Assembly: GCA_937903035.1 (NCBI GenBank)
Contig: CALCZP010000002.1
Span: 20,739 to 84,738, forward strand
Origin: an uncultured bacterium
GTDB taxonomy: Bacteria > Patescibacteriota > Minisyncoccia > Phycocordibacterales > UBA9973
Reading direction: 5' to 3'
Length of the DNA stretch: 64,000 nt
Shown: positions 1 to 64,000 of the stretch, piece by piece
How positions within the stretch are numbered: the first letter of the stretch is position 1
Layout of the letters: the number at the start of each line of letters is the position of its first letter
Translations under genes and position numbers: made by a program
The notes under the pieces: model-generated
Told to the model about the DNA's origin: nothing
What the model saw: only the letters and a program-made list of their open reading frames with translations
The model's database searches: none

Positions 1-90
1 GCTCTATCTGCTGGAATACTTTTGATATTACAAGATAAAACAGTAGCCCAAAATCCTGCCACTAGTATATTTATTGCAAGTGAAAAATAA
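1..90 (+). CDS. C-terminal fragment of an upstream gene (hydrophobic tail ...ALSAGILLILQDKTVAQNPATSIFIASEK, stop at 88-90); product unknown
   Basis: Open frame 1 from the window edge to TAA at 88-90; no start codon in the window. Not in the ORF track because it is too short and partial. Confidence 0.25.
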   Translation, partial: ALSAGILLILQDKTVAQNPATSIFIASEK

Positions 91-188
91 ACAAGAATCA
101 TACGATACGAAAGTATATCATTTTACATTAAGACCATTTGGTCTTAATTCGAGAATGTTCGGAATTCAATGAGAGAAGTAGAATACTA

Positions 189-216
189 TTGACAATTTTT
201 GATTATTATTTATAAT
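189..216 (+). promoter_or_regulatory. Sigma70-like promoter (TTGACA, 16 nt, TATAAT) upstream of ORF 240-743, preceded by the palindrome AAGACCATTTGGTCTT (130-145) and the motif GAATGTTCGGAATTC (153-167)
   Basis: Read directly: TTGACA at 189-194 and TATAAT at 211-216, about 25 nt before the ATG at 240. Near-consensus hexamers are common in AT-rich DNA, so confidence is moderate. Confidence 0.4.
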
Positions 217-239
217 AATCAAAACCTTAAAAACTATAT

Positions 240-743
240 ATGAAACCAGCAACACTAGTTTTCTCAGACAGCGGCAAGTCCGTTCATATCAAATTTGCAA
301 ACGACAAAGAGTCTTTCGAATTTGAAAGCAAGGAAGAAGCACTGTTCGCCATATGCGATTGCTTTAATAAGGAAAAGATAACTGCAACTGAAAAGGATGC
401 TTTTGTGAAAGAAATTATTCTCTCAGAAACTCTTCCGGATCATAGGATAAAAATTTCCTTAGTACCCCTTATTCTTCTGGCAGCCTTTTTGGGTGCCATG
501 GATGCTGAAGAAAAAATCATTGATCCGCAGGTAAAGATGTGTGAGTGTGGTATGAAAATGCCACATGCATATATTTACAATAGAGACGATGAAAAAATTG
601 GTCCACCATTTCAATTTAAAATGGACGGCATGGTGTATGTAGAAAGCTTGTTGAAAGAAGAACGTATTACTGAAGGTGATAGTGCAAGGTTAAATACTCT
701 TATCACTTTTTTACAGCTTCCTGAAAGCTCGATGCTCAATTAA
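240..743 (+). CDS. hypothetical protein (167 aa)
   Basis: Long ORF with a promoter-like sequence upstream and a hairpin terminator downstream (779-822). No recognisable domain. Confidence 0.5.
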   Translation: MKPATLVFSDSGKSVHIKFANDKESFEFESKEEALFAICDCFNKEKITATEKDAFVKEIILSETLPDHRIKISLVPLILLAAFLGAMDAEEKIIDPQVKMCECGMKMPHAYIYNRDDEKIGPPFQFKMDGMVYVESLLKEERITEGDSARLNTLITFLQLPESSMLN

Positions 744-778
744 ATCAAAATTCGTTTTAAAAACGCTATTTTGTACAA

Positions 779-822
779 AATAGGCTATTCCTTATTCAAG
801 GAATAGCCTATTACTCTTTTTG
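779..822 (+). terminator. Rho-independent terminator hairpin (AATAGGCTATTCC...GGAATAGCCTATT plus T-run) after ORF 240-743
   Basis: Perfect 13-bp inverted repeat followed by CTCTTTTT. Confidence 0.5.
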
Positions 823-830
823 TTGAAAAA

Positions 831-858
831 TAAAAAAGCTGGATTTCTCCAGCTTTTG
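831..858 (-). terminator. Terminator hairpin (AGCTGGA-TTTC-TCCAGCT) with a T-run on the minus strand, downstream of minus-strand gene 864-1385
   Basis: 7-bp stem. The minus strand reads GCTGGAGAAATCCAGCTTTTTTA. Confidence 0.5.
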
Positions 859-863
859 TTTAA

Positions 864-1385
864 TCATTTTTTGTTTTCAGCTTCATTAATCTTTTCTCTT
901 AACTCAGCCGCTTTTGGATAATCTTCATTTCGTACAGCTTCTTCCAGTTGCTTCCTGAGTATTTCAAGGTTTAATTCAGGGTCGATTTTTTTCCGCTTCT
1001 TCTCATCAATCGGAGCTAAAATCAGACCTTCTTTGAAGACAATGTATTCGTGCTCGCATTCTGCCACCATATTGATATAGGTGGTGACATTTTCAATAAC
1101 GAAATCATTATCTTCGTTTTCTCCTCTTGAGAAATCAAGCTCAAAATCATGCTCGGTCATTTCTGATCCGATACGCTTAACGTACACACATTCAGGAAAG
1201 ACTTCCATGAATTCTTCAACAGTATCTCCTTCGGGGAGGTGAATTATTCCGGTGTCATGATGAAGATAGAGACAATCCTTAATGACGAGGATGTGTTGGT
1301 TTTCGATAAACCCTTCATCACCAATATCCATTTGCGAAAGACGGCACTGGCGATGGCGAACATTTACTTTTCCAATAATGGGCAT
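864..1385 (-). CDS. hypothetical protein with a C-terminal UVR (UvrB/UvrC-type) motif
   Basis: The C-terminus LRKQLEEAVRNEDYPKAAELREKINEAE matches the UVR-domain consensus from UvrB/UvrC. The N-terminal domain is not recognised. Confidence 0.55.
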   Translation of the reverse strand: MPIIGKVNVRHRQCRLSQMDIGDEGFIENQHILVIKDCLYLHHDTGIIHLPEGDTVEEFMEVFPECVYVKRIGSEMTEHDFELDFSRGENEDNDFVIENVTTYINMVAECEHEYIVFKEGLILAPIDEKKRKKIDPELNLEILRKQLEEAVRNEDYPKAAELREKINEAENKK

Positions 1386-1496
1386 GGTTATGTGGTTTTA
1401 AGGTTATAGAATTTTGTTTAAATCCACATTACCATCTTACTTGACTTTGTCAAAGAAACGGGTAGAGTACGAGGAAACTCATTTAAAACATAAATT

Positions 1497-2717
1497 ATGT
1501 ACAAACTCGAACATGAATTACTCACGAAGTATGCAAAAGTAATGGTTCATTATGCTATTGGAAATGGTAACGGACTTAACAAGGGCGAAACAGTCTTTCT
1601 TATTGGTCAGGAGTGCACAAAGGATCTCTATCTCGAAATTTGCAAAGAAATTTGGCGAAGTGGAGGAAATGTAATCCATCGATACCTTCCTGATGAAGTA
1701 GGACGTTATGGTATAAACCGATCATTGCTTGAGATAGGTACCGATGAACAACTTACATTCTTTCCAACTCCGTATTGGCAAGGTGTTACTGATGTTATGG
1801 ATCATATTCTATTTATCATTGCTGATCCAGATATGCATGCATTGGATGGAATACTTGCTGAAAAAATTTGCAAAATGGAGGAATCAAAGGCTCCCTTTAT
1901 GGAAATGCGTGAAAAGAAAGAATCCGTAGGCAAACTCTCTTGGACACTCTGTTTGTATGGAACCGAGTCAATGGCCAAAGAAGCAGGTATAAATCTGCAA
2001 GAGTATTGGGAACAGATCATCAATGCTTGTTATCTCCAAGACGAAGATCCGGTTGCAACTTGGCGTAATACTAAGGAAGAGATTGTTAAAATCAAGTCTT
2101 GGCTTTCTGAACTCAAGATTGAAAGGGTGCACGTTGAAGCAGATGGAATTGATCTTTGGATCAAGGTTGGAGCAGATCGTAAATGGCTTGGAGCATCGGG
2201 GCACAATATACCAAGCTTCGAAGTCTTTACATCACCGGACTGGAGAGGAACATCTGGAAAGATTTTTTTCAATCAGCCGTTATACTATCAGTGTAAAAGG
2301 ATTTCTGGCATTCAGCTTGAGTTCAAAAATGGTGTTATTACTCATGCTTCAGCAGCAGAAAATGAAGATACGCTGTTACAGATGATTGCGATTGAAAACG
2401 CCAACAAAATAGGAGAGTTTTCTTTGACTGACAGACGTCATTCCAGGATTACCAAACCGATGGCAACAACTCTGTTTGATGAAAATATGGGTGGAAAATA
2501 TGGCAATACGCATATTGCACTTGGTATGTCCTATAAAGAAGCTTTTGTCGGTGATATTGGGGGCACTACAGATGAAGGATGGGAAGCGAGAGGTTTCAAT
2601 CTTTGTCATAAGGTTCACACCGACATCATCAGTACTGCAAACAGAAAAGTAACAGCTACTTTGGCAAACGGTGAGTCGTTAGTAATTTATGAAAACGGAC
2701 AATTTACAGTTGTCTAA
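1497..2717 (+). CDS. M29-family aminopeptidase (AmpS/PepS-like)
   Basis: 406 aa. The N-terminal pattern LLxKYAKVMVxYAIGxxxGLNKGETVFL and the overall length resemble thermophilic-aminopeptidase (M29) proteins. Family assigned from memory of the sequence pattern. Confidence 0.6.
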   Translation: MYKLEHELLTKYAKVMVHYAIGNGNGLNKGETVFLIGQECTKDLYLEICKEIWRSGGNVIHRYLPDEVGRYGINRSLLEIGTDEQLTFFPTPYWQGVTDVMDHILFIIADPDMHALDGILAEKICKMEESKAPFMEMREKKESVGKLSWTLCLYGTESMAKEAGINLQEYWEQIINACYLQDEDPVATWRNTKEEIVKIKSWLSELKIERVHVEADGIDLWIKVGADRKWLGASGHNIPSFEVFTSPDWRGTSGKIFFNQPLYYQCKRISGIQLEFKNGVITHASAAENEDTLLQMIAIENANKIGEFSLTDRRHSRITKPMATTLFDENMGGKYGNTHIALGMSYKEAFVGDIGGTTDEGWEARGFNLCHKVHTDIISTANRKVTATLANGESLVIYENGQFTVV

Positions 2718-2726
2718 TTTATTCAA

Positions 2727-2747
2727 GGAGCTTCGGCTCCTTTTTCT
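2727..2747 (+). terminator. Terminator hairpin AGGAGC-TTCG-GCTCCT plus TTTTTC after the aminopeptidase gene
   Basis: 6-bp GC-rich stem, UUCG tetraloop and a T-run, 10 nt after the stop at 2717. Confidence 0.55.
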
Positions 2748-2828
2748 ATTTATTCCGAACTCTTGAGGATGTTTGGAATTATTTGACAAAATAAAAAATA
2801 TTGTGTAATTTTGGTAAAAATAATCATT

Positions 2829-3091
2829 ATGAAACAAACTCTTGAAATGAAAACCTTATTTAAGAAAGGTGATAAAGTTAAAATCACCAGACTTGAAAAA
2901 ATGGTTACACTGACGAAGGTGAGGTATTCTCAGCTTCCTCGAAAGAAGTTGGTATTAAGATAACTCAGTCTCCAACTCAAGGTGCGGTAGGTATGGAGGT
3001 AAGGTTTGGGATGAGAGATGGGGTATGGAAATACCTGAATGGAAATACGTATAGCAAGAGAGATTCTGGGTATTCCATTGCAAAAATTTAA
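2829..3091 (+). pseudogene. Small gene interrupted by a frameshift in an A6 run (2896-2901). If the run is restored to A7 it gives an ~86-aa protein beginning MKQTLEMKTLFKKGDKVKITRLEKNGYTDEGEVFSASSKEVGIKITQSPTQGAVGMEV..., which may be a DUF2945 / hypervirulence-associated TUDOR-like small protein
   Basis: Frame A runs ATG 2829 to TAA at 2946. The -1 frame continues from 2903 to TAA at 3089-3091 with a coherent sequence. The junction is exactly at GAAAAAATGG. A promoter-like TTGACA sits at 2785 and a hairpin terminator at 3102-3131. Confidence 0.35.
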
Positions 3092-3101
3092 TAAAAACTA
3101 G

Positions 3102-3131
3102 AGATGCTTTAGTAATAACGCATCTTTTTTA
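3102..3131 (+). terminator. Terminator hairpin AGATGC...GCATCT plus TTTTTT
   Basis: 6-bp stem with a 12-nt loop, followed by T6. Confidence 0.4.
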
Positions 3132-3163
3132 TTTTGTCTAAATTAGATTCAAACATCGTTCAA

Positions 3164-3195
3164 GCATTCCGAACATTAGAGGATGTTCGGAATGC
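3164..3195. promoter_or_regulatory. Perfect 13-bp inverted repeat GCATTCCGAACAT-N6-ATGTTCGGAATGC, directly upstream of a promoter-like TTGACT(3203)...TAGACT(3224) for ORF 3247
   Basis: Read directly. The same half-site ATGTTCGGAAT recurs at 153-167, 2755-2782 (imperfect) and 3545-3569. Confidence 0.45.
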
Positions 3196-3246
3196 TCTGA
3201 TATTGACTCCTATTTAAAACCGACTAGACTGGAGAAAACATTTGCC

Positions 3247-3624
3247 ATGAGTAAGCTATACAAATGCAAAAAGAAAGTATTGGATTTTATACAAGCTGCT
3301 GGTGATACTGGGGCTACAGAAAGTCAGCTAGTATGTGTTATTAATGAATTTAATAGGGAAGAATGTATGTTTGAATACGATATCAATCCTCTAACTCCAG
3401 CTTCAATTATTGAGCAGCTTGTATTCAAGTTCGAAGACCTTCTTTTTGAAAAGAGATTTATTCCAAAGAAAGAACTTTTCTTCTTTTGGATTTACAAATC
3501 TTCGCCACCTCCAGGAAAGGTGGTTTTTCTTTTGTCTCTACTAGCTCGGAATGTTGAAGGATGTTCGAATGAGTTTAGGGTAATAAAAAACCCATCACGA
3601 ATGATGGGTTGTTGTAAGAATTGA
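3247..3624 (+). CDS. hypothetical protein (125 aa). The N-terminal region could be a winged-helix DNA-binding fold, so it may be the regulator for the adjacent palindromes (speculative)
   Basis: ORF with a promoter-like sequence and an operator-like inverted repeat upstream. Its 3' end runs through a hairpin at 3589-3615, so the true stop may be earlier. Confidence 0.4.
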   Translation: MSKLYKCKKKVLDFIQAAGDTGATESQLVCVINEFNREECMFEYDINPLTPASIIEQLVFKFEDLLFEKRFIPKKELFFFWIYKSSPPPGKVVFLLSLLARNVEGCSNEFRVIKNPSRMMGCCKN

Positions 3625-3631
3625 ATGAATC

Positions 3632-4033
3632 TTACTCAACAGTGATTACTCCTTTACGAGTTTTTGTTGAATAATAAGCCTTAATTGTAACAATTTCTTT
3701 TCTATAAAATCCAAGAAGGTAGTCTTCCTCAGCGAAACATTTGAAGTCCTCAAAACTGAGTTTTTTAGCATACACTCCTGGTTCTATTTTCTCCGGCTTT
3801 TTAACAAAAAATGATTCCGAAACACATTCTTTGTTAGTGGAAAAAGTTAGGTTCCAGGATTGACCACCGCCATCTTCCGCCTCAATAGAGTTGATGATTG
3901 CAGCAATATACTTTTCATTTTCATTTTTTTCAAAACAAAAAGGAACTAACCTTTTTTCGGCTAAAAGGCGTAAACCGTCAAACAATTCCTCTCTTGAGGG
4001 ACCGTTTGTAATCTGAATTGTTTTTTGTAACAT
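3632..4033 (-). CDS. hypothetical protein (133 aa)
   Basis: Clean ORF convergent with 3247-3624. No recognisable motif. Confidence 0.45.
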   Translation of the reverse strand: MLQKTIQITNGPSREELFDGLRLLAEKRLVPFCFEKNENEKYIAAIINSIEAEDGGGQSWNLTFSTNKECVSESFFVKKPEKIEPGVYAKKLSFEDFKCFAEEDYLLGFYRKEIVTIKAYYSTKTRKGVITVE

Positions 4034-4203
4034 CGTACGATGAATTTAAAAGAACTCTTTATGCGTTTTACAGAGGATAAAGAATACTCTGGAGCTATGA
4101 AGCAATCTTTCCGTACAGAAAGAACTATCTGCATCATAGCACAAAATAATTGACAAGTCAAGTATGATATGCTATCATACAGTTAAATCAAACTTAAAAA
4201 ATT

Positions 4204-4581
4204 ATGAACTATAAGCTTTTCTACACATGCCTTATAACATTCTTTGGCATGATGTTTTGGTTACTGTTTCAGCAGGGCTCTATGGACTTTATTGCTGTCA
4301 GAATAATCATCGCCTTTATCTCAGCAATCCTTCTTTTCTTTTCTGTAACATGGAATGAAAAAGGTGGTTGGAAAAAGGCAGTGGTAGTACTTCTGGTGAT
4401 AATAGGTTTCGGTTCAATCGCAAACTTTGCTTTTGGCTGGGGTATCGCACATTATCCAGGAATTACACTACTGACAATGCCAGGGATACTTGTTCTTGGA
4501 CTTTTATACATAAAGTTTGTGGAACCAAAAATTCTGAACAAAAAGCCAAAACAGAAAATGCGTCCTGAGATTTATAATTAA
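4204..4581 (+). CDS. small integral membrane protein (3-4 TM helices)
   Basis: Hydrophobic throughout. The upstream TTGACA (4150-4155) and extended -10 TGCTATCAT overlap the palindrome GTATGATA-TGC-TATCATAC (4162-4180). Confidence 0.5.
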   Translation: MNYKLFYTCLITFFGMMFWLLFQQGSMDFIAVRIIIAFISAILLFFSVTWNEKGGWKKAVVVLLVIIGFGSIANFAFGWGIAHYPGITLLTMPGILVLGLLYIKFVEPKILNKKPKQKMRPEIYN

Positions 4582-4769
4582 ACTAATTTGTCCTTTTACC
4601 GAAATGCCTCACTTAATAGTGGGGCTTTTTTCTTTCCTCCAGACCTTCACAACATACACAACGTTCACGTGCTCGCTTGGAGGAACGCATTTCGAACTTT
4701 TGACTGGGCTGAATTATACAGCGATACTAAGTTCCACTTAGAAAATACTAACAGGTTGCTTGCACTAGC

Positions 4770-6617
4770 TTAAAGAGTTACCTGTCTGACAATCTCTCTA
4801 ATTTCAATACTTTCTGGGTTTGCATCGTCTGCAAGATATGTCGTGAGTTGGTTATTGCAGAAATCGATTGTTTCAGTAAGACCCTTGGTGATCCCTAGAT
4901 AATGTTCTAGATCACCATTTTTAAGAATATACATTTTGTTTGCGTACTCTCCGTCAATTCTAGCCTCCCAATCTGTATTTCTCGCTTTGAATGCAGTTAC
5001 TTCAGCAGGTGCTTTTACGCTCTGTCCTTTGTCTGCAGGATAGAAAAGATCGATAGCAAAATCCAGATCATTGATGCCATAGACTGATAAACCAAAGCTC
5101 GTAAAAAGAGCACTCCATTCTTGATGATTACCTTTGCCGTTAGTTTCAAGCACAGCAATCTCTTGATCAAGTTCTGGGTACTTTTCTTGAATGATAGATT
5201 TGAAAAAGTATCGATCTGTATCGCCCTCAACTAAGAGAACTTTTTTGGCAAAGAATGCGTAAGTTGATCTGGTATTGTCGAGTATCTTGATGAGTATTCT
5301 TTGCTCAGTTGTCAGTGTAGGTGCTTTGATGGCGGTGTATCCATCAGATGTTAGGGAGAAACGCTTTACTTGATTGATAGTCGATGAATTGATCAGTGCT
5401 TCTGAATGAGTTACCAAAATATATTGACAACTTTGTTCTTTGTTCAGTTCTCGAATAACCTGCAGATATTCATTTTGAAACTGGTAATGAAGATGTATCT
5501 CTGGCTCATCAATAATAACTACGCCACCTTTTAGATCACCACGCCCATAAGACTCGAAGACGAGGTGAATAATTGCTTTTTGTCCCGCACTCAAACTGTT
5601 TATGTCATTGAGCTTTTTGTTTCGGCGCAAATCAAGAAACTCAAATGCATATTGCCAAGTTCTGAGGTCTATCAACCTGATCTTGCATTCAAGATTGATG
5701 AGTTTCAGTTTCTTATTTATCGAAATAATAAAGGGTAGTTCATTAGCACTCTTTTCGCATTCTGCATCGTCCATTTTTCCTGAAATGAGACTAAAATGTT
5801 TTTCCGCTACTCGAAGCCTGACAAGACCAAAGATGCTTGGCTCTCCTTGGTCATTTGCATTTAAGCTTTTTGAGAAATCACGAGTTTTGATTTGTTGCAT
5901 TTGCTGTGATGGAAGCTGATCTCGTAGTGAGATAGATGTATCAAAAGCATGATAGTTTCGATAACTTGAAATTAAAGTGAAAGACTCATACAACGGGGCA
6001 ATCGGTGCTGTTGGGTGTTCTATGTTGTATATCTCGATAAGCTCTTTATAGAAATTGTAGTCAGAAAGATATTCAAACCCAAAATCGTGAGCACCTTGTT
6101 GAAATGCGACTGAAAAAGACTGGTTAGTTTTGTTCAAGGTAATATCAAGTGTGTAGTTTTCTTGATGTGCCGTCAGTCCTGTAAGACCTCGTACTGTATA
6201 TGAAAGAAGTGGGTTAAGAGAAGCCTGATTGTCTCTGATGTGTTGTAGGTTCTGCAGATCAATAGCATCGAGCTTTATTTCAAGTCTAATTTTCTGATCT
6301 TTGTCCTCAGTGTTCCAGTTTGGTTCCAAGCGAAAACCGCTGTATGTCTGGGCATTCACAGGTGTAAGGATTTGCTTTCTCTCGTCCGCAGTTACAGTAC
6401 TTTTCCGTGAATACAACTCTTGATTTACATTGAACTGCTTATATAGCACTCTCTTGAAAAGAAAGTTTACAACCTCCAATGCAGTAGATTTTCCTGCACC
6501 ATTCTCTCCAATAATGATATTTAGACCATCCTCAAAGACGATCTGCTCAGCGTTAGCTACATCGTCATGGTGCTTAAAACTTAGGATGTTTGATACTCGT
6601 AATGACTTGATCTTCAT
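4770..6617 (-). CDS. OLD-family (overcoming lysogenization defect) ATP-dependent endonuclease, class-1-like: N-terminal ABC/AAA ATPase plus C-terminal TOPRIM
   Basis: Walker A GENGAGKST near the N-terminus. Walker B/D-loop LVIIDEPEIHLH. C-terminal TOPRIM signature VLLVEGDTDRYFF, with DxD (GINDLDF) about 45 residues later. No adjacent UvrD-like helicase, so it is not a Gabija pair. Confidence 0.75.
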   Translation of the reverse strand: MKIKSLRVSNILSFKHHDDVANAEQIVFEDGLNIIIGENGAGKSTALEVVNFLFKRVLYKQFNVNQELYSRKSTVTADERKQILTPVNAQTYSGFRLEPNWNTEDKDQKIRLEIKLDAIDLQNLQHIRDNQASLNPLLSYTVRGLTGLTAHQENYTLDITLNKTNQSFSVAFQQGAHDFGFEYLSDYNFYKELIEIYNIEHPTAPIAPLYESFTLISSYRNYHAFDTSISLRDQLPSQQMQQIKTRDFSKSLNANDQGEPSIFGLVRLRVAEKHFSLISGKMDDAECEKSANELPFIISINKKLKLINLECKIRLIDLRTWQYAFEFLDLRRNKKLNDINSLSAGQKAIIHLVFESYGRGDLKGGVVIIDEPEIHLHYQFQNEYLQVIRELNKEQSCQYILVTHSEALINSSTINQVKRFSLTSDGYTAIKAPTLTTEQRILIKILDNTRSTYAFFAKKVLLVEGDTDRYFFKSIIQEKYPELDQEIAVLETNGKGNHQEWSALFTSFGLSVYGINDLDFAIDLFYPADKGQSVKAPAEVTAFKARNTDWEARIDGEYANKMYILKNGDLEHYLGITKGLTETIDFCNNQLTTYLADDANPESIEIREIVRQVTL

Positions 6618-6661
6618 GGTGTAATACTAGCATTTTTTGCCCTGTTTAAGTATTTCAAAAA

Positions 6662-7600
6662 ATGTTAAAATACACTTTACTTATGAGCAATGTAACAAAG
6701 CCCAAAAAAAGGACTTCAAAGAGCCTTAAAAACAAGAAGAAGTTTACTTTTATAGACTTATTTGCAGGGATCGGTGGCTTTCATTACGCTTTCCATAACG
6801 TAGGTGCAGAATGCGTCTTTTCTTCAGAATGGGACGAACACGCAAGAAAAACCTATCAGACCAACTTTGAAAAAATAAGTCCTGATCTATTTAAGTCTGG
6901 TAATTTTGTTGGAGATATTACAAAAGTAGATAAGAAAGCTATTCCTGATTTTGATATTTTGACGGGAGGATTTCCGTGCCAGCCATTTAGTCAGGCAGGG
7001 TTCAAAAAAGGTTTTAGTGATACGAGAGGCACACTTTTTTATGATATTGCGGACATAATCAAAGTTAAAAAACCTAAAGCTTTTTTCCTAGAAAATGTTA
7101 GAGGGCTTCTCGCTCACGATAACGGTAAAACTTTTGAAACGATCAAGAGTGTTTTGACTGAAGAGTTAGGATACTCACTATTTTTTAATATCGTTAAAGC
7201 TTCTGATCATGGCTTGCCTCAAAATCGCCCTCGACTATTTATGATCGGTTTTAGAAATAAGAAAATACCTTTTTCTTTCCCTGAAAAAAGACCCCTGGAG
7301 TTCACCATGTCAGATGTATTTGGTGAGCCTGTAAATCGTGATATTGGCTTTACTTTGCGTGTTGGTGGCAAAGGCTCTGTAATTACTGATAGACGAAATT
7401 GGGATAGTTATATGGTAAATGGAAAGCCTAAAAGATTATCCTCAAAGGAGGGTAAGAAAATGCAGGGGTTTCCAGATGACTTTGTTTTCCCAGTCTCTGA
7501 AAGTCAGGCAATGAAGCAATTAGGAAATAGCGTAGCCATATACGCCATACAAGATTACGCACAAAAGATAATTGAAGCACTTGAAAATCATTATGAATAA
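6662..7600 (+). CDS. DNA (cytosine-5)-methyltransferase, the modification subunit of a type II R-M system
   Basis: m5C-MTase motifs: I FIDLFAGIGGF, IV GGFPCQPFS, VI FLENVRGL, VIII QNRPRLFMIGF, X GNSVAI. The true start may be the internal Met at 6683. Confidence 0.9.
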   Translation: MLKYTLLMSNVTKPKKRTSKSLKNKKKFTFIDLFAGIGGFHYAFHNVGAECVFSSEWDEHARKTYQTNFEKISPDLFKSGNFVGDITKVDKKAIPDFDILTGGFPCQPFSQAGFKKGFSDTRGTLFYDIADIIKVKKPKAFFLENVRGLLAHDNGKTFETIKSVLTEELGYSLFFNIVKASDHGLPQNRPRLFMIGFRNKKIPFSFPEKRPLEFTMSDVFGEPVNRDIGFTLRVGGKGSVITDRRNWDSYMVNGKPKRLSSKEGKKMQGFPDDFVFPVSESQAMKQLGNSVAIYAIQDYAQKIIEALENHYE

Positions 7601-8675
7601 TCAAAAACAAACAACAGGAAATACAGGAGAATGGAGTGAGTTATACGCTCTCGCTTTTCTCTTGGCTAATGGTGGTGCATACGGTGCTGACAAAGATCAA
7701 AACAGAAAAGAGGATTTGTTCTACAAGGTTCTGAAGATAATCTTTGCTGAAAAAGTGGGTAAAGAAAAGATGACTTACGAAATCAATGATGGAGTTATCG
7801 ATGTCTTTGCAGGTTTGAATAAAATCGCCTCAATAAAAACACAAAAGATACAAAGCATTCTTAAAAAGATGTTCGAGACTTTATCTGCAAAAAATGTAGG
7901 GCGAGCCTTTCCACTAGAAGCAGGTTCAGAGATGATGCAACTCTTACAGAAACAAGTCATTAAGGCTTCAAGCTCAGATAAGAAAGACCTTGATCTAGTG
8001 GTTCTTGATCTGAAAACAAACCAGCCAAGTCCAGAGATTGGCTTCAGTATAAAATCCCAACTCGGAAGCCCCTCAACTCTAGTAAATGCTTCAAGTGCAA
8101 CAAACTTTACTTACGAGATACTTGATAAGGATATGAAAGTCCCTACGCAATTACCAAAATTGCACGAGAAAAATGTTAAAGATAACATCAATCTTTTGAT
8201 GGCTTCTGGATATAACATTGTTTTTCGTAAAGTAGACAGTGAGAAGTTTGAACACAACCTTTCTTTGATCGATAGCAATCTGGCGACATATATCGCAAAA
8301 ATACTTTTGTCATATTACGCACGAGAAGCAAGTAATTTATCGGGTCTAGTTTCTCATAACTTTCCTGCATCTGATCAACAGAGCAAACAGCCAACTCATA
8401 AGATAAAAGAGTTCCTGAGTATTATGGCTTTGGGAATGATGCCTAATACTGATTGGAATGGAATACTAACAAGTCTTGGAGGTTTTCTGTTGGTTAAAAA
8501 AGATGGTGATGTATTGTGCTATTACCTCTACAACCTCGAAGATTTCCAAGAATATCTGCTAAATAATACAAAGCTCGATACACCAAGCACCACTCGATAC
8601 GGAATTGGAAAAATCATAGAGGAAGACAATCGCTTTTATATAAAGCTCAATCTACAGGTTCGATTTACTAAATAA
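7594..8675 (+). CDS. Type II restriction endonuclease, HpaII-family-like
   Basis: The ATG at 7594 overlaps the MTase stop (ATGAATAA), which is typical R-M coupling. The N-terminus GNTGEWSELYALAFLLANGGAYGADKD matches my recollection of the conserved HpaII-family N-terminal block (GEWSELY...). ORF-track start 7572 trimmed to 7594. Confidence 0.6.
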
Positions 8676-8794
8676 ATTACACAAAAGATCGCTCTACACA
8701 TCTGTCTTTTTGAGGTGTTTTTCGATATAATGCAATTACAGCTGAATAAAGCCGACCTAACCCCTACAGCCTTAAAACTTTAGGATATGGTCGC

Positions 8795-8951
8795 AAACCG
8801 CAAGCAACGTAAAAACCCGATCATTAGGGCGTTGCTTGCGTTACATGGGGAAACCTGTGTATGAGTCTTCGGACTCACCTAGTGGTCGGATTTTTGCGTC
8901 TTACCCTCCTAGTTTTAAAAATAAAGCAAAACAAATCGCAAGCAACGATTA
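8795..8951 (+). promoter_or_regulatory. Structured leader in front of ORF 8951. CGCAAGCAACG occurs at 8799-8809 and again at 8937-8947 (the second copy abuts the ATG). A single complementary CGTTGCTTGCG lies at 8830-8840. A GAGTC-UUCG-GACTC hairpin lies at 8864-8878
   Basis: Read directly. Two identical segments compete for one complement, and the second copy covers the ribosome-binding region. Confidence 0.35.
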
Positions 8952-9379
8952 TGAATACAAACAATATCTCTTCCTGGAGTACAGGAAGAAAGTTAGTCGT
9001 TTTTTTATTAGTTCCCATCTTCATTGCAGTAGTCGTAGGTATGGCAAGCAGTCCAACTCCTGCTCCTGTCCAAAAGACGGCAGAAGAGATCGCATACCAG
9101 AAGAAGCATGACTTTGCTTCATTGGCGAAGATGAATGTCGAGATGATGCTCAAAGCTCCGTCTACAGCAAAGTTCAATACTTCTCCGACCATCAAGGAAG
9201 AGAATGGTATCTACTCGATCAACTCATGGGTTGATAGCGAGAACAGCTATGGAGCGATGATCAGAAGCCAGTGGTCAGCCAAGGCTCACTACATCGGAGG
9301 AGACTCTGAAGATGAGATCGGAACAGGCGCAAACTGGATCATTGACGAGTTCATTTTTGACGGGAAAAAGGTCAAATAG
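8951..9379 (+). CDS. membrane-anchored / secreted hypothetical protein (142 aa from the internal Met)
   Basis: N-terminal TM segment LVVFLLVPIFIAVVVGM. ORF-track start 8861 trimmed to the Met that follows the structured leader. Confidence 0.45.
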   Translation: MNTNNISSWSTGRKLVVFLLVPIFIAVVVGMASSPTPAPVQKTAEEIAYQKKHDFASLAKMNVEMMLKAPSTAKFNTSPTIKEENGIYSINSWVDSENSYGAMIRSQWSAKAHYIGGDSEDEIGTGANWIIDEFIFDGKKVK

Positions 9380-9390
9380 CAAATGATGCA

Positions 9391-9594
9391 TTAACAGTGG
9401 AAAAAACAGTGGTGAGGGGGTCAAAAACACGCAAAAAAACACGCAAAACGGTATCTGATCTTTTTGGACAATAACAGTGTGAAAAACAGTGTGGGGAGGA
9501 TCAAAAACAGTGAAAAAAACAGTGAAAAGTACCTCGAAAAGCATCACAAGAAAAAGTACATTAACAGCGATAAAAACAGCGAGAGAGGGTCAAA
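9391..9594. repeat. Iteron-like composite direct-repeat array of three ~37-bp units spaced ~80-88 bp apart. Each unit is a doublet of AACAGTG/AACAGCG separated by A5-6, followed by a G-rich TGAGGGGGTCAAAAAC-type tail. Interleaved doublets ACGCAAAA x2 and AGTGAAAA x2
   Basis: Units at 9391-9428, 9471-9508 and 9559-9594, read directly. They lie immediately upstream of the winged-helix gene 9630-10262. Confidence 0.6.
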
Positions 9595-9629
9595 TTGCGG
9601 TGTACTTTGTCGACAAAAAATACTAAAGT

Positions 9630-10262
9630 ATGTCTATGACAAAGTTGGCATCTAATGCAAACCAAAAAGTAAAGCTAATCCTAGAAAAAATCGTTGAAGA
9701 ATACGATTTAGGAAATGGTAGTGGCGACATCACACTAGGAAGTCATCATTTCCTAAAAGATACAGGTATAGATACTAATCAATTCCTAAGGATACTGAGA
9801 AATCTTGAACAGAACCATATTCTTGAAAGCTTTAAAGTGCACGCAAACGCTAGAACTGATGATGGCGATCTGGTCTGTTTCTTGAAGCCATTAAACCACT
9901 TTAAATCAAGAGCTGAAGATTATATTGAAAGACTTGAAGTTCCAGTAGAGTCTGCTCCTGGTTTCTTCTTGTATCTTGATAAAAGCAATTTTTGGCATAC
10001 TGATAAAAAGAAATACTCTTACCCGATGAATAACGCACCAGGACGTTTAGCGATCTTAAAATACCTAGCAGAAAACAAGGGAGTTCAACCTACTAAAGAA
10101 ATAGCTTCTTTTTTGGGTAGAACAACTAAAAGGATTATGAATGATGTGGGAAAAATAAGAGCAGAAATCAAAGAACATCTAAAGCTCCCAGATGTTATAG
10201 AAAACAGCAAGCCAGATGGTTACTACATCAACCCCAAGTATACAGTTATAGTTACTGACTAA
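9630..10262 (+). CDS. hypothetical DNA-binding protein (putative winged-helix). Candidate replication initiator or regulator acting on the upstream repeats
   Basis: 210-aa ORF. The C-terminal segment RLAILKYLAENKGVQPTKEIASFLGRTTKRIMNDVGKI is HTH/winged-helix-like. Its position next to the iterons is only suggestive. Confidence 0.45.
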   Translation: MSMTKLASNANQKVKLILEKIVEEYDLGNGSGDITLGSHHFLKDTGIDTNQFLRILRNLEQNHILESFKVHANARTDDGDLVCFLKPLNHFKSRAEDYIERLEVPVESAPGFFLYLDKSNFWHTDKKKYSYPMNNAPGRLAILKYLAENKGVQPTKEIASFLGRTTKRIMNDVGKIRAEIKEHLKLPDVIENSKPDGYYINPKYTVIVTD

Positions 10263-10382
10263 GTACTCTCGCTCTCCTGTTAATATCTAGGATCAATGTC
10301 TTATCTTAAAAAGGTTTTTTAAGATGTGAAGAGTACTAGAAGCGTATATACAGAGTACATATCTGACACATAAAATCATTAT

Positions 10383-10565
10383 GTGATCAGCGATGCAACA
10401 ATTAAGAAGTTCCAACAAGTAGTCGAGAGTGAGTACCATGTCATTCTTGATGAAAAGGAAGCGAGAGAAGTTCTCACTAACTGGGTTGGTTATTTTGACT
10501 TGCTTGCAAAGATCGATCACAGAATACAATCAGAAAGTCAGAGGTCGTTAGTGAGTCCTCTTTAA
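10383..10565 (+). CDS. small hypothetical protein (60 aa)
   Basis: ORF in a 530-nt gap. Sequence looks protein-like but has no RBS or motif support. Confidence 0.25.
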   Translation: MISDATIKKFQQVVESEYHVILDEKEAREVLTNWVGYFDLLAKIDHRIQSESQRSLVSPL

Positions 10566-10574
10566 AAAACCGAC

Positions 10575-10660
10575 TACTAACTTGTATTTGCATGTAGATA
10601 ATAGCGCCTGACACACTGAGTGAGACTTCTCAGCAGGCGACCTCATCTGCATACAAGTCA
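10575..10660. other. Nested imperfect inverted repeats (CTTGTATTTGCATGTAGAT ... ATCTGCATACAAG enclosing CGCCTG...CAGGCG). Candidate oriT, att or sRNA-like structured site
   Basis: Read directly. Lies upstream of the RHH-like small gene and the recombinase. Confidence 0.25.
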
Positions 10661-10792
10661 AGCAACTGTATCGAGATGTTTGCTATGAGGGGGTTGAAAC
10701 ATTTTGATAGATTTTTTGAAAAATTACTAATTTAACTATCCCAATCTGTAAAAAACCAATACAGATGAGGGAGGAAAAAGTCTAAACAAAAT

Positions 10793-11023
10793 ATGTCAAC
10801 AAAGAGACAAAAGCTATATAGCAAAGAAGATATTAAGCTTGCACAAGAAGAAAGTAAAAGAGTTGGAAAATACTTTACTCGTAAAACAGCCAAAAGGAAA
10901 ACAATACAGGTTAGGATCGGTGAAAAATGGCATCAAAAGATCAAAGAAGTCGCTGGTGAAGAAAAGATAATGATTTCATTTTTTCTTGATCGAGTTTGTG
11001 AGCACTTCTTTAAGCATTACTAA
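10793..11023 (+). CDS. small basic protein (76 aa), possibly a ribbon-helix-helix DNA-binding protein (MobC-, Arc- or RDF-like)
   Basis: Good SD (AGGGAGG) 8-14 nt upstream. Lys/Arg-rich. The KTIQVRIGEKWHQKIKEVA segment is compatible with an RHH beta-strand plus helix. It sits directly 5' of the recombinase. Confidence 0.45.
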   Translation: MSTKRQKLYSKEDIKLAQEESKRVGKYFTRKTAKRKTIQVRIGEKWHQKIKEVAGEEKIMISFFLDRVCEHFFKHY

Positions 11024-11038
11024 TTATTTACTAATCAC

Positions 11039-12610
11039 ATGAATAAACCAACAAAAACAAAAGCCGTTATATATGCCAGAGTTTCTTCTAAAGAGCAGGA
11101 AGAAACTGGCTACTCATTAAACTCACAAGAGGAGCTTCTAAATAATTACTCAACAAGTCGAAACGACTTCAATGTAGTAAAAGTATTTAGGATTTCTGAG
11201 TCTGCGAGTGGGAAAATCCAGCGCACAACCTTTACTGAAATGATTAAGTTTATGGACAAGAATAAAATAAATATCCTTGTCTGTGAGAAAGTCGATCGAC
11301 TCACGAGAAACTTCAAAGATGCATTGATTATCGATGAATGGCTAGATCAGGATGAAAACCGACAGGTGCACTTGGTCAAGGACTCTCTAGTGATGCATAA
11401 GCATTCAAAATCGCAAGAAAAGCTTAACTGGGGTATTAGAATACTCTTCGCAAAAAATTACACAGACAATCTTTCTGAAGAAGTTAAAAAGGGTCAGAAG
11501 CAAAAAATAAAAGAGGGTTGGCTACCAACCACTCCTCCACTTGGTTATAAAACTGTAGGAGAAAAAGGACATAAAATCCATGTGATCGATGAGACTGTTG
11601 CACCCTATATAAAAGAAATGTTTGCCTTGTATGCCACAGGTAATTATTCAACAGTTGCGTTGGGAGAAAAAATGTACAAACAAGGCTTCCGAAGTCGATC
11701 AGGTGTTCAGGTAGTAAAAAGCCAAATACATAAAATACTCTCTGAGCCTTTTTATTACGGAAAACTTGTATGGAATGGAAATCTTTTTGAGGGCAAACAC
11801 GACCCACTTATCTCAAAAGATTTGTTTGATCAGGTTCAGGCAAAAATGTCTCGTGGTGCAATACCGTATCACAATAAAGGGCTTACTGAGTTAAGAGGTA
11901 AAATCTTCTGCGGTTCTTGTAATAAAACCGTTACTTGGGAATTACAAAAAGGCACTATGTATGGTGGTTGTAAGCAGTGTAAGGCACAGCTTGGCAAAGA
12001 TAAGAAGTATATCCACCAGGAAGACCTAGAAAGCGATCTACTGGCTCATATTGCCTCTGTAGCTCCTCTTAGTGAGAAAGTTATAGATGTGCTTAATCAG
12101 GCTTTAAAAGAGAGCCACAGTGAGGAAATAGGGCTACATGAGACTCAAACCAGGAACATCAACAATCAACTAGAAAGAATAAGGCAGAGAATGAAAAACA
12201 TGTACCTGGACAAGATTGATGAGAGAATAAGCGGAGACTTCTACGATGAGCAGGTCGCACAGTTTGCAGAAGAAAAAGAAGCATTACTCCACTCTCTGAA
12301 AAAACTCGAAGCAGATAATACTGAATACTACCGAGTTGGATTTATGATCCATGAGATTGCACTGAGAGCGAGAGAGATTTATCTCAATGAAAACGCATCG
12401 ATTGAAGAGCGCAGAATGCTTCTTGCTTATGCATTCTCGAACATCACTGTTTTAGCAGGAAATATAAAGGCAGAATACACAAAACCTTTTGCTTTTCTTG
12501 CAGAATGGATGCCAAGAGTAAATGAAGTTCTCGAACTGGAAAAAACCCTTGGTACAAAAGGAAAAGAGAGCACTTTCGTGCCCTCTCATCCTATCGTGCT
12601 CCCCCGGTAG
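11039..12610 (+). CDS. large serine recombinase (resolvase/invertase N-terminal catalytic domain, recombinase domain, zinc ribbon and coiled coil)
   Basis: N-terminal VIYARVSSKEQ with catalytic Ser, and DRLTRN. Zinc ribbon CGSCNK...CKQCK. 523 aa. The stop codon overlaps the tRNA-Asn 3' end. Confidence 0.9.
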   Translation: MNKPTKTKAVIYARVSSKEQEETGYSLNSQEELLNNYSTSRNDFNVVKVFRISESASGKIQRTTFTEMIKFMDKNKINILVCEKVDRLTRNFKDALIIDEWLDQDENRQVHLVKDSLVMHKHSKSQEKLNWGIRILFAKNYTDNLSEEVKKGQKQKIKEGWLPTTPPLGYKTVGEKGHKIHVIDETVAPYIKEMFALYATGNYSTVALGEKMYKQGFRSRSGVQVVKSQIHKILSEPFYYGKLVWNGNLFEGKHDPLISKDLFDQVQAKMSRGAIPYHNKGLTELRGKIFCGSCNKTVTWELQKGTMYGGCKQCKAQLGKDKKYIHQEDLESDLLAHIASVAPLSEKVIDVLNQALKESHSEEIGLHETQTRNINNQLERIRQRMKNMYLDKIDERISGDFYDEQVAQFAEEKEALLHSLKKLEADNTEYYRVGFMIHEIALRAREIYLNENASIEERRMLLAYAFSNITVLAGNIKAEYTKPFAFLAEWMPRVNEVLELEKTLGTKGKESTFVPSHPIVLPR

Positions 12611-12670
12611 GATTCGAACCTACGACCAATCGCTTAACAGGCGACTGCTCTACCGCTGAGCTACAGGGGA
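12599..12670 (-). tRNA. tRNA-Asn (anticodon GUU)
   Basis: Minus-strand sequence TCCCCTGTAGCTCAGCGGTAGAGCAGTCGCCTGTTAAGCGATTGGTCGTAGGTTCGAATCCTACCGGGGAG folds as a canonical cloverleaf (7-bp acceptor, GCTC/GAGC D-stem, anticodon loop CTGTTAA, T-loop TTCGAAT). It begins UCCCCUG like enterobacterial tRNA-Asn. No CCA is encoded. Confidence 0.85.
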
Positions 12671-12729
12671 ATATATGCTCATAAATGAGCGAGGAAACTA
12701 TACCATTTCAGGCTGGCATTTTCAATCCT

Positions 12730-12957
12730 TTAAAGCGGGCGACCGTCGGTTGTTGGATTGTTCCAAACGTCGAATCGGAACCACCCATAGCCTTCGGGTG
12801 GGGTTGCTAGGAGTTCTCGAGACCCAGGTGCAGCACTATCAAATGCCCAGTGGTCATACGGTGCTGCAGTTGGTGCAATCCATTCGCCTCCAGAGAGGTG
12901 GGGGATGGCGAACCAGAGAAAGAATATAAGGCCAACTATTGCGATAATGCGCTCCAT
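12730..12957 (-). CDS. small secreted/membrane protein (75 aa), unusually GC-rich
   Basis: Signal/TM segment IIAIVGLIFFLWFAI. A -10-like TATAGTATA lies upstream on the minus strand. It could instead be a non-coding RNA region (contains a C-UUCG-G hairpin). Confidence 0.3.
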   Translation of the reverse strand: MERIIAIVGLIFFLWFAIPHLSGGEWIAPTAAPYDHWAFDSAAPGSRELLATPPEGYGWFRFDVWNNPTTDGRPL

Positions 12958-13005
12958 GCGGCTATACTATAGGGCTTTATCAGTCAGAACAATCTTGCCA
13001 TTCCT

Positions 13006-14430
13006 ATGCATTCATTTCCTAATACAAACACTATCAAAACTAAAATTGTTGCCACTATTGGTCCAAAAACCGAATCCAAAGAGGCATTTCGTACCCTTCT
13101 GAAAGCAGGAATCTCAGTTGCGCGTACCAACATGAGTCATGATGATCATGCAGGACATACTGCACGTATCAAGACCATTCGCGCGGTATCAAAACAAGAA
13201 AAAATTCCTGTGGCTATTCTCCAAGATCTCTCAGGGCCAAAAATTCGTATTGGTGATTTTGAAACAGCTACGGTGGAACTTGTCGCTGGCGAACAGCTCA
13301 TCCTTACGGGCAAGAAATGTATTGGCACAAAAGACAAAGTGTATTTCAACTATCCGTATATTAAAAAAGACATCAAGCCTGGTATGGTGCTGATGCTTGA
13401 TGATGGCAAAAAGCGCGTCAAGGTGGATCGAGTCGAAGGTACTGATATTTATACAACGATTGAGATTGGTGGTATCACCAAGGGTCGTCGAGGGGTTAAT
13501 ATTCCAGGTGCATATCTTTCGATCAAGGCACTTACTGAGAAAGATCGTGAAGACTTGAAGCTCGGACTTGAGCTTGGGGTGGACTTTATCGCACTGTCAT
13601 TTGTACGTACCGCAAAAGATGTCCAAGAACTCCGCACACTCATTACTGAAGCTGGTGGTACGCAGATGATTGTTTCGAAGATTGAGACCGAAGAAGCGAT
13701 TGAGAATATTGATGCAATTATCGGGGCTAGTGATGCGATTATGGTTGCGCGAGGGGATCTTGCGGTCGAGGTTGGTCCTGCAAAAGTGCCAGGACTCCAG
13801 AAGATGATCATTCGCAAGTGTAATGAACTTGGCAAGCCAGTGATCGTGGCGACACAAATGCTTGAGAGTATGATCAATGCGCCAGTGCCAACTCGTGCAG
13901 AAGTCTCTGATGTGGCAAATGCTATTTTTGATGGAGCAGATGCAGTGATGCTCTCAGAAGAAACAACACTTGGATCGTTTGCTGTTGAGGCAGTACGAGT
14001 TATGCAAAATGTTGCACAAGAAGCCGAAGGTACCATCAGTACACATCGTCGTCACAAAGTGCACAACAACGACATTGTAGACTCCGTGAGTTCATCGGTT
14101 GTACACAACGCCGAAGATGTTGCTGCAAAAGCTATTGTCGCACTTACAGAAACTGGCTCGACACCTCGCATGGTTGCACGATATCGATCGCAGCAGTCAG
14201 TGATTGCATTTACACCGCATGAGCACGTGCTCCGACAGCTCCTCCTTTCATATGGGTGCTATCCATTCATTACCAAGCCGTTCAGTGGTAGTAACCAGCT
14301 TGCACTTACTCTCGGCAAAAAGCTCATTGAGCTTGGAATACTTGCCCCAAAAGACCGTTTTGTGGTGACTGCAGGAGTACCATTCGGTGTACCTGGTAGT
14401 ACCAACATCATGATGGTGCTCACTGCATAG
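13006..14430 (+). CDS. pyk: pyruvate kinase
   Basis: KTKIVATIGP N-terminal motif, MVARGDLAVE, and a 474-aa length. Confidence 0.9.
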   Translation: MHSFPNTNTIKTKIVATIGPKTESKEAFRTLLKAGISVARTNMSHDDHAGHTARIKTIRAVSKQEKIPVAILQDLSGPKIRIGDFETATVELVAGEQLILTGKKCIGTKDKVYFNYPYIKKDIKPGMVLMLDDGKKRVKVDRVEGTDIYTTIEIGGITKGRRGVNIPGAYLSIKALTEKDREDLKLGLELGVDFIALSFVRTAKDVQELRTLITEAGGTQMIVSKIETEEAIENIDAIIGASDAIMVARGDLAVEVGPAKVPGLQKMIIRKCNELGKPVIVATQMLESMINAPVPTRAEVSDVANAIFDGADAVMLSEETTLGSFAVEAVRVMQNVAQEAEGTISTHRRHKVHNNDIVDSVSSSVVHNAEDVAAKAIVALTETGSTPRMVARYRSQQSVIAFTPHEHVLRQLLLSYGCYPFITKPFSGSNQLALTLGKKLIELGILAPKDRFVVTAGVPFGVPGSTNIMMVLTA

Positions 14431-14457
14431 TCTCTGACAGTGGTATACTGAAAGAGT

Positions 14458-14817
14458 ATGAATATTTCAATCAAATCGACAAATCTGGAGCTTACACCGG
14501 CCTTGAAAGACTATGCCGAAAAGCGCTTGCGGACGGTAACGAAGTTCACCGAAGGGGATGCGACGGTAAATGTTGAGATCGGCAAAACTACCTCACATCA
14601 CAAAAGTGGCGATATTTATGTTGCAGAAGTAAACGTTATTACACCGCTTGGCAAGCAGTACCGTGCAACATCAGAAAAATCTGATCTCTATGAGGCGATT
14701 GACGATGTTCGCGATGAAATCTCTCGTGAACTCAATGATGCAAAAGGACGCAAACAAACACTCTTTCGCCGTGGCGCACATAAACTCAAAGACATTGTGA
14801 AAGGGTTCAGAACTTAG
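14458..14817 (+). CDS. hpf: ribosome hibernation promoting factor / ribosome-associated inhibitor (HPF/RaiA/YfiA family)
   Basis: MNISIKSTNLELTPALKDYAEKRL is the characteristic N-terminus of the S30AE/HPF family. 119 aa. Confidence 0.8.
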   Translation: MNISIKSTNLELTPALKDYAEKRLRTVTKFTEGDATVNVEIGKTTSHHKSGDIYVAEVNVITPLGKQYRATSEKSDLYEAIDDVRDEISRELNDAKGRKQTLFRRGAHKLKDIVKGFRT

Positions 14818-15644
14818 AGTCCTTGGGGAAACCGAATAGGTTTTCCATTCTCGGGAATGACCTCATCAATGAGAAACTGTCCATTCGCAAGATGGGCAGT
14901 TTTGATTTTCATACGGATGTCCTTGGTGTCTTGTTGTGCAATAAAATAGGTACCAATAGATCCTGCGTATGCACGATATTTGCGATCATTGATAGTGTGA
15001 TCCTCAGTGAGGTCGAGCTTGCCATCCTCCTTTTTGATCTTGGTCGTGAAGGTTGCTGCGGTATGATCTTGTTCAATCGGAAGTAGTGATCCACGCTCGA
15101 TACCTTTGATAGTAGGAATCAGGAGCCGTACTGCTTCATCGTTCATTTTTTGACGAAGGGTTGGTGTGGTGTCGTCTGATGCAATAGCTATCTCACTTTT
15201 GACATAGACGGGCCCACTGTCGAGCTTGAATTGCATCTGCTGAATAGAAATACCTGTCATCGTATCGCCGGCAAGGATTGCTGACTCAACTGGAGTTGCT
15301 CCGCGATACTTGGGAAGGAGCGAGTAGTGTACATTGATTGATCCAAGACGTGGGATATCAAGGAGTGCCTGTGGGACGATCTTGCCATATGCCACCACAA
15401 CAAAGAGATCCCACTGATCCTTTTTTAATGTTTCAACAAAAGCGGCATCCAGTTTTTCAGGTTGGAGTACAGTGATGTGATGATTATCACCCCAAAGTTT
15501 TGGTTCAGGTGATGTGAGTACCATGCCTCGTCCAACTGGTCGGTCAGGGTTTGTTATGATCAATGATGGTGTGTACCCACCATCAGCTAGAGTATTGAGA
15601 AATTGTGTCGTGAATGGTGGTGTTCCGAAAAAGGCGATCTTCAT
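14814..15644 (-). CDS. fmt: methionyl-tRNA formyltransferase
   Basis: MKIAFFGTPPF N-terminus; formyltransferase core HYSLLPKYRG. ORF-track start 15767 trimmed to the Met adjacent to the def stop. Confidence 0.85.
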   Translation of the reverse strand: MKIAFFGTPPFTTQFLNTLADGGYTPSLIITNPDRPVGRGMVLTSPEPKLWGDNHHITVLQPEKLDAAFVETLKKDQWDLFVVVAYGKIVPQALLDIPRLGSINVHYSLLPKYRGATPVESAILAGDTMTGISIQQMQFKLDSGPVYVKSEIAIASDDTTPTLRQKMNDEAVRLLIPTIKGIERGSLLPIEQDHTAATFTTKIKKEDGKLDLTEDHTINDRKYRAYAGSIGTYFIAQQDTKDIRMKIKTAHLANGQFLIDEVIPENGKPIRFPQGL

Positions 15645-15648
15645 ATTG

Positions 15649-16146
15649 TTATTTTGAAGACACAGTTGGTGGCATGTCCTCGAGATGTTTTGCTTTGTCG
15701 ATAAAGAGTGTGCCGTCGAGGTGATCGATCTCATGTTGAAAAATTTGTGCAAGCAGTCCTCGTGCACTCATGACAAATTCATTACCGTCGATGTTGAGTG
15801 CGCGCACCGTTGCGGTAGTTGCGCGCTTTACCGTACCGTATTTCCATCTGACGGAAAGGCAGCCTTCAGAGAGTTCTTTCTTTTCTTTGCCGATGCGAAC
15901 AAACTCAGGATTGATAAATACTGTGTCGCTGGTGAGCTGTTTTGATGCGCGTGCTGCAACAACAAACACCCGAATACTCTCACCGATCTGCGGTGCTGCA
16001 ATAGCCACACCATCTTCTTGTTCGGCGAGTGCATGCTTCATTGACGTGATGATTTTCTGAAATGCAGGAGTAGTGATAGCTGTTTTTGCGACAGGTGCCG
16101 CCACTTGTCGAAGTACGGGATCAGGAGATTGAACGATCGTAGTCAT
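15649..16146 (-). CDS. def: peptide deformylase
   Basis: Motifs GIGLAAPQ-like (IAAPQIG), EGCLS and QHEIDHLDG. Confidence 0.9.
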   Translation of the reverse strand: MTTIVQSPDPVLRQVAAPVAKTAITTPAFQKIITSMKHALAEQEDGVAIAAPQIGESIRVFVVAARASKQLTSDTVFINPEFVRIGKEKKELSEGCLSVRWKYGTVKRATTATVRALNIDGNEFVMSARGLLAQIFQHEIDHLDGTLFIDKAKHLEDMPPTVSSK

Positions 16147-16155
16147 ACAGAGAGA

Positions 16156-17436
16156 TTACTTGAGTTGCTTGATATAGGTATTGAGTTCGCTCAGTGGAAC
16201 TGTATCCTGAGACCGTGTCTCCATGTTGCGGACAATAACACTACCTTCGACGGCTTCTTTTTGGCCAAAGATAATGGTGTATGGTGCACCTGACTTCTCA
16301 GCGACACCGAGTTGGGCCGACAGTGAGTCCTTTGAGAGTGCTTGAATCATTGGAATATGTGCTTTACGCAAGATTTCAATTACGTTGAGACTTTTGAGTT
16401 TTGCATCAAGGCCAACCTGGATAAAGTAGACTTTTGGCTTCTTGAGAATGCGGGGTGAGAGGTCTTTGAACCACGGACGTTCGATGATGCGATCCATACC
16501 GATCGAACCCCCCATTGCAGGGACATCTTTTTTTGCACCGAGCTGTCGTCCGAGATAGTCGTATCGTCCACCACCTGCAATCGTAATATTGCTGCCGTTT
16601 TCATCAGTCTCGATGATTTCAAATACGGTGTGGGTATAGTACGAAAGTCCGCGCACGAGGAGTTTGTCGATTTGATACGGAATATTCATTTCATCGAGTG
16701 CCTCGAGCACTTCTTTGAAATGTCGTTTGCCGGCAGGAGAGAGGTAACTGATGGAGTCAGGGGCATCCTGATTAACTAGTTTGGTGGATTCTTCTTTTGA
16801 ATCAAGAATGCGGAGCGGGTTCGTCTTAAGACGCTCTTGGTCAATCGGTGCGAGGGAAGTTTGATGCTTCTTGTAGTAGTTAGTGAGCTCTTTGAGGTAT
16901 GCAGGGCGTGACTCCTTGTCACCAATCGAGTTGATGGTAACTGAGAGATTTTTAGCACCTGCTTCTTCGAGCATAGTGTAGATGGTCTTGATCACGAGTG
17001 CGTCGAGAATACTCTTTTCACTACCGAGTGCATCAACATCGAACTGGTAGAACTGTCGATACCGACCTTTCTGTGGTTTGTCATGACGAAAGACGGGGCC
17101 AGAGTGGTAGAGGAGTACAGGCTGTGGCGTGCTCTGCATGCCATGCTCGATATATGCGCGCATCAGTCCTGCGGTGTGCTCAGGACGCATTGCAAGATGG
17201 TCACCACCTTTGGTTTTGAGTGTGTACATTTCTTTGTCGACAACATCAGTACCCACACCGATACTTGTGGTAAATGTTTCCTCATGTTCAAGGATTGGCG
17301 TTTCAATAGGTTTAAAGCCGTAGTACACCGCTACTTCCTGTGCCTTTTCAAAAAAGCCTTGAAACTTGTAGTAGTCGTCTCCGATAATGTCGCGCATACC
17401 TTTTGGGCTTGCGATATCTTGTGATGGTTTTTTCAT
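16156..17436 (-). CDS. hisS: histidyl-tRNA synthetase
   Basis: PKGMRD N-terminal motif, class II core, 426 aa. Part of the lepB-hisS-def-fmt minus-strand operon. Confidence 0.9.
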   Translation of the reverse strand: MKKPSQDIASPKGMRDIIGDDYYKFQGFFEKAQEVAVYYGFKPIETPILEHEETFTTSIGVGTDVVDKEMYTLKTKGGDHLAMRPEHTAGLMRAYIEHGMQSTPQPVLLYHSGPVFRHDKPQKGRYRQFYQFDVDALGSEKSILDALVIKTIYTMLEEAGAKNLSVTINSIGDKESRPAYLKELTNYYKKHQTSLAPIDQERLKTNPLRILDSKEESTKLVNQDAPDSISYLSPAGKRHFKEVLEALDEMNIPYQIDKLLVRGLSYYTHTVFEIIETDENGSNITIAGGGRYDYLGRQLGAKKDVPAMGGSIGMDRIIERPWFKDLSPRILKKPKVYFIQVGLDAKLKSLNVIEILRKAHIPMIQALSKDSLSAQLGVAEKSGAPYTIIFGQKEAVEGSVIVRNMETRSQDTVPLSELNTYIKQLK

Positions 17437-17440
17437 ACAA

Positions 17441-18034
17441 TTACTGTTCTAAAAATGTTACTTTGCCCGGCAGATAATCGATTTTGGAAAGCGGGAGCAG
17501 TCGAAGGAGTGCGCGGCCGCGAATGTTTTCTTTTGGGAGGAGTCCCCATGCGCGGCTGTCATAGCTCCTACCTCTGTTGTCACCCATCACGAAGTAATGT
17601 CCTTCGGTGACGGTGGTACTCGAATAGTTGTTTGATCTATGTGTGATAAATGAGTCATCAAGAATAAAACCTTCAGGATGGGCTGCATTTTTAATAGTCA
17701 CGGTGCTTCCATTAATCGACACTGTGTCGCCTGGAAGACCAATGATGCGCTTCACATAGTATTTGGTAGGTTCAGGGGGAGACTTAAATACAACCACATC
17801 GCCACGCGCAGGTTCACTAAAACGATAGGTTACTTCGTCGATCAAGAGATACTGCGCATTTTGGATGATTGGATCCATTGAGGTGCCACTCACGATAAAA
17901 GGGCGGATCACATACGTCTGGATAAGGAGTGCTAGACCGACTGCGCCTGCTAGATAGAGGATATTCTCAATAAATAACCAGAGGCGTTTGCTAAGCGGTA
18001 CTTTGACAGGGGGTACTGGTGCGGAAGGTTCCAT
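17441..18034 (-). CDS. lepB: signal peptidase I
   Basis: GTSMDP (Ser box) and VMGDNRGRSYDSRAWG (box E). ORF-track start 18169 trimmed to an internal Met (MEPSAPV...) followed by a TM helix; the start is uncertain. Confidence 0.75.
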   Translation of the reverse strand: MEPSAPVPPVKVPLSKRLWLFIENILYLAGAVGLALLIQTYVIRPFIVSGTSMDPIIQNAQYLLIDEVTYRFSEPARGDVVVFKSPPEPTKYYVKRIIGLPGDTVSINGSTVTIKNAAHPEGFILDDSFITHRSNNYSSTTVTEGHYFVMGDNRGRSYDSRAWGLLPKENIRGRALLRLLPLSKIDYLPGKVTFLEQ

Positions 18035-18104
18035 GAATAGCGCAAGTATAAACGATTTTGGGGTGCGGGACAAGAAATGATTTTTGTTGTTTAATGGAGG
18101 GATG

Positions 18105-18665
18105 ATAGTTATCGGTCTTGGAAATCCTGGTACAAAATACGGCGGACATCGCCACAATATAGGCTTCATGGTGCTCGATGCACTCGCATCGGAGCATGAT
18201 CTCGCATTTGAAAAAAAGACAATCTTTGACGCGCAAGTTAGCGGGTGGGAAGGTCTTGTTCTTGCAAAGCCTCAGACATTTATGAATGAGAGTGGTAAGT
18301 CAGCTGCAAAGCTCCATAAGCAGTACCCGGATTTTCCTATTGTAGTGGTCTATGATGACGTTGATATCAACGTCGGTGAAGTCAAGTGTAGTTTTGGTCG
18401 TGGTGCGGGTGGTCACAATGGTGTGCAGAGTGTGATCGATCATCTCGATACCAAAGATTTTTTCCGTATTCGTGTCGGTGTGCGTCCGGTGCATGAGGAA
18501 CTCTTGCCACGTATTGCGCCTCCAAACGGATTTGAGACCTATCTCTTGTCAGACTTTGCACCGTTTGAAGCAGAGCTCAAGGTGCAGGGGATTGAGAAAG
18601 CTGTCTCGATCATTAAGCTTCTTCCGACCTGTACGTTTGAAGAAATCATGAATCAATACAACTAA
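18105..18665 (+). CDS. pth: peptidyl-tRNA hydrolase
   Basis: MIVIGLGNPGTKYGGHRHNIGF is the canonical Pth N-terminus. Start trimmed from 18084. Confidence 0.9.
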   Translation: MVIGLGNPGTKYGGHRHNIGFMVLDALASEHDLAFEKKTIFDAQVSGWEGLVLAKPQTFMNESGKSAAKLHKQYPDFPIVVVYDDVDINVGEVKCSFGRGAGGHNGVQSVIDHLDTKDFFRIRVGVRPVHEELLPRIAPPNGFETYLLSDFAPFEAELKVQGIEKAVSIIKLLPTCTFEEIMNQYN

Positions 18666-18666
18666 T

Positions 18667-18697
18667 AAAAATCCCCGGATCACTCCGGGGATTTTTA
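18667..18697. terminator. Bidirectional terminator hairpin AAAATCCCCGGA-TCAC-TCCGGGGATTTT between convergent pth and rpsA
   Basis: Perfect 8-bp GC-rich stem flanked by A and T runs on both sides. Confidence 0.65.
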
Positions 18698-18707
18698 TTA
18701 GTTGAGA

Positions 18708-19820
18708 TTATTTCTCTTCTGTTTTTGTTTCTTTCACGTCGCCGTATGCAAGCGTCATACGCTGCTCTTTTGGTTCAAAGAGGGTCACGGTGAATGAGTA
18801 CGTCTTGCCGAGCTGAAGTTCGCCGCGTAGCTTGTCTTCAGAGCCGAATGTTGAGTGATGTACAAGGCCTGCAACACCTTCTCGGATTGAGACGAGTGCG
18901 CCGTGCTTATTGTACTTGATCACTACACCTTTGACGGTGTCGCCTTTCTTGAGTGTACCTTCAAATGCTTTCCAAGGGTTATCCTTGAGGGCCTTGACTG
19001 AAAGTGAGATCTTGCCATCCTTGATGTCGATGATCTTTGCTTTCACCTTGTCCTTGAGCTTGAACATTGCACGTGGATCCTCAACGAGTCCCCAGTCGAG
19101 TTCAGAGATGTGCACGAGTCCTTCGAGACCATCCTCGATCTTGAGGAAGATACCGAAATCAACGATACCAGTAACCTCGCATTCGATCTCGTCACCAACG
19201 GTGTACTTGCTGATGACTTCCTTGCGCTCCTCAGGATTTGATTCCTTTTCAGAGAAGATGATTTTACCTTCCTTTGGATTTGCAGAGATCATCATGACCG
19301 CAAGCTTGGTGCCAGCGAGCTTTTTGAGCTCACGGAAAATCTTGTCTTTGTCACTGTCCTCAACACGAGGGTAGTGCTCAGGCTTGAGCTGAGATGCTGG
19401 AAGGAATCCAGACACACCCTGCCAGTCAATAATGAGACCACCCTTGTTTGCATCCTTGACGGTGAGTTCAAAGATCGTGTGTGCCTTGATCGCAAGTTCA
19501 GCCTCATTCCAGATGAGTGCCTGCTTTGCTTCCTTGAGGGAGAGTTCAATGTAGCCGTTTTCGTTCTCATCCTCTACAACTTTAGCTTTGATTACATCGC
19601 CAATGTTGGTCTTCTTGAGGAGATCACGAACCGCGATAAATTCGCGGCCGTAGATGATACCGGTACCAAATGGAGGAAGATCGATGTAGACCGCAGCTTT
19701 TTCAACGGCGATCACGGTACCTTCAACAATCTCATCGACTTTTGGACGATGCGGGCCGGTGTCTTCAACTGCTTCAACAGCAGGAGTTTCTACCAATTCT
19801 TCTGTAGTGTTTGTTGTCAT
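18708..19820 (-). CDS. rpsA: 30S ribosomal protein S1 (four S1 domains)
   Basis: Repeated S1-domain pattern (GxV...GLxHISE). 370 aa from the Met at 19820; ORF-track start trimmed from 19868. Confidence 0.85.
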   Translation of the reverse strand: MTTNTTEELVETPAVEAVEDTGPHRPKVDEIVEGTVIAVEKAAVYIDLPPFGTGIIYGREFIAVRDLLKKTNIGDVIKAKVVEDENENGYIELSLKEAKQALIWNEAELAIKAHTIFELTVKDANKGGLIIDWQGVSGFLPASQLKPEHYPRVEDSDKDKIFRELKKLAGTKLAVMMISANPKEGKIIFSEKESNPEERKEVISKYTVGDEIECEVTGIVDFGIFLKIEDGLEGLVHISELDWGLVEDPRAMFKLKDKVKAKIIDIKDGKISLSVKALKDNPWKAFEGTLKKGDTVKGVVIKYNKHGALVSIREGVAGLVHHSTFGSEDKLRGELQLGKTYSFTVTLFEPKEQRMTLAYGDVKETKTEEK

Positions 19821-20061
19821 AATAAAAAAATGCCGCGCAAAGGCGGCCGCCGAATAGTTCGGCACCACCTTTTAGATTCTGGTATCCGTTTCGTGCAATA
19901 TCAGGGTTATTCCAAAAGGGGAACGATTAATGCAAGAAGCGAAAGGCTGTTTGCCCGAGTAAAATACCATATATAAAGGGAAATAGAAAGTATTGACTTT
20001 ATCTAAAATATGTGCTACAATTAAATAGTAAACAAGTTCCATAAAAACAAAAAATATACTC

Positions 20062-20433
20062 ATGAAAAAAATGTTTTTAATCGCCATTTTGATGCTTTCT
20101 ATTAGTTTTAGTTTTGCTCAAAATACGAAAACACAGCCAGTGATGCAAGATACTGCAATAAGAATTGATCAACAGTTTGTGCGAAAAACTGCAACAAAGG
20201 TGTTTACTATATATGTACAACAGTATGTATATCAGCCAACAAGAAGTTCAGTTTTTGTAACTAGTAAGAAACTGAAAGTGGATAAAACTAGCAATCTTGA
20301 TCAGCCTATGTATGGACAGCATTTTCAGATTGCTGAACCAATCAAAAAAATTGGTGTGGCATATGATAATGAAAAAATTATCATAAAGTACGTTACTGAT
20401 AAAGATGCAGAGCGTATAATAGAGTGTATCTAG
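20062..20433 (+). CDS. secreted hypothetical protein (signal peptide MKKMFLIAILMLSISFSFAQ)
   Basis: Clear Sec signal with an AQ cleavage site. Confidence 0.5.
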   Translation: MKKMFLIAILMLSISFSFAQNTKTQPVMQDTAIRIDQQFVRKTATKVFTIYVQQYVYQPTRSSVFVTSKKLKVDKTSNLDQPMYGQHFQIAEPIKKIGVAYDNEKIIIKYVTDKDAERIIECI

Positions 20434-20505
20434 TAAAGTTATCCCCTTATAATAAAAATTTGTAAGGGGTTTTTTTATTTGCGATCCATTTGCTATAGTA
20501 CCTCC

Positions 20506-21117
20506 ATGGTTATTACGTATTACGGCAAACAGTATTTCAAGCTCACCCTCGGCGACCTCACGATCGCTACCAATCCTCCCTCAAAGGCTTCCAAGCCATC
20601 TCGCTTTGGTGCCGATATTGCACTCATTACGACAAATATCGAGGAGGGAAATGACGCAGAGACGGTGACGCTTGGTGAAAAGGTACCGTTTGTCATGAGT
20701 GGGCCGGGCAACTACGAGATCAGAGACCTCCTCTTTACTGGGGCAGGCAGTCCGGTGACGATCGATGGTGTGGATCGCATCAATACGATCTACGGCTTTG
20801 AGCTGGACGGGATCAAGATTTGTTTTCTCGGCAACACTGCCGACGAAAAGTCACTTACTCCCGAAGCCAAAGAAATCGCCGGTCTCGCGGACATGATCTT
20901 TGTGGCAGTGGGAAATGATCCAGCACATGCGTACAAGCTTGCGACCTCATTTGATCCTAATGTTGTGATTCCGATGGACTACGATGCAGAAAGTCTTAAA
21001 CGATTTCTGAAGGAAGGTGGACAGGAGGGGGTAAGTGTCGAAGACAAGGCTACACTCAAGCGTCGCGATCTTGATGGTAAAGAAGGGACAATTATTGCGC
21101 TCGCATCACAGTCATAA
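20506..21117 (+). CDS. metal-dependent hydrolase, MBL-fold (UPF0173-like)
   Basis: The N-terminus MVITYYGKQYFKLTLGDLTIATNP resembles the MKITWLGHSxF start of UPF0173 beta-lactamase-fold hydrolases. Weak call. Confidence 0.4.
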   Translation: MVITYYGKQYFKLTLGDLTIATNPPSKASKPSRFGADIALITTNIEEGNDAETVTLGEKVPFVMSGPGNYEIRDLLFTGAGSPVTIDGVDRINTIYGFELDGIKICFLGNTADEKSLTPEAKEIAGLADMIFVAVGNDPAHAYKLATSFDPNVVIPMDYDAESLKRFLKEGGQEGVSVEDKATLKRRDLDGKEGTIIALASQS

Positions 21118-21125
21118 TCACTACT

Positions 21126-21335
21126 ATGGGACGATTTGATCACCATCCACCACATGTTCGTCGCAAGATAGCGCTGATGAGCACGGTTGGGATTGGAGTC
21201 ATTCTTCTGGGGCTGATGGTCATTCTCTATACTAAGCCAAAGTACCGCTCAGGGGAGGATACTGCAATGTCAAAATTGCACTCATTTTACACCACGATTA
21301 CGGACTCCGCGCAATCATATTTTGATACCAAATAA
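21126..21335 (+). CDS. small membrane protein (69 aa)
   Basis: Single TM helix IGVILLGLMVILY. Confidence 0.3.
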   Translation: MGRFDHHPPHVRRKIALMSTVGIGVILLGLMVILYTKPKYRSGEDTAMSKLHSFYTTITDSAQSYFDTK

Positions 21336-21357
21336 TGCTATACTAGCCCTGTAATAT

Positions 21358-23808
21358 ATGGCGAAAAAAGAAATTCCACTCCCTGTTGCAGCGCCACACG
21401 ACCAGATACTGCCGGTCAACATCGTCACTGAAATGCGCGTGAGCTTCATCGACTATGCGATGAGTGTTATTACTGATCGTGCACTTCCTGATGTGCGTGA
21501 TGGATTGAAGCCGGTGCACCGTCGTATTCTCTATGCGATGCATGAGTCAGGTCTCACCTCGAGTGCAAAGTTTCGTAAGTCAGCAACCGTCGTCGGTGAC
21601 GTGCTTGGTCGCTACCACCCGCACGGCGATACATCTGTATACGATGCGATGGTAAACATGGCGCAGGATTTCTCATACCGCTATCCACTCGTGCATGGTC
21701 AGGGTAACTTTGGATCTGTCGACGGTGACCCAGCTGCAGCAATGCGTTATACGGAGGCGCGTATGTCACGTATTGCAGGTGAAATGCTTCGCGATATCGA
21801 CAAGGATACGGTAGATTTTCGTCCCAACTACGATGCTACTCGCAAAGAGCCGACCGTGATGCCGACTGCAGTGCCAAGTCTTTTGCTCAACGGTACGCTC
21901 GGTATTGCGGTGGGTATGGCGACCAACATTGCGCCGCACAACTTGCGCGAGGTTATTGATGCCACTATTCACCTCATCGAGAACGATGATGCCACCAACG
22001 AAGATCTTGGTGAGATCGTCAAAGGTCCTGACTTTCCAACAGGAGGTATTGTCTACAACAAAAAGGATATCTTACATGCACTGGCAACCGGACGTGGTGG
22101 TGTGGTGTGTCGTGGTGAAGCAGAAATCAGTGAGACCAAAAACGGTGTATACAATATTGTTATCACCTCGCTCCCATACCGTGTCAACAAGTCAACATTC
22201 ATCGAATCAATGGCTGAGTTGGTACAAGAGAAAAAGATTGAAGGTATCAAGGATATCCAAGAGCTCTCAACCAAGGACACCCGTATCGTGGTTATTTTGA
22301 AATCAGGGGTCAATCCGCAAAAAGTTCTCAACTATTTGTACAAACACACACAGCTCGAGCAAACCTTCCACTACAACATGGTGGCACTTGTTGACGGTAC
22401 GCCGGAGACGCTGTCGCTCAAGTCAATGCTCACTGCATTTATCGGGCACCGAGAAGTTGTGGTTCGTCGTCGCACCGAGTACGATCTCAAACGTGCAAAA
22501 GAGCGTGAACATATCTTGCTCGGTCTCAAAAAGGCACTCGATCATATCGATCGTGTGATCACGATTATTCGTGGCTCAAAGGACGCCGCACTTGCGAAGC
22601 TCAACTTGATCAAAGAATTCCGATTCTCTGATCTCCAGGCTGATGCAATTCTTGAAATGCGTTTGCAGAAGCTCGCAGGTCTTGAGCGTAAAGCAGTTGA
22701 AAATGAGCTCAAAGAAAAGCAAGAGCTTATTGCAGAGCTCGAATCAATACTGAAGAGTGCAAAGAAAATTTTTGCGATTATTTCAAAAGAGCTTGCTGAA
22801 ATCCGTGACAAATACGGCGACGATCGCAAAACCAAAGTTGTTGCTGGTGGTATCAAAAATATTTCTGATGAAGATCTCGTACCTGAAAAAGACTCAGTGC
22901 TCGTATTTACCTCAGGTGGCTATGTTAAACGCACTGATCCAAGTGAGTACAAGACACAAAAACGTGGTGGTGTCGGTGTAGTTGATCTTGAAACTAAAGA
23001 AGAAGATTTTGTGACCCAACTCCTCACTGCTGATACACATAGTGATCTTCTATTTTTCACCAATATGGGTAAGGCATACCAAATCAAGATGTATGAACTC
23101 CCCGAAGGTCGTCGTGCAACAAAGGGTAAGTCCATCATGAACTTTCTCTCACTTGGTGCTGATGAGCGTGTTACCTCTATCTTGAGTGTGCCAAAGAAAC
23201 TCAAAGAAGAAAAAGCCTCTCTCATGCTTATCACCAAAATGGGTACTGCCAAAAAGGTATCATACGAGAGCTTCAAGGATGTTCGTCGCTCAGGTATTAT
23301 CGCAATCCGTCTCGACAAAGGTGACGAGCTCCAGACTGTGCTTCGTGTGCAGAAGGGGAGCAGCATCATTCTTGCGACAACCGAAGGTCAGTCGATCAGA
23401 TTTGCAGAGGACGACGTTCGCGAAATGGGACGAACTGCAGGTGGTGTTCGTGCGATCAAGCTTGGTAAAAAAGACGGTGTAATTGGTGCTGATGTAGTGA
23501 CCGATGAAAAAGCAGCACTCCTGACACTTGGTGCAAATGGTATTGGTAAAAAGACGCTGCTCTCTGAATACAAAATCCAAGGACGTGGTGGTTCTGGTAT
23601 TAAGACCGCAAAGATCACTCCAAAGACCGGTGAGCTCATGGTTGCGATGATTGTGCACAACGACACCGAGCTTGTAGCGATGTCCAAGAAAGGACAAGTG
23701 ATTCGTGTCGATCTCAACACCGTCCCCTCAAGTGGTCGTGACACCCAGGGTGTCACTATCATGAAGCTTCGTCCAGGTGACTCACTCGCATCTGTTACGT
23801 GTTTGTAA
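21358..23808 (+). CDS. gyrA: DNA gyrase subunit A
   Basis: Conserved gyrA block [21 protein letters not shown] with active-site Tyr. Long C-terminal beta-pinwheel repeats. 816 aa. Confidence 0.95.
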
Positions 23809-23828
23809 GACAGGATATTTACGCTTCA

Positions 23829-23978
23829 CAGCCGAGCTATATGTTACGTCCTCGCTAGCGCTGCGGGATGCAAAATATAGCTCGGCTATTTCGCTTCTTG
23901 TGACTCAAGAACGAAAAGAAGCCAGTACAAACTGCATCCCGCAGGTGACGAAGTTGACGAGGACGTAGTTTGTACTGG
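23829..23978 (+). ncRNA. Candidate cis-regulatory RNA / attenuator with four long, mutually exclusive helices: A 23830-42/23875-87; B 23844-54/23958-68; C 23861-72/23933-44; D 23922-32/23968-78. Plus inner hairpin E 23893-99/23916-22
   Basis: All pairings were verified base by base (11-13 bp each). Fold 1 = A+E+D, with D followed by UUUCUU (terminator-like). Fold 2 = B+C coaxial stack, which precludes D. Located between gyrA and the methyltransferase gene. Confidence 0.35.
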
Positions 23979-24031
23979 TTTCTTAAAGTAATGTACTCTA
24001 CTTTCTACTTCTCACTTGCTATACTCTACAC

Positions 24032-24556
24032 ATGTTCATGGATCCCATGCGCCTCATAGCACTGTGCAACTTGCAGTCGACTGACACAGTGGCTGACTTT
24101 GGTGCGGGTTCTGGATTCATTGCCCGTGCGCTTGCAAAATATGCACCGCAAGGTCAAGTCTTTGCAATCGAGATCAACCGCGATCTCGTGACACGACTCA
24201 CTCGTGAAGTGGCAGAAATGCATCTGACCAACATTCATCCAATTTGGGGTGATATTGAAATTCCTGGCGGATCAAAGCTTGCGAGTGATAGTGTGAACTT
24301 TGTCGTACTTTCAAATGTGATGTTTCATCTTGAAGACAAACAAGGATGTTTGAGAGAGATTAGTCGCGTATTGAAAAGTAATGGTCGAGTCCTTGTTGTT
24401 GATTGGCAAGAGTCATTTGGTGGTATGGGGCCTGCACCACATCAGATTGTGAATAGTCAGATGGCAGAAGAGCTCTTTACTCGAGCAGGATTCACTAAAC
24501 TCTCTGATGGGCTCTCAGGAGGCGATCATCATTATGCTATACTTTTCAAGAAGTAA
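24032..24556 (+). CDS. class I SAM-dependent methyltransferase
   Basis: Motif I VADFGAGSGFIARAL, followed by motif II/III-like acidic residues. 174 aa. Confidence 0.7.
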   Translation: MFMDPMRLIALCNLQSTDTVADFGAGSGFIARALAKYAPQGQVFAIEINRDLVTRLTREVAEMHLTNIHPIWGDIEIPGGSKLASDSVNFVVLSNVMFHLEDKQGCLREISRVLKSNGRVLVVDWQESFGGMGPAPHQIVNSQMAEELFTRAGFTKLSDGLSGGDHHYAILFKK

Positions 24557-24559
24557 ACG

Positions 24560-25870
24560 ATGAAACCAAACTTTCAAACAATCATTCTCATTGTGTTTAT
24601 CGTCGCATTTATTGGTGCGGTCTTGGCGTTCTCTGGTCTTATTGGTTCAAGTTCAACCACAACAACTAGCTCATCTGGTACAGCCCAGATTACTGTATGG
24701 GGCATCCTTCCCAACAACCAAATGCAACAGTATGTTGAGCGATTTAATACAAGTGGCAGTGGGTCAACTATTGTATATGTGGAGCGTGCGCCAGAAAATT
24801 TCTATCAAGATGTTATCACTGCTATCGCAAATGGTACTCCTCCAGATGCACTGATTCTTTCATCAGAACTTTTGTCGCAGTTTAAGTCACGGCTTTATAT
24901 TACGTCCTATCAAACCTACAATGAACGTACGTTTCGTGATACCAATGTTGATGGCGCGCAACTCTTTTTGGACAAGGACGGTGTCGTAGCATTCCCACTC
25001 CTTGTTGATCCGTTGGTTGTATATTACAACAAGGATATTCTTGCTTCACAAAATTTTGTCGTACCGCCGACAACATGGACAGACCTTCAGTCAACACTCC
25101 CATTTTTTCTGAAGCGTGATATCAAAAATGCTATTATCCAAACACCACTTGCGCTTGGAGATGCAACAAATGTGACACATGCTCGCGATATTTTATCAGC
25201 GCTTTTTCTCCAAACAGGTAACGCTATTGTTTCATATGATCCTATTTCAGGACAAAATGCGGCAGTGCTTGGTCGTTCTTCGGCAAACAGTACAACACTT
25301 CCTACTGCTGAAGCGTTGACGTTTTATACCAGCTTTTCAAATCCAACGAGTAGTAACTATACTTGGAACAGCTCACTGCCTTCGAGTCTACAAATGTTTT
25401 TGGCCGGAAGATCGGCGTTTTATATTGGTCGTTCGAGCGAGCTGTTTACTATCCAACAGCAAAATCCAAATTTAAACTTTGATGTTGCGCCATTCTTTCA
25501 GTCAGAAGCAGCTACTCGTCCGGTAACTTTCGGTTCTTTTGTTGCAATTGCATTACTCAAGAATTCTCCTAATATTGCAACGGCATATCCTACAGCACTC
25601 GCACTCTCTTCAAAAGAGAATATTGATACCTTTTCCAAAATATTTGGGTTGCCACCTGCTCGACGTGACTTACTACTGCTACAGCAGTCAAATCCTTATG
25701 TATCAATATTCTTCAAGGCAGCACTATCTGCATTTGCCTGGGCTGATCCTGATCCTATTGCTACAGAAAAAATCTTTCGTGATATGATACAGGATGTTAC
25801 CAGTGGTCGTGCTGACACCCAGTCAGTGATATTTGATGCAAACACTAACCTTCAATCAGCAATTCGCTAA
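24560..25870 (+). CDS. membrane-anchored extracellular solute-binding-protein-like protein
   Basis: N-terminal TM anchor, Ser/Thr-rich linker, then a ~380-aa domain with SBP (family-1)-like composition. Weak family call. Confidence 0.4.
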   Translation: MKPNFQTIILIVFIVAFIGAVLAFSGLIGSSSTTTTSSSGTAQITVWGILPNNQMQQYVERFNTSGSGSTIVYVERAPENFYQDVITAIANGTPPDALILSSELLSQFKSRLYITSYQTYNERTFRDTNVDGAQLFLDKDGVVAFPLLVDPLVVYYNKDILASQNFVVPPTTWTDLQSTLPFFLKRDIKNAIIQTPLALGDATNVTHARDILSALFLQTGNAIVSYDPISGQNAAVLGRSSANSTTLPTAEALTFYTSFSNPTSSNYTWNSSLPSSLQMFLAGRSAFYIGRSSELFTIQQQNPNLNFDVAPFFQSEAATRPVTFGSFVAIALLKNSPNIATAYPTALALSSKENIDTFSKIFGLPPARRDLLLLQQSNPYVSIFFKAALSAFAWADPDPIATEKIFRDMIQDVTSGRADTQSVIFDANTNLQSAIR

Positions 25871-25871
25871 A

Positions 25872-26453
25872 ATGTCTCGATGCATAGTGGGTATTGCTGT
25901 TATCGCATGTGCTCTTGTGGTCACTCCACTGCAGTATAGTGATCTTTCTGCACAAAATGTAACACAATGTAATGACGGTAAAGACAATCAGGTTGGTGAC
26001 GGTAAAGACTGGGGACTCGGAGTTAATAATGGTGATGGAAAAGCTGATTATTATGGCGTTGATACGACTACTCCTCCAGATGGCCAGCTCGATCTTGAAC
26101 CTGATCCAGCGTGTGTTTCAGTCAAAGACCCCACTGAAGACGCAGATGATGTTGTAAAGGGGAGTCTGATACCATGCACCAACAAATGTACTTTTTCGGA
26201 TGTGTTCAAGCTTATCAATGGGCTTTTGTCTTTTTTCATTAAAACCTTGTTGATTCCTATTTTCATCATTCTGTTGATGTATGCAGGCTTCAAATACATC
26301 ACTGCGCAAGGCAACCCTGCCAAAACAGCAAATCTCAAAAAAATGTTTGGCAATATGATACTCGGACTTGTACTTGTACTGTGCTCATGGCTCATCGTAC
26401 ATACCATCCTCAGTATGCTTGGGTATACGGAAGGTTTATCATTGTTTGGATAA
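25872..26453 (+). CDS. VirB2/TrbC-like (T4SS-pilin-like) surface protein, paralogue 1. Variable Cys/Asp-Gly-Lys-rich ectodomain plus a conserved C-terminal two-TM module
   Basis: C-terminal module TM1 (LLIPIFIILLMYAGFKYI), loop TAQGNPAKTANLKK, TM2 (MILGLVLVLCSWLIVHTIL). The same architecture is seen in the next four genes. Start moved to the Met at 25872 to avoid a 38-nt overlap. Confidence 0.5.
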   Translation: MSRCIVGIAVIACALVVTPLQYSDLSAQNVTQCNDGKDNQVGDGKDWGLGVNNGDGKADYYGVDTTTPPDGQLDLEPDPACVSVKDPTEDADDVVKGSLIPCTNKCTFSDVFKLINGLLSFFIKTLLIPIFIILLMYAGFKYITAQGNPAKTANLKKMFGNMILGLVLVLCSWLIVHTILSMLGYTEGLSLFG

Positions 26454-26472
26454 TACGATATACTGTAGTCAC

Positions 26473-26931
26473 ATGAATTTTTTGAAAAAAACTTTCTCAA
26501 TACTCATTATGCTCAGTTTTTTTCTCGGAGCATTTACTGTATCTCATTCTGTAGCTTTTGCGCAGGGGATAAAAAATACTGATCAAGCTCCAGGTATCAA
26601 AAATACTGATAAGTGTGACAGTCGCCTTGGCTGTACTTCTAGTGCAACTGTCTTCAAGCTCGGTATTAAGCTCAACAATCCGCTCAAGGTAAATACCATA
26701 CAGGATGCGATCAAGTTCTTCTTGAATACTATTATGAAGATTGCACTCCCGTTTATTGTTGTATTCTTTATTTGGTCGGGACTCAGTTTTATTCTTGCTC
26801 GTGGTAATCCTGAGGGTATCAAAAAAGCAAAAAACATGTTCCTCTATACAATTATTGGCACACTGCTTATTCTCGGAGCATGGGCGATTACGAACGCTAT
26901 TATCGGAACAGTTAATACTATTACGAGTTAA
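26473..26931 (+). CDS. VirB2/TrbC-like pilin-like protein, paralogue 2
   Basis: Signal peptide MNFLKKTFSILIMLSFFLGAFTVSHSVAFA. C-terminal module ...IVVFFIWSGLSFILARGNPEGIKKAKNMFLYTIIGTLLILGAWAI. Start trimmed from 26368. Confidence 0.5.
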   Translation: MNFLKKTFSILIMLSFFLGAFTVSHSVAFAQGIKNTDQAPGIKNTDKCDSRLGCTSSATVFKLGIKLNNPLKVNTIQDAIKFFLNTIMKIALPFIVVFFIWSGLSFILARGNPEGIKKAKNMFLYTIIGTLLILGAWAITNAIIGTVNTITS

Positions 26932-26933
26932 GT

Positions 26934-27863
26934 ATGAAATTCTTTAAGTATATATTTGTCAGCTTGCTTGTAGTGCTCCTATGTGCGACTTCGACCTATG
27001 CAGCGTATTGTGACGAACTTGGTCCTGATGATGATAGGACAGGCTGTATTGACCGTCCTACGCCTCCACCAACACCTCCAACAATGTCGAAGTATTGCGA
27101 GAGTTTTCTTGGTCCTGATAATACATTACCTCCAGCATGTGAAGCCAACCCGCTCTATGATCCTAATACATCAACAACATCCTCTTCTGGTACAACAGGA
27201 GGACCGAGAACAGTCACTGATCCAAAAGAGTCAGTTTGTAGACAACTGTATTTTCTGAGTGATGGGTGGTATATGGCTGGCTGTGCTTCGGTAAAGACAG
27301 GGGTGACGTATACGTTGGTGAGCGGATATTGTGCTGATCATGCGAAAGATTCTATTAGTGATCCCCACTGGCTCCGGCTTGGATGTGACGGTATCGTTCG
27401 ACCTACTACGGTACAAACTACAACCCCTGCTTCTGGCATGACTACAGGAGGGTCTTTCTCTACGTTACCACTCAATAGTAGCCAGCAAGCAACAACGCTC
27501 TCCAATACCGGAGGCACATCACAGTCAAGCTCATCAGCACTGGCACAATGTAGTGCAATCAGGTTTGCTTCATTGCTCGATATTATGATTTGGGTTAAAT
27601 GTGTGATAGTCATTGCAGTGATTCCACTCATCTTCACGCTTGCATTTGTGATCTTTCTTTGGGGTGTACTTCGCTTTATGTATGCATCCGACTCTAAGGA
27701 TAAGGAGGCCGCTAAAGGCTTTATTTGGTGGGGGTTGGTGGGACTCTTTGTGATGGTGTCAGTTTGGGGGATTATTCGTATTCTTGGTACGACACTTGGT
27801 ATCGACTCGACCGTTCCACTACTGCAGACCTCCGCACTCGATCCTAAAAAAGCTACCAAGTAG
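26934..27863 (+). CDS. VirB2/TrbC-like pilin-like protein, paralogue 3, with a long Cys-, Pro- and Ser/Thr-rich (mucin-like) ectodomain
   Basis: Signal peptide, then PTPPPTPP and T/S-rich tracts, then C-terminal module ...FVIFLWGVLRFMYASDSKDKEAAKGFIWWGLVGLFVMVSVWGII. Confidence 0.5.
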   Translation: MKFFKYIFVSLLVVLLCATSTYAAYCDELGPDDDRTGCIDRPTPPPTPPTMSKYCESFLGPDNTLPPACEANPLYDPNTSTTSSSGTTGGPRTVTDPKESVCRQLYFLSDGWYMAGCASVKTGVTYTLVSGYCADHAKDSISDPHWLRLGCDGIVRPTTVQTTTPASGMTTGGSFSTLPLNSSQQATTLSNTGGTSQSSSSALAQCSAIRFASLLDIMIWVKCVIVIAVIPLIFTLAFVIFLWGVLRFMYASDSKDKEAAKGFIWWGLVGLFVMVSVWGIIRILGTTLGIDSTVPLLQTSALDPKKATK

Positions 27864-27943
27864 TATCTATTGCAATACGCATCATGGTATACTATGGACA
27901 CCTGTGTTCGATTATCAGGTAATTTTAGAAGTAGTATTCATAT

Positions 27944-28336
27944 ATGAAAAATAAAGCATTCTCTCTCAGCGCATTTGCTGCAACACTCCTAGTACCTGCA
28001 CTTGCACTCGCACAAAACTTTGATTACGCGAACAAATGGATTGACCAGGGTCTCAAATGGCTCCGTCTCTCAATTACAATCATCATGATTGTAATGACCC
28101 TGTACTTCCTTCTTGGGGTATTTCGCTATATCAGTGAAAAAGATCCAACCAAGCTCAAGGATCGTCGTACTGTCGTGATCAACGGACTCATTGGTCTCTT
28201 TATTGCAGTGTCAGTATGGGGTATCATTCGCCTTGCTGGTACTACACTTGGTACAAGTTCACAAAACGGTTCAGTTGATATTGCATGCCCTCCTGGCTTG
28301 AAATTCAATCCGACAACTGGTGTTTGTGGAGTCTAA
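27944..28336 (+). CDS. VirB2/TrbC-like pilin-like protein, paralogue 4
   Basis: Signal peptide, then module ...MTLYFLLGVFRYISEKDPTKLKDRRTVVINGLIGLFIAVSVWGIIRLAGTTLG. Confidence 0.5.
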   Translation: MKNKAFSLSAFAATLLVPALALAQNFDYANKWIDQGLKWLRLSITIIMIVMTLYFLLGVFRYISEKDPTKLKDRRTVVINGLIGLFIAVSVWGIIRLAGTTLGTSSQNGSVDIACPPGLKFNPTTGVCGV

Positions 28337-28345
28337 TCACTAGCT

Positions 28346-28684
28346 ATGTTTGAAGTCATTGCCTATGCTGATGGCGTTGACAATCTCTTGTACAAACTCA
28401 ATGCAAAGATTATCAACCCACTGATCGAACTTTCGTTCATTGTTGCGCTTGTGGTGTTTCTCTGGGGGGTACTTCAGTTTATCCGTGGTGCAAATAATGA
28501 AGAAGCTCGAGCAAAAGGCAAGGATCATATGCTCTGGGGGTTTGTTGGTTTTCTGATCATGTTTGGTGTATTTGGGATCATCAACTTGTTGACTCGAACA
28601 CTTGGCATCAAAGGAACAACCTTGAACCAAAAAGAGCAAAAGTTTGAAGCTCCAACCATTCAGGAGCTCAAGCTCCCAAAATAG
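28346..28684 (+). CDS. VirB2/TrbC-like pilin-like protein, paralogue 5 (module only)
   Basis: ...LVVFLWGVLQFIRGANNEEARAKGKDHMLWGFVGFLIMFGVFGIINLL. No signal peptide. Confidence 0.45.
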   Translation: MFEVIAYADGVDNLLYKLNAKIINPLIELSFIVALVVFLWGVLQFIRGANNEEARAKGKDHMLWGFVGFLIMFGVFGIINLLTRTLGIKGTTLNQKEQKFEAPTIQELKLPK

Positions 28685-28714
28685 AAAAAACCCCGACTGA
28701 AAAGTCGGGGTTTT
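28685..28714. terminator. Terminator hairpin AAAAAACCCCGACT-GAAA-AGTCGGGGTTTT
   Basis: Perfect 9-bp stem with A/T runs on both sides. Closes the pilin-like array and the convergent minus-strand operon. Confidence 0.6.
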
Positions 28715-28717
28715 GGT

Positions 28718-29506
28718 TTATTGGGAAAGATCTACTTCGGTCCATACATCAATCAACATGTCAGTATCACTCATGATACGTATTTGTTCACCAGGGTATG
28801 CCCGGGCTGATCCTTCAAGAGGAATCGTAATTCCTTTACCATTTTTGTTGAGAAACTTCATTCTCCACTCGTGACCTCTACTGTTGGTAAAGGTCAGTAC
28901 GACTGAATCTCCACTCGTATGTGGCTTGAAGAATATAGCTTTTCCTTCAGGAGAATTAATAGCATACACTACTCCTTTGGAAATCATTGGTGTACCTTCA
29001 CTAAGTGTCGGAAGCGTGCTTCGTACAGTACTAGCTGATGCGGCATTATCTGCTGATCCTAATGAGAGCCGGAGCTTCATCACGGGCCATACAAACCATC
29101 CGATCAACGCCACAATTCCTAAACATATGGCAAGCTTGCCATAGTAGGTAGCACGCTTACTTTTCTTACCAAAGCTTGGTAGTGATGGCAGTTTCCAATT
29201 TTTCCCCCATAGTTTCCATACTAGGAAAAGCACAACAATACAACGAACAGTAAGTATACATACCTTCCAAGACCATATAGATATAAGCCATTTCAAGAAT
29301 AGATAGATTATATATAATCCAAAAAAACCAAAAATGACTAGTGCCATTACTCTAGGTAACTGCTTGGTAGGACTGTTTGTACCACTTATTTGACCTCTAC
29401 GAGGTGTGCCACTTTTTAGCTCTTTTGTTGCATACCAGATGGTGATGATAGCAAATAATAATACTATTGCTAGCAAAATTATTTGCCATGATAGATTAGT
29501 TTCCAT
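28718..29506 (-). CDS. membrane protein with a C-terminal beta-rich domain; possible NfeD-like partner of the upstream SPFH protein
   Basis: Several N-terminal TM helices. SD AAAGGAGTTGG lies before the ATG at 29506. ORF-track start 29536 trimmed. The NfeD assignment is inferred only from its pairing with the SPFH gene. Confidence 0.4.
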   Translation of the reverse strand: METNLSWQIILLAIVLLFAIITIWYATKELKSGTPRRGQISGTNSPTKQLPRVMALVIFGFFGLYIIYLFLKWLISIWSWKVCILTVRCIVVLFLVWKLWGKNWKLPSLPSFGKKSKRATYYGKLAICLGIVALIGWFVWPVMKLRLSLGSADNAASASTVRSTLPTLSEGTPMISKGVVYAINSPEGKAIFFKPHTSGDSVVLTFTNSRGHEWRMKFLNKNGKGITIPLEGSARAYPGEQIRIMSDTDMLIDVWTEVDLSQ

Positions 29507-30611
29507 TGCCAACTCCTTTTGTTGCAATATTCGCAACTAATTGTTTAACAATAGGATTACCTTCATCAGTACCTGTTGTAACCAATGTTGTAACTTTGTT
29601 TTGTTGCAATGCTACAGCTACTTTTGTTTCGTCCACCAGAGCCTTATCTGCTTTTTGGAATTCAATTACTTTGGCAAGTTTAAGTCCAAGGACTTCTGCT
29701 TCTTTTGTTCCGACAGTTTCCGTTTTTTCCGCAGCAATGGTAATCTCAGCTTTACCTTTGATTGTTATTGCTTCTGCGTCAGCTTCAGCATTGATTTTAG
29801 TCTGCTTAGCTATTTCCGTGCGTACATCAGTAGTGATTTTTTGGACACTTTTCTCCTGGCGAGCTTTAATAATACTCTCCGAACCTTTTGAGAGGATTAC
29901 ATCCTCAGGCAGCAAAGTATCAATGATAAACAAATCTTTTGGAAATGTTGTTTTTTGATTTATGTCAATAACGATTAATTCGCAATCGTTATTTACACCA
30001 CCTTTTGTGGCACCTTGCAGTTCTTCAAGTTCTTTCTCGCGAAGTTTTTTCCCAATTTCTGTCTTGAGTAAATCTTCTACATAAGAGAGAAAGTTGCCGG
30101 AAGGGTATGCAGACATAATACCTTTTGCATCAAGAATGCGAAGCACAAATTTAAAGACGATTTGTACTTCAGCACCATCTGAGCTGACGATTTTGATATC
30201 AAAAGGATGAACCTCTCGATCCAAGAGAAACCATTGATCATTGCGTGATCGTCTGACGAGACACATTGACTGGGTTTCTACCATTTTTTTACCATCATTT
30301 TTACCATTATCAGTGGTACTTTTTTCCACTTCCTTTTTATAGGTTAATAGTGGTATGAGATTTTTTTTAGCCGCATCCTGTTCAGTCATTAATTGCTTCC
30401 ATACAAAAGGGAACGTAAATATACGTTCTATGTACGGTAATAAAATAATGTTGCCAAACAAAAAGGGGACAGGGCTGTTATTGTCCAGATAGATTGAGTC
30501 GGCTACCACGTTACCCTGAGAAACCAAATAGTGAAAACCTCTTCGAGGTGAAAAGAATAGGGTCCAACGACTAGGTGCTGAACCTTGCGGGAGAAGGAAT
30601 TCTGTTTCCAT
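29496..30611 (-). CDS. SPFH/band-7 (flotillin/prohibitin-like) domain protein
   Basis: SPFH-like core followed by a Glu/Ala/Lys-rich coiled coil (KINAEADAEAITIKGKAEITIAAEK) typical of flotillin-like proteins. The N-terminal boundary is uncertain. Confidence 0.55.
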   Translation of the reverse strand: METEFLLPQGSAPSRWTLFFSPRRGFHYLVSQGNVVADSIYLDNNSPVPFLFGNIILLPYIERIFTFPFVWKQLMTEQDAAKKNLIPLLTYKKEVEKSTTDNGKNDGKKMVETQSMCLVRRSRNDQWFLLDREVHPFDIKIVSSDGAEVQIVFKFVLRILDAKGIMSAYPSGNFLSYVEDLLKTEIGKKLREKELEELQGATKGGVNNDCELIVIDINQKTTFPKDLFIIDTLLPEDVILSKGSESIIKARQEKSVQKITTDVRTEIAKQTKINAEADAEAITIKGKAEITIAAEKTETVGTKEAEVLGLKLAKVIEFQKADKALVDETKVAVALQQNKVTTLVTTGTDEGNPIVKQLVANIATKGVGNGN

Positions 30612-30683
30612 ATATTATTTTTTTATTGTGAATGAATGATTTTGTTTGAATAAACTATATCACAAATATATAAAAATGTCAAT

Positions 30684-30715
30684 AAAAAATCCCACCGATT
30701 TGTGTCGGTGGGATT
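30684..30715 (-). terminator. Terminator hairpin AATCCCACCGA...TCGGTGGGATT with a T-run on the minus strand, after gene 30732-31217
   Basis: 11-bp perfect stem. Confidence 0.55.
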
Positions 30716-30731
30716 GTCTTTTTGCATGCTT

Positions 30732-31217
30732 TTACAAGCTACCTTTGTAGGATGATTGACCTGCTGATTCAGGTGTTTCTGCAACATCGACCCAATATTC
30801 AGTAAGCCAGTTGTCCCTGTACTTTAGAAGATCTTGTTCTTGTTCAGGAACAAAATCAGGACTTGCAAATCTGCAGGTTATGAGTACTTTGATGGCAAAG
30901 TACTTCGTTCCATCAACGGCTACAAGCGGCCTTACTGCCTTTATAGTTCGTGCTTGGCCTTCGGTCAGACGTATCGGAATACCAATTACTTGATAGGCTG
31001 TTCCGTTGTCGCTCATTTGTTTAAAATAAGCAGTGATCTGACCACCTGTTGGTTCTGCAAACAGGTATACTGTTGCGTTGATCCTTGCACGGTGTTGTAT
31101 TTGCCTATAGCCGGAAAGTCCATCAAAGATGTTGAACTTAAGCTCAGGCGGAGTCGTTTGTGCGTTTGCTGATGTAATAGATGCAATAAAGATGATAAAG
31201 AACAATACCTTTTTCAT
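30732..31217 (-). CDS. secreted hypothetical protein (signal peptide MKKVLFFIIFIASITSANA)
   Basis: Sec signal; no known domain. Confidence 0.5.
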   Translation of the reverse strand: MKKVLFFIIFIASITSANAQTTPPELKFNIFDGLSGYRQIQHRARINATVYLFAEPTGGQITAYFKQMSDNGTAYQVIGIPIRLTEGQARTIKAVRPLVAVDGTKYFAIKVLITCRFASPDFVPEQEQDLLKYRDNWLTEYWVDVAETPESAGQSSYKGSL

Positions 31218-31367
31218 AAGTGAAAATTTTTATAGGTGAGTTAATGAAATCTGAATACATCATATCATATATAGTATATTTGTCAAGTACCTGAGAATCC
31301 TCAAAAAAGCTTGATAGGGCAGGTGAAATACGGTATTATGGTGCGTACCCATAAGGTCTTGTGTATT

Positions 31368-31449
31368 GCTGGAGTGGCGGAATTGGTATACGCGCTAGTC
31401 TTAGGAACTAGTGCCGCAAGGCTTAAGGGTTCAAGTCCCTTCTCCAGCA
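31368..31449 (+). tRNA. tRNA-Leu (anticodon UAG), class II with a long variable arm
   Basis: GCTGGAG/CTCCAGC acceptor stem, anticodon loop CTTAGGA, variable hairpin GCC-GCAA-GGC, T-arm AAGGG-TTCAAGT-CCCTT. Confidence 0.8.
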
Positions 31450-31465
31450 CAGTTTAAATTAATAT

Positions 31466-31538
31466 GCTCCTATAGCTCAGTTGGTAGAGCAGCTCCCTCT
31501 TAAGGAGACGGTCGTGGGTTCGAATCCCTCTGGGGGCA
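31466..31538 (+). tRNA. tRNA-Lys (anticodon CUU)
   Basis: GCTCCTA/TGGGGGC acceptor stem (two G-U pairs), D-arm TAGCTCAGTTGGTAGAGC, anticodon loop CTCTTAA, T-loop TTCGAAT. One T-T mismatch in the T-stem. Confidence 0.7.
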
Positions 31539-31550
31539 CTATAGATATAC

Positions 31551-31592
31551 AAAACAAAAAACACTAAATATATTTAGTGTTTTTTGTTTTGT
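31551..31592. terminator. Perfect 21-bp AT-rich palindrome (CAAAACAAAAAACACTAAATA|TATTTAGTGTTTTTTGTTTTG) between convergent tRNA genes. Bidirectional terminator-like
   Basis: Read directly. Confidence 0.45.
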
Positions 31593-31595
31593 ATT

Positions 31596-31620
31596 GGGGG
31601 CGGGACTCGAACCCGCACGC
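31596..31620 (-). repeat. 25-nt duplicate of the tRNA-Leu(UAA) 3' end (T-arm plus acceptor: GTGCGGGTTCGAGTCCCGCCCCCA). No 5' half is foldable, so this is a partial tRNA and a candidate att-site scar
   Basis: Identical to 31664-31688 (plus-strand coordinates). The 40 nt between the copies do not form D or anticodon arms. Confidence 0.5.
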
Positions 31621-31660
31621 CGTATAAGGGCAAGGGATTTTAGTAATTTCACCACCACAG

Positions 31661-31743
31661 TGCTGGGGGCGGGACTCGAACCCGCACGGCATTGCTGCCT
31701 GAGGATTTTAAGTCCTCTATGTCTACCATTCCATCATCCCAGC
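31661..31743 (-). tRNA. tRNA-Leu (anticodon UAA), class II
   Basis: Minus strand GCTGGGATGATGGAATGGTAGACATAGAGGACTTAAAATCCTCAGGCAGCAATGCCGTGCGGGTTCGAGTCCCGCCCCCAGCA. Anticodon stem GAGGA/TCCTC, loop CTTAAAA, variable hairpin GGCA-GCAA-TGCC. One A-C mismatch at the base of the acceptor stem. Confidence 0.7.
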
Positions 31744-31813
31744 ACTCTGGAGGCGAAACAAAAATCTCCCGATGTACATTCCATCATCAATTTCACCTAA
31801 AAGGACATTTTGG

Positions 31814-31885
31814 AGACCCGAGCGAGAATCGAACTCGCGAATAGTTCTTTTGCAGAGAACCGCCTTACCACTTGGCCATCGGGTC
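31814..31885 (-). tRNA. tRNA-Cys (anticodon GCA)
   Basis: Minus strand GACCCGATGGCCAAGTGGTAAGGCGGTTCTCTGCAAAAGAACTATTCGCGAGTTCGATTCTCGCTCGGGTCT. Perfect acceptor, anticodon and T stems. Confidence 0.85.
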
Positions 31886-31890
31886 ACTAG

Positions 31891-32220
31891 TTATTGATCG
31901 CTTCTCAAAAGCGCGTCTATATTCTGACGGGCTTTCTCTCCAGTGTCAATCATGATGTCGAGGAATGGCACGGGGTGGATGCCGAGCTCTTTCATAGCGA
32001 TTTGTTTCAATGCTTTACGCTTGCGCTTGAGAAAGTTGATAGCTGACTCTTCGCCGGATGCCGGGAGGACGGACACATAGATTGTTGCTCTCTTGCCGCG
32101 ACTATAGAGCTCAACACGAGTAATGGTGATCATCGCGCTCTTATTGCTCTCGCTTTCGATGAAGCGAGCAGCAATTTCACGAATGCGTTCTTCGATTTTA
32201 GCATTTCGTTCTGCTGCCAT
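31891..32220 (-). CDS. rbfA: ribosome-binding factor A
   Basis: KIEERIREIAARFIE...ITITRVELYSRGKRATIYVSVL matches RbfA. It lies downstream of infB, the usual order. Confidence 0.85.
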   Translation of the reverse strand: MAAERNAKIEERIREIAARFIESESNKSAMITITRVELYSRGKRATIYVSVLPASGEESAINFLKRKRKALKQIAMKELGIHPVPFLDIMIDTGEKARQNIDALLRSDQ

Positions 32221-32221
32221 G

Positions 32222-33700
32222 TTATTTGGTGATCATCATAAATGCTTCGAGTACGTCGCCCGGTGCAATATCGGTCTTGCACTCGACGAGCATGCCACAT
32301 TCACCATCAGTCACAGTTTTAACCTTCTGTTTTGCAGACTGGATCTCAATAATCGTCCCTTGTGCGAGTGCATAGTCACGACGCAAAATTGATACTTTTG
32401 CACCAACTTCGATCGTACCGCTTTCAATACGACAGCCAATGACTTGACGATCTTTGGTTGCAGAGAATGTCTTGAGGACTTTTGCGGTACCACTGACTTC
32501 ACGACTTTCGACACGAGGGCGACGTTTTTCGAGTTCGACCTCGAGCCATTCAGTCATCTTGTAGATAATGTTGAATGTCTCAACAGTTGCATGTACTTGC
32601 TCATTCACATCACGTGCCCGAGCATCCATCGCAGTGTTGAAGCCGAGAATAATCGTGTCTTTATCAGACTGGGCGAGGCGAATGTCGCTCTCATTGATCG
32701 CACCGATACCTTTGCCGATGATTTTGACGCGAAGACCTTCGACGGTGATTTTACTGAGTTCACGCTCAGTTGCTTCGAGTGTGCCGTGTACATCAGTTTT
32801 AATAATGATTGGAACAATCTTTTCACCCGGAGTTACCACATCGCGATCATTTGCAGTAGTTACTTTCCCAAATTCCTCAATGTAGTCTTCAGCTTGACGT
32901 TTCTTGTCGAACACTACAATAGTTGAGCCAACTTCAGGCAGACTATCAAACCCGACGAGATGCACAGGTGTACCAGGTCCTGCAGTATCGAGAGTCTTGC
33001 CGAGGAAGTTTTCCATGATGCGAGTAGTGGTAATGGCGGTGCCTGCGATTACGAACTGACCTTTTTTGAGAGTCCCATCCTTTACAATAATAGTTGCTGC
33101 CATACCACGCTTTGCATCCATACGAGATTCAATCACGGTACCTGTTGCCATCGCACCTGGATTTGCAGTGAGTCCTTCAAGATCTGCAACAAGGAGAATC
33201 GTCTCGAGTAAATCTTCAACACCAGTACCTTTGATTGCTGATACGCCAACCCATGGTGTATCGCCGCCGTAGCCTTCAACGAGCACTTCATGCTCTGCAA
33301 GCATTTGCTTTGCCTTCTCAATATTTGCACCCTGCTTGTCGATCTTGTTGATTGCGACGATGAAGGGGATTTTTGCATTGCGAATAGTCTTGAGTGCTTC
33401 AATCGTCTGTGCTTTGACGCCATCTTCTGCAGACACCACAAGAATCGCAATATCAGCAGCAACTGCGCCACGCTCACGCATACCGGTAAAAGCTGCATGA
33501 CCTGGTGTATCAAGGAAGGTGATCTGACGCGTCGCTCCTTGGTAGGGAATAGCGATCTCGTATGCTGAGAGGTGCTGCGTAATACCACCGGCTTCTGTTT
33601 CGGTGACATTAGACTTGCGGATGTAATCCAACAGGGTTGATTTGCCATGGTCGATGTGACCCATGACGGCTACTATTGGTGGTCGGTGTGTGGTATTCAT
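32222..33700 (-). CDS. infB: translation initiation factor IF-2 (short form, 492 aa)
   Basis: G-domain AVMGHIDHGKSTLLD, DTPGH, NKID. Lacks the long N-terminal region of proteobacterial IF-2. Confidence 0.9.
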   Translation of the reverse strand: MNTTHRPPIVAVMGHIDHGKSTLLDYIRKSNVTETEAGGITQHLSAYEIAIPYQGATRQITFLDTPGHAAFTGMRERGAVAADIAILVVSAEDGVKAQTIEALKTIRNAKIPFIVAINKIDKQGANIEKAKQMLAEHEVLVEGYGGDTPWVGVSAIKGTGVEDLLETILLVADLEGLTANPGAMATGTVIESRMDAKRGMAATIIVKDGTLKKGQFVIAGTAITTTRIMENFLGKTLDTAGPGTPVHLVGFDSLPEVGSTIVVFDKKRQAEDYIEEFGKVTTANDRDVVTPGEKIVPIIIKTDVHGTLEATERELSKITVEGLRVKIIGKGIGAINESDIRLAQSDKDTIILGFNTAMDARARDVNEQVHATVETFNIIYKMTEWLEVELEKRRPRVESREVSGTAKVLKTFSATKDRQVIGCRIESGTIEVGAKVSILRRDYALAQGTIIEIQSAKQKVKTVTDGECGMLVECKTDIAPGDVLEAFMMITK

Positions 33701-34185
33701 GATGAAAATGAGTGGAGTGCTTCTTGTAATGCCCGGTCTTCTTCGGTAGTCAGTGTGCTATCGGCTTTGCGATTGCGAACTTTTTTGGCATAGACACCGA
33801 CATGGTTGCGATTACTGATCACGGAGAGTACGTAGCCATCACCATGTTCGTCAAGGAGTCCTGATGCAAAGCTTTGTTCGCCACCTGCATCACCGTATGC
33901 ATCGTATCTGACAAGTGAATAGCCACGAATACTTCGTTTGACGCGAGTGTCGATATGCTCAAGCGCTTCTTTGTGTGCGTCGAGTGTGTTGTCGACAACG
34001 GCACTTTTTTCGGTGAGCCATGCAAGGGTAGCCTCAAGTGACGTTGCATCCTTGCCTACCATAAAGGTACTGAGCCTTTTGTGAAGTTTCCATAGAAGGA
34101 TACCAAGTATCGTAACTGCTATCACGAGAATGATAGTCACCCCGAGTCCGATAGCTGCTACGAAGAATGGTATACTTCCTCCCAT
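33697..34185 (-). CDS. membrane-anchored hypothetical protein (162 aa)
   Basis: N-terminal TM helix. A 4-nt overlap with the infB start suggests an operon. Confidence 0.45.
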   Translation of the reverse strand: MGGSIPFFVAAIGLGVTIILVIAVTILGILLWKLHKRLSTFMVGKDATSLEATLAWLTEKSAVVDNTLDAHKEALEHIDTRVKRSIRGYSLVRYDAYGDAGGEQSFASGLLDEHGDGYVLSVISNRNHVGVYAKKVRNRKADSTLTTEEDRALQEALHSFSS

Positions 34186-34211
34186 AGACGCGCAGTATAG
34201 CTTTATTCTCT

Positions 34212-35417
34212 ATGTTTTTCAAGCATTTTTTCAAATCCGTCAAGTCTGCTGCTAGGGTGTACCTCGACTACGCCTCAAGTACGCCAGTTGACTATAAGAT
34301 GCTGGAAACATTTCCTGTGCTGCCACCACATATTTTGGCTGCAAATCCGAGTGCACTTCATCATGCGGGAGTTCATGCGAGACGTGCGATTGAAAGTGTG
34401 CGAGACGTCATAGCGCAAGCAATCGATGCGCATACTGACGAAATCACCTTCACCTCAGGCGCGACCGAGTCTAACAACATGGCGCTCATGGGATTTGTGA
34501 CTGCATGCCAAGAAAAAGGATTGCAGATGAGTGAAATAGCAGTCTTTGTGAGTGAGTATGAGCATGCGAGTATTCTCGAATGTGCAGCTGCGCTTGCGAA
34601 ACGTGGTGTACAGGTGACAAAGCTTACAAGTGTGCCAGTACTTGATCCCAAAGATATTAGTGTTCCACCACATATAAAAGCAGTGCTTGTATCAGTAATG
34701 TATGTAAATAATGAGGTTGGTACGATCCTTCCAATCAAGGATATTGCCAAGCGTGTTCGCAAACTTCGCAAAGAATATCCTGATGTCACCATTGTATTGC
34801 ACACTGATGCCACACAGGCGCCACTCTATATTGATCTCGGTGTGCCACAACTCGGTATCGATATGATGACGCTCGGTGCGACCAAGCTCTACTGTCCGAA
34901 AGGTGTGGGTATGCTTTATGTGAGACGAGGAATTACTATCGCACCACTCATGTATGGCGGCGGACAAGAAAAGGGAAAGCGCCCAGGGACAGAAGCACTG
35001 TCGCTCGTGCACGCATTTGCGCACGCGCTTGCATACGCACAGTCACATGTCGATGATGCATACGAAGTCATCGCGGGGCTCCAAGAATATTTTGAAGAGC
35101 TCGTTCAAGAAACATTTCCTGGTGTAGGTATTACGCTCCAAGAATACGATCGCGCGCCGCATATCAGTCATGTTGCCATTAAAGGATTTGACAGTGAGCT
35201 ACTTGTCATTGAGCTTGATGCACGAGGCATTGCAGTGTCATCCAAAAGTGCGTGTAAAAACGAAGAAGGAAATGAATCAGCTATTGTCGAATCTATCTAT
35301 GGTCCAAATGTCGGTGCGGTTCGGTTTTCATTTGGGAGAATGACGACAAGAAAGGATATCGATAGGGCAGTAAATGCGCTGCAATCCGTGATACGCAAAT
35401 ATTATGTTTCAGAGTAG
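34212..35417 (+). CDS. cysteine desulfurase / class V aminotransferase (NifS/IscS-like)
   Basis: YLDYASSTPVD, SGATESNN, and a conserved PLP-lysine region. 401 aa. Confidence 0.8.
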   Translation: MFFKHFFKSVKSAARVYLDYASSTPVDYKMLETFPVLPPHILAANPSALHHAGVHARRAIESVRDVIAQAIDAHTDEITFTSGATESNNMALMGFVTACQEKGLQMSEIAVFVSEYEHASILECAAALAKRGVQVTKLTSVPVLDPKDISVPPHIKAVLVSVMYVNNEVGTILPIKDIAKRVRKLRKEYPDVTIVLHTDATQAPLYIDLGVPQLGIDMMTLGATKLYCPKGVGMLYVRRGITIAPLMYGGGQEKGKRPGTEALSLVHAFAHALAYAQSHVDDAYEVIAGLQEYFEELVQETFPGVGITLQEYDRAPHISHVAIKGFDSELLVIELDARGIAVSSKSACKNEEGNESAIVESIYGPNVGAVRFSFGRMTTRKDIDRAVNALQSVIRKYYVSE

Positions 35418-35522
35418 AAAACCTTGACGCATATGATATAGTGAAAATATACCGATTTGCTGCCCGATAGACCCTTCCAGATCACCTGATTTCTTTATCC
35501 GATTAGCTTCTCTATATGACTC

Positions 35523-38231
35523 ATGACACCACCACTAGGAAAATTTACAACCAAAGCCAAAGAGACGATTAAACGCTCACACGAGCTTGCGATTGAGCGC
35601 GGACAAAACAATGTCAATGCGCTTCATTTGCTTGCAGCACTTTTGATCCAGGAAGAGTCCAATGTGATCACACTCCTTGATCGCATGGATATTGATAGTA
35701 TCCTCCTCACCGACTCGATCCTTGAGGCTATTGAAAATGCTGAAGGACAGACGACCGTTGCGCCCTCATACCAGATGTTTCTTACTGCCGATCTCGCGCA
35801 GGTGATTGAACATGCGCTCAAGGTTGCAACCGAGCTCAAGGATAACTTTGTTTCAACAGAGCACCTCTTTATCGCACTCCTTGATATCAAGAACCAGGCG
35901 AGTGAGCTCCTCTCACAGTTCAACATAAACCGCAAAGAGCTCGTCCAGACAGCGCTTGAATACCGCAACAACAAAGGTGCTGACAGTGCTCCTGACAAAA
36001 AGATGCGCATGCTCTCAAAGTTCACGCGCAATCTCACCAAGCTCGCTAAGGAAGATAAACTCGATCCAGTAATAGGTCGTGATGCAGAAATCATGCGCAT
36101 CATGCAGATCATTTCTCGTCGCACCAAAAACAACCCGATCCTTATTGGTGAGCCAGGTACAGGAAAGACTGCGGTGGTAGAGGGGCTTGCAAATCGGATT
36201 GCAAAAGGTGATGTGTCAGAGTCATTGAAAGATAAAGAAATCGTCTCACTTGATATTGGATCACTCCTTGCAGGGACAAAATATCGCGGTGAGTTTGAAG
36301 ATCGACTTCGTACTATTCTCAAGGAAGTTGAGCGTGCTGAAGGTAAGATCATTCTCTTTATTGATGAGATTCACACTATAGTAGGAGCGGGAAGTGCAGG
36401 TGATGGGACAGTCGATATGGCCAACATGCTCAAGCCAGCGCTTGCACGCGGTGAACTCCGTGCCGTTGGCGCAACAACACTTAAGGAATACCAAAAGCAT
36501 ATTGAAAAAGACCAAGCACTTGCTCGTCGTTTTCAGCCAGTCTTTATCGAGGAATCTACCGTTGAAGATGCTGTCGCAATCCTTCGTGGGCTCAAAGAAA
36601 AGTACGAGCTCTATCATGGAGTACATATCACTGATGATGCGATTATTGCTGCGGTGACGCTGTCGAGTCGTTATATTACGAGCAGATTCTTGCCAGATAA
36701 GGCAATTGATCTTCTCGACGAAGCATGTTCTGCACTTCGTATGGTACTTGAAAACAAACCGGTTGTACTCGAAGAAGCGCATCGTCGCATTATGCGATTG
36801 GAGATTGAACGTGAGGCCCTCAATAAAGATGTCGACAAAGAGTTTGATACTCGCACCGCAAAGTCTCGTATCAAGGATATTGATGCAGAGATTGCAAACG
36901 TGAATGAAAAGACCAAAGAGCTCGATATGAAATGGCGTACAGAGAAAGGGCTCCTCAACGACATGGCAAAGATCAAAAAAGATCTTGAGCTCCTTCGTCT
37001 CGAAGCGGAAGGCGCAGAGCAGCGTGCAGATCTCGGGCGCGCAGCAGAGATTCGCTATGGTCATATTCCGATGCTTCAAAAAGATCTCACCGCAAAGATG
37101 GATCGTCTCAAAAAGATGCAAAAGGTTCGTCGTGTACTGAAAGAGGAAATCACTCCTGAGGATATTGCAGAGGTTGTAGCTCGCTGGACTGGTGTGCCAC
37201 TCACCAAGATGCTTGAAGAAGAACGTGAAAAGCTTATCAATATGCAAGCAGAGCTTCATAAGCGTGTAGTAGGGCAAGAAGAAGCGATCGACAAAATTAC
37301 CCACGTGATTCGTCGCAACCGTGCAGGTATTGGCGACCCCAACCGCCCGATTGGTTCATTTCTATTCTTGGGCCCGACTGGTGTTGGTAAGACAGAACTT
37401 ACCAAAACGCTTGCTGAGTTCATGTTCAACGACGACAAGGCACTCATCCGTGTCGATATGAGTGAGTACATGGAGCGTCACAGTGTGTCCAAGCTCATTG
37501 GATCACCACCAGGCTATGTAGGACATGATGAAAGTGGTCAGCTTACTGAAGCAGTGCGTCATCGTCCGTATGCAGTTGTGCTCTTTGATGAAGTTGAGAA
37601 GGCACATCCAGAAGTCTTTAATGTTCTACTCCAAGTGCTCGATGAGGGGCATCTCACTGATGCAAAGGGGCGCAAGGTGAACTTTAAAAATACCGTCATT
37701 ATTATGACGTCAAATATCGGCTCACAGTTTGTGCAAAAAATGGAAACGATTGGCTTTCATACAAACAGTCAGGCCACTGAATATTTCCATATGAAAGAGA
37801 AAGTCGAAGGTGCACTCAAGGACTATTTCCGTCCCGAATTCCTCAACCGCATTGACGAAACCGTTGTATTTGATATCCTCTCCGAGGCTGCGATCAAACA
37901 GATCGTGAAGCTTCGCATTGAGACCGTGCTTGCGCGTTTGCGTGAAAAGGGGATCGAAGTGACGGTCGCGGACGATGCACTTTCTCATCTGGCATCTGTC
38001 GGGTATAATCCTCACTACGGGGCTCGTCCCCTCAATCGTTTGATTCAGACCAAGATTCTGAATCCGATTGCGGAGCGGATTATTTCTCGGACGATCGCCG
38101 AGGGAGACACTGCTCACGTTTCGATGCAGGGTGATGATATTGTCATCACGACGCAATCAATAAAAAAGAAACGTACACCTAGTTCTTTTGATCGGTCTGT
38201 GACAAAGGGAACCAAAGTTTCTAAGTCATAA
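35523..38231 (+). CDS. clpB: ATP-dependent chaperone ClpB (two AAA+ NBDs with a long coiled-coil middle domain)
   Basis: Two Walker A motifs ([16 protein letters not shown]), a ~120-aa coiled coil between NBD1 and NBD2, and an N-terminal Clp_N repeat. Confidence 0.9.
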
Positions 38232-38259
38232 GACTTTCCGCTGCAATCCGCAGCGGCAC

Positions 38260-38342
38260 GCGTCGATGGTAGAGTGGTCAATTACATCAGACTGTAAATC
38301 TGACGCCTTCGGGCTACGCAGGTTCAAATCCTGCTCGGCGCA
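38260..38342 (+). tRNA. tRNA-Tyr (anticodon GUA), class II
   Basis: GCGTCGA/TCGGCGC acceptor stem (one G-U), 3-bp D-stem, anticodon stem TCAGA/TCTGA with loop CTGTAAA, variable hairpin, T-arm GCAGG-TTCAAAT-CCTGC. Confidence 0.75.
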
Positions 38343-38348
38343 CCCCAA

Positions 38349-38384
38349 CAAAACAACCTCACAAAAAGTGAGGTTGTTTTGTTG
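38349..38384 (+). terminator. Terminator hairpin ACAACCTCAC-AAAAA-GTGAGGTTGT plus TTTTG
   Basis: 10-bp perfect stem. Confidence 0.55.
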
Positions 38385-38455
38385 TGTGATTAAGTGCAAA
38401 TGATTGACATTTTATTAAAAATATGATATTATAAAAACAAATAAAACACAGTATC

Positions 38456-38581
38456 ATGAAAAAAATATTTGTTGCCGTTATGGCTATTACATTTGTTTCT
38501 ATGTTCACTAGTTGTACTGGAGAAAAAGGTATCATTGCTTTTGGAAAAGAGATAAAAGGTACTTGCCCTAATACAAAATAG
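38456..38581 (+). CDS. small lipoprotein (41 aa; lipobox FTSC)
   Basis: MKKIFVAVMAITFVSMFTSC signal with a lipobox, followed by a terminator at 38596-38630. Below the ORF-track cutoff. Confidence 0.4.
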   Translation: MKKIFVAVMAITFVSMFTSCTGEKGIIAFGKEIKGTCPNTK

Positions 38582-38595
38582 AAATACAAAATAAT

Positions 38596-38630
38596 AAAAC
38601 CCTTCTGTTTTACTGAAGGGTTTATTTTTT
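38596..38630 (+). terminator. Terminator hairpin AAAACCCTT...AAGGGTTT plus ATTTTTT
   Basis: Read directly. Confidence 0.5.
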
Positions 38631-38769
38631 ATATTGATGCAGCTATTGTTTAGATATTTGATGAAATCATAGAATCACTAAAAATGTGCAATTAAATCTT
38701 CTATATATCTCTCTCTAATTTTGCTTACTCCTACCAAAATCAGATTATTTGTGGCACTATAGATCTCAT

Positions 38770-39513
38770 ATGGCAATCAAAGACGACAAAGTATACCTCT
38801 ATGGCAAGCACGCACTTCGTGAGGCACTCATTGCAAAACCTCACATTATCCAAAAGGTGTTTCTTGACGCCAATGCTGAAAATGATGGAGAACTTGTGAA
38901 GCTGCTGCGAACACACGGTATTTCGATGAGTGCAATGAAAGGTGATCCGAAGCAAAAGGCAGGGGAAGATGCGGTGCATCAGGGTGTGATTGCGGTGATT
39001 GATACAGAGAAGTTGTACGTACCATTTGATGAGTCAATGAAGTCTATTCAGGCCAAGACGAATCCGTGTATTGTCCTGTTGGATGAGCTTCATGATCCGC
39101 ATAACGTTGGTGCAATCATCCGTAGTGCAGCAGCGTTTGGTGCTGATCTTATCTTGCTTCCTGAACATAACCAATCTCCAATCACGGGTACCGTTATCAA
39201 AACCTCTGCGGGTATGGCATTTCGTATTCCGATCGTTCGTATCGGCAATGTGAATCAGACGATGCGTAAACTCAAGGATGACTATCGTTTTTGGGCGTAT
39301 GGGCTTGTGATGAATGGAGATACGTCACTTCCAAAAGCTGAGTTTGATACACCAACACTTTTTGTAGTAGGAAATGAGTCCACTGGTATCCGTGAAAAGA
39401 CCCTTGAGCTCTGTGACGTGAAGCTCTCGATCCCGATGGATCCTGGATGTGAATCACTCAACGCATCAGTTGCAGTATCGGTGGTGCTGTACGAACGGTT
39501 TCGATCTCTATAA
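38770..39513 (+). CDS. rlmB: 23S rRNA 2'-O-ribose methyltransferase, SpoU/TrmH family (RlmB-like)
   Basis: N-terminal MAIKDDKVYLYGKHALREAL, and a SPOUT C-terminal domain (NVGAIIRSAAAFG, VVGNESTGI). Start trimmed from 38749. Confidence 0.8.
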   Translation: MAIKDDKVYLYGKHALREALIAKPHIIQKVFLDANAENDGELVKLLRTHGISMSAMKGDPKQKAGEDAVHQGVIAVIDTEKLYVPFDESMKSIQAKTNPCIVLLDELHDPHNVGAIIRSAAAFGADLILLPEHNQSPITGTVIKTSAGMAFRIPIVRIGNVNQTMRKLKDDYRFWAYGLVMNGDTSLPKAEFDTPTLFVVGNESTGIREKTLELCDVKLSIPMDPGCESLNASVAVSVVLYERFRSL

Positions 39514-39515
39514 AA

Positions 39516-39551
39516 TAAAACCCTTATTTCAATTATGAAATAAGGGTTTTT
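39516..39551 (+). terminator. Terminator hairpin AAAACCCTTATTTC...GAAATAAGGGTTTTT
   Basis: 13-bp stem plus a T-run. Confidence 0.55.
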
Positions 39552-39572
39552 AATCTGGCTTACTCAAAAAAC

Positions 39573-39857
39573 TTAGATACGCTCTACTATTTTTGGAACT
39601 ATCTTAAGGTATAAAACAATAAAGATCACCAGCTCTAGAAAAAGAGCGGTTGGTAGTGCATCTCTTTCTATAAAAAAAGAGATTGACTTTGTGTTGAATA
39701 CAAGTGATACGAGGTAAATACCAAGTACAAGAAAATCGTTGATACTGCCATTGAGATCACAAAGCAGTTTGTGAAACCCACCACTAATTTCTATTTGTGC
39801 GAGCATTAGGATCATGGTGAGGAATGTGGCTACTAAAATGAGCAGTTGTAGTTTCAT
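39573..39857 (-). CDS. small membrane protein (94 aa)
   Basis: Three hydrophobic helices; AT-rich. Confidence 0.4.
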   Translation of the reverse strand: MKLQLLILVATFLTMILMLAQIEISGGFHKLLCDLNGSINDFLVLGIYLVSLVFNTKSISFFIERDALPTALFLELVIFIVLYLKIVPKIVERI

Positions 39858-39913
39858 ATGCTTTTGTTTTTTACAACCTTATCACTTCCGTGTCTTTTGT
39901 CAAAAAGACCACC

Positions 39914-40291
39914 TTAGTTGTGGTGGTCTTGTTTAATCGGGCGATTGGGGCGTTTTCTACAATAGATTGCAGCAAATACGATACTTGTAGTTACGATTGT
40001 ACCTACAATTGCGGTTGGGATATCTACTTCTTCAAAGCTTTTATGAATGACGTATATTATGCAGCTTGCTTGGATGACATAACATGGCAAAAACCATTTG
40101 ATATGCTTTTTAATAAGCACTCTCTCACATACATATGTCGGCTTCTCCCACAGTCCTGCTTTGGTTGTTGCGATTTCTAGTAATGAGTCCCATGCAATCA
40201 AAAAAGCGACTACTGCCCCGATACTGCATAGAATGAAAAGTATCATAAGGTGAGTTTTTTTAAATCCTACTGTATCTGTAGCCTTTGTCAA
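39914..40291 (-). CDS. small membrane protein (125 aa)
   Basis: Hydrophobic helices. Confidence 0.4.
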   Translation of the reverse strand: MTKATDTVGFKKTHLMILFILCSIGAVVAFLIAWDSLLEIATTKAGLWEKPTYVCERVLIKKHIKWFLPCYVIQASCIIYVIHKSFEEVDIPTAIVGTIVTTSIVFAAIYCRKRPNRPIKQDHHN

Positions 40292-40319
40292 TAAAGGCTT
40301 TGTTTGGTAGGATGAGGCA

Positions 40320-41693
40320 ATGGAATCATCTCAAAAAGTCGTTACGCGCTTTGCGCCAAGTCCGACAGGGCATATGCATACTGGTAGTTATCGTACCGCC
40401 TTTTTTGCATATTTGTTTGCCAAGAAACATGGTGGCAAATTCATTCTCCGCATCGAGGATACTGACAAGGAGCGATCAAAAGAAGAATATACCCAAGAAA
40501 TATTGAATGTATTTGAAACGATCGGTATTTCCTATGACGAGCGATACATTCAGTCAGAGCATGTTGAGCGTCACAAGGCACTGCTTGAAAAACTTATCAA
40601 AGATGACAAGGCATATATATCAAAAGAAGAAGCAAAGGATGGCTCTGGTGTTGTCAAGGATATTATTCGATTTCGCAATCCGAACAAAGTTGTGACCTTT
40701 GTCGATTTGGTGCGCGGATCAATTTCAACCGACACGACTGATCTTGGTGATTTTGTTATTGCTAAAAACTTGAACGAACCACTCTTTCATTTGGCTGTTG
40801 TTGTTGATGATCATGATGAGGGGGTGACACATGTGATCCGCGCAGAGGAGCATATTGCCAATACCCCGCGTCAGATTTTGATTCATGAAGCACTGGGATT
40901 TGATATTCCTTCATATGCGCATTTGCCACTTGTGCTTGCACCCGACAAAACAAAGATGTCCAAGAGAAAAGGAGCGGTGCCTGTGGTTGAATACTTGGAG
41001 CGTGGGTATCTCCCTGCTGCACTTTTGAATGCAATCTGTCTTTGTGGATGGAATCCTGGTACTGAACAGGAGCTTTTCACCCGTGCAGAACTTGAGGCAA
41101 CATTTGATCTCGACAAGGTGCAAAAGGCGGGAGCGGTATTTAACGAAGAAAAGCTCGACTGGTTTAATCGCGAATATATAAAGAAACTTTCACTTGAAGA
41201 ATTTTGGGGTCATGCACACCATGGACTCTTTGGCAGTATTGTCGACAATGTTCCAGAGAATCACGAGATGCTCAAAAAGCTTGAGCCACTGATTCGTGAA
41301 CGGATGGTGAAGTTTAGTGATATGCAGACATTCTTTGGTCGTGCTGATGGATCGACGGTGGGTGAGTTTGATTACTTCTTCAAAGATCCGGTAGTTGATG
41401 AATCAATGCTTGTATGGAAAGCACTCAAGGATGATGCTGAAGGTTTGAGCAAGACAAAAGAGTATTTGCGTGAAGTAGTGTCTCGTCTCGAAACTATTGA
41501 TGATGCGTCATGGACTCATGAGAGCATTAAGACAGCTATCGCGCCTTATGCGCAGGAGATGGGGAACGGTAATGTCCTCTGGCCAACCCGTGTCGCACTC
41601 TCTGGTCGCGACAAGTCTCCTGATCCATTTGAGCTTGCAAGCATTCTTGGGAAGGAAACGACTCTCAAGCGTTTGCAAAAGATAATTCGATAA
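40320..41693 (+). CDS. gltX: glutamyl-tRNA synthetase
   Basis: HIGH-like motif (PSPTGHMHTG) and KMSKS (KMSKRKG). 457 aa. Confidence 0.9.
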   Translation: MESSQKVVTRFAPSPTGHMHTGSYRTAFFAYLFAKKHGGKFILRIEDTDKERSKEEYTQEILNVFETIGISYDERYIQSEHVERHKALLEKLIKDDKAYISKEEAKDGSGVVKDIIRFRNPNKVVTFVDLVRGSISTDTTDLGDFVIAKNLNEPLFHLAVVVDDHDEGVTHVIRAEEHIANTPRQILIHEALGFDIPSYAHLPLVLAPDKTKMSKRKGAVPVVEYLERGYLPAALLNAICLCGWNPGTEQELFTRAELEATFDLDKVQKAGAVFNEEKLDWFNREYIKKLSLEEFWGHAHHGLFGSIVDNVPENHEMLKKLEPLIRERMVKFSDMQTFFGRADGSTVGEFDYFFKDPVVDESMLVWKALKDDAEGLSKTKEYLREVVSRLETIDDASWTHESIKTAIAPYAQEMGNGNVLWPTRVALSGRDKSPDPFELASILGKETTLKRLQKIIR

Positions 41694-41696
41694 ATA

Positions 41697-41727
41697 AAAA
41701 AGCCGAAACGAATATCGTTTCGGCTTT
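41697..41727 (+). terminator. Terminator hairpin AAAAGCCGAAACGA-ATA-TCGTTTCGGCTTTT
   Basis: Perfect stem plus a T-run. Confidence 0.6.
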
Positions 41728-41745
41728 TAGGATGAGATGCTCTTG

Positions 41746-42138
41746 TTAGTGAAGAAGTATTTCCAATACTTCTTTTTTTGCTAAAAAATACAGATTGTAA
41801 TGTTGTGCAGAAGAAAGTTCTTCACCTTGATCAAGAAAGATTTTTTGGCCACCATATTCTAGTGGTACGGTCAGGAGTATTTTTCTTGGAATATACCCAA
41901 GAATTTTGTTCTTGGTGTCTACTTTCTCAATCCAAACAACATTGTCTGGATTAAGGTTTTCAGCCTCAAGTTCGCTCAATTGCTCAAAACAATTTCGGAT
42001 TTCTCCGTTGTCTAGTTTTTTACGTTTGTGAAAATACAATACTTCTTGTGATGGGATAGTTCCAACTACTGTAACTGCTTTCATAAATAAAAAGAATTTA
42101 ATTTTTCTCAATACTACATTTATATTTCGTTTTGTCAA
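41746..42138 (-). CDS. hypothetical protein (130 aa)
   Basis: ORF only. Confidence 0.4.
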   Translation of the reverse strand: MTKRNINVVLRKIKFFLFMKAVTVVGTIPSQEVLYFHKRKKLDNGEIRNCFEQLSELEAENLNPDNVVWIEKVDTKNKILGYIPRKILLTVPLEYGGQKIFLDQGEELSSAQHYNLYFLAKKEVLEILLH

Positions 42139-42177
42139 AAAAATCCCTTCATAGTGCTATGAAGGGAAAGATGTGTA

Positions 42178-42390
42178 TTATTTTCCTTTTCTCTTGCTTT
42201 CTTTGAAGTTTTTGCCTTCAACGAGTAATTTATAACCAAATGGATCAGGTACCATACTTTTGTTTTTACCAATGTCGTATGGCGATGGTTTCTTTGGTGA
42301 CATGTACTTCTGTATGCTGAATAGATCAGCAAAAAAAGTACGAAGAAATATAAAAGGCATTTTGATAATACTCAGACATATTTTTTTCAT
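42178..42390 (-). CDS. small hypothetical protein (70 aa)
   Basis: ORF only; basic C-terminus. Confidence 0.25.
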   Translation of the reverse strand: MKKICLSIIKMPFIFLRTFFADLFSIQKYMSPKKPSPYDIGKNKSMVPDPFGYKLLVEGKNFKESKRKGK

Positions 42391-42493
42391 AGTGTTGTTT
42401 TGATTTATTGTACATTATATATAAATATTGTCAAATAATGTGATGAAATATGTCTTTATAATTATTTGATGTTCTAATCAATATAGTTGTAGC

Positions 42494-45400
42494 ATGAAGC
42501 AAACAAGTAGTATGTTGATCGTTGTGTATGTACTTTTAAGTGTGACAACTTGTTTTGCTGATACTACTATTAGTGACGATATAGTAGTCGATACGATCTG
42601 GGGTTCAAATGAAAGTGTGTATGTTATTGATCGCAATATTTCAGTAGCCGATACTAGTACATTGACAATACTTCCTGGTGTTACGATTCTGATGGATGAA
42701 GGTGTAGCGATCACAGTCAAAGGTACACTTGCTGCGCAAGGTATTCCTGAATCTACTATACGTGTTACAGGAAAGACAATCACAAGTCATGTACTTGCTC
42801 CACCACCTGAACCAGCTGAAGGAGAAGTATTATCAGAAGAAGTTGAGCCAGTATATATCGACGAAGTTACAACGCTACTCCCAAAAGGATTTGTTTTTGA
42901 GCCCGGATCACGTGGAGTACTGAGCTATATTTCTATCGATCATGCAACTGATCCGATTGAGGGTATTGATGCGAGTATTGCTATTGATAATGCAATACTC
43001 GCTGATGCAATCACTGGTATTCATCTCACTGGTGGCGTACTATCGGTGCTCAATACCTTGTTTATGAGTATTGTTGTTCCTGCTAAGATTGGACTTAGTG
43101 TCGACTTTTCGCATGACAATAATACATTTACCGATACACAATATCCTGGATGGAATTTCTTTGGGGATGGGTATAACCAGGATGTGCATCTTGTGGCAGG
43201 AGATGGTGTATATATTCTCTCAAGCTCACTCTCGATTGCGGCGGAGCACAGTATTACGATTGATCCAGGTGCAACACTCCTGCTTGCAAATAATGTGTCG
43301 GTGAACGTTTATGGTAAGCTCACCGCACAAGGCACTGCCGATGAACCGATTGCGATTGCGCCGCTTTTACCAACTATGCGAAGTAGTGTATTCGTCATGT
43401 CGGACGATCCGATAGTATTTGAACACGTGAACTATTCGCTCGGTGAAGAATTATTTTTTGCTCAGACAAACCATATCACTATTGCACATAGTACATTTGT
43501 GAAAAGTCCTGTCGCAGGATTTGCAAGTACTGCTCGCATTTCCGATACAACTTTTTCTGACCTACCCAATGATGCTGCACTGAGTTTTTGGGGTAATGCA
43601 AAAGTAGAAGGAGATCATATAACTATTCATACTGTCGATACCGGAATCGAGATCTTTAATGAGAGTTCACTTGTGTTGAGTAATGCAGATGTCACCGATA
43701 CCTATAATGGTATTCAAATCTTTGGTGCAAGTACTGCAGCTATATCCCATAGTCATATCACTCAAAGTGAAAATACAGGTATTGCTATCTATAACACGGA
43801 GATGTTGGCGAGTAAGATCACTGTCTCCTACAGTGAGATTGCACACACAGACTATGGAATGTTCATCACCTATCAAAAGCCTGGTGATATAGCAGTAGCG
43901 CGCACTAGCTTTCATGATAATACTGTTGCAGTGTTTGTAACTGAGTCAACAGTTATTGACCTTTCAAATAATTGGTGGGGAAGCGATACGGGGCCTAGGA
44001 TCGATGCAAATCCTGGAGGTGTCGGAGATGAGGTTGATGGCCCTATCACTGTGACTCCATGGCTCAAGTCTGATCCAGTGCTTGGCAATGATCCAGTCAT
44101 TATTGTGCCCGGTATTAATGGAACCAGGTTACTTGAGGGTGATGAAGAGGTCTGGCCGCGACAACTCTCACTCCTCCTGAGTCCATTTGATACTTATCTC
44201 AATAGCTTGAAACTATTGGTAACAGGAGAAGTTGACCCAGCGCATAATATCGCAGTTGGAGATATTATTCGCGATGTGCCAGGGAGTGATATTTTCCAAG
44301 GATTGATTACAGAACTTATAAAAAACGGGTATCAAGAAGGGGTTGATCTCTTTGTACTGCCGTATGACTGGCGACTGAGTAATACCGTTAACGCACCACT
44401 TTTGAAAGCAAGGATTGATGAAGCACTACGCAAAAGCGGCAAGGAAAAAGTCGACATTGTCGCGCACAGTATGGGCGGTGTCCTGGCAAAAGAATATATT
44501 GCAACGTTCGGCAAAGGTAGTGTTGATCAGCTCATATTTGTAGGTACTCCTCATCTCGGTGCGCCAAAAGCGTATAAGGCATTGATGTATGGAGATGATA
44601 TGGGTATTACAAAATTTGGTATATCACTTTTGAGTCAGCAAAGAATAAAATCTATTTCTCAAAACATGTCATCTATGTTTGAACTATTGCCAAGTCAGCA
44701 GTATGTCGCTCAGCATGGCTCGTATGTTAAAGACGAGGTAGGTGACTACGTGGCATCTGATCGTACCGATCGATGGCTCAATTATGACGAGACCAAAGAC
44801 TTCATGGCGCGCCAAGGCCGAAATACTGCACTCTTTCCGGTTGCCGAGGATGTGCATATGCGTACCGACAACATCGATCTCTCTGACATCAGAACAACTA
44901 ATATTGTGGGATGTGGTACTGGTGCATTGTCGTCAATCTCCATGACGAGAGGATGGAGCTTCAAGCCGCTCGGCATACCACTCGTGAATGACATTGATAT
45001 CGGCTACGCGATCGGGGATGGGACGGTGCCGGTCGCAAGTGCAAAGCTTGATACGAGTGATAGTCAGTATTTCAGCACAGTTGGTACGCATGGATCATTG
45101 CCTTCCATTCCGCAAATACGAGAAGGGATTGTAGCATTGCTGATCGGTAGGCATCCTGTCGTATCGCATGAATTTTCAACCAATGGCAGGAACTGTATCG
45201 AAGGTGGAACGATTATCGGCATCCATAGTCCGGTGACGCTTGATATCTATGATGAGGATTGGCGACATGCAGGTCCTGATGCTGCGGGTGTACTAGAAGA
45301 ACACATCCCGGGGGTCACATACGACATGTTCGGTGACAAGAAATTCGCATTTCTCCCGATGGGTGCAACGTATCGTGTAGTCAACCATGCCGAAGGTTTG

Positions 45401-45934
45401 GGCGAGTACGACATGTCGGTGGTGCACGTCGATGGTGATGGATCAGTATATGATGCACAGTACTTCGTTGATATACCTATCACGAGCATGACACAATCTG
45501 CGGAGACGGTGGTTGATACCACCAGTGGTGAAGAGTACATCATGCATATTGATGAGGATGTTGACGGTAGTTCTGATCACGAGCATGTATCAATAGCTAC
45601 TCCTCCGATTACACAAGTGCAGCAGCTAGCAGCAGACTCAACCCGGTCTACTGGGACTAATACTCATGGAACTTCAGTTATACGTGAGGATGCTTCACCA
45701 GAAGTGCAAAAGGTTGTTCTCAATGCATCATCAAAAGATGTGTTGGTAGTCCAGAATGAACATGAAGCTCCTGCTGATGTTGTTGTTTCCACGACAGAGA
45801 TGATCCATGAAGATGAGCAGTCTTTGGCAGCAGCTTCAACCTATGGCGTTGTTGCAAAGTCGCATCGGTTGGTACTGCTTGCAATTCTGACTATTGTCAT
45901 CGGATTCGGTATTCGCAAAGTTTTTATGAGATAA
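42494..45934 (+). CDS. large cell-surface protein. Domain order: signal peptide, right-handed parallel beta-helix (PbH1 repeats, ending NWWGSDTGP), LCAT/PGAP1-like alpha/beta-hydrolase lipase domain, C-terminal TM anchor
   Basis: Lipase domain: PVIIVPGINGTRL, PYDWRLS (the LCAT-family YDWR motif), nucleophile elbow AHSMGG, and a later GTHGSLP histidine. Beta-helix repeats such as ITIAHSTFV..., GIEIFNES..., GIQIFGAS..., GIAIYNTE.... C-terminal LVLLAILTIVIGFGI anchor. Confidence 0.75.
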   Translation: MKQTSSMLIVVYVLLSVTTCFADTTISDDIVVDTIWGSNESVYVIDRNISVADTSTLTILPGVTILMDEGVAITVKGTLAAQGIPESTIRVTGKTITSHVLAPPPEPAEGEVLSEEVEPVYIDEVTTLLPKGFVFEPGSRGVLSYISIDHATDPIEGIDASIAIDNAILADAITGIHLTGGVLSVLNTLFMSIVVPAKIGLSVDFSHDNNTFTDTQYPGWNFFGDGYNQDVHLVAGDGVYILSSSLSIAAEHSITIDPGATLLLANNVSVNVYGKLTAQGTADEPIAIAPLLPTMRSSVFVMSDDPIVFEHVNYSLGEELFFAQTNHITIAHSTFVKSPVAGFASTARISDTTFSDLPNDAALSFWGNAKVEGDHITIHTVDTGIEIFNESSLVLSNADVTDTYNGIQIFGASTAAISHSHITQSENTGIAIYNTEMLASKITVSYSEIAHTDYGMFITYQKPGDIAVARTSFHDNTVAVFVTESTVIDLSNNWWGSDTGPRIDANPGGVGDEVDGPITVTPWLKSDPVLGNDPVIIVPGINGTRLLEGDEEVWPRQLSLLLSPFDTYLNSLKLLVTGEVDPAHNIAVGDIIRDVPGSDIFQGLITELIKNGYQEGVDLFVLPYDWRLSNTVNAPLLKARIDEALRKSGKEKVDIVAHSMGGVLAKEYIATFGKGSVDQLIFVGTPHLGAPKAYKALMYGDDMGITKFGISLLSQQRIKSISQNMSSMFELLPSQQYVAQHGSYVKDEVGDYVASDRTDRWLNYDETKDFMARQGRNTALFPVAEDVHMRTDNIDLSDIRTTNIVGCGTGALSSISMTRGWSFKPLGIPLVNDIDIGYAIGDGTVPVASAKLDTSDSQYFSTVGTHGSLPSIPQIREGIVALLIGRHPVVSHEFSTNGRNCIEGGTIIGIHSPVTLDIYDEDWRHAGPDAAGVLEEHIPGVTYDMFGDKKFAFLPMGATYRVVNHAEGLGEYDMSVVHVDGDGSVYDAQYFVDIPITSMTQSAETVVDTTSGEEYIMHIDEDVDGSSDHEHVSIATPPITQVQQLAADSTRSTGTNTHGTSVIREDASPEVQKVVLNASSKDVLVVQNEHEAPADVVVSTTEMIHEDEQSLAAASTYGVVAKSHRLVLLAILTIVIGFGIRKVFMR

Positions 45935-45943
45935 TATAGCTAT

Positions 45944-46210
45944 ATGAAAAAACTGCATTATTTGTTTGTTCCATTAATTTTGAACTTAGCTGGTTTTATT
46001 TTTGAGGATCAGTGTGCTGGCACTATATGTTTTTATCCAGGTAGAGGATTTCCATTGGCGTATTATCACAATCAGGCATTCAACATAGGTACCTTCTTGG
46101 TTGACTATGCAATGCTCGCAGTGGTTTGGTTTATTGGATTTAAAACAGTGCGGCATTTCGTCAAAAAGAAACATCACGAAACACCGGAGTTTACCAGTCA
46201 TCCCTTGTAG
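45944..46210 (+). CDS. small membrane protein (88 aa)
   Basis: Two hydrophobic helices. Confidence 0.35.
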   Translation: MKKLHYLFVPLILNLAGFIFEDQCAGTICFYPGRGFPLAYYHNQAFNIGTFLVDYAMLAVVWFIGFKTVRHFVKKKHHETPEFTSHPL

Positions 46211-46225
46211 TACAATTAGGCCCAT

Positions 46226-46399
46226 ATGCGGATCAAGACCTATCTTTTCATTATTATTGTGGCATTTGTTGCAAGTGTGGTTGCGTATAGCATTATCCGC
46301 AAGGCATATGCAGATATGGAAACGATTGACCTGGATCAGTTTGAGGGCGGGGCAATGATCGAGGATGTATCGGTCGCCGATGAGGAGGTGGAACTATGA
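46226..46399 (+). CDS. small membrane-anchored acidic protein (57 aa), translationally coupled to the helicase (its TGA overlaps the helicase ATG: ATGA)
   Basis: MRIKTYLFIIIVAFVASVVAYSII TM helix plus an acidic tail. Below the ORF-track cutoff. Confidence 0.35.
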   Translation: MRIKTYLFIIIVAFVASVVAYSIIRKAYADMETIDLDQFEGGAMIEDVSVADEEVEL

Positions 46400-48081
46400 C
46401 GCAGGCAGAAGCACTGAACATTATGAAGACCGGTGCGAATGTCTTCCTCACGGGTGAGCCCGGGAGTGGCAAGACGCATACCGTGAACGCGTACGTCGAC
46501 TACTTGCACGAGCATGGCATTGATCCGGCAATCACAGCATCGACGGGTATTGCCGCAACACACATTCATGGCCAGACGATTCATTCATGGAGTGGTATTG
46601 GTATCAAGGGAATGCTCACCCCGTATGATATCGATCACATCGCATCGACGGAGTATCTGTCGCGTCGCATTCGCAAAACCACTGTGCTCATCATTGATGA
46701 GATTTCGATGATCGAAGCAAATACACTCGATATGGTGGACATGGTCTGTCGTGAAGTCAGACAAAGTGAGGAACCCTTTGGTGGACTGCAGGTGATACTG
46801 GTAGGAGATTTCTTTCAGCTCCCACCTGTGACCAAAGGTGGGACTGCGCCCCGCTTTGCATTTCAGTCTGCGGTCTGGCAGACGATGAAGCCGCTCGTAT
46901 GCTATCTCTCAGAGCAACACCGTCAGGCTGATGAACGACTACTTTCGCTCCTTGCGGCGATCCGTACCAACGAAGTGATGGACGATCACTTGAGCTATCT
47001 GCATGATCGTATCGCAAGCGAGGGCGACATCTATGATGATCCTGATATCACCAAGCTTTTCCCACATAATGTCGACGTCGATGGACTCAATGATCGTGCG
47101 ATCGCATCCCTCGAAGGCACGTCCATGCGCTATGACATGACTGAGCAGGGCAAGGAGTCGCTCGTCGCCGGACTCAAGAAAGGCTGTCTCTCGCCTGAGA
47201 CACTGATACTCAAGATTGGTGCGGTGGTGATGTGTACGAAAAACAATCAACAGAAAGGCTATGCCAATGGCACGATCGGCACCGTTATGCGATTTGAGTC
47301 TGATACGAAATATCCGGTCATTCGCACGCGCTATGGTGATGAGATCACGATCGAGCCGTCCGACTGGAGTATTGAGGAAAATGGCAAGGTCAAGGCACGC
47401 ATCACGCAGCTGCCGCTCCGTCTCGCATGGGCGATCACGGTACACAAGAGTCAGGGTATGTCACTTGATGCAGCGGTGATGGACTTGCGCGAAGTGTTTG
47501 AATACGGCCAAGGGTATGTTGCACTCTCGCGTGTTCGCACACTCAAAGGACTCTATCTCCTTGGATTCAATGAGCGAGCATTTATGGTGCATCCGGTGAT
47601 CCTTGAAGCGGATGCCGGCATGCGCAAGCTCTCGCGCGAAGCACAGTCGGTGTTTATGGATATTGAGAAAGGAGAGCTTCAGGCAATGCATGACAGATTT
47701 ATCCTCGCCGCAGGTGGTACGGTCGCCAAGCGCAAAAAAACAAGTGAAGGAAAACTCGAAAAAATAAAAAGAGATACCACTGATATCACGTACGATATGG
47801 TCAAGGAAGGGAAGTCTATTCTCGAGATCGCCAAAGCACGCAAGATGGTATGGACGACAATCATCGGTCACATCGAAAAGCTCGTTGAAGCTGGTAAGCT
47901 CACCTGGACAGATGTCTCGCAGTATTTTAGTCCCGATCTTCTCGAAGCATTACCTGAGATCGAGCAGGCATTTCTGGTGACTGACTCTGCAATGCTCACT
48001 CCGGTCCGCGAGAAACTCAACGGCAAGTATTCATTCGACACCCTCCGTCTTGCACGCATCGCACTTAAGCTCCAGAAATAA
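46396..48081 (+). CDS. Pif1/RecD-family ATP-dependent DNA helicase (AAA_30 plus a C-terminal HTH-like domain)
   Basis: Walker A TGEPGSGKTH, motif II LIIDEISM, and PLRLAWAITVHKSQG (motif V/VI, typical of the RecD/Pif1 family). Confidence 0.75.
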   Translation: MTQAEALNIMKTGANVFLTGEPGSGKTHTVNAYVDYLHEHGIDPAITASTGIAATHIHGQTIHSWSGIGIKGMLTPYDIDHIASTEYLSRRIRKTTVLIIDEISMIEANTLDMVDMVCREVRQSEEPFGGLQVILVGDFFQLPPVTKGGTAPRFAFQSAVWQTMKPLVCYLSEQHRQADERLLSLLAAIRTNEVMDDHLSYLHDRIASEGDIYDDPDITKLFPHNVDVDGLNDRAIASLEGTSMRYDMTEQGKESLVAGLKKGCLSPETLILKIGAVVMCTKNNQQKGYANGTIGTVMRFESDTKYPVIRTRYGDEITIEPSDWSIEENGKVKARITQLPLRLAWAITVHKSQGMSLDAAVMDLREVFEYGQGYVALSRVRTLKGLYLLGFNERAFMVHPVILEADAGMRKLSREAQSVFMDIEKGELQAMHDRFILAAGGTVAKRKKTSEGKLEKIKRDTTDITYDMVKEGKSILEIAKARKMVWTTIIGHIEKLVEAGKLTWTDVSQYFSPDLLEALPEIEQAFLVTDSAMLTPVREKLNGKYSFDTLRLARIALKLQK

Positions 48082-48085
48082 AAAA

Positions 48086-48107
48086 GCCGTGAATTATAAT
48101 TCACGGC
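48086..48107. terminator. Hairpin GCCGTGAATT-AT-AATTCACGGC preceded by an A-run (T-run on the minus strand)
   Basis: 10-bp perfect stem. Serves the minus-strand gene 48129-48521 and possibly the helicase gene. Confidence 0.5.
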
Positions 48108-48128
48108 ATGTGTAGCAAGAAATACTTT

Positions 48129-48521
48129 TTAAGCAGCATCTGCTTTTTGTGCAACTGGGTAGAGTTGCTCTTGAGGTTCGCCATCTTTTGCAAGCACCAC
48201 TGATGTCTGATCCTTGAAATAGGTCATGATGTTTGTTTTCTTTGGCAAATTGCCTTTTGGTAGTCCACAAAGGCTACACCATAATCCCAGTGGATAGTGT
48301 GGTTCAACTTCATCAATTTGAAAGCAAAAAGCTTGTTCACCCTTTACTTCTTTCTCTTCCAAGAATTTTAAGGCTTTCTTTTCAAAGCAGGCAACTTTGT
48401 TTTTTGTTGCTATGTCTTTTTGATCAAAAGGGAAGTAGGACAAAAGTCTGGCAACTGTCGCTAGAATAGCGGGGTTAGTTTCTTTTCTCATAATGTACTT
48501 TTTTAAAAGGTTTTTCACCAT
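48129..48521 (-). CDS. hypothetical protein (130 aa)
   Basis: ORF only. Confidence 0.4.
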   Translation of the reverse strand: MVKNLLKKYIMRKETNPAILATVARLLSYFPFDQKDIATKNKVACFEKKALKFLEEKEVKGEQAFCFQIDEVEPHYPLGLWCSLCGLPKGNLPKKTNIMTYFKDQTSVVLAKDGEPQEQLYPVAQKADAA

Positions 48522-48696
48522 AATAACCCATTATGGTGATATGTCAATGATGTGCTTTAGGTTTTCTTTATTCTAATTTGAGTAAATCTTTAGAACTCAA
48601 TGTGTTTGGAAAATAACCAGTCACAAGACTATTTGATCGTACATGAGCTTTGTCATTTGAAGGAAATGAATCATTCAAAACATTTTTGGAGTTTAG

Positions 48697-49296
48697 TTGA
48701 GCAGCAAATTCCTACTTATAGAGCATTACATACCGCGCTTCAAAAAATGGTACTATAGTGATATGGACGTACTCGCTCACACACTGTGGACCAATGCTGC
48801 TGCGCGTAAAGCAAATGCGGTTGCTGACAAACAGAAAAAGAACTTTCATGTACATGTGGGATGGACCGCATTTTGGGGAGTGATACCAGACTTTTTTGCC
48901 TTTACGATACCGTTTATTATTGGACTCTACCGAGTAATTTTTGGTGGTGTCGCATTCTCAGCGATGCGCGGTATGCGCTCGGTCGGAGGGTTTGATCTTG
49001 CGGCGTATCTCTATCAGTTCAGTCACTCGCTCGTCGTATGGGCATTTGTATTCATTGTTGTCTGGTATTTTTCCAAACGTCCACGATACGAGCTCCTGGG
49101 TTGGGCACTGCATATACTCATCGATATCCCATCGCATTCAATTGGCTTTTATCCGACACCGTTCCTCTTTCCAATATCAGAGTATCGATTTCCCTATGGA
49201 GTATCGTGGGGCAACCGTTGGTACATGATGATCAACTACACCGCATTACTAGTCGTTTGGGGTCGGATGATATTTTGGAAAAAACCTGTACACTAG
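48697..49296 (+). CDS. integral membrane protein (about five TM helices)
   Basis: Hydrophobic profile; start uncertain. Confidence 0.45.
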   Translation: MSSKFLLIEHYIPRFKKWYYSDMDVLAHTLWTNAAARKANAVADKQKKNFHVHVGWTAFWGVIPDFFAFTIPFIIGLYRVIFGGVAFSAMRGMRSVGGFDLAAYLYQFSHSLVVWAFVFIVVWYFSKRPRYELLGWALHILIDIPSHSIGFYPTPFLFPISEYRFPYGVSWGNRWYMMINYTALLVVWGRMIFWKKPVH

Positions 49297-49302
49297 CAAT
49301 AT

Positions 49303-49455
49303 ATGGAATACGAACCAAAACCATTACAGCAAGAAGAAGTTGAGAAGCTCCAGCAACAACTTGAAGCATCAAAATCATCAATCCCTTTGACTGAGGCAGA
49401 GCTCGAGGCACTTGATGAACCCGATGAGAATGATCATTTGTACGGACGTAAGTAA
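49303..49455 (+). CDS. small acidic protein (50 aa)
   Basis: MEYEPKPLQQEEVEKLQQQLEASK... followed by terminator 49468-49484. Below the ORF-track cutoff. Confidence 0.3.
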   Translation: MEYEPKPLQQEEVEKLQQQLEASKSSIPLTEAELEALDEPDENDHLYGRK

Positions 49456-49467
49456 TCTAAGATAGTC

Positions 49468-49484
49468 GCCGCACGGCGGCTTTT
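49468..49484 (+). terminator. Terminator GCCGC-ACG-GCGGC plus TTTT
   Basis: Read directly. Confidence 0.5.
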
Positions 49485-49500
49485 CTGTTAGGATGCATGT

Positions 49501-50076
49501 ATGCAAATCATGACTGCGACATTCACCAAAGGTGTGACAACTATCGAACAAATGTTCGAGGACAACTTGCCGCACGTGGCACTCATCGGACGATCGAACG
49601 TGGGTAAATCCACGACCGTTAACATTCTCACCAAGCAAAAGACTCTGGCAAAAGTCTCTGCAACACCGGGGCGCACGCAGCAGCTCAACTACTTTCTCAT
49701 CAACAACAAATGGTACCTCGTCGACTTGCCAGGATATGGGTATGCCAAGGCATCAGCATCAACCCGTGACGTGATCAAGGACCTGATCGGGACTTATCTC
49801 TTCACACCCGGACATCAGCATGCAAAAGTCGTGCAGATCATCGATGCGGTAGTTGGTCCGACCGAGCTTGATCTTGATATTCTCCGTGCACTCGAAAAAG
49901 TAGGCAAACACGTCGTCATTGCGGCAAACAAGATCGACAAGGTCAAAAAGTCAGAGCTTCAGTCAAAACTCAAGGAGATTCAGTATCTCGTCGGCGTGCA
50001 TCCGGTGATCCCGTACTCTGCTGAAAAGAAAATCGGTATTGCGGCGCTCATGAATGCGATTGATCCGTTTGTATAA
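49501..50076 (+). CDS. engB: ribosome biogenesis GTP-binding protein YihA/YsxC
   Basis: G1 GRSNVGKST, G3 DLPGYG, G4 NKID. 191 aa, typical EngB size. Confidence 0.85.
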   Translation: MQIMTATFTKGVTTIEQMFEDNLPHVALIGRSNVGKSTTVNILTKQKTLAKVSATPGRTQQLNYFLINNKWYLVDLPGYGYAKASASTRDVIKDLIGTYLFTPGHQHAKVVQIIDAVVGPTELDLDILRALEKVGKHVVIAANKIDKVKKSELQSKLKEIQYLVGVHPVIPYSAEKKIGIAALMNAIDPFV

Positions 50077-50081
50077 TACCT

Positions 50082-50558
50082 ATGGGCTACTGGCTAATAA
50101 AAAGTGAGGCAGACTGCTACTCGATCGATGATCTCAAGCGTGACAAGAAAACGTCGTGGACAGGAGTTCGCAACTACCAAGCGCGCAACTTTATGCGTGA
50201 TCACATGAAGGTTGGAGACCTGGTGCTCTACTATCATTCAAATGGTACGACATCTATACCAACAGGTATCCATGGCATTGCCAAAGTTGTGAGTAAGGCA
50301 CATGCAGATGAAACACAGTTTGATCCGGATGATGATCACTATGATCCAAAGTCTAAAAAAGAATCACCAACATGGATGTGTGTTGATGTTGGATTTGTGT
50401 CAAAGTTTAATGCATTAATCACACTTGCTGAGCTCAAGCATGATCCAAACCTCAAGGGTCTCATGGTCACTGCAGTTGGGAGTAGACTCTCAGTGCAGCC
50501 TGTATCAGAAACGCATTTTGCTTATATCACGACACAGCTCGTTATCCGTAAACAGTAA
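50082..50558 (+). CDS. EVE (PUA-like) domain protein
   Basis: The N-terminus MGYWLIKSE...WTGVRNYQARNFMRDHMKVGDLVLYYHS is characteristic of the EVE domain. Confidence 0.75.
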   Translation: MGYWLIKSEADCYSIDDLKRDKKTSWTGVRNYQARNFMRDHMKVGDLVLYYHSNGTTSIPTGIHGIAKVVSKAHADETQFDPDDDHYDPKSKKESPTWMCVDVGFVSKFNALITLAELKHDPNLKGLMVTAVGSRLSVQPVSETHFAYITTQLVIRKQ

Positions 50559-50571
50559 CGAATAAAAAAAT

Positions 50572-50599
50572 AACCCCGAACCATTTTATGGTTCGGGGT
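50572..50599. terminator. Bidirectional terminator AACCCCGAACCA-TTTTA-TGGTTCGGGGTT
   Basis: 12-bp stem with A/T runs on both sides. Confidence 0.55.
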
Positions 50600-50603
50600 T
50601 TCT

Positions 50604-50888
50604 TCATTTTGTTTGGCGATATACGCTTCCACTGATTTTTCCTTTGATATACGTTATAGAAACGTATTCAATTTTTGCTTCATAATCTCCCATTGAAATA
50701 GGAACAAGAATGATGTCATTGTTGATTTCACAAGCAGCAAAATATTTGTTGCCAATCCAGAGATGGCAACCAACCTTGAGAAGTGAATATACCGGCTCTT
50801 TGTTACAGGTATCTAAATAATACAAAGCATTCCAGAAGAATTTTGTAATCGCATTTTCAAATGAGAGTAGTGACAAAGGTACTTCCAT
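50604..50888 (-). CDS. hypothetical protein (94 aa)
   Basis: ORF only. Confidence 0.35.
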   Translation of the reverse strand: MEVPLSLLSFENAITKFFWNALYYLDTCNKEPVYSLLKVGCHLWIGNKYFAACEINNDIILVPISMGDYEAKIEYVSITYIKGKISGSVYRQTK

Positions 50889-51117
50889 AACAGATTAATT
50901 TTTTGACACTATATCACAAGTTATTATAAAGAACATGCTATACTTTACTTATATGGCAAAAGGAAATGAAAGTCGCCGCAAGGAGACAAAAAAAGTAAAA
51001 AAACCAAAAGCTGACAAATAGGCAGGTGTACGTCCCGTCTTTAGTATTCTTGCTACCAAGCAGTAGTTTTGGGGCTGTAAAAAGACCTTCTTTCTTGGTG
51101 TATTTGTATATATCTCT

Positions 51118-51606
51118 ATGAACAAACCATTCCTCATCATTAGCATCCTTGCAATAGGTGCAATCATCACCCTTTCATATACGACAAAAAAGTCGGCACC
51201 GATGCCTGTGGTGACTACTGAGACACAGACGATGTGTTTTTATCTTAGAGGTGCTGACAAAGCGTATCTCAAACTTGTCGTTGATAGTGCAGGGCGTGCC
51301 AGTGGTGAGCTTGCAACTATGCCTGCTCAAAAAGACAGTATGAGGGGGGTGCTCAACGGTGGTATTACGGTGGTAAATGGTATCGAAACCTTCGATGGTA
51401 CGTATACAAACATGGCTGAAGGTATGAATAATATCGATCAGCGACTTATTCGCCTCACTGGCACTGACGCACAGATTGGTTATGGTGAGATCGTAGAAAA
51501 TCCTGACGGGAGCTACAAATACAAAGATCCTAGTACTGTGAACTACTCATTTAGTATTCCTCGTGTAGATTGTGCGGCCTATGATGCCACCCGTGCGCAG
51601 TCATAA
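51118..51606 (+). CDS. secreted hypothetical protein
   Basis: N-terminal signal/TM MNKPFLIISILAIGAIITL. Confidence 0.45.
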   Translation: MNKPFLIISILAIGAIITLSYTTKKSAPMPVVTTETQTMCFYLRGADKAYLKLVVDSAGRASGELATMPAQKDSMRGVLNGGITVVNGIETFDGTYTNMAEGMNNIDQRLIRLTGTDAQIGYGEIVENPDGSYKYKDPSTVNYSFSIPRVDCAAYDATRAQS

Positions 51607-51643
51607 GTGCTATACTACAAGCATTAGCAATTAGAACAATTTT

Positions 51644-52030
51644 ATGGCATTACTTTTCTTTATCGGACGGATACTGGTTGGCGGATACTTCATTTATAAC
51701 GGTTACAATCACCTTGCAAACAGTGGCATGCTCGCTGGCTATGCTGGTTCAAAAAAGGTGCCCTATGCAAAGACCGGTGTCATTGTGAGTGGACTTCTGT
51801 TCTTGGTTGGAGGCTTTTCACTTTTACTCTGGATTGAACCAGTAGTTGGTGCAGGACTTCTCGTACTTACATTGATCCCAATCACTATTATGATCCACGA
51901 CTACTGGAAGTCGACTGATCCAGCACATCGCATGGGTGAGCGTGTTGCATTCCTCAAGAACATTGCCCTCATCGGCATGCTCCTCATGTTGATGGGACTT
52001 GCATCATTCATCATGATGCAAGCGTACTAA
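51644..52030 (+). CDS. DoxX-family membrane protein
   Basis: FIGRILVGGYFIYNGYNHL and four TM helices of ~130 aa total, the typical DoxX architecture. Confidence 0.7.
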   Translation: MALLFFIGRILVGGYFIYNGYNHLANSGMLAGYAGSKKVPYAKTGVIVSGLLFLVGGFSLLLWIEPVVGAGLLVLTLIPITIMIHDYWKSTDPAHRMGERVAFLKNIALIGMLLMLMGLASFIMMQAY

Positions 52031-52137
52031 TAGATAGAACATACCTAAAACACCCGCAGTGATGCGGGTGTTTTACTTTTCTATTATTTATGGTATTTTG
52101 AAGAAAATATTCAATCACAAATAAAAAAGGAGGAATC

Positions 52138-52812
52138 ATGAGCCAGGCATTATTTTCTGACGAAGCTTTTGGTACATTACTATTTAAACCACTTGAAGTT
52201 GAAAAGTATAGAAAACTTTCAGTTCAGGAAACGTTTGAGGAGTTGAAAGTAAAGAAACAAATTTTCATTCAACCATTGAGACCTAATAAAAGCGGTTTGG
52301 AATGGATTTATGAATTTCGTGTCGGACATTGGATTTGCAGGGTTTGTACAAGTTATCGTAGTGCAGTAAAAAATGGTACGGAAAAAGATGATTACATCGG
52401 ATGGGTAATGCTCTATCATCAGGTGTATCCAAAAGATAAACTGTTTTCTTTTGAAGTCAGACGTTCTACTGAGGAAAATTTCTTTACTAAATTACTTCAG
52501 TATGCTGTTGCATTTAAAGAAATAGCGTTAAGTTTGGGAATTTTTTGTTCGCAATGCGGAGATGAATTACGGTTGATGCATATACCAAAAGTTATGCACG
52601 AAATGGTATTTACTTGTAGAAATAGAGCCCATAAACATCCCCAGTGGCGTCTGACCATCTATTTTACTGAGACTGGTATTTCAGATGAGTCTAAGGCATT
52701 TCTTGAGAAGGAATTTGCTCGAAATAGCAAAAGAACTGAAAAAGAGAAAAGTCAGGGAATCCATCGGAAACCGAAAAGAGTGACAAGGGCTGAGCAAAAG
52801 ATTGATATATAA
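52138..52812 (+). CDS. hypothetical Cys-rich (putative zinc-ribbon) protein with a basic C-terminal tail. AT-rich with an unusually strong SD
   Basis: AAAAAAGGAGGAATC immediately before the ATG. Cys pairs CRVC...CSQC...C. Confidence 0.5.
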   Translation: MSQALFSDEAFGTLLFKPLEVEKYRKLSVQETFEELKVKKQIFIQPLRPNKSGLEWIYEFRVGHWICRVCTSYRSAVKNGTEKDDYIGWVMLYHQVYPKDKLFSFEVRRSTEENFFTKLLQYAVAFKEIALSLGIFCSQCGDELRLMHIPKVMHEMVFTCRNRAHKHPQWRLTIYFTETGISDESKAFLEKEFARNSKRTEKEKSQGIHRKPKRVTRAEQKIDI

Positions 52813-52924
52813 CCAACAGAAGAGTAGATTTTTACTTACCAAGTCCCAAGGTAATAACTTTGGGACTTTTTGTATATAAGGGGTATTTGACGCATTAAGC
52901 CTATTCTGCTACTATTGGCCCTAC

Positions 52925-53230
52925 ATGTTAAAGATCAGATTACAACGTATCGGACGCAAAAACGAGGCAGCATTTCGTCTCGTATTGACTGAGAGCAAAA
53001 ACGGTCCACAGAGTGGTAAGTTCAAGGAAATCCTTGGCTCGTACACCCTCAAGAATGACGCAGTCGTTCTCGAAAAGGATCGTATCAGTCACTGGCTCAA
53101 GCTTGGTATTCCGACTTCAGACACTGCTCACAACATTCTTGTAAAGCAAGGTTTGATCGAGGCTCGCGCAAAAAACGTCCTCTCAAAGAAAGCTCCAACT
53201 ACTGCTCGTAAAGAACTCAAGAAGAAATAA
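52925..53230 (+). CDS. rpsP: 30S ribosomal protein S16
   Basis: MLKIRLQRIGRKNEAAFRLVLTE matches the conserved S16 N-terminus. Confidence 0.9.
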   Translation: MLKIRLQRIGRKNEAAFRLVLTESKNGPQSGKFKEILGSYTLKNDAVVLEKDRISHWLKLGIPTSDTAHNILVKQGLIEARAKNVLSKKAPTTARKELKKK

Positions 53231-53305
53231 GATACCAACAGTGCCCGATGGGCGCTTTTTGGTATACTATAGTTGTTCACTTATCAGTTCATCCACCATA
53301 TTTCT

Positions 53306-53614
53306 ATGTCTGACAAAGAATTTCTCGAATTTTTAATCAAAGCACTTGTTGAAAATCCCGCTGATGTGGTGATTGATCGAAGTGTAGATGAAATGGGTGT
53401 TCTTCTTACTCTTTCAGTTAATGCAGCTGATATGGGTAAGATCATTGGCCGTCAGGGTAATACAGCAAAGGCAATTCGCACCCTTTTACGCGTAGTAGGT
53501 ATGAAACATAATGCTCGCGTTAACCTCAAAATCAACGAACCTGAAGGGTATAAATCTCAGCCAGGTGTTGCCAATATCGATGATGTGATGGCTGATCTCA
53601 AAGATCTCCAATAG
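53306..53614 (+). CDS. KH-domain RNA-binding protein (YlqC/UPF0109 family)
   Basis: GKIIGRQGNTAKAIRTLL is the KH GXXG loop. Its position after rpsP is conserved. Start trimmed from 53273. Confidence 0.75.
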   Translation: MSDKEFLEFLIKALVENPADVVIDRSVDEMGVLLTLSVNAADMGKIIGRQGNTAKAIRTLLRVVGMKHNARVNLKINEPEGYKSQPGVANIDDVMADLKDLQ

Positions 53615-53640
53615 ATCTCATACTTCATTAGTTTATGAAT

Positions 53641-53668
53641 AAAAATCCCCTTAGAAAAGGGGATTTTT
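53641..53668 (+). terminator. Terminator AAAAATCCCCTT-AGAA-AAGGGGATTTTT
   Basis: Read directly. Confidence 0.6.
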
Positions 53669-53766
53669 ATTCTAAGTACTGCCCAGGATAGTGTCTATTG
53701 ACATTATAGTAAATATATGCTAATATAAAAACAGACATCAATCATTCATTTATAAAAAAATAACTC

Positions 53767-54180
53767 ATGAAAAAAGTATTGTTTGTGGCACTTGTTGCCA
53801 TCGTGTTTTGTACCACCAGCTGCACAAAGCAGCTCAGCGATCTTGTTGGGGTAGATATCCAGCCGTTGGATAATGAACCAAGTTGGTACTCACCACTTGC
53901 TGATCCGAAATATGTGGTGACCAGTATGTACGAGTTTCAACTTGTCTATACATCTGGTGGGGCCCCTCGCTATAGTTATTATGGACGTCGCTACTATGGT
54001 TGGAGCTATGACTGGACGACATTATACTGTGCTAGAAATAATGAAAAAATTTCTGAAACAGTGTTGGTAAGTAATCAATTGCTCAACAGTGTGGCTGCCG
54101 CGATAGCCACCCAAGGGTACGCCATCGTTGGCTACCATGTTACGTTTGGTACGACTGACCTCATGCTTTTTAATCGATAA
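53767..54180 (+). CDS. lipoprotein (signal MKKVLFVALVAIVFCTTSC)
   Basis: Lipobox; followed by the hairpin terminator 54191-54229. Confidence 0.5.
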   Translation: MKKVLFVALVAIVFCTTSCTKQLSDLVGVDIQPLDNEPSWYSPLADPKYVVTSMYEFQLVYTSGGAPRYSYYGRRYYGWSYDWTTLYCARNNEKISETVLVSNQLLNSVAAAIATQGYAIVGYHVTFGTTDLMLFNR

Positions 54181-54190
54181 AAAGCCCATG

Positions 54191-54229
54191 TAACCCTTAC
54201 TACAGTTGTAGTAAGGGTTATTTTTTTTT
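54191..54229 (+). terminator. Terminator TAACCCTTACTAC-AGTTG-TAGTAAGGGTTA plus T9
   Basis: Read directly. A second hairpin at 54232-54266 (AAATCCCCGA...TCGGGGATTT) serves the convergent minus-strand gene. Confidence 0.55.
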
Positions 54230-54268
54230 ACAAAAAATCCCCGAGTATGAGTCGGGGATTTCATATGC

Positions 54269-54496
54269 TTATAGAGTTTTGCGTTCTGGTACTGCACAAA
54301 AGCTACATACCAAAACAAAACATAGGAGAGTAATGTACGCTACTAAGCGAATTTCTTTTACCCAGGATGGTAGTACATGTAATAGTTCTCTCCAAACATA
54401 GTAGTTGAACCAAAATCCAACAGTTACCAAAAATACTCCAATGAGCATAAAGTTAAGCCAAGCTTTAAACTGTTTCATATGGCGTAAGGTTTGCAC
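54269..54496 (-). CDS. small membrane protein (75 aa)
   Basis: Two hydrophobic helices. Confidence 0.3.
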   Translation of the reverse strand: MQTLRHMKQFKAWLNFMLIGVFLVTVGFWFNYYVWRELLHVLPSWVKEIRLVAYITLLCFVLVCSFCAVPERKTL

Positions 54497-54568
54497 TACA
54501 GCGTATACCTGTGCATATTCATTTGCAAGTATTTTGACTTTCGGTCAATACCTGACTAGTATGTGTAT

Positions 54569-55231
54569 ATGAAGTTTCACTTCCTGACCATATTTCCGGA
54601 GATGCTAGAGAGCTATCTTGGCGAATCTATCCTCAAGCGCGCAAGCGAGCACAAGCTCGCCTCATTTGACGTGCGCAATATCCGCGACTATACCACTGAC
54701 AAGCACCGCAAAACCGATGAGCGTCCCTATGGTGGAGGTCCTGGTATGGTGATGACCGCAGAGCCAATATTGCGCGCTCATGCCAAGCTCAAGATGAAAG
54801 GCAAGAAGCCAAAGGTGATCATGCTCTCACCATCAGGCGAGATGTTCACCAATGCTGTGGCTGCCAAGATGGCGAAGTCCTACAGCGACATTATCTTTGT
54901 CTGCGGGCGATATGAGGGGGTGGATGATCGTGTCCGCAAGATCCTCAAGGCTGCAGAATACTCAATCGGGGACTATGTACTCACAGGAGGCGAACTTCCA
55001 GCACTCGTCATGACTGATGCGATCTGTCGACAGATCCGAGGTGTACTTGGAAAAGGGGAGTCGGTAGAGGAAAACCGTGTTGCAAGCCCTCGTGTCTATA
55101 CACGTCCTGAAATCCTGGAATGGCCAAAGGCAAAAAAGGGTGAAAAAGCCAAGAAACATAAGGTTCCTAAGGTGTTGACCGAAGGCGATCACAAAAAGAT
55201 CGACGAATGGCGCAAAAACCAGCAAAAGTAG
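54569..55231 (+). CDS. trmD: tRNA (guanine37-N1)-methyltransferase
   Basis: FHFLTIFPEM N-terminus; SPOUT motifs (GGGPGMV, GDYVLTGGE). Confidence 0.9.
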   Translation: MKFHFLTIFPEMLESYLGESILKRASEHKLASFDVRNIRDYTTDKHRKTDERPYGGGPGMVMTAEPILRAHAKLKMKGKKPKVIMLSPSGEMFTNAVAAKMAKSYSDIIFVCGRYEGVDDRVRKILKAAEYSIGDYVLTGGELPALVMTDAICRQIRGVLGKGESVEENRVASPRVYTRPEILEWPKAKKGEKAKKHKVPKVLTEGDHKKIDEWRKNQQK

Positions 55232-55310
55232 GGAATTAGGGTGGTAGGTATTGACATATATAGTATATATGCTATTATAAACACAAATTCACCTCTACAA
55301 ATATATAGTT

Positions 55311-55586
55311 ATGAACCGTAAAAAAATGCAGTTGCTTGCAGCTACGATAGTCGCTACTCAGTCAACACTTAGTGTTATACCTTCGGTAACCTATGTACCT
55401 CAGCAGGTGCAAGAAGTTACTGTTAAAGTTCAAGATACTACTACCACTAGTAACCGAGACTTCTCAGAAGAACCTTGGGGGCAATCAGCTATTTCTGCTG
55501 TACAAGAACCGTTAGTTCAATCACTTCCTATTCCTGGAAAGCCTTGGCCTGGAGGTTTCACTGATGCAGATCTTGAGCTTTGGTAA
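55311..55586 (+). CDS. secreted hypothetical protein (91 aa)
   Basis: Signal-like N-terminus; followed by terminator 55615-55638. Confidence 0.35.
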   Translation: MNRKKMQLLAATIVATQSTLSVIPSVTYVPQQVQEVTVKVQDTTTTSNRDFSEEPWGQSAISAVQEPLVQSLPIPGKPWPGGFTDADLELW

Positions 55587-55614
55587 CAATATATATCGAT
55601 GATTAGTTAATACT

Positions 55615-55638
55615 CCCCGCATGTCTATGCGGGGTTTT
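55615..55638 (+). terminator. Terminator CCCCGCAT-GTCT-ATGCGGGG plus TTTT
   Basis: Read directly. Confidence 0.55.
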
Positions 55639-55646
55639 ATATTGGT

Positions 55647-55675
55647 GATTGACACTGTATATACAATGGTTTATA
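55647..55675 (+). promoter_or_regulatory. Promoter-like TTGACA-17 nt-TATAGT upstream of rpoB
   Basis: Read directly; about 115-nt leader. Confidence 0.35.
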
Positions 55676-55791
55676 GTGTTTTCACTACAGATTTCGGAAG
55701 AGTTGCGGTAAGTATTCCTGTATTACGAGAGTTTTATTACAAGTAAGCCCTTTGCGACGGCAAAGTGGCGATTTTTGCGTCTATATACCAA

Positions 55792-58700
55792 ATGAGTAAA
55801 TCAACAACTGGTGTTCCGAGTATTCGGCCGAAAAAGTACTTTTCAAAGTACAAAAAACCTTTAGTAGAATTTCCTAACCTGATCCAGCATCAGATCGACT
55901 CGTATAACTGGCTCATTGAGAAAGGTATCAAAGCCGTTTTCAAAGAATTTACGCCAATCCAAGACTATTCTGGCAAGAAGTTCCAGCTCGACTTGGTGTC
56001 ATTCCATTTGACTCCACCAAAGTTCGACGAGAACTATGCTAAAGAAAACAAACTCTCCCTTGAAACGCAACTCAAGGCTCGCATCAAACTTACCAACAAA
56101 CAGACCGGTTCTGAAAAAGAACAGGAAATCTTCTTGACCGATATCCCGGTGATGACCTCACACGGAACATTTGTTATCAACGGCGTTGAACGTTCAATCG
56201 TTCCGCAGCTTTCACGTTCAAGCGGTGTGTTTTTCACCGAGCTTGAAGTCAAAGGTAAGCGATTCTTTGGGGCAAAAGTGATCCCAAACCGTGGTGTATG
56301 GATCGAAATCGAATCTGATCCAGACGGCACAGTATATGTACGTATCGACAAGAAGCGTAAGTTCCCGATCATCTCACTCCTTCGCGCGCTCGGACTCGCA
56401 ACTGACGAAGAAATCCTCAAACACTTCAAAAAAGATGAAGTGGCAACTCGTGTGATCACGCATGCAATCGAAAAGGATGTCGCAAAGACTCCTGAAGAAG
56501 CATATGTCGAAATCTATCGTAAGCTCCGCGACGGCGACCTTGCGACTGCTGACAATGCGCGTGAATTCGTGAAGACACTCTTTGGTGAAGAACGCTATGA
56601 CCTCTCAGCGGTTGGACGATTCCGTTTCAACAAGCGTTTTGAGCTCGACATGAGTGCAGAAGCAATGGAGCAAAAGACACTCTCTGCCTCAGATCTTTGC
56701 ATCATCGTTGCACATATTATCTCACTCAATAACACCCATGGTGCTCGTCCTGATGATATCGACAATCTCTCATCACGTCGTGTTCGTTTCGTTGGTGAAA
56801 TGCTCCAGCAGAAAATCTACATGGGCTTCACCCAGATCAAGCGTAACGTCCAGGATCGTATGTCGACCATTGATGCATCAAATGCACTCCCGATCCAGGT
56901 TGTGAACCAGCGTCCGCTTCAGGCTCGTGTAAAGGAATTCTTTACGACCAACCAGCTCTCTCAGTTCATGCAGCAAGAGAACCTGCTTTCAGAGCTTGAA
57001 GAGCTCCGAACGCTCTCAGCGCTTGGGCCCGGCGGTCTCACTCGTGAGCGCGCTACCCTTGAAGTACGTGACGTACACACCTCTCACTATGGTCGTGTGT
57101 GTCCTATCCACACGCCAGAAGGTCCTAACATTGGTCTCATTCTTCGTCTCTCTATCTACGCCCACATCAACGAGTTCGGTATTATTGAAACTCCGTACGT
57201 GAAGGTAAAGAACGGCAAGCTCACGAAAGAAATCGTCTACCTCAATGCCGCTGAAGAAGAAAAGTTCACGATCGCGCATGCATCAGTTGCATACGATAAA
57301 GATGGCAACTTGCCAGACCGTGTTGAAGCTCGTATCAAGACCGAGCCAGGTATTGTGAACAAAGCTGATGTTGATTTCATCGACGTTGCACCAAACCAGG
57401 CATTCTCACTTGCGACAAGTATGGTGCCATTCCTCGAGCACAACGATGCAAACCGTGCACTCATGGGATCAAACATGCAAAAACAGGCAGTGCCAGTGAT
57501 CCGCCCAGAAGCGCCACTCGTGGCAACCGGTATTGAAGAATCAGCTGCGCCATACTCAGGTCGTCTCATCATCGCTGAAGAAGCAGGTGAGGTCACCTAT
57601 GTTGACGCATCAAAGATCATCGTCAAGAACGACAAGAACAAAGAGCACACTTATACACTCGTGACCTTCCAGCGTACCAACCAGTTCGGTGCATTCCACC
57701 AGCGTCCGGTTGTGACTCTTGGTCAGAAAGTAAAAGCAGGTGATCTCCTTGGTGACTGTTCAACAACTGACAACGGTCAGATCTCACTCGGTCAAAACAT
57801 CCGCGTTGCATTCATGGTATGGAATGGTTCAAACTTCGAAGACGCGATTATTCTCTCAGAGCGTTTGATCAAGGATTCAAAATTCACTTCTATTTATGTA
57901 GCAGAGTTCACCTGTGTGGTTCGCGACACCAAGCTCGGTGCAGAAATCACCACTCGTGATATTCCAAACGTTGGTGAAGCTCGTCTGAAGGATCTCGATG
58001 AAGACGGTATCATTCGTGTTGGTGCTGAAGTCAAAGAAGGTGACATTCTCGTTGGTAAGATTACGCCAAAGGGCGAGACTGAACTCACTCCAGAAGAGCG
58101 TCTCCTTCGATCAATCTTCGCTGAAAAGGCTCGCGATGTGAAAGACACATCACTGAAGATGGATCACGGCAAGCGTGGTCGCATCATCCGCGTCAAAGTA
58201 TTCTCACGTGACCAGGGACACAATCTCGAAAGTGGTGTGATCAAGAAAATCGTTATCGAAGTTGCACAGCTCCGAAACATCTCAGTGGGTGACAAGCTGG
58301 CTGGTCGTCACGGTAACAAAGGTGTGATCTCAGTAGTCCTCCCAGAAGAAGATATGCCATATATGGCAGACGGTACTCCGGTTGATATGGTGCTCACCCC
58401 ACTTGGTGTGCCATCACGTATGAACCTTGGACAAATCCTTGAGCTTCACCTCGGTATGGCCGCAAACTCACTCGGCTACCAGGCAATTGTTCCTCCATTT
58501 AGCGGAGCAACTGATGCTGAAATCAAAGCAGAACTCAAAGAAGCTGGTCTTCCAGAAAACGGTCGCGTCTCACTCTTTGACGGACGAACCGGTGAGAAGT
58601 ATGAACAGGACATCGCAGTTGGCTACATGTACATCCTTAAACTTCACCACATGGTGGAAGACAAGATTCACATGCGTTCAATCGGTCCCTACAGTCTCAT

Positions 58701-59010
58701 CACCCAGCAGCCGCTCGGAGGTAAGGCACAAGGTGGAGGTCAGCGTTTCGGTGAAATGGAGGTCTGGGCACTTGAAGGATATGGTGCATCACACACACTC
58801 CGTGAAATGCTTACGATCAAATCCGATGATATTGCAGGTCGCGCGGCAACGTTTGACTCAATTATCAAAGGTGAGGAAATCAAAGCACCAAACGTTCCAG
58901 CATCATTCTCTGTCATGTTGAACTACTTGCGAGGACTCTCACTCGATGTTGATCTCAAGACAACGCTTCCACAGTCGGTCGAAGCGTCAGGTGAAGAACT
59001 TACAGCGTAG
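55792..59010 (+). CDS. rpoB: DNA-directed RNA polymerase subunit beta
   Basis: Conserved rpoB blocks throughout (for example GRHGNKGV, NMQRQAVP-like region). ORF-track start 55765; the Met at 55792 is chosen by alignment to the typical rpoB N-terminus (uncertain). Confidence 0.95.
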   Translation: MSKSTTGVPSIRPKKYFSKYKKPLVEFPNLIQHQIDSYNWLIEKGIKAVFKEFTPIQDYSGKKFQLDLVSFHLTPPKFDENYAKENKLSLETQLKARIKLTNKQTGSEKEQEIFLTDIPVMTSHGTFVINGVERSIVPQLSRSSGVFFTELEVKGKRFFGAKVIPNRGVWIEIESDPDGTVYVRIDKKRKFPIISLLRALGLATDEEILKHFKKDEVATRVITHAIEKDVAKTPEEAYVEIYRKLRDGDLATADNAREFVKTLFGEERYDLSAVGRFRFNKRFELDMSAEAMEQKTLSASDLCIIVAHIISLNNTHGARPDDIDNLSSRRVRFVGEMLQQKIYMGFTQIKRNVQDRMSTIDASNALPIQVVNQRPLQARVKEFFTTNQLSQFMQQENLLSELEELRTLSALGPGGLTRERATLEVRDVHTSHYGRVCPIHTPEGPNIGLILRLSIYAHINEFGIIETPYVKVKNGKLTKEIVYLNAAEEEKFTIAHASVAYDKDGNLPDRVEARIKTEPGIVNKADVDFIDVAPNQAFSLATSMVPFLEHNDANRALMGSNMQKQAVPVIRPEAPLVATGIEESAAPYSGRLIIAEEAGEVTYVDASKIIVKNDKNKEHTYTLVTFQRTNQFGAFHQRPVVTLGQKVKAGDLLGDCSTTDNGQISLGQNIRVAFMVWNGSNFEDAIILSERLIKDSKFTSIYVAEFTCVVRDTKLGAEITTRDIPNVGEARLKDLDEDGIIRVGAEVKEGDILVGKITPKGETELTPEERLLRSIFAEKARDVKDTSLKMDHGKRGRIIRVKVFSRDQGHNLESGVIKKIVIEVAQLRNISVGDKLAGRHGNKGVISVVLPEEDMPYMADGTPVDMVLTPLGVPSRMNLGQILELHLGMAANSLGYQAIVPPFSGATDAEIKAELKEAGLPENGRVSLFDGRTGEKYEQDIAVGYMYILKLHHMVEDKIHMRSIGPYSLITQQPLGGKAQGGGQRFGEMEVWALEGYGASHTLREMLTIKSDDIAGRAATFDSIIKGEEIKAPNVPASFSVMLNYLRGLSLDVDLKTTLPQSVEASGEELTA

Positions 59011-59029
59011 TCTCTCTAATACCATCATT

Positions 59030-62665
<3,636 letters not shown>

Positions 62666-64000
62666 ATGCAAACGGCAAAGGATACCATCAAGGACCGATT
62701 GCCTATTACAGATCTTCTGGGCTCCTATCTCACGCTTCAGCCATCAGGTACGCAGTTTAAGGCATGTTGTCCGTTCCATAATGAACGAACTGCATCGTTC
62801 TCGGTCTCACCCGAGCGAGGCCTTTACTATTGCTTCGGCTGCGGTGCAAAGGGGGATATCTTCACCTTTGTGCAGCAGTTTGAAGGCGTTGACTTTAAGG
62901 GTGCACTCAAGATCCTCGCTGATCGCGCGGGTGTGAAGCTCAACGACTATGATGACGGTAAAAAAGAAAGTACTGATCCTGTCTACGAAGCGCTTGAGAA
63001 GGCGACACTGAGATATCAAAATGAACTTGCTCGTAATCCTGATGCCCAAAGCTATCTTGCAAAGCGCGGACTCACCCCTGAGACGATCAAGACATTTCGT
63101 CTCGGCTATGCACCAGATGAGTGGCATTTCGTTTCGACGAGTGGTCTTTCACCAGAGCAGCAGTCGATCAATGAACGCGCAGGACTCACCAAAGCGACTG
63201 ACAAGGGATACTACGATCGCTTTCGCAAGCGCATCATGTTTCCGCTTGCTGACTCAAGTGGGCGAGTGGTTGGCTTTTCAGGTCGGCTCTATCCCGAAGA
63301 CAAGGAGAAAGACACTGCATCTCCCAAGTACCTCAACAGTCCGGAAACCGAAGTCTTTCAGAAGTCGCGCATCCTGTACTGTTTCGACAAGGCCAAGCTT
63401 GCCATTCGGCAGGCTGGCTTTGCCATTTTGGTAGAAGGGCAGATGGATGCAGTCCTCTCACATCAGTACGGATTCAAAAACACGATTGCCACATCGGGGA
63501 CTGCAGTGTCTGAGACCATGGCTGATGACGTGACAAGTAATCTCTCGGTCGTTGCACGACTCACGCCACACCTTTTTCTCGCATTTGATGGCGACAAGGC
63601 AGGGCAAAAAGCACTCGATAGAGCAGCACTCGTTGCACTTACCCTCGGTATGAATCCAAAAGTTGTTGCACTACCCGAGGGGATTGATCCTGCAGACTTC
63701 ATTGCTAAGGAAGGCAAGGATGCATGGCATGCACTTCTCAAAGGAAGCAAACACTTCATCTTGCATGAGCTTGCATTGTTGCAACGTGCATTACTCTCGC
63801 CGCACCTACTCGTCACCAAAATCAAAGAGCGACTCTTTCCGTTTCTCTCACGCATCCCGTCTGCCATCGAGCAGAAGCTCTATATTGAAACAATTGCAAA
63901 AGATATTGGAGTGAACGCTGACGAAGTGGTCAAAGAGCTCGCATCGTATGTAGCAAATACTCCAACGCACACGGCTCCTGCAAAACAAACGGCACAACTC
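62666..64000 (+). CDS. dnaG: DNA primase (partial; continues beyond the window)
   Basis: CHC2 zinc finger CCPFHNERTASFSV...YYCFGCGAKGD, and TOPRIM EGQMDAVL. The ATG is 1 nt after the rpoC stop. Absent from the ORF track because there is no in-window stop. Confidence 0.85.
   Translation, partial: MQTAKDTIKDRLPITDLLGSYLTLQPSGTQFKACCPFHNERTASFSVSPERGLYYCFGCGAKGDIFTFVQQFEGVDFKGALKILADRAGVKLNDYDDGKKESTDPVYEALEKATLRYQNELARNPDAQSYLAKRGLTPETIKTFRLGYAPDEWHFVSTSGLSPEQQSINERAGLTKATDKGYYDRFRKRIMFPLADSSGRVVGFSGRLYPEDKEKDTASPKYLNSPETEVFQKSRILYCFDKAKLAIRQAGFAILVEGQMDAVLSHQYGFKNTIATSGTAVSETMADDVTSNLSVVARLTPHLFLAFDGDKAGQKALDRAALVALTLGMNPKVVALPEGIDPADFIAKEGKDAWHALLKGSKHFILHELALLQRALLSPHLLVTKIKERLFPFLSRIPSAIEQKLYIETIAKDIGVNADEVVKELASYVANTPTHTAPAKQTAQL

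What the first reader, a model, noticed from the sequence alone, without database searches (positions are those of the whole stretch)
2720..12675. Integrated plasmid-like defence island at tRNA-Asn, driven by a large serine recombinase
A tRNA-Asn gene is directly abutted and overlapped by a large serine recombinase gene. Upstream lie an RHH-like protein, a Rep-like winged-helix protein with an iteron-like array, a complete type II R-M system and an OLD-family nuclease, all in DNA that is visibly AT-richer than the core (pyk onwards). This combination of replication-origin-like repeats and an integrase without phage structural genes resembles an integrative plasmid or defence island. Such elements are poorly catalogued in CPR-like genomes. 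The left end is not defined, and the AT-rich tract runs to the window start.
Basis: partly seen in the sequence, partly recalled or inferred. Interest (0 to 1): 0.7.

Follow-up and report, generated by a model that had tools for sequence, protein, structure and literature searches.

The report
Serine-recombinase defence element at tRNA-Asn
A 7.9-kb mobile element, cut in and out of the end of a tRNA-Asn gene by a large serine recombinase and carrying a restriction system and an OLD nuclease, sits in this Saccharibacteria-like genome; it belongs to a large, undescribed family of such elements in ultra-small (Patescibacteria) bacteria that also carries the orphan 'LOOT' RNA.

Summary

- **Ends.** A contig from another sample is 100% identical to window 2225-4674 joined directly to 12595-20235. 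The element is therefore window 4675-12601 (7,927 bp), flanked by a 7-bp repeat, CGTGCTC, that covers the last bases of tRNA-Asn. The genes at 2720-4674 are not part of it.
- **Layout.** The left 4 kb is cargo: an OLD-family nuclease and an HpaII-type restriction-modification (R-M) pair. The right 3.9 kb is a conserved backbone: LOOT RNA, a membrane protein, a direct-repeat array, a 210-aa protein, a 60-aa and a 76-aa protein, and the large serine recombinase (LSR).
- **Attachment sites.** They follow the serine-integrase pattern. The element end mimics the tRNA T-arm, with TTCGAAC placed 5 bp further out.
- **Recombinase gene.** It spans attP, so integration replaces a conserved 32-residue C-terminal tail. 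A metagenome contig carries an intact attP junction.
- **Family.** It has at least 518 relatives, mostly in Patescibacteria and usually abutting a tRNA 3' end. R-M cargo recurs, and LOOT RNA was found in 34 of the loci searched.

How the element transfers or replicates is unknown.

The parts
4668..4674 (.). attL core: left copy of the 7-bp direct repeat CGTGCTC
   Evidence: In the empty-site contig L002, positions 2444-2450 match both window 4668-4674 and 12595-12601.
4675..4707 (+). Left end of the element, the attP right half-site: GCTTGGAGGAACGCATTTCGAACTTTTGACTGG. It mimics the tRNA T-arm, with TTCGAAC placed 5 bp further from the core.
   Evidence: The same motif, preceded in 12 of 13 sequences by GCTC, lies at the left end of 11 independent elements (13 sequences matched, two of which duplicate others, plus L091). 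The offsets were read.
4675..4773 (+). Detached 3' end of the recombinase gene: 32 codons plus the stop (AWRNAFRTFDWAELYSDTKFHLENTNRLLALA*). It is read only when the element is circular.
   Evidence: Reconstructing the circle gives a 553-aa ORF. The same frame stays open for 31-40 codons and encodes a conserved peptide in all 14 sequences examined. It is seen contiguous with the recombinase in L093.
4770..6617 (-). Cargo: OLD-family nuclease, a stand-alone 615-aa protein with an ABC-type ATPase and a TOPRIM domain
   Evidence: Pfam AAA_15 at 3.5e-20 and OLD-like_TOPRIM at 1.5e-14. PADLOC Old at 4.9e-27 and GajA at 2.4e-26.
6662..7600 (+). Cargo: C5 cytosine DNA methyltransferase of the type II R-M pair
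   Evidence: PF00145 at 1.9e-84. PADLOC MTase_II at 3e-103.
7572..8675 (+). Cargo: HpaII-family restriction endonuclease
   Evidence: PF09561 at 1.9e-85 over the full profile. The element contains no CCGG, against 10 expected from base composition and 2.7 from a Markov estimate.
8754..8877 (+). LOOT RNA (RF03000), the first feature of the conserved backbone. A TATAAT lies at 8726-8731 and a U-run at about 8890-8895.
   Evidence: Rfam score of 74 bits against a gathering score of 46.4. 25 of 37 pairs show compensatory changes. Flanking motifs are conserved. Backbone homology with L091 starts at window 8735.
8951..9379 (+). Membrane-anchored 142-aa protein downstream of LOOT (an alternative start at 8861 gives 172 aa)
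   Evidence: The N-terminal hydrophobic segment scores KD19 2.84. phrog_13160 matches at 2.4e-13, function unknown. The gene call in L005 gives 142 aa.
9389..9590 (.). Array of five pairs of 7-bp direct repeats with a 12-bp period, directly upstream of the 210-aa gene. Likely operator boxes.
   Evidence: Equivalent arrays lie upstream of homologous genes in L008, L009, L010 and L089.
9630..10262 (+). 210-aa tandem winged-helix DNA-binding protein: a MarR/SarA-like N-terminal half and an OmpR/PhoB-type C-terminal domain
10383..10565 (+). 60-aa two-helix protein conserved next to the recombinase across the family. Candidate directionality factor or regulator; function unknown.
   Evidence: tblastn hits in about 27 loci. 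71 representative clusters, all 43-155 aa with no long fusion. Single-sequence model with pLDDT 90 shows two helices.
10793..11023 (+). 76-aa basic protein, weakly Arc/RHH-like, ending 16 nt upstream of the recombinase gene
   Evidence: PHROG Arc-like repressor hits at E about 0.004. Conserved at 54-80% identity in L006-L014.
11039..12610 (+). Large serine recombinase in its integrated form (523 aa, ending ...PIVLPR*). The last 16 nt are the core plus tRNA sequence.
   Evidence: Resolvase, Recombinase and Zn-ribbon domains. S16, R87 and R90 are invariant, and R14 and the four Cys at 291/294/311/314 are invariant or nearly so, in 33 homologues. PHROG integrase at 4e-78.
12564..12587 (-). Hairpin followed by a U-rich tail on the tRNA strand, inside the recombinase coding end and the attP left arm. 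Possible replacement terminator for tRNA-Asn.
   Evidence: Terminator-like site with 10 pairs and tail TTCCTTTTGT. The hairpin appears to be kept with paired changes in L013 and L075 (by eye).
12595..12601 (.). attR core: right copy of CGTGCTC. It covers tRNA positions 71-73 plus 4 nt of trailer.
12598..12670 (-). tRNA-Asn(GTT), the integration target. It is kept intact because the element supplies identical bases.
   Evidence: ARAGORN. Rfam 72 bits. The tRNA is identical in the empty-site contig.

Best explanation
Window 4675-12601 is a 7,927-bp integrative element that moves by site-specific recombination catalysed by its own large serine recombinase (LSR).

**Integration (inferred from the junctions).** The circular form carries attP across the end of the recombinase gene. 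Its left arm lies in the coding sequence ...TCATCCTAT. Its right arm is GCTT-GGAGGA-ACGCA-TTTCGAAC. The chromosomal attB is the 3' end of tRNA-Asn, read as CCCC-GGTAGGA-TTCGAAC on the plus strand. Strand exchange occurs somewhere inside the shared CGTGCTC. Only GCTC is conserved across the family. The tRNA is therefore rebuilt exactly.

**Effect on the recombinase gene (shown by sequence; consequence inferred).** Integration splits the gene. A conserved 32-residue C-terminal tail is left at the far end of the element and replaced by two tRNA-encoded residues. This may bias the enzyme's activity or direction.

**Cargo.** The left 4 kb is exchangeable. Here it holds an OLD-family nuclease and an HpaII-type R-M pair, presumably giving the host phage and foreign-DNA defence and making the element hard to lose.

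**Backbone.** The right 3.9 kb is conserved. A promoter-proximal LOOT RNA precedes a membrane-protein gene. A tandem winged-helix protein most likely binds the paired direct repeats upstream of its own gene as a transcription regulator. Two small proteins of 60 and 76 aa are candidate directionality or regulatory factors. The recombinase comes last.

**Unknown.** How the element passes between cells and whether the circle replicates.
For: **Ends and mobility**
- Empty site: L002 equals window 2225-4674 joined to 12595-20235 at 100% identity, with a 7-bp overlap.
- Independent Logan contigs cross attL and attR (L005). Others break in or at the tRNA (L001, L003, L004).

**Recombinase**
- The catalytic and DNA-binding domains are intact and the key residues are conserved.

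**Attachment sites**
- The conserved attP right arm marks the left end of 11 independent elements of 2.5-10.3 kb.
- The GGAGGA/GGTAGGA motif sits at the same distance from the core in attP and attB. TTCGAAC sits 5 bp further out in attP.
- An attP junction is present in a JGI contig. L093 reads recombinase C-terminus (66% identity, E = 1e-27), then core, then attP right arm, then element genes.
- The tail ORF is open and conserved in all 14 sequences examined.

**Family**
- 2,096 protein hits at E <= 1e-10 and 518 genomic relatives.
- 64 of 79 loci have a reverse-strand tRNA T-arm motif within -60 to +260 nt of the recombinase end, against 0.05 expected. The adjacent tRNAs are mostly Asn, with some Gln, Arg and Ser.

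**Modular cargo**
- L091 has a recombinase in the same 90%-identity cluster but carries an N6_N4 methyltransferase and DndB in place of OLD and HpaII.
- L008 has a 73%-identical recombinase but a 95-96%-identical HpaII R-M pair.
- R-M genes recur across the elements.

**The 210-aa protein**
Against: - No excision junction was found for this exact element: two exact-pattern scans returned nothing.
- The attP contig is only 1 kb. It could come from a head-to-tail tandem rather than a free circle.
- The left arm of attB lies in non-conserved trailer DNA that differs between hosts. How the enzyme recognises that half is unclear.
- The centre of symmetry falls on GC, a palindromic dinucleotide. That would be unusual for a serine integrase, so the crossover position is not settled.
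- The roles of the tail, the 60-aa and 76-aa proteins, LOOT and the 210-aa protein are inferred from position and fold only.
- No transfer machinery is present.
Confidence: 0.85

Rival explanations
1. Integrative plasmid. On this view the 210-aa protein is a replication initiator, the repeat array at 9389-9590 is an iteron origin, and the excised circle replicates autonomously.
For: - The protein has two winged-helix domains, which at a coarse level recalls iteron-binding initiators.
- A dense array of short direct repeats lies next to its gene. The pairing recurs in L008, L009, L010 and L089.
- An unintegrated attP configuration exists for a family member.
Against: - There is no Rep_3 or other Rep Pfam, NCBIfam or PHROG match.
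- The repeats occur as pairs with a 12-bp period directly upstream of the gene. That is the arrangement OmpR-family regulators use (established knowledge).
- Sister elements lack both protein and array: L006 at the same site, L090, and the 2.5-kb L013.
- The element has no helicase, primase or polymerase.
Confidence: 0.15
2. Phage satellite or remnant prophage: an element that relies on a helper phage for packaging. On this view the recombinase is a phage-type integrase and LOOT plus the small proteins are helper-sensing regulators.
For: - The recombinase matches the PHROG 'integrase' family (4e-78). The membrane protein and OLD match PHROG families of unknown function.
- The element is small, uses a tRNA site, and one relative carries a superinfection-immunity gene (L006). 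All three resemble satellites.
Against: - No capsid, terminase, portal, primase or other structural or packaging family was detected in this element or in 12 relatives.
- There are no matches in IMG/VR for the junction patterns.
- The closest recombinases in deposited phage genomes are only about 28% identical.
Confidence: 0.1
3. Fixed, no longer mobile genomic island. On this view it is an ancient insertion whose recombinase is decaying, and the AT-rich tract from 1 to 12.6 kb is one old island.
For: - The integrated recombinase lacks the 32-residue tail of the circular form.
- Window 1-4674 is equally AT-rich.
- No junction was found for this exact element.
Against: - Occupied and empty alleles have 100% identical flanks over 2.4 kb and 7.6 kb. 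That implies very recent gain or loss.
- The catalytic residues are intact.
- Tail loss is a family-wide consequence of the gene spanning attP, not decay.
- Recombinases in the same 90%-identity cluster sit in elements with different cargo.
Confidence: 0.05

Closest known systems
Serine-integrase (large serine recombinase) systems of temperate phages and integrative elements: phiC31, Bxb1, A118/LI, TP901-1, and SCCmec CcrA/B
   Same: - It has the same three-domain enzyme: resolvase, recombinase and zinc-ribbon domains. NCBIfam CcrB matches at 6e-31, well below the model's cut-off.
- attP and attB are short and non-identical, sharing only a small core.
- An inner motif sits at the same distance in both sites, and an outer motif sits 5 bp further out in attP. 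This matches the structural model for these enzymes (established knowledge; sequence evidence).
   Different: - The target is the 3' end of a tRNA gene. To my knowledge that is typical of tyrosine integrases, not serine ones.
- The gene itself spans attP.
- The closest enzymes in deposited phages and plasmids are only 28-31% identical.
- No phage or conjugation genes are present.
Tycheposons of Prochlorococcus (bioRxiv 10.1101/2020.12.28.424599)
   Same: - They are small cargo-carrying elements that integrate and excise at tRNA genes.
- Their hosts have streamlined genomes lacking plasmids and conjugation.
- They have modular backbone and cargo parts, and variable DNA accumulates next to the tRNA.
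   Different: - 910 of 937 tycheposons and related elements use tyrosine recombinases, and many carry primase or helicase replication genes. This family has a serine recombinase and no replication enzyme.
- The cargo here is mainly defence rather than nutrient acquisition.
SSV-type archaeal integrases and integration-dependent immunity of mycobacteriophages (own knowledge; review PMC8371274 listed, not read)
   Same: attP lies inside a gene of the element, so integration changes the gene product. SSV1 also targets a tRNA gene.
   Different: - Those systems use tyrosine recombinases.
- In SSV1 the gene is split in two. In the mycobacteriophages the gene concerned is the repressor.
- Here only the last 32 residues of a serine recombinase are exchanged, and no function for the exchange has been shown.
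LOOT RNA motif (Rfam RF03000; Weinberg et al. 2017, PMC5737381; Rfam 14, PMC7779021)
   Same: Window 8754-8877 scores 74 bits against a gathering score of 46.4, and its helices covary.
   Different: - The papers I could read call it only a metagenome-based RNA. From memory it was known only from human oral metagenomes, with no assigned organism or function.
- Here it has a defined context as a backbone feature of the recombinase elements.
- That context extends beyond oral taxa to groundwater-type Patescibacteria.
OmpR/PhoB-family transcription factors
   Same: The C-terminal domain of the 210-aa protein superposes on their DNA-binding domains at about 2 A over 84-90 residues. Paired direct repeats are their usual targets (established knowledge).
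   Different: It has no receiver domain. A second winged helix is at the N-terminus instead. The Pfam Trans_reg_C model does not match even at E <= 10.

Membership tests
Large serine recombinase (serine integrase) | N-terminal resolvase catalytic domain with the serine nucleophile and conserved Arg residues | tested here: met
   PF00239 matches at 4.2e-21 over residues 9-160. S16, R87 and R90 are invariant and R14 is nearly invariant in 33 homologues.
Large serine recombinase (serine integrase) | Recombinase domain followed by a zinc-ribbon domain with four Cys | tested here: met
   PF07508 matches at 3.4e-16. PF13408 scores 21.9 bits, just under its 25.3 cut-off. C291 and C294 are invariant, and C311 and C314 are nearly invariant.
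Large serine recombinase (serine integrase) | Distinct attP and attB with a short shared core, and an outer half-site motif shifted by about 5 bp | tested here: met
   The core is CGTGCTC. TTCGAAC lies at +12 to +18 in attB and +17 to +23 in attP, while GGTAGGA/GGAGGA starts at +5 in both. This is sequence evidence only.
Large serine recombinase (serine integrase) | Catalyses attP x attB recombination, with excision needing a directionality factor | not testable with these tools
   The empty site and the attP junction are indirect evidence. The 60-aa and 76-aa proteins are only candidates.
Iteron-plasmid replication initiators (Rep_3 / RepA / RepE / pi) | Sequence or fold homology to the initiator family | tested here: not met
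Iteron-plasmid replication initiators (Rep_3 / RepA / RepE / pi) | Iterons next to the gene, with an AT-rich unwinding region and host initiator boxes | tested here: inconclusive
   Direct repeats are present. They are arranged as promoter-proximal pairs. Unwinding elements and DnaA boxes were not examined.
OmpR/PhoB-type winged-helix DNA-binding domain | Beta-sheet, three helices and a C-terminal hairpin wing that superpose on solved members | tested here: met
OmpR/PhoB-type winged-helix DNA-binding domain | Match to the Pfam Trans_reg_C sequence model | tested here: not met
   Not listed even at E <= 10.
Type II restriction-modification, HpaII type | Adjacent C5 methyltransferase and HpaII-family endonuclease | tested here: met
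   PF00145 at 1.9e-84 and PF09561 at 1.9e-85, with full-length coverage and overlapping genes.
Type II restriction-modification, HpaII type | CCGG specificity | not testable with these tools
   Indirect only: the element has 0 CCGG in 7,927 bp against 10 expected from base composition and 2.7 from a Markov estimate.
OLD-family nucleases | N-terminal ABC-type ATPase fused to a C-terminal TOPRIM nuclease domain | tested here: met
   AAA_15 over residues 1-409 and OLD-like_TOPRIM over 455-519. PADLOC Old is the best hit.
OLD-family nucleases | Class assignment by partner gene (for example the Gabija GajB helicase) | tested here: not met
   No helicase or other partner is adjacent. The neighbours are the element end and the methyltransferase. 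It is therefore a stand-alone type rather than Gabija.
LOOT RNA (RF03000) | Score above Rfam's gathering threshold, with covarying helices | tested here: met
   74 bits against 46.4. 25 of 37 pairs show compensatory changes in 8 copies.

The most novel reading that the evidence does not exclude
This element is one member of a large, undescribed Patescibacteria-wide family of small 'split-integrase' elements with three linked properties.

1. The family is a major vehicle for exchanging restriction and other defence genes among bacteria that lack plasmids and conjugation.
2. The serine recombinase gene spans attP. Integration swaps a conserved 32-residue tail, and this acts as a built-in switch of recombinase activity or direction.
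3. The orphan LOOT RNA is the family's hallmark. It acts as a leader or small RNA controlling an element-encoded envelope protein.
Probability: 0.4. Interest if true: 0.85.

Novelty: new variant of a known kind. Interest (0 to 1): 0.7.

Why it matters
**Gene flow.** Patescibacteria (CPR) have tiny genomes, mostly lack CRISPR and have no known plasmids or conjugation. How they trade defence genes is an open question. This locus gives base-precise ends, a conserved attP, and a recurring backbone-plus-cargo layout found in hundreds of genomes. That makes the question testable.

**LOOT RNA.** It gains its first genomic context: always inside these elements and almost always just upstream of a membrane-protein gene.

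**A possible tool.** A recombinase with a defined attP and a universal tRNA-Asn attB is an obvious candidate for an integration vector in Saccharibacteria, where genetic tools are scarce.

**Tail exchange.** If it proves regulatory, the swap of the recombinase tail on integration would be a new way of setting directionality in serine integrases.

Tried and rejected
- **Long direct repeats.** I looked for a long repeat of the tRNA 3' end to mark the left border. None exists, as expected for a serine recombinase. The border came from the empty-site contig instead.
- **Exact attP junction of this element.** No hit in IMG/VR. A semi-degenerate version found nothing in JGI metagenomes or IMG/VR. 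Only a looser family-level pattern found one junction, L093.
- **Circular contigs.** 18 short contigs showed no terminal overlap.
- **Degradation-tag idea.** I considered that the tail, ending ...LLALA, is an ssrA-like tag, as in integration-dependent immunity. I rejected it because most relatives carry an extra polar last residue (N, R, H or Q).
- **LOOT as a guide RNA.** I considered that LOOT might guide the recombinase. By eye I saw no complementarity to the att sites. This was not tested formally.
- **Function of the 60-aa protein.** No family matches. The model is a plain two-helix hairpin. All 71 relatives are 43-155 aa with no long fusion. The function stays unknown.
- **Second island at tRNA-Tyr.** I looked briefly at 38.3-43.6 kb and the ORF list showed nothing obvious. 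I did not pursue it.
- **LOOT supplementary text.** The supplement of the 2017 paper is not held in the library.

Full report
**1. What is at the coordinates**

ARAGORN and Rfam place tRNA-Asn(GTT) at 12598-12670 on the minus strand. The 523-aa ORF at 11039-12610 has Resolvase, Recombinase and a weak zinc-ribbon match. Its last 13 nt overlap the tRNA 3' end.

Upstream lie seven further features:
- a 76-aa ORF at 10793-11023, with only weak Arc-like PHROG hits;
- a 210-aa ORF at 9630-10262;
- a repeat array at 9389-9590;
- an HpaII-family endonuclease at 7572-8675;
- a C5 methyltransferase at 6662-7600;
- an OLD-family ATPase-TOPRIM protein at 4770-6617.

GC rises from 0.34-0.40 to 0.45-0.47 at about 12.5 kb. 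Other AT-rich patches occur later in the window.

**2. True extent and evidence of mobility**

I looked up the exact pyruvate kinase protein in public assemblies. This returned contig L002 from a different sample (ENA ERZ650304). L002 is 100% identical to window 2225-4674 and then continues directly, also at 100%, with window 12595-20235.

The two alignments overlap by 7 nt, CGTGCTC, which occurs at both 4668-4674 and 12595-12601. The element is therefore window 4675-12601, or 7,927 bp counting one core copy. Its GC content is 38.0%.

The three small ORFs at 3247-4581 are in the empty-site contig and are not part of the element. The core covers tRNA positions 71-73 and four trailer bases, so the tRNA is identical with or without the insert.

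Logan contig L005 crosses both ends of the insert. Three other Logan contigs break inside or at the edge of the tRNA, and L004 starts at 12597. This is what an assembly graph does at a polymorphic site.

**3. Attachment sites**

The element's first 33 nt are GCTTGGAGGAACGCATTTCGAACTTTTGACTGG. The same motif, preceded in 12 of the 13 matched sequences by GCTC, recurs at the left end of 11 independent elements among the fetched loci. Unrelated host DNA lies to its left (L091). Element sizes are 2.5-10.3 kb.

The right arms compare as follows:

| Site | Sequence after the core | Inner motif | TTCGAAC position |
|---|---|---|---|
| attB (tRNA) | CCCC-GGTAGGA-TTCGAAC | +5 | +12 to +18 |
| attP | GCTT-GGAGGA-ACGCA-TTTCGAAC | +5 | +17 to +23 |

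The inner motif is in register and the outer motif is 5 bp further out in attP. This is the arrangement the structural model of serine integrases predicts for telling attP from attB (established knowledge, not tested here).

The attP left arm (...ACTTTCGTG...TCATCC-TAT) is a rough mirror of the right arm and lies in the recombinase coding sequence. The symmetry centre falls near GC of GTGCTC. The crossover dinucleotide cannot be fixed from sequence.

A hairpin with a U-rich tail on the tRNA strand lies at 12564-12587. It appears to be kept with paired changes in relatives (by eye). It may terminate tRNA-Asn transcription once the native downstream DNA has been displaced by 7.9 kb. That role is an inference.

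**4. The recombinase gene spans attP**

Joining 12601 to 4675 extends the ORF to 553 aa. It then ends ...PIVLAWRNAFRTFDWAELYSDTKFHLENTNRLLALA*, with its stop overlapping the convergent OLD stop.

In all 14 sequences with a mapped left end, this frame stays open for 31-40 codons. The 14 comprise 12 independent elements, one duplicate and the L093 junction. The frame encodes a conserved peptide, AWR(D/N)(A/S)FRTFDWAGLYSD..FHLENTN(K/R)LL(A/S)LA. The first eight residues are the attP arm read as protein. The rest is conserved beyond the site.

A family-level attP pattern found one JGI metagenome contig, L093. In it the recombinase C-terminus (66% identity to the window protein, E = 1e-27) runs through the core and right arm into this tail (...HPIMLAWQDAFRTYNWAK...INHLLSLV*). 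It is followed by an element gene and, by eye, the first 45 nt of a LOOT RNA. The model search did not score that truncated copy.

L093 is an unintegrated configuration, either a circle or a head-to-tail tandem.

Among 120 recombinase homologues, most end with ...VLPR or ...LLRG or read on into tRNA sequence (...RRQDSNLRPID). By eye, about a dozen carry tail-like endings, including P0023, P0117, P0009, P0027 and P0106.

**5. Family**

- The recombinase has 2,096 database hits at E <= 1e-10, with more than 50% identity across Saccharibacteria, Paceibacterota, Wolfebacteria, Collierbacteria and others.
- A scan of species-representative genomes confirmed 518 relatives.
- In 64 of the 79 fetched loci, a reverse-strand tRNA T-arm motif lies within -60 to +260 nt of the recombinase end. 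In 45 it lies within the first 20 nt. The expected number by chance is 0.05.
- ARAGORN calls the adjacent tRNAs mostly Asn, with some Gln, Arg and Ser.
- In four Saccharibacteria loci the expected tRNA is replaced by a group I intron hit. This fits the published intron-containing tRNA-Asn genes of Patescibacteria (PMC13011429).
- The best matches in deposited phages and plasmids are only 28-31% identical.

**6. Backbone and cargo**

L091 carries a recombinase from the same 90%-identity cluster. At the nucleotide level it aligns with the window element only over the first 95 bp and over window 8735-12640, at 81%. Its cargo is an N6_N4 methyltransferase with a DndB-family protein.

L008 has a 73%-identical recombinase but a 95-96%-identical HpaII pair.

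Across 12 elements with mapped left ends, plus L088, L090 and L091, cargo includes:
- HpaII, AlwI, BglII and Eco57I-type systems;
- several methyltransferases;
- a protein kinase;
- an HATPase_c_3/DUF4325 pair;
- an S24/LexA-like protein;
- NUDIX and others.

No capsid, terminase, relaxase, type IV secretion or replication enzyme was detected. The window element contains no CCGG, against 10 expected from base composition and 2.7 from a Markov estimate. The rest of the window has 75.

**7. The 210-aa protein**

The first word-based search found only 6 proteins including the window's own. A profile search then raised this to 17.

Paired direct repeats directly upstream of its gene occur in the window, L008, L009, L010 and L089. 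The most economical reading is an autoregulating transcription factor. Replication initiation is not excluded, but nothing supports it.

**8. LOOT RNA**

Rfam finds LOOT (RF03000) at 8754-8877 and in every close relative examined. I built a model from eight copies. It found 36 hits in 34 sources out of 85 searched (1.35 Mb).

One full-length hit, a second copy in L054, lies downstream of the recombinase. All the others lie upstream of it within the fetched flank. The hits include Nomurabacteria, Staskawiczbacteria, Chisholmbacteria, Woesebacteria and Paceibacterota MAGs.

The flanks are conserved. A TATAAT and an ACAACTGAATA-like motif lie upstream, and GGGnGCTTTTTG lies downstream.

In 33 of 34 cases, an ATG ORF starting 30-111 nt downstream encodes a protein with a strongly hydrophobic segment. 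Among control ORFs the fraction is 26% (binomial P about 1e-18). These proteins are otherwise unrelated: YceG-like, trypsin-like, zinc-ribbon plus transmembrane segment, superinfection-immunity, and peptidoglycan-binding.

LOOT is therefore either a small RNA with its own terminator or a leader/attenuator for an envelope-protein gene. The papers I could read describe it only as a metagenome-based RNA.

**9. Comparison with the literature, and verdict**

- Full-text searches found no description of serine-recombinase elements at tRNA genes in Saccharibacteria or Patescibacteria.
- A study of Patescibacteria genomic islands reports R-M-bearing islands. It mentions neither integrases nor tRNA sites.
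- Tycheposons are the nearest concept. They use mainly tyrosine recombinases and carry replication genes.

The extent was too large, and the plasmid/Rep reading is not supported.

The element is a new variant of a known kind. Two features deserve follow-up: a recombinase gene that spans attP, and LOOT RNA as a family hallmark.

Noticed in passing
window 8754-8877; also L006, L008-L012, L017, L022, L025, L032, L042-L046, L049, L050, L052, L054, L057, L059-L061, L065, L069, L071, L072, L075, L077, L081, L086, L089-L091: LOOT RNA (RF03000), described in the papers I read only as a metagenome-based RNA, is a backbone feature of this recombinase element family. It occurs well beyond oral taxa. In 33 of 34 cases it lies 30-111 nt upstream of a gene for a membrane-anchored or secreted protein.
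   Followed up: partly
L012 10726-10969, L013 11509-11781, L014 11705-11984, L016 1663-1954 (all minus strand): In four Saccharibacteria loci a group I intron (RF00028) lies right after the recombinase gene, where tRNA-Asn is expected. This fits the published intron-containing tRNA-Asn of Patescibacteria (PMC13011429). These elements therefore also use the intron-bearing tRNA as their site.
   Followed up: partly
window 2753-2778 and 3167-3192; weaker copies near 147-172 and 3546-3567: A 26-nt palindrome, TTCCGAAC-N10-GTTCGGAA, occurs twice in the AT-rich DNA left of the element (3 matches at up to 3 mismatches against 0.27 expected). Each of the two good copies lies just upstream of a TTGAC(A/T) promoter-like hexamer. 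It may be an operator for the small genes at 2.8-4.6 kb.
   Followed up: partly
window 1-4674: The DNA left of the element is as AT-rich (36.4% GC) as the element itself. Window 2225-4674 is shared with the empty-site strain. It holds an M29 aminopeptidase, a UVR-motif protein and small ORFs with no family matches. It may be older material accumulated next to the tRNA-Asn hot spot. No second attP motif or LOOT copy was found there.
   Followed up: partly
L054 7355-7472 and 15038-15166, with tRNA-Asn at 20236-20308: One Saccharibacteria locus has two LOOT copies, and its tRNA-Asn lies about 8.7 kb beyond the recombinase. This suggests two family elements in tandem at one tRNA.
   Followed up: no
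L040, L046, L051, L055, L064 (record titles): Recombinases of this family, at 45-48% identity, also occur in contigs binned as archaea: Methanodesulfokora, Bathyarchaeia, Pacearchaeota, Nanoarchaeia and Methanoperedens. Others are binned as Gammaproteobacteria or Bacteroidota. I did not check whether this is real spread or mis-binning of Patescibacteria contigs.
   Followed up: no
window 19500-20500, 29000-31000, 38500-43000, 50000-54000: Further AT-rich patches (GC 0.34-0.41) interrupt the roughly 0.46 GC background. One starts right after tRNA-Tyr (38260-38344). An ORF list for 38.3-43.6 kb showed nothing obviously integrase-like, but no domain search was run.
   Followed up: partly

Follow-up and report, generated by a model that had tools for sequence, protein, structure and literature searches.

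Class 1 OLD enzymes, to which TsOLD of Thermus scotoductus (PDB 6P74), P2 Old, Vc OLD and YbjD belong, are encoded by single genes without a conserved partner. In TsOLD and P2 Old, an arginine or lysine lies seven residues past the metal-B glutamate; in BpOLD, which belongs to Class 2, this glutamate is E508 and the lysine K562 (PMC7049728). The ABC signature of Class 1 homologues has been described as degenerate (PMC7049728), and a review places their genes away from other defence genes (PMC10568477). Class 1 is the least understood OLD class, with phage-related phenotypes only for P2 Old, Vc OLD and YbjD. A TOPRIM nuclease together with an ABC ATPase is also found in Gabija (GajA/GajB) and PARIS (AriA/AriB). 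At defence-gene hotspots of mobile elements, for instance the old/tin locus of P2-like prophages, anti-phage systems take each other's place: alternative cargo occupies a fixed site of a conserved mobile backbone between conserved flanks, and other systems are encoded at the position of P2 old (review PMC10568477). HpaII-type restriction-modification (R-M) systems (M.HpaII/R.HpaII) act at CCGG.

Here, we describe a locus in which an OLD gene adjoins an R-M operon of the HpaII type, in a 64,000-nucleotide stretch of DNA (the window) from a CPR/Patescibacteria-like bacterium. We found that positions from about 4668 to 12620 probably constitute a serine-recombinase integrative element of about 7.95 kb, which combines an R-M backbone with a swappable defence slot and whose two systems most likely act independently. 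The element is a further case of already known kinds; it refines current views and does not overturn them, and what it corrects is the reading of the OLD gene and the R-M operon as one unit. It provides a clean natural case of cassette replacement between conserved flanks in a very small integrative element of CPR bacteria, a group in which little is known of mobile elements and immunity, and it places the orphan LOOT RNA on serine-recombinase islands.

Genes and putative limits of the element

The first-pass annotation had listed three genes, an OLD family nuclease, a C5-cytosine methyltransferase (M) and an endonuclease (R), and all three were recovered by their ORFs and Pfam matches (Table 1), the ORFs and the profile scores being far above chance. 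The ORFs of OLD and M encode 615 and 312 aa, respectively, and that of R extends over 7572–8675(+), with a likely ATG start at 7593 that yields 360 aa. The overlap between M and R, given earlier as 7 nt, measures 8 nt (ATGAATAA, 7593–7600), and the same overlap is present in gene calls of relatives. A divergent gap of 44 bp between OLD and M, as first proposed, holds if M starts at the ATG at 6662; if it starts at 6683, as in the gene call on an identical public contig (305 aa), the gap is 65 bp. Similarity of M to more distant homologues starts only at residue 28.

Table 1. Positions of features of the element in the window.
Feature	Position	Strand	Remarks
Putative left attachment-site remnant	4668..4697	+	CGTGCTC...TTCGAAC, like 3' part of tRNA-Asn; tentative
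OLD gene	4770..6617	-	Single-gene Class 1-type OLD family nuclease (predicted), 615 aa
Intergenic region	6618..6661	.	Divergent, 44 bp (or 65 bp with an M start at 6683); chimeric
M gene	6662..7600	+	C5-cytosine DNA methyltransferase, first in R-M operon
R gene	7593..8675	+	HpaII-family type II restriction endonuclease, 360 aa; start overlaps M stop by 8 nt
LOOT RNA (Rfam RF03000)	8754..8877	+	74 bits (gathering score 46.4); part of backbone
Backbone ORF, 172 aa (142 aa on public contig)	8861..9379	+	phrog_13160, 2.4e-13
Iteron-like repeats, four	9393..9581	+	AACAGTG-N5-AACAGTG, repeat family D1, upstream of orf210
Backbone ORF, 210 aa (orf210)	9630..10262	+	42–53% identity in L080, L082, L083
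Backbone ORF, 76 aa	10793..11023	+	Directly upstream of recombinase; 74–99% identity in L080, L082, L083
Large serine recombinase (integrase), 523 aa	11039..12610	+	Last 13 nt overlap tRNA-Asn 3' end
tRNA-Asn (GTT)	12598..12670	-	Putative integration target and right end of element

The description of the M-R pair as a type II operon of the HpaII family was borne out, and the operon is intact. M matched DNA_methylase (PF00145, 1.9e-84), TIGR00675 (5.6e-83) and PADLOC MTase_II (3e-103), has visible FAGIGG, PCQ, ENV, QNRPR and GNSV motifs, and its nearest solved structure is M.HhaI (3e-66). R matched RE_HpaII (PF09561, 1.7e-85) over profile positions 1–359 of 359, as well as PADLOC REase_II (4.1e-75). 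The full-length endonuclease and the canonical m5C methyltransferase directly upstream in the same operon are like those of M.HpaII/R.HpaII systems; unlike them, M is short (305–312 aa) and the pair rides small integrative elements of CPR bacteria. The family leads one to expect CCGG as the target. Sites for CCGG, GGCC and CGCG were each absent within 4671–12597, and CCGG was at the expected count in 1–4670, a difference that fits the proposed limits of the element. In the host part of the window, CCGG shows no depletion (O/E 0.89). With a depletion in the element common to all three motifs and with this host ratio, the sequence lends CCGG specificity no support.

Downstream of R, the LOOT RNA was found at the equivalent position in three related islands (on contigs L080, L082 and L083), and also in L086, where it is about 2 kb from the R-M pair of that contig. 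The 172-aa ORF is 94% identical in L082 and L083. Family searches gave no match for orf210, possibly a DNA-binding or replication protein acting on the iterons, and no significant match for the 76-aa ORF, for which a recombination directionality factor is one possibility. The recombinase contains Resolvase (4.2e-21), Recombinase (3.4e-16) and Zn_ribbon_recom domains and matched the phrog_95 integrase (4e-78).

At the right end, G+C content steps from about 0.37 to about 0.46 at tRNA-Asn, and the Logan contig of the same genome terminates inside this gene. A related host (L018) has different content at its syntenic tRNA-Asn, and an empty site was not found. The left boundary is tentative. The pattern CGTGCTC-N(8-20)-TTCGAAC occurs only at 4668–4697 and 12595–12619, in the same orientation (0.02 expected, for a pattern picked post hoc), and the att-like repeat that it forms is imperfect and was recognized post hoc. 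The putative remnant opens a conserved left flank of 100 bp (4671–4770) which is 78–82% identical in L080 and L082. Low G+C extends left of 4668, to about 0.9 kb past the window start, and the island may therefore be composite.

A probable cargo slot beside the R-M operon

The three related contigs L080, L082 and L083 share the remainder of the island, namely M, R, the LOOT RNA, the small ORFs, the recombinase and tRNA-Asn, at 86–91% nucleotide identity; for L080 and L082, the range from the R-M operon to the recombinase is 75–91%. Only L080 and L082 extend to the position of OLD, and in both of them an unrelated three-gene cassette (350-aa / DUF4325 / 195-aa) is located exactly in place of OLD between the conserved flanks. 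For example, L082 matched the window over 6657–12675 at 86–91% and over 4671–4770 at 78%. No PADLOC, Pfam-function or PDB match was obtained for the cassette; two alternative cargoes are known at the slot so far. There are at least three other contexts in which OLD homologues at 85–95% identity were found. Nucleotide homology of OLD with L018, L025, L026 and L090 is confined to about 4770–6626 and ends at the ORF ends, which suggests that OLD moves as a single ORF. The region between OLD and M is chimeric and holds the junction of swappable cassette and backbone: homology with L018 stops at 6626 and homology with L080 and L082 begins at 6654–6657, such that 6618–6626 moves with OLD and 6654–6661 with M. 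This is the region for which the first-pass annotation proposed a shared divergent promoter. No promoter-like site was detected when the 44-bp gap was scanned with a sigma-70 consensus, which may be unsuited to this bacterium.

In contrast to OLD, which is replaced, the M-R pair behaves as a conserved unit as judged from gene order. In all 7 related loci M and R occur together, and their neighbours vary (ABC-3C genes, SIR2 and DUF87 ATPase genes, or uncharacterised genes), and M precedes R in every case among R relatives at 83–96% identity. Since related islands keep the R-M operon with other genes in OLD's place, we consider the locus a defence island of the ordinary kind rather than a new coupled system, with OLD and R-M as co-resident cargo on one mobile element. 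The "compact two-layer defence module" that had been proposed is thus retained in the loose sense that two systems lie side by side on one element, and its coupling lacks support in view of the cassette swap.

It is unlikely that OLD and R-M form a functionally coupled module, either as a PARIS-like back-up upon phage anti-restriction or through co-regulation via the divergent region. Such coupling would fit the adjacent, divergent arrangement of OLD and M, 44–65 bp apart, and the weak matches to the PADLOC AriA and AriAB models. Besides, the OLD-M junction was seen again at 87% nucleotide identity on a short contig that stops within the M gene (L024), and the arrangement has therefore persisted over some divergence; a DNA methyltransferase was located within two ORFs of OLD in 8 of 51 homologue loci (about 16%), and a type III mod-res pair precedes one close homologue (L091) at a distance of 29 bp. 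However, the R-M types beside the homologues are mixed (C5, N6, N4, type I and type III), and no partner family recurs among the neighbours. The closest OLD homologues (L018) have no R-M neighbour, and neither has L090 on its visible downstream side (the upstream side is lost at the contig end). Co-occurrence of the three genes in other genomes was likewise not seen: among about 70 OLD loci, an HpaII-family endonuclease lies beside OLD only on the window's own contig. These observations, the backbone that keeps its R-M operon with a different cassette in the slot and the chimeric intergenic region all argue against coupling. The OLD clade may nevertheless have a looser functional affinity with R-M systems.

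Even less probable is that OLD serves the mobile element itself, through post-segregational killing or addiction, rivalry at tRNA-Asn, or DNA processing in transfer. The gene almost always sits among or next to genes of mobile elements (about 8 loci with serine recombinases, others with integrases), and P2 Old kills recBC hosts (PMC7049728). On the other hand, those Class 1 enzymes that have been characterised (P2 Old, Vc OLD and YbjD) confer anti-phage phenotypes, and the presence of other cassettes in the slot, together with the recognised sets of defence-type genes (ABC-3C-type domains, or SIR2 with a DUF87 ATPase) adjoining the same R-M pair elsewhere, fits a slot for defence cargo.

On the most probable reading, the element was inserted at the 3' end of tRNA-Asn and is mobilised by the large serine recombinase, and its conserved backbone comprises the R-M operon, the LOOT RNA, the recombinase and three small ORFs that are accompanied by iterons. 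M comes first in the operon, with R presumably coupled to it in translation through the 8-nt overlap, and the pair would cut unmethylated incoming DNA, presumably at CCGG. The variable slot between the left end and the operon, here occupied by OLD, is transcribed away from it, and the two systems most likely act independently. The OLD protein probably forms a homodimer, with a two-metal TOPRIM nuclease under the control of its ABC ATPase. As has been shown for P2 Old, TsOLD and Vc OLD, this nuclease may nick or degrade DNA and so stop phages from replicating or bring about the death of the infected cell.

The slot resembles the P2-like old/tin locus in the features given above. In contrast, its carrier is a serine-recombinase island of about 8 kb at a tRNA gene and not a prophage, and the OLD clade was not found in phage, plasmid and IMG/VR collections. 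It is conceivable, though doubtful, that the slot is a true exchange hotspot in LOOT-RNA serine-recombinase islands of CPR bacteria, that the DUF4325 (STAS-like) cassette is an undescribed defence system, and that the OLD clade is a functionally distinct Class 1 lineage travelling with varied R-M systems as a second layer.

The OLD protein and its class

The 615-aa protein matched AAA_15 (3.5e-20), AAA_21 (3.8e-16) and OLD-like_TOPRIM (PF20469, 1.5e-14) in Pfam, and contains the motifs quoted for it earlier (GENGAGKST at aa 37–45, VLLVEGDTD at 460–468 and NDLD at 516–519). Its ABC ATPase motifs are Walker A K43, signature LSAGQK 342–347, Walker B D370-E371, H377 and H404. [quoted passage not shown] The spacing of 7 between E571 and K578 is the same as in Ts E480-R487 and P2 E543-K550. 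Among 19 OLD homologues, K43, D370-E371, H377 and H404 are invariant, as are 6 of the 7 TOPRIM residues; D569 is substituted in 2 sequences.

Foldseek searches with an AlphaFold model (pLDDT 77.8, pTM 0.61) returned TsOLD first (6p74, 1.4e-15), followed by GajA (8u7i, 8x5i) and retron-Eco8 OLD. Global TM-scores were low (0.25–0.31), which we ascribe to differences in how the domains are oriented in a model of this pTM. TsOLD, which ranked first in sequence as well as in fold, was also the only PDB sequence match that covered the TOPRIM domain; AriA and PtuA matched the ATPase alone. The similarity to known enzymes is very distant: in the structural alignment, 16% of residues are identical to those of TsOLD, which is shorter (528 versus 615 aa), and the match to P2 Old, at about 26% identity, is limited to the C-terminal quarter. 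Pfam, PADLOC and PDB sequence searches concur on the OLD family, and the family identity assigned at first pass was confirmed by domains, catalytic residues and fold.

With regard to class, PADLOC GajA and AriA models also matched the protein. The earlier exclusion of Gabija held: a UvrD-like or GajB-like helicase gene is absent from the window and no such family recurs beside the homologues. The exclusion of a split PARIS system held as well, the protein being a single fused one with a TOPRIM domain that fits PF20469, no DUF4435 match at E<=0.01 and no separate AriB. No reverse transcriptase or retron ncRNA, either of which would point to Class 3, was found in the window neighbourhood, and OLD is followed downstream by a convergent 125-aa ORF without a family match. 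Across 51 distinct homologue loci, neither a helicase nor a reverse transcriptase nor any other partner was found to recur; the 149 neighbour ORFs included no recurring family, and their largest cluster had 4 members, all serine recombinases. This absence of a recurring partner supports the prediction of a stand-alone Class 1 OLD.

A fused Class 4 (PARIS AriA-AriB) tRNA cleaver, or a Gabija or retron OLD that lacks its partner, is the least probable of the alternatives: fused PARIS genes have been reported (PMC12392090), PADLOC Old, GajA, ATPase-Toprim_I-B and AriAB scores lie within about 20 bits and the Foldseek E-values of TsOLD, GajA and retron-Eco8 OLD are alike, but the TOPRIM fit to PF20469, the TsOLD match spanning this domain, the lysine seven residues past the metal-B glutamate rather than in a distal helical domain as in BpOLD, a score of 71 bits with the NCBIfam retron_eff_Eco8 model (cut-off 250) and the neighbours in the 51 loci all speak against it.

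The predicted Class 1 protein differs from described members in further respects. The LSAGQK signature is canonical-like and invariant across its clade, unlike the degenerate signature described for Class 1, which is a descriptive trait rather than a defining one; the gene adjoins a type II R-M operon; and the clade is unusually conserved, with 60–75% identity across phyla. The sharp conservation across distant phyla and the canonical ABC signature suggest that the clade could be a useful comparison enzyme. The clade, whose proteins are about 616 aa long, is also small: 1.84 billion representatives include 173 clusters at E<=1e-30.

OLD-family identity of the 615-aa protein

The ATPase/TOPRIM protein had been placed in the OLD family from its motifs, and all three motifs quoted were found in its sequence (GENGAGKST at aa 37-45, VLLVEGDTD at aa 460-468 and NDLD at aa 516-519). 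HMM searches agreed with this placement, with matches to AAA_15 (3.5e-20), AAA_21 (3.8e-16) and OLD-like_TOPRIM (1.5e-14), and 'Old' was the best PADLOC model (4.9e-27), with GajA and ATPase-Toprim_I-B close behind. In a sequence profile search of the PDB, the sole protein matching across the TOPRIM domain was TsOLD, a Class 1 enzyme (6p74, 6.2e-16), whereas AriA and PtuA matched the ATPase part alone; hhalign against phage P2 Old gave a probability of 97.4%.

Absence of the TOPRIM catalytic residues had been named as one of two observations that would overturn the assignment, the other being an HMM match to a non-nuclease ABC family. By the TsOLD alignment and hhalign to P2 Old, all seven nuclease residues map onto the catalytic positions reported for TsOLD (E377/D381, D431/D433, S478/E480 and R487) and P2 Old (E398/E402, D453/D455, D541/E543 and K550) (PMC7049728). 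In an alignment of 19 sequences, E464, D468, D517, D519, E571 and K578 of the TOPRIM domain were invariant, and D569, present in the window protein, was substituted in two; the ABC residues (Walker A K43, LSAGQK at 342-347, Walker B D370-E371, H377 and H404) were likewise invariant. An AlphaFold model of the protein (pLDDT 77.8) had TsOLD as its best fold match (1.4e-15), followed by GajA and the retron-Eco8 OLD. Given the profile match, the residue mapping and the fold matches, membership in the OLD family is secure.

More than 700 homologues were found in a search of 5.8 billion proteins; the best 120 of these were nearly all 615-620 aa long and 61-100% identical, and the lineages carrying homologues are far apart (Staskawiczbacteria, Nomurabacteria, Legionella, Ferrovibrio and Geothrix). 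The clade is small, its representatives at E<=1e-30 numbering 173 among 1.84 billion, and lies far from every characterised member: the structural alignment with TsOLD shows 16% identity, and P2 Old is about 26% identical across one quarter of the length. Phage, plasmid and IMG/VR collections held no relative of the clade, phage and plasmid sets being without any full-length relative, and scans of viral contigs with the TOPRIM segment, the endonuclease and the recombinase returned nothing relevant.

The identification of the neighbouring operon as an HpaII-family R-M system was also borne out. The methyltransferase (M) matched DNA_methylase (1.9e-84) and carries all C5 motifs, and the endonuclease (R) covered the RE_HpaII profile entirely (1.7e-85). 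The two genes overlap by 8 nt rather than the 7 nt claimed, the overlap running from the R start ATG at 7593-7595 to the M stop TAA at 7598-7600, and the same 8-nt overlap is repeated in the gene calls of four related loci.

Coordinates of the principal features in the window and on related contigs
Feature	Sequence	Position	Strand	Remark
OLD ORF	window	4770-6617	minus	615 aa
M ORF	window	6662-7600	plus	312 aa
R ORF	window	7593-8675	plus	360 aa from first in-frame ATG, 7593
LOOT RNA	window	8754-8877	plus	Rfam RF03000
Serine recombinase	window	11039-12610	plus	last 13 nt overlap tRNA-Asn 3' end
tRNA-Asn	window	12598-12670	minus	position of G+C step
DUF4325 cassette	L080	2830-4802	minus	exactly the slot filled by OLD in the window
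DUF4325 cassette	L082	751-2723	minus	exactly the slot filled by OLD in the window
LOOT RNA	L080	6981-7112
LOOT RNA	L082	4921-5044
LOOT RNA	L083	1741-1864
LOOT RNA	L086	10119-10249

Class assignment and genomic neighbours

OLD nucleases are sorted into classes by their genetic context: a gene on its own makes Class 1, Class 2 includes a UvrD-like helicase (GajB), Class 3 lies within a retron, and Class 4 is PARIS, split or sometimes fused (PMC10568477; PMC12392090). The E-values of the fold search fell within one order of magnitude, too close to tell Class 1 apart from Class 2 or 3, and the class was therefore assigned from genomic context together with the location of the catalytic K/R. With regard to the latter, the metal-B glutamate and the lysine are seven residues apart, as in TsOLD and P2 Old, whereas the equivalent lysine of the Class 2 enzyme BpOLD (K562) is placed in the distal helical domain (PMC7049728).

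In the window, the OLD gene is followed downstream by a convergent 125-aa ORF that matched no family, and M lies upstream. We gathered about 70 loci with OLD homologues; a scan of genome contigs with the full-length alignment, keyed on Walker A patterns, yielded only about six true loci, and a metagenome scan with a TOPRIM-only alignment yielded 56. For 51 distinct loci the two nearest ORFs on each side were compared (149 ORFs). No Pfam family occurred in more than four of these ORFs, the commonest being serine recombinase; no helicase or reverse transcriptase recurred, and an all-against-all BLAST of the 149 ORFs did not find a recurring family of unknown function. DUF4435 had no match in the 615-aa protein, which upholds the earlier view that this is not a split PARIS system. 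The retron Eco8 effector was considered and rejected, its model scoring 71 bits against a cut-off of 250. With no recurring partner at the 51 loci, no DUF4435 and the Eco8 model under its cut-off, the proposal of a stand-alone Class 1 OLD, made from the lack of a UvrD-like partner and of a separate DUF4435 gene, is supported. Two features depart from those described for Class 1: its ABC signature is intact, where Class 1 homologues are described as having a degenerate one (PMC7049728), and the gene adjoins an R-M operon, although a review describes Class 1 genes as not lying beside other defence genes (PMC10568477).

The OLD gene and the R-M operon as separate units

The first-pass annotation had joined the OLD gene and the R-M operon into a coupled two-layer defence module. 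We found that the R-M side is kept while another cassette replaces OLD. R falls in a 90%-identity cluster with members on further contigs, and window positions 6657-12675 recur at 86-91% nucleotide identity in L082 and L083 and at 75-86% in L080. This conserved stretch comprises M, R, a LOOT RNA, ORFs of 172, 210 and 76 aa, a 523-aa serine recombinase and tRNA-Asn. The 100 bp past the OLD stop codon (4671-4770) are also present in L080 and L082 (78-82% identity), and between these flanks, on the OLD strand, both contigs carry three unrelated genes encoding proteins of 350 aa, 113 aa (DUF4325, STAS-like) and 195 aa. The 350-aa protein matched phrog_3364; the cassette proteins had no PADLOC, Pfam-function or PDB match, and the cassette is a candidate for an uncharacterised defence system. 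Similarly, PADLOC and PDB searches of the backbone ORFs returned no match.

The breakpoint on the R-M side, at 6654-6657, lies 5-8 bp ahead of the M start, and the divergent OLD-M interval, proposed as a shared promoter region, spans a recombination junction. Its length of 44 bp (6618-6661) stands if M begins at 6662; it may be 65 bp, since the M gene call on the identical public contig starts from ATG 6683 (305 aa) and the alignment of more distant M homologues starts only at M residue 28.

Close homologues of the OLD gene lie in other surroundings, and in every comparison their nucleotide homology to the window was confined to about 4770-6626, the ORF plus some 9 bp. For example, on L018, from a related host in which tRNA-Asn, fmt, def, hisS and gyrA are syntenic with the window genome, OLD (89% identity) is preceded by tRNA-Asn and a 165-aa ORF and lies against a truncated serine recombinase. 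On L090, OLD (95% identity) directly abuts a host DUF305 gene, which in the window genome is some 6 kb more distant, and on L091 and L092 (87% identity) a type III mod-res pair precedes OLD by 29 bp and sits on a different serine-recombinase element that also carries AbiE. Among all OLD loci an HpaII-family endonuclease was present on the window's own contig only, and a short contig with the same OLD-M junction (L024, 87% nucleotide identity) ends within M. The M-R pair, in turn, recurs in CPR genomes with differing neighbours (REase 83-86% identical). On L086 (2961-5935, REase 84% identical) it is beside an ABC-3C-type set (SMEK_N/CTD12, MC6/MC8 and DUF2326), on L088 (8120-11405, REase 84% identical) beside a SIR2 protein and a DUF87 ATPase, and on L085 and L087 beside genes of unknown kind; it seems to anchor small defence islands in these genomes. 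The backbone swap, the contexts of OLD and the neighbours of the R-M pair together indicate that the R-M pair is a stable unit and OLD an independent single-gene cargo.

Functional synergy of the OLD clade with R-M systems is an unlikely alternative. A DNA methyltransferase was found within two ORFs of the homologue at 8 of the 51 loci (three N6, three N6/N4 and two C5), to which L091 adds a ninth case; however, such clustering is to be expected of defence islands, and R-M systems of several different types are involved. Because 8 of 51 is a raw count, functional synergy is kept as an alternative of low probability.

The locus is a small integrative defence island that combines two systems of familiar types, a Class 1 OLD gene and a type II R-M operon. 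The comparison also yielded a clean example of one cassette replacing another, a DUF4325 cassette that is as yet uncharacterised, and the placing of LOOT RNA on these elements. By inference from the protein families, the order of M before R, with translational coupling, would favour protection of host DNA ahead of cleavage, and R would then cleave unmodified incoming DNA, at CCGG as expected from its family. OLD, by analogy with TsOLD, probably dimerises via the domain inserted in its ATPase; ATP binding and hydrolysis would license the two-metal TOPRIM nuclease, DNA would be nicked or degraded, and phage replication would be halted or the infected cell killed. As precedents, P2 Old is triggered by RecBCD inhibition, TsOLD has exonuclease and nickase activity, and Vc OLD acts as a nickase and blocks ICP1 replication; YbjD is another (PMC10568477; PMC7049728; PMC12392090).

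Boundaries and other features of the proposed integrative element

G+C content lies at 0.36-0.39 as far as about position 12,000 and at 0.45-0.47 past it, the step coinciding with tRNA-Asn. A Logan contig from the same genome ends within tRNA-Asn. The recombinase stop TAG falls inside the tRNA gene, an arrangement also seen in L082 and L083. The conserved left flank opens with CGTGCTCGCTTGGAGGAACGCATTTCGAAC (4668-4697), and the tRNA 3' end carries the similar CGTGCTCCCCCGGTAGGATTCGAAC (12595-12619), oriented alike. Across the 64 kb, CGTGCTC-N(8-20)-TTCGAAC is confined to these two sites; this pattern is no more than suggestive of an att-like repeat, because it was picked once both sites had been seen. 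The repeat was recognised solely via the alignment of conserved flanks: a generic repeat search found no convincing att pair, the tRNA-Asn 3' end has no further copy, exact or near-exact, in the window or in L017, a contig covering the window's left part, and 4560-4800 had no Rfam match, tRNA-like or otherwise. Our reading of the locus is an integrative element about 7.95 kb long, bracketed by imperfect direct repeats that resemble the 3' part of tRNA-Asn. On L082 such repeats lie at 50-88 and 644-743, the extra partial copy being about 600 bp leftward and flanking a glyoxalase gene, which suggests tandem or nested insertions at the site.

Low G+C (0.32-0.40) also extends leftward through 1-4668 and on past the window start for about 0.9 kb (L017 7896-13600), a stretch with genes for an M29 aminopeptidase and a UVR-motif protein and several matchless ORFs. 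This left DNA is probably a separate, second variable segment at the same locus, because the stretch of about 6 kb is missing from L090, where OLD directly adjoins the DUF305 gene. The host appears to belong to the CPR/Patescibacteria: its IF-2 is short, and the endonuclease has its nearest relatives in Falkowbacteria, Yonathbacteria, Paceibacterota and Kaiserbacteria.

Within 4671-12597, CCGG, GGCC and CGCG are each absent (about 10 each expected from base composition, or 2.7-7.3 under a Markov model) and ACGT occurs three times against 10.7 expected, whereas CCGG occurs five times in 1-4670, where 5-6 are expected. L082 showed the same scarcity; the L080 element instead has no CATG against 16.8 expected. 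The pattern suggests that these elements avoid several restriction sites and that the lineages differ in which ones. As a test of R specificity, CCGG avoidance was uninformative, given the absence of GGCC and CGCG from the element and a host CCGG O/E of 0.89; the latter is compatible with recent acquisition of the R-M system.

The LOOT RNA (matches of 74-80 bits) belongs to the conserved portion of the serine-recombinase element and is located just upstream of the 172-aa ORF and overlapping its start; on L086 it again directly precedes an ORF, about 2 kb from the R-M pair. A literature search found no function for it, and it may be a leader or sRNA of CPR mobile elements, unlinked to the R-M operon. 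The most divergent backbone gene is the 210-aa ORF (9630-10262; 42-53% identity in relatives). Upstream of it, at 9393-9581, are four iteron-like direct repeats (AACAGTG-N5-AACAGTG), which could be an operator or origin-like site.

Follow-up and report, generated by a model that had tools for sequence, protein, structure and literature searches.

A LOOT RNA leader from a candidate-phyla bacterium carries a copy of one main-stem strand beside the downstream start codon

The question raised by this locus is what role, if any, is played by a short sequence that is repeated on either side of its own complement directly in front of a gene. In the 64,000-nucleotide stretch of contig CALCZP010000002.1 (assembly GCA_937903035.1) of an uncultured member of the Patescibacteriota, here called the window and used for all coordinates, CGCAAGCAACG occurs at 8799–8809 and again at 8937–8947, and its complement CGTTGCTTGCG lies between them at 8830–8840. 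The second copy ends 3 nt 5′ of an ATG at 8951, which is also the start in independent gene calls on three other assemblies, and which opens a plus-strand ORF of 142 amino acids (8951–9379) with an N-terminal membrane anchor, no Pfam family and an assignment to the phage group phrog_13160, of unknown function. A first-pass annotation had drawn attention to these three segments and to a GAGTC-TTCG-GACTC hairpin, and had proposed that two alternative hairpins form, one of them occluding the translation initiation region, as in a riboregulator or thermosensor. The segments and the hairpin (8863–8876) were confirmed in the sequence, and a search of the 64 kb window for further copies of CGCAAGCAACG with at most one mismatch yielded none. 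The direct repeat proved to be longer than first noted, with 15 of 16 nt shared between CAAACCGCAAGCAACG (8794–8809) and CAAATCGCAAGCAACG (8932–8947). Direct repeats of 11 nt with copies no more than 150 nt apart are not rare in themselves, a rough estimate being 2–3 per 64 kb window.

An Rfam scan placed the locus in a known RNA family, the LOOT motif (RF03000), and revealed what the first-pass annotation had missed, namely that the first arm, its complement and the UUCG hairpin are the P2 and P4 elements of this RNA. The match, at 8754–8877, is full-length (model positions 1–121 of 121) and scores 74.0 bits against a gathering threshold of 46.4 (E = 4.7e-12), and the element begins about 45 nt upstream of the start first noted for it. 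LOOT takes its name from the lineages OP11, OD1 and TM7. All of its hallmarks are present in the window, including P1 with CCUAA and AUGG, the AAA junction, a long P2, P3 with a GAAA loop, and P4, the loop of which is UUCG in the window and more often GNRA in relatives. The Rfam consensus also has an inner P2 stem, which pairs poorly in the window; there a helix with the 3′ tail, termed S2, is the better-supported partner. The motif was described in 2017 as an orphan structured RNA of candidate-phyla bacteria (Weinberg et al., PMC5737381), and Rfam classes it as "Gene; sRNA", gives no function and ends its model at P4 (PMC7779021, PMC11701678). In the literature that we searched, the supplement of the 2017 paper aside, we found no functional study of LOOT and no description of the 5′ motif, the S2 tail, the leader behaviour or the strand copy that are described below; the second arm copy, next to the start codon and beyond the reach of the Rfam model, appears not to have been described before.

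The RNA of the window extends beyond the Rfam model in both directions, with a 5′ ACAAYUGAAUA motif and a 3′ S2 strand that includes a U-tract. On the plus strand a TATAAT hexamer at 8726–8731, read from the sequence, is a candidate −10 box of a putative LOOT promoter, and it is followed by ACAGCTGAATA at 8738–8748, the window form of an ACAAYTGAATA motif that recurs across the family. In most LOOT loci this motif lies 5–14 nt upstream of CCTAA or the Rfam start and is preceded by −10-like hexamers, and TAnnnT hexamers peak 26–33 nt 5′ of CCTAA in 104 LOOT loci among the matches listed; a simple sigma-70 scan of the window plus strand revealed no full promoter. The motif, which is outside the Rfam model, probably marks the true 5′ end of the transcript. 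The sequence AATAAAGC (8745–8752), which overlaps the end of this motif, recurs at 8920–8927 in the spacer that precedes the second arm copy.

Following the 5′ motif, the Rfam alignment places P1 at 8754–8792, comprising an outer GACC/GGUC helix, an internal loop with the invariant CCUAA and AUGG, and an inner hairpin; its two helices are 92–97% paired and covary. The junction J1/2 is an unpaired AAA (8795–8797) that is invariant in 148 sequences (columns A42–A44), and the first CGCAAGCAACG copy (8799–8809), located both by the alignment and by the repeat search, is the 5′ strand of P2. The P2 loop (8810–8828), containing an A-tract (8810–8815) and a core (8817–8828), is also the 5′ strand of S2, as judged from the minimum free energy fold, the duplex formed with the tail and the covariation of helices 4–6. 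The 3′ strand of P2 at 8830–8840 is complementary to both copies and is the candidate swapping strand. P3 (8842–8861) is 96–99% paired with an invariant GAAA loop at 8850–8853, and P4 (8863–8876) is the GAGUC-UUCG-GACUC hairpin, after which the 3′ strand of S2, supported by fold, duplex and covariation, occupies 8878–8897, past the end of the Rfam model. A poorly conserved spacer (8898–8932), which differs even among loci with the same arm, leads to AAA (8933–8935), a T and the second CGCAAGCAACG copy (8937–8947), a unit that copies J1/2 and the P2 5′ strand and that we term the strand mimic (8933–8947).

Relatives were sought with a degenerate pattern built from the Rfam consensus and the window, which matched 8 LOOTs in IMG/VR viral contigs and at least 120 stretches in each of the genome and metagenome collections, and filtering for P2 and P3 pairing left 201 distinct LOOTs among the matches listed. 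All 16 relatives tested with Rfam were LOOTs, with scores of 66–94 bits, and no other RNA family was found adjoining LOOT in 16 loci. Among the matches listed, the named sources are nearly all MAGs of the ultra-small CPR/Patescibacteria, a handful being binned under other names, and the nearest relatives of the window LOOT, L116 and L055, are from Saccharibacteria MAGs.

In the minimum free energy fold of the window RNA, which lacks P2, the P2 loop (8809–8828) pairs with the tail after P4 (8878–8897), which ends in UUUUUG. The resulting S2 helix comprises a core, 8878–8889 with 8817–8828, and an extension in which the U-tract 8891–8897 pairs with 8809–8815, and this pairing is possible at all loci. 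A tail-inclusive covariance model was aligned to 102 genome and viral LOOTs and to 89 metagenome LOOTs, giving two independent alignments. In both, P2 is 98–99% paired with changes on both sides in 9 of 10 pairs, the S2 core is 97–98% paired with all pairs covarying, and the A-tract:U-tract extension is 83–85% paired with 6–7 of 7 pairs covarying; the covariation scores were 0.74–0.78, against 0.23 and about 0.1 for the shuffled and slid controls. Folding of both conformers and covariation across homologous leaders had been put forward with the initial proposal as ways of examining it, and both spoke in its favour: the nested forms lie within about 4 kcal/mol of one another, a figure that covers nested states and leaves pseudoknots outside, and P2, S2 and the mimic all covary. 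The P2 hairpin alone is predicted at −20.9 kcal/mol.

Since S2 abuts the 5′ arm of P2 and leaves a link of 1–2 nt to the 3′ arm, the full S2 of about 20 bp should, on geometric grounds, be unable to coexist with P2, and a combination of P2 with the 12-bp S2 core as an H-type pseudoknot is feasible. Covariation that backs both alternatives is the signature to be expected of a switching RNA, and S2, as a third competing helix that joins the P2 loop to the 3′ tail, probably drives the switch. The G+C-rich S2 core has UUUUUG behind it; its "loop" spans about 50 nt and holds the P2 3′ strand, P3 and P4, and the U-tract is engaged with the A-tract. No intrinsic terminator was detected in a consensus scan of the window plus strand.

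Among the matches listed, the P2 5′ arm of a locus is repeated just downstream in 64 of 201 loci (32%), and this involves 38 distinct arms. In control tests, where an exact match of at least 8 nt to the P2 5′ arm of the same locus in the following 300 nt counted as a copy, copies occurred in 31 of the 96 loci of the genome and viral set among the matches listed, compared with 2 of 96 when the upstream flank was searched, 0 of 96 when the 3′ arm was used and 21 of 1920 with the arms of other loci. The metagenome set, again among the matches listed, gave 20 of 80, compared with 0 of 80 upstream, 1 of 80 for the 3′ arm and 11 of 1600 for other-locus arms. The copies are also positioned with respect to translation, in that 69% of them, among the matches listed, end 2–6 nt 5′ of an ATG (mode 3; null expectation 12%), and this ATG is the start of the first ORF of at least 40 amino acids in 50 of the 64 copy loci among the matches listed. 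At 9/10 identity in the pre-ATG register, arms of other loci match in 0.08% of trials and the own arm in 23.5%, and it is this family-wide difference that gives the repeat in the window its significance. The presence of the duplicated segment in homologous loci was thus borne out for about a third of the family, the remaining two thirds, among the matches listed, being without it. The distribution of identities is bimodal, implying two discrete classes of loci and no continuum, and a search for decayed mimics in loci without a copy gave a slight excess only (6 of 62 loci at rank 0 of 40; 12 loci with 7–8/10 identity, where about 8 were expected).

The arms are also highly local. In whole loci amounting to 1.48 Mb, arm 10-mers occur 36 times on the same strand 0–150 nt downstream and twice elsewhere, so that a search for targets in trans yielded only these two, about the level expected by chance. 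Among loci that share one arm type, such as CCGTCCAAAGTA or CCCGCTAGAG, the spacers diverge and the downstream genes are unrelated and yet the copy is kept, and in the subfamily of the window the mimic follows changes of the arm: the window and L208 carry CGCAAGCAACG and L116 carries CGCAACGAGC. In L208, which is the closest relative among the matches listed (96% identical), the mimic is preserved at 16 of 16 nt, and L199 has retained it together with the arm of the window next to a different spacer and a different cargo gene.

Comparison of copies with their arms defines what is copied. Arm positions 1 to 9 or 10 are identical in the copy, and identity is lost at position −1 and resumes in the junction: 53 of the 64 copy loci have AAA at −4 to −2 and 62 of 64 have A at −2, whereas loci that lack a copy show AAA at the corresponding place in 4.4% of cases. 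The break at −1 together with the retention of AAA indicates that the copied unit is exactly J1/2 plus the P2 strand, which goes beyond mere complementarity and argues that the mimic can replace the upstream strand within the folded core; a plain duplication is disfavoured because it would have kept position −1 as well. Some of the differences between copy and arm keep or improve pairing with the 3′ arm, as in L032, where C replaces U opposite G. None of the copy loci has a Shine-Dalgarno sequence. The mimic is thus a conserved and co-varying copy of one strand of the main stem and, as judged from sequence comparison, it points to strand swapping as a means of translation control.

Individual loci show further arrangements. 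L021 (minus strand, near 3340–3430) has two tandem arm copies, one on either side of the ATG. In L116 (1626–1690) a perfect copy lies at codons 4–9 of the ORF and a decayed copy (CGCAAG...) is found at the canonical −14 position, which suggests that mimics turn over as arms change. When the 201 LOOT loci among the matches listed are divided by P1 subtype, the mimic is present in 47 of 97 CCTAAC loci and 17 of 103 CCTAAA loci, and the trait is therefore spread unevenly over the LOOT subfamilies.

The P2 helix itself has an unusual evolutionary signature. G·U pairs occupy 4 of 1809 P2 cells (about 0.2%), whereas they make up 17% in P3, 11% in P1, 18% in P4 and 19% in S2, and their scarcity in P2 was repeated in both model-based alignments. 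At the same time P2 is hypervariable, with about 147 nine-mers in the 201 loci among the matches listed, and most of its positions accommodate each of the four Watson-Crick pair types. Between close scaffolds that are 80–85% identical the arms differ mostly at 4–6 of 10 positions, and stepwise evolution of P2 with a transition bias was rejected, the transition/transversion ratio being 0.92 in P2 against 1.23 in P3. The CaCoFold paper singled out LOOT for its extreme number of cross-covariations, which fit arms that change as blocks. A purely structural helix should show wobble, and it therefore appears that something requires exact complementarity; the G·U deficit extends to loci that lack a mimic and is therefore not accounted for by the mimic.

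The genomic surroundings identify the element as part of mobile DNA. In the window it lies in an island of about 8 kb (4770–12670) with housekeeping genes beyond both sides. The island begins with an OLD-family ATPase/TOPRIM nuclease (4770–6617, minus strand) and a restriction-modification pair consisting of a C5 methylase and an HpaII-type endonuclease (6662–8675), which are followed by LOOT, the 142-aa membrane-anchored protein, a block of iteron-like repeats with small ORFs, and a large serine integrase (11039–12610), whose last codons overlap the 3′ end of a tRNA-Asn gene (12598–12670, minus strand). The repeat block (9393–9581) contains four 19-nt units of AACAGTGnAAAAACAGTG, each with two AACAGTG half-sites, between the ORF at 8951–9379 and a 210-aa ORF at 9630–10262, and by their sequence these units resemble iterons or operators to which an island-encoded DNA-binding protein might bind. 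Neither terminase nor structural genes were found within 4770–12670, which indicates a defence island or prophage remnant and not a full prophage. A search of 2500–12800 for a repeat of the tRNA-Asn end that could represent the other att site gave none, and an origin of the LOOT repeat as an att-site or target-site duplication was rejected on this basis and because LOOT lies 3.7 kb from the att end. Elsewhere in the window, a tRNA cluster on both strands at 31368–31885 (Leu-TAG, Lys-CTT, Leu-TAA, Cys-GCA) and a tRNA-Tyr gene at 38260–38344 are ordinary housekeeping features.

In the family at large a homologous serine recombinase is encoded within 3.5 kb in 45 of 106 loci among the matches listed, and terminase, ParB-methylase and XRE-type genes recur near LOOT loci. 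The ORF downstream of LOOT is co-oriented, starts about 35 nt after S2, has a median length of about 150 aa and is highly diverse; about 70% of these ORFs encode an N-terminal membrane segment and many do not, and those directly downstream are mostly singletons, including membrane-anchored, nuclease-like and methylase proteins. The spacing from S2 to the ATG is equal with and without the mimic and, in both classes, an ATG about 35 nt past S2 leaves too little room for the ORF to have a promoter and leader of its own. Where the copy is absent, only 18% and 11% of the ORFs have a −10-like box or a Shine-Dalgarno sequence, respectively, of their own. Equal spacing and the rarity of such signals make LOOT look like a leader and not like a free-standing sRNA gene; co-transcription of LOOT and the ORF, with read-through of the U-tract, is assumed in what follows. 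In the window, a Shine-Dalgarno-like motif precedes only 5 of 32 long ORFs, and TATA(A/C/G)T occurs 8–15 nt before many ATGs (for example 20506, 21358, 38770, 55792, 34212, 35523 and, on the minus strand, 6617), which suggests, from these sequence motifs, that leaderless or near-leaderless mRNAs may be the norm in this host.

We see about an even chance that LOOT acts here in cis as a leader in which the 3′ strand of P2 exchanges one pairing partner for another and draws the initiation region into the folded LOOT core. In such a scheme 8738–8950 would constitute the LOOT-based leader of an accessory gene in an integrase-bearing CPR island, and the core could be closed by either of two equivalent strands. 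In one state, AAA and 8799–8809 would pair with 8830–8840 as P2, the P2 loop and tail would form the S2 core pseudoknot, and the U-tract and initiation region would remain free, so that the gene would be translated. In the other, S2 would zip up fully, A-tract with U-tract, P2 would have to open, and the freed 3′ strand would pair with the mimic (AAA-N-CGCAAGCAACG, −18 to −4 from the AUG) which, on its flexible spacer of about 35 nt, would be the only strand able to reach it. This second state would bury the ribosome landing site and presumably repress translation. Since P2 forms first and closes a smaller loop, a trigger or a slow isomerisation would be needed, and the selector of the state could be folding kinetics, a protein or processing.

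The idea of alternative hairpins thus held up well and was extended: the three-way pairing is conserved and covarying (64 of 201 loci and 38 arm types among the matches listed), with nested conformers close in energy. That one of them involves the initiation region is a well-founded idea, and occlusion would presumably mean repression. The thermosensor found no support. RNA thermometers such as ROSE and fourU are short, imperfect, weakly paired hairpins directly on the Shine-Dalgarno sequence or AUG; occlusion of the initiation region is conceivable in both cases, but the LOOT helices are perfect Watson-Crick duplexes of 10–11 bp, separated by about 100 nt of stable structure, and no Shine-Dalgarno sequence is involved. 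This reading was rejected, given also the predicted stability of the P2 hairpin. A metabolite riboswitch does not fit either, because the downstream genes are too diverse and form no coherent ligand-related set, and a type I toxin-antitoxin system, with a hydrophobic toxin of less than 60 aa, is discordant with downstream products of varied fold whose median length is about 150 aa. The strand-swap scheme has limits of its own. Two thirds of the loci among the matches listed have no mimic and have the same ORF spacing, so that the switch cannot be the core function of LOOT and the mimic must be an add-on, and the near-absence of G·U in P2 is not predicted by a simple structural switch.

Three-segment logic of this kind is familiar from attenuators and riboswitch platforms such as the ermC leader, where segment 2 pairs either with segment 1, as anti-sequestor, or with segment 3 in the initiation region. 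LOOT shares this logic but has no leader peptide and no conserved class of downstream gene; what it would sequester is a copied strand of a conserved tertiary core, unpaired AAA included, in place of a Shine-Dalgarno sequence, and the competitor of the anti-sequestor is the long-range S2 and not a ribosome or an obvious ligand pocket.

Four other explanations address the repeat itself. Coincidence, or a recent local duplication without function, could draw on the few such 11-mer repeats estimated per 64 kb and on the identity that any duplication yields, but the copy recurs as 38 sequences in 64 loci among the matches listed, in many CPR lineages, fixed relative to the ATG while spacer and gene vary, and its identity breaks at −1 and resumes at AAA, unlike that of a plain duplication; the comparison of copies with controls in both sets effectively refutes this reading, which we regard as exceedingly improbable. 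The segments might instead act as DNA, three sites of 10–11 bp (two direct, one inverted) binding a recombinase or repressor, or the copy might mark a junction for cargo exchange. A nearly pure Watson-Crick P2 (4 G·U in 1809 cells, against 11–19% in the other helices) is what a DNA inverted repeat would give, loci of one arm type carry different cargo genes starting right after the copy, and serine recombinases are frequent neighbours. We nevertheless consider DNA sites very unlikely: about 147 nine-mers in 201 loci among the matches listed are far more specificities than one would readily expect from a protein family; invariant RNA features (AAA-N-C, G-U and the intervening S2 strand) border the arms directly; strand-specific G·U pairs occur in every other helix; the flanking sequences lack palindromic symmetry; the island has its att site at tRNA-Asn, 3.7 kb away; collinearity holds among four independent assemblies, with neither an inversion nor a deletion; and the fixed distance of 3–4 nt between copy and ATG points to translation. 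A processing signal would account for the retention of an unpaired AAA at equal offset, as expected for a recognised site; AAA-N-C followed by a helix would be cleaved by a LOOT-core ribozyme or by a host RNase guided by the 3′ arm, at equivalent points 5′ of P2 and 14 nt ahead of the AUG, so that the mRNA would be matured in a host that mostly uses leaderless transcripts. The scarcity of Shine-Dalgarno motifs (5 of 32 ORFs), the many −10-like boxes 8–15 nt before ATGs and the compactness of a pseudoknotted core with an invariant GAAA agree with it. Set against these points, LOOT has no likeness to Rfam ribozyme families, cleavage at AAA-N|C would not remove the last 14 nt of the leader and the second site is missing from most LOOT loci, and we judge processing to be decidedly unlikely.

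An immunity or exclusivity RNA is a possible but unlikely alternative, and it has well-studied counterparts. In phages P4 (seqA-cI-seqC) and P1 (a1b1-c4-a2b2) a small structured RNA of a temperate element lies, on one transcript, between two copies of its complement, the downstream copy covers the site where ribosomes load for the first gene, and the three segments co-vary among heteroimmune relatives. In this C4 family the antisense segments are exposed in loops, RNase P takes part in processing the RNA from its leader, and repression is exerted in trans. By analogy with P4 CI or the c4 RNA of P1 and P7, LOOT would be released by termination or processing and its 3′ arm would act as antisense to the matching site near the cargo-gene start, either on the transcript from which it came or on that of a related element entering the cell, and specificity would reside in the rapidly changing arms. 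The order X–X′–X is alike, and so is the placing of the second X where translation of the following gene begins; the integrase, terminase, ParB-methylase and XRE contexts, with a serine recombinase within 3.5 kb in 45 of 106 loci among the matches listed, are those of temperate elements; arms that differ at 4–6 of 10 positions between scaffolds 80–85% identical, with transitions not in excess, behave as specificity segments would; and a U-tract follows S2. On the other hand, X′ in LOOT is one strand of a perfect stem, so that the antisense strand is locked and not exposed in a loop; the downstream genes encode diverse and unrelated accessory proteins, with no conserved antirepressor or replication gene; a target within about 4 kb is absent in two thirds of the loci among the matches listed, most LOOT loci having no downstream copy; and LOOT shows no sequence or structural kinship with these RNAs, the window giving no match to C4 (RF01695) at the gathering threshold. 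The signature of P2 has also led us to consider that P2 may be a programmable, Watson-Crick-only "address" read by a check for exact complementarity, whether by a nucleic-acid target matched to both strands or by a guide-checking protein, which would make LOOT a guide-like RNA of CPR phages and islands. We hold this to be quite unlikely; if it were true, the address would be rewritten at the start of a cargo gene in a third of the elements, with immunity, exclusion or targeting as possible purposes.

Returning to the strand-swap reading, the window holds an RNA of a known family to which a conserved regulatory extension, not described before, is attached. Since 2017 LOOT has stood as an orphan motif of a vast and largely uncultivated bacterial branch, and there is now a first concrete and testable hypothesis for its function, namely that it serves as leader to accessory genes, mostly with membrane-anchored products, that are carried by integrase-bearing or prophage elements. 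New to the family are a long-range helix outside the existing model that conflicts with the main stem and, in a third of cases among the matches listed, a mimic of a core strand next to the start codon that co-varies with the stem. The wobble-free and hypervariable P2 hints at a sequence-specific read-out, and these features may be relevant to phage immunity in the CPR and to the control of genes in organisms where the Shine-Dalgarno sequence is barely used.

Follow-up and report, generated by a model that had tools for sequence, protein, structure and literature searches.

A possible docking array for a receiver-less OmpR/PhoB-like regulator in a serine-integrase integrative element of Saccharibacteria and other CPR bacteria

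In the 64,000-nucleotide stretch of DNA analyzed here (the window), we found an array of about 200 bp (9391-9594) that consists of five pairs of short direct repeats in front of the gene for a DNA-binding protein. The repeats form a genuine set directly upstream of that gene and are very probably sites of protein binding, and in kind this is an OmpR/PhoB-style operator array and no new category. The explanation that we favor, although with somewhat less than even confidence, is that it serves as a cis-regulatory docking array of the downstream promoter (P1) for the OmpR/PhoB-like protein encoded by the same gene, feeding into integrase control through a second promoter (P2). This control module resides in a serine-integrase integrative element of approximately 8 kb found in Saccharibacteria and other CPR bacteria. 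Since the doublets have the layout of OmpR/PhoB operators, the element's sole protein of that type is the product of the adjacent gene, and the promoter-proximal doublet lies near a weak -35 hexamer, a docking array is the reading to which these features lead.

The array begins with doublet D1 (9393-9412; all array coordinates refer to the plus strand), in which AACAGTGG is followed by a 4-nt A-tract and by AACAGTGG again, giving a period of 12 bp. A G-rich tail (9413-9425, TGAGGGGGTCAAA; consensus in relatives RRGRGGKTCAAA) leads into D2 (9423-9448), where AACACGCAAAA occurs twice within a perfect 12-bp tandem of 2.2 copies of AAAAACACGCAA. After a 24-bp spacer (9449-9472, CGGTATCTGATCTTTTTGGACAAT) that is near-invariant in the related loci L001, L127 and L007, the arrangement recurs as D3 (9473-9493, two copies of AACAGTGTG), a second tail (9494-9505, GGGAGGATCAAA) and D4 (9503-9528, AACAGTGAAAA twice, again a perfect 12-bp tandem with 2.2 copies of AAAAACAGTGAA). 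A 34-bp spacer (9529-9562) precedes the promoter-proximal composite, made up of D5 (9563-9582, two copies of AACAGCGA) and a third tail (9583-9594, GAGAGGGTCAAA). A repeat search revealed a higher-order unit of 60 nt, in which 9389-9448 (D1, tail and D2) matches 9469-9528 (D3, tail and D4) at 77% identity, and the two perfect 12-bp tandem doublets were detected by TRF. The periodicity is thus 12 bp inside a doublet and about 30-34 bp between neighboring doublets, while a second doublet class with an 11-bp period is seen in relatives. A-tracts recur at offsets of about 12, 20 and 32-33 bp per 60-nt unit, and purines, A above all, strongly predominate on the top strand (AT skew 0.20).

The pattern AACASYG-N5-AACASYG occurs four times in the 64-kb window, always within 9393-9581; 0.41 occurrences are expected and no shuffle reaches four. 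Exact period-12 runs of at least 8 nt number five in 9380-9629, whereas 2000 dinucleotide shuffles average 0.022 and never exceed 1, and none of the other 250-nt windows of the 64 kb that do not overlap the array holds more than one. The repeats that the original prediction had placed at 9391-9594 therefore exist as claimed, with the repeat search and TRF in agreement and the shuffle statistics far beyond chance. Its three regularly spaced composite units were recovered too, but their start-to-start distances are 80 and 90 bp rather than the 80-88 bp given. Phasing at about 8 helical turns, which had been read into this interval, is no feature of the array, since the spacing varies from about 19 to 65 bp in relatives and is not conserved.

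Several other explanations of the repeats could be set aside. A genome-wide mutational bias toward 11/12-bp duplications was ruled out because periods of 11 and 12 bp are not enriched outside the array, where such doublets are no commoner in the 64-kb window than those of periods 8-30. The array is likewise noncoding, the prediction having named a gene for a conserved protein as the finding that would overturn it: there are stops in all six frames, a 70-bp indel separates related arrays, and doublets with an 11-bp period occur. No homologues of the local ORFs across the array were found. A structured RNA was set aside on the lack of an Rfam match and a fold z-score of only -1.9, which comes from one inverted repeat conserved only in the closest relatives. 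Arm-type/Xis-type or res-like accessory sites were also ruled out, as the integrase is a large serine integrase and the array is remote from both element junctions (about 3 kb to the right one and about 4.7 kb to the left one).

The surroundings of the array agree with the proposal that it belongs to an integrated element. GC content is about 37% from window position 1 to about 12,600 and about 46% to the right, and a large serine recombinase (integrase; 11039-12610, plus strand) with PF00239, PF07508 and PF13408 matches lies near this boundary; its Zn_ribbon_recom match scores 21.9 bits, under the curated cut-off of 25.3 bits. The 3' end of the integrase gene overlaps the 3' end of a tRNA-Asn gene on the minus strand (12598-12670), and this overlap marks the right junction. 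Resolvase, Recombinase and Zn-ribbon domains and a junction at a conserved target gene are the attributes of large-serine-recombinase integrative elements, and all of them are present. The left end (attL side) probably corresponds to a 100-bp segment (4671-4770) that contains a tRNA-like fragment (GCTCGCTTGGAGGAACGCATTTCGAAC...) and is kept in five other elements with differing left flanks, which would make the element about 7.9 kb long. Its gene order starts with an OLD/GajA-like ATPase-TOPRIM gene on the minus strand, an HpaII-type methylase and endonuclease, LOOT RNA and a small membrane-protein gene. After the array come the winged-helix gene, a hairpin terminator, a 60-aa ORF, the gene for a 76-aa ribbon-helix-helix (RHH) protein and the integrase gene. 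The terminator is a probable one, read from the sequence as an AT-rich hairpin with a T-run after the winged-helix gene (10303-10325, plus strand), and equivalents exist in all relatives. The 60-aa ORF (10383-10565, plus strand) is conserved and is the first gene of the P2 operon; the Arc-like RHH protein (10793-11023, plus strand) is conserved in all relatives, its beta-strand KT[IV]Q[VI]R[IV] being kept in all loci. When the named ORFs of 3632-12610 were scanned against Pfam and/or PHROGs (Pfam only for 6662-8675, and PADLOC in addition for three), the sole ATPase found was the OLD/GajA-like ATPase-TOPRIM defense protein, and no ParA, ParM or TubZ NTPase, helicase, primase or terminase was detected. 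A search of the 64-kb window for a paralogue of the regulator that might read other words found none. All gene copies with enough flank adjoin an integrase gene, and where the flank reaches, a tRNA gene comes next. A literature search returned no description of the element family, its regulator or the array.

As had been stated, the array lies directly upstream of a winged-helix gene. This gene (9636-10262, plus strand) encodes a 208-aa protein predicted to have two winged-helix domains. Translation probably starts at ATG 9636; an upstream in-frame ATG at 9630 is not conserved and is unlikely to be used, because residue M3 counted from there is the conserved start. In the AF2 model (mean pLDDT 82.5), the N-terminal domain (residues 10-101) is winged-helix-like. 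The C-terminal domain (about residues 112-208) has the topology of an OmpR/PhoB effector, that is, an N-terminal beta-sheet, three helices and a C-terminal beta-hairpin wing. Searches of Pfam, PHROGs, NCBIfam, PADLOC and PDB sequences with the 208-aa protein gave no match of note, and PF00486 (Trans_reg_C) was not matched at E<=1. Across the family, weak Trans_reg_C matches were obtained for 16 of 37 members (best E 3e-5), and this is the commonest Pfam match in the family. An hhalign comparison with a PhoB sequence gave the expected register, but only with an E value of 0.045 and a probability of 1%. From the fold and the Trans_reg_C matches in the family we therefore regard the C-terminal domain as a divergent OmpR/PhoB-type effector that is receiver-less. 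A receiver domain with a phospho-acceptor Asp is absent (there is no Response_reg match, and residues 10-101 fold as winged-helix-like), so the protein is not a two-component response regulator, which would carry an N-terminal receiver.

Among 5.8 billion proteins, only five other 90%-identity clusters proved to be relatives of the regulator, and a profile search of 1.84 billion representatives gave 408 proteins. About 25 of these reach E values up to 1e-30, most of them nearly full length, and the remaining matches comprise the C-terminal ~100 residues fused to many different N-termini. Long members with other N-termini yielded no informative Pfam or NCBIfam domains, and a PDB sequence search with the family profile returned nothing relevant. 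Genome matches came from Candidatus Saccharibacteria, other CPR lineages, a few unclassified bacterial MAGs and one Pseudobdellovibrionaceae MAG. No member of the family was found among 2.9 million viral contigs, 50,697 phage records and 72,556 plasmids; the suggested search for plasmids or phages with the same repeat-plus-gene cassette thus ended with no plasmid or phage that carries the gene.

Related elements keep repeats at this site, as anticipated. Arrays occur in the equivalent position in loci whose regulators are about 36-75% identical to the window protein, and nine of them are non-redundant (window, L001/L127, L004, L005, L007, L012, L087, L246 and L247). They are confined to the clade with the P1 motif, always lie between the stop of the upstream gene and P1, and range from three doublets (L005) to at least ten over about 420-440 bp (L087); in each related locus the array is essentially the sole cluster of such doublets. 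L011 has kept the gene and promoter and has no array, L009 has only single, decayed words, and distant relatives with the C-terminal domain alone have neither array nor promoter motif. The doublets fall into two classes. In the promoter-proximal class (12-bp period), AACA and four variable nucleotides precede a 4-bp A-tract; in the class that is usually distal (11-bp period), the A-tract, again of 4 bp, comes after 7-bp words such as ACTCGAC, ACTCGGT, AATCGAG and AACCGAA. Anchored pattern matching in the nine arrays gave 29 candidate class-A doublets (8+4, 12 bp) and 23 candidate class-B doublets (7+4, 11 bp), counts that include a few register overlaps.

Half-sites are unchanged among close relatives and the spacers between doublets gather substitutions. 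The words show constraint in an AAC prefix and in YG at set positions, and conservation extends to the G-rich tails. Two doublets, AACAGTGTG twice and AACAGTGAAA twice, are common to the arrays of the window and L087, which are otherwise unalignable as DNA and belong to loci with 40% protein identity. The four variable positions are 92% identical within a doublet, in comparison with 52% between doublets of one array, and mixed intermediates are found (AACAATGG/AACAGTGG in L012, AACAATGG twice in L087 and AACAGTGG twice in the window). From these sequence comparisons, the two halves of a doublet look as if they undergo concerted evolution. Loss and re-duplication of 12-bp units by slippage would yield such identity, and selection for identity may do so as well. 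Given 92% against 52%, a single degenerate specificity is insufficient as an explanation and an extra assumption is needed, for example homogenization by 12-bp slippage.

Downstream of the array lies P1 (9601-9629, plus strand), a putative promoter composed of TGTACT (9601-9606), a 17-nt spacer and TAAAGT (9624-9629). The 15-mer TGTACTTTGTCGACA (9601-9615) is found without variation in 11 loci, and the geometry TGTACT-17-TA[AG][AT]GT-6-ATG is seen in 9 of the 11, the other two being off by 1-3 nt. Scans of DNA with the invariant promoter 14-mer as a pattern gave mostly chance matches, with only L087 and L127 being real. Since the -10 hexamer ends exactly 6 nt before ATG 9636, a leaderless mRNA is predicted, the presumed transcription start being deduced from this geometry. 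The -35 hexamer fits the consensus at three of six positions, as expected of an activator-dependent promoter, and activation would then be the putative sign of regulation. Within the spacer, between -35 and -10, lies an invariant 12-bp palindrome (TTTGTCGACAAA, 9606-9617), a candidate repressor operator in the classical position for a repressor. The proximal doublet holds a fixed place relative to this promoter: in the eight related arrays whose proximal doublet is complete, this doublet begins at -70 to -76 relative to the start codon, and its second half-site begins 24-26 nt ahead of the -35 hexamer. A second promoter region, P2 (10342-10382, plus strand), consists of a doublet followed by a -10 hexamer (TAAAAT, 10371-10376), 6 nt and the start codon GTG 10383. 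The P2 doublet of the window (10342-10363, GCGTATATACA/GAGTACATATC) has an 11-bp period and is imperfect, and it is clean in relatives such as L012 (GCATATGTAAAGCATATGT) and L011 (GCGTATATACGGCGTATAA). An 11-bp doublet at the P2 -35 position is present in all family members, including the arrayless ones, and a promoter of the P2 type (-10, 6 nt, start codon) precedes the operon of the 60-aa, RHH and integrase genes in every locus.

In the mechanism that we propose, each doublet (one 7-8-bp word repeated across a 4-bp A-tract) would constitute one operator for two DNA-binding domains arranged head-to-tail. The most likely binder would be the OmpR/PhoB-like protein encoded just downstream, which lacks a receiver and is presumably constitutively active. 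When occupied, the fixed proximal doublet, centered near -64, would act on P1 with its poor -35 hexamer, and the distal doublets would add binding of a cooperative or buffering kind. A repressor would have its own site in the invariant palindrome between -35 and -10. The regulator probably also acts on the 11-bp doublet at the -35 position of P2, the promoter that drives the operon of the 60-aa, RHH and integrase genes; if so, the array would tune an integration/excision switch.

Members of the OmpR/PhoB family characteristically bind tandem direct repeats head-to-tail. The layout of pho boxes, PhoP repeats and the OmpR F1-F4 and C1-C3 arrays is shared here, with two half-sites, an 11-12-bp period and an A/T-rich 4-bp spacer. 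Shared also are the placement of several two-half-site operators before a promoter with a weak -35 and the fold of the binding domain. Mycobacterium tuberculosis PhoP recognizes 7-bp motifs directly repeated with 4 bp between them (PMC4832192). The array units match this pho-box layout (a 10-12-bp period, in which two half-sites of some 7 bp flank about 4 bp of A/T-rich spacer), the window having 8+4 units and its relatives 7+4 units. An atypical family member, ChxR of Chlamydia trachomatis, which is phosphorylation-independent and constitutively active, likewise has multiple tandem direct-repeat sites in its own promoter (PMC3960148). However, ChxR keeps a degenerate receiver as a dimerization module, is encoded on the chromosome and not on a mobile element, and its sites share one motif. 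Unlike known OmpR/PhoB systems, the protein studied here has a second winged-helix-like domain in place of the receiver, its C-terminal domain falls below the Pfam Trans_reg_C threshold, and it belongs to the control module of a mobile element in CPR bacteria. The operators differ as well, with different words among the doublets of one array, near-identical halves within each doublet and up to at least ten doublets.

Some observations speak against the docking-array reading. At least ten doublets (L087) are many for simple autoregulation; a single degenerate specificity would not account for the 92% identity of halves against 52% between doublets, and the window protein itself has no Trans_reg_C match. 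The main reason that our confidence is not higher came from comparing the window with L001. The backbones of these two elements are 90-100% identical at the nucleotide level, including the array, P1, the RHH gene and the integrase gene, whereas identity falls to 57-73% over 9660-10400, which covers the body of the winged-helix gene, the terminator and the region upstream of P2. The recognition helices of the two alleles also differ (TTKRIMND against KEQNVRTE). The regulator and the P2 operator region have therefore been swapped together, as a cassette that did not include the array, and it follows that the array has not co-varied with its presumed binder. Covariation of the recognition helix with the proximal or P2 words gave no clear pattern in the few loci available, and the array words (AAC and four variable nucleotides) are unlike the P2 words (GCNTAY). 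With this exchange, the binder may instead be a conserved partner such as the RHH or 60-aa protein, or the A-tracts may have a largely structural effect.

The doublets might thus be operators for the 76-aa RHH protein, the 60-aa protein or the conserved N-terminal part of the winged-helix protein, so that products of P2 would feed back on P1, a scheme that we consider unlikely but worth weighing. The array and P1 are co-conserved with the RHH and 60-aa genes at 90-100%, while the winged-helix allele was swapped, and the RHH beta-strand is constant across loci. Several RHH proteins (for example ParG, omega, CopG and ParR) are known to recognize short boxes repeated in arrays. In common with the ParG-parH tetramer boxes, the omega heptads and ParR-parC, the array has many short, degenerate, phased boxes upstream of a promoter, and an RHH gene is present in the element. 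However, the sites here are strict pairs at 11-12 bp and not contiguous runs of 7-8 bp or 11 bp, no partition NTPase accompanies them, and the RHH gene is not beside the array but 1.2 kb away. The RHH and 60-aa proteins are also equally conserved in the arrayless loci L011, L250 and L013, and an invariant RHH surface suits the invariant palindrome better than it does the variable words.

The original prediction had proposed a replication origin. In this reading, which we find quite unlikely, the array would be an iteron-type origin of the excised circular element and the two-winged-helix protein a Rep-like initiator autoregulated through the palindrome. The layout resembles that of an origin and rep gene, as in the iteron origins of pPS10 RepA, F RepE and R6K Pi, where repeats lie beside the gene of a small two-winged-helix protein whose promoter contains a palindrome. 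With two winged-helix-like domains and a mass of about 24 kDa, the protein is comparable with small RepA proteins, and the array region is A-rich. Against this, no Rep family was matched in Pfam, NCBIfam or PHROGs, no similarity to Rep was seen in sequence or among top-ranking structures, and the domain recognized is of the OmpR/PhoB type and not that of a Rep initiator. Iterons would be at least three near-identical repeats of about 17-22 bp at regular intervals, but the array consists of heterogeneous doublets with irregular spacing. The nearest DnaA boxes (TTATCCACA, up to one mismatch, with the consensus assumed to be standard for CPR bacteria) are at 7436 and 10593, leaving none in 9300-9700 or within about 900 bp of the array, and no discrete AT-rich unwinding element is visible. 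The array is also dispensable, varying from none (L011) or decayed single words (L009) to at least ten doublets, and the only copies known are integrated beside an integrase gene, with no plasmid or phage relatives. Were the replicon reading true, the cassette would be a candidate vector backbone; we know of no plasmid tools for organisms of this group.

It is improbable, in our view, that the array has no specific binder and that its phased A-tracts form a curved, UP-element-like region boosting P1, with the words as passengers kept alike by slippage. The A-tract offsets and A-rich top strand described above would suit such curvature, as would the dispensability and variable length of the arrays. 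The words, however, are constrained and recur in the otherwise unalignable arrays of the window and L087, the G-rich tails are conserved, and a 12-bp period is off the helical repeat.

Decidedly improbable is the idea that the doublets form a panel of distinct addresses, each read by a different allele of the regulator or by a mechanism requiring identity of the halves, as a device for cross-immunity or incompatibility among CPR integrative elements. Elements of the family that share a cell or newly enter it would then sense and regulate each other by way of a common array. In one simple form this idea fails, since the array words match no P2 operator words of any allele examined.

Hardly any credence can be given to a centromere-like partition site, also part of the original prediction, or to a pac site read by a protein of a helper phage or element: parC/parH and pac sites do have a similar organization, with an array of short direct repeats ahead of the gene for a small DNA-binding protein, and an RHH protein is present, but the element lacks the ParA-, ParM- or TubZ-type NTPase partner and a terminase, the regulator family is missing from the viral contigs, phage records and plasmids searched, and related elements such as L011 have no array in spite of keeping the gene and promoter.

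To our knowledge, almost nothing is known about the regulation of mobile elements in Saccharibacteria and other CPR bacteria. The locus offers a compact and directly testable control module, which includes two apparently leaderless promoters, an RHH protein, a serine integrase targeting tRNA-Asn and an OmpR/PhoB-like regulator that lacks a receiver and undergoes cassette exchange. The array appears to exemplify operators whose halves evolve in concert while the operators themselves diverge, and it should be useful for studying the birth and turnover of binding sites. Its unusual features are a regulator that has two winged-helix domains and no receiver, doublets that differ from one another but have identical halves, cassette exchange, a leaderless two-promoter module and a constant link to LOOT RNA. 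This orphan structured RNA, for which Weinberg 2017 has the word LOOT solely in its reference list as an author surname, is now placed in a defined genetic context. The window copy (Rfam RF03000; 8754-8877, plus strand) scores 74 bits against a gathering threshold of 46.4. LOOT RNA is part of the conserved backbone upstream of the membrane-protein gene that precedes the array, and in eight related loci it scores 74-87.5 bits.

The LOOT RNA (Rfam RF03000), an orphan motif in Rfam, was found in all nine of the elements with sufficient upstream DNA: in the window at 8754-8877 on the plus strand, and in the related loci L001 (4921-5044), L004 (4528-4650), L005 (3268-3387), L011 (6932-7061), L012 (8991-9110), L127 (5763-5886), L246 (4859-4990) and L247 (4582-4702). 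The winged-helix-turn-helix (wHTH) module is preceded by one gene or several, and the RNA lies 5' of these on the same strand. Since every element with enough upstream DNA carries it, LOOT RNA appears to be a backbone component of this serine-integrase element family of Saccharibacteria/CPR.

Similar backbones were combined with differing cargo, as seen in the window, L247 and L004. Defence genes form the cargo of the window (4770-8675) and of L247 (1-1958). In L247 an OLD gene adjoins a UvrD-type helicase, an arrangement resembling Gabija, whereas the OLD/GajA-like ATPase-TOPRIM gene of the window has no adjoining helicase and is accompanied by a HpaII-type restriction-modification pair. The cargo of L004 includes HigB along with other genes.

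On its left side the element probably terminates in a tRNA-like fragment (window 4671-4770), which is conserved and lacks the anticodon arm. At five related loci this fragment is preceded by a hairpin, which varies from locus to locus; in the window, by contrast, the left flank has a terminator-like hairpin whose end lies about 40 nt 5' of the fragment. The tRNA-Asn 3' end that marks the right junction (window 12590-12625) has a GCTC core in common with the tRNA-like fragment, and this resemblance suggests that the attP arm may imitate its tRNA target. Leftward of the inferred left end, positions 1-4669 of the window are of low GC content (34-39%) and contain ORFs that received no family assignment; this stretch may represent another island, or a remnant, at the same tRNA locus.

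We also compared the window with L001 across the wHTH gene. Identity was only 57-73% over 9660-10400, which takes in the body of the wHTH gene, the terminator that follows it and the DNA 5' of a second putative promoter (P2), as against 90-100% in the flanking backbone. The breakpoints fall just within the 5' end of the wHTH gene and near 10400. Such a contrast in sequence identity indicates that the stretch from the wHTH gene through the region 5' of P2 has been replaced as an allele cassette. Putative P2 and the ORF that follows occupy window 10342-10565. With its -10 element (TAAAAT, 10371-10376) separated by only 6 nt from a GTG start at 10383, P2 is apparently of the leaderless type; its -35 region bears a direct-repeat doublet with an 11-bp period, and an inverted repeat, CACATAA-N5-TTATGTG, is also present. 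P2 apparently drives a conserved 60-aa ORF, which is 55-98% identical across 11 loci and had no significant match in Pfam, PHROGs or NCBIfam.

Two further repeats had a narrow distribution. The inverted repeat GAAAAAGTACA / TGTACTTTGTC (window 9550-9560 and 9601-9611), which flanks the proximal doublet of the array and overlaps the -35 element of P1, the putative wHTH promoter, is limited to the window, L001 and L127. An exact doublet with an 11-bp period, two copies of TTACTAAT (window 11017-11035), is placed between the stop codon of the RHH gene and the ATG of the integrase gene. Among the relatives it is kept in L001 and L127 only, and in the others its position is taken by a leaderless-type -10 element.
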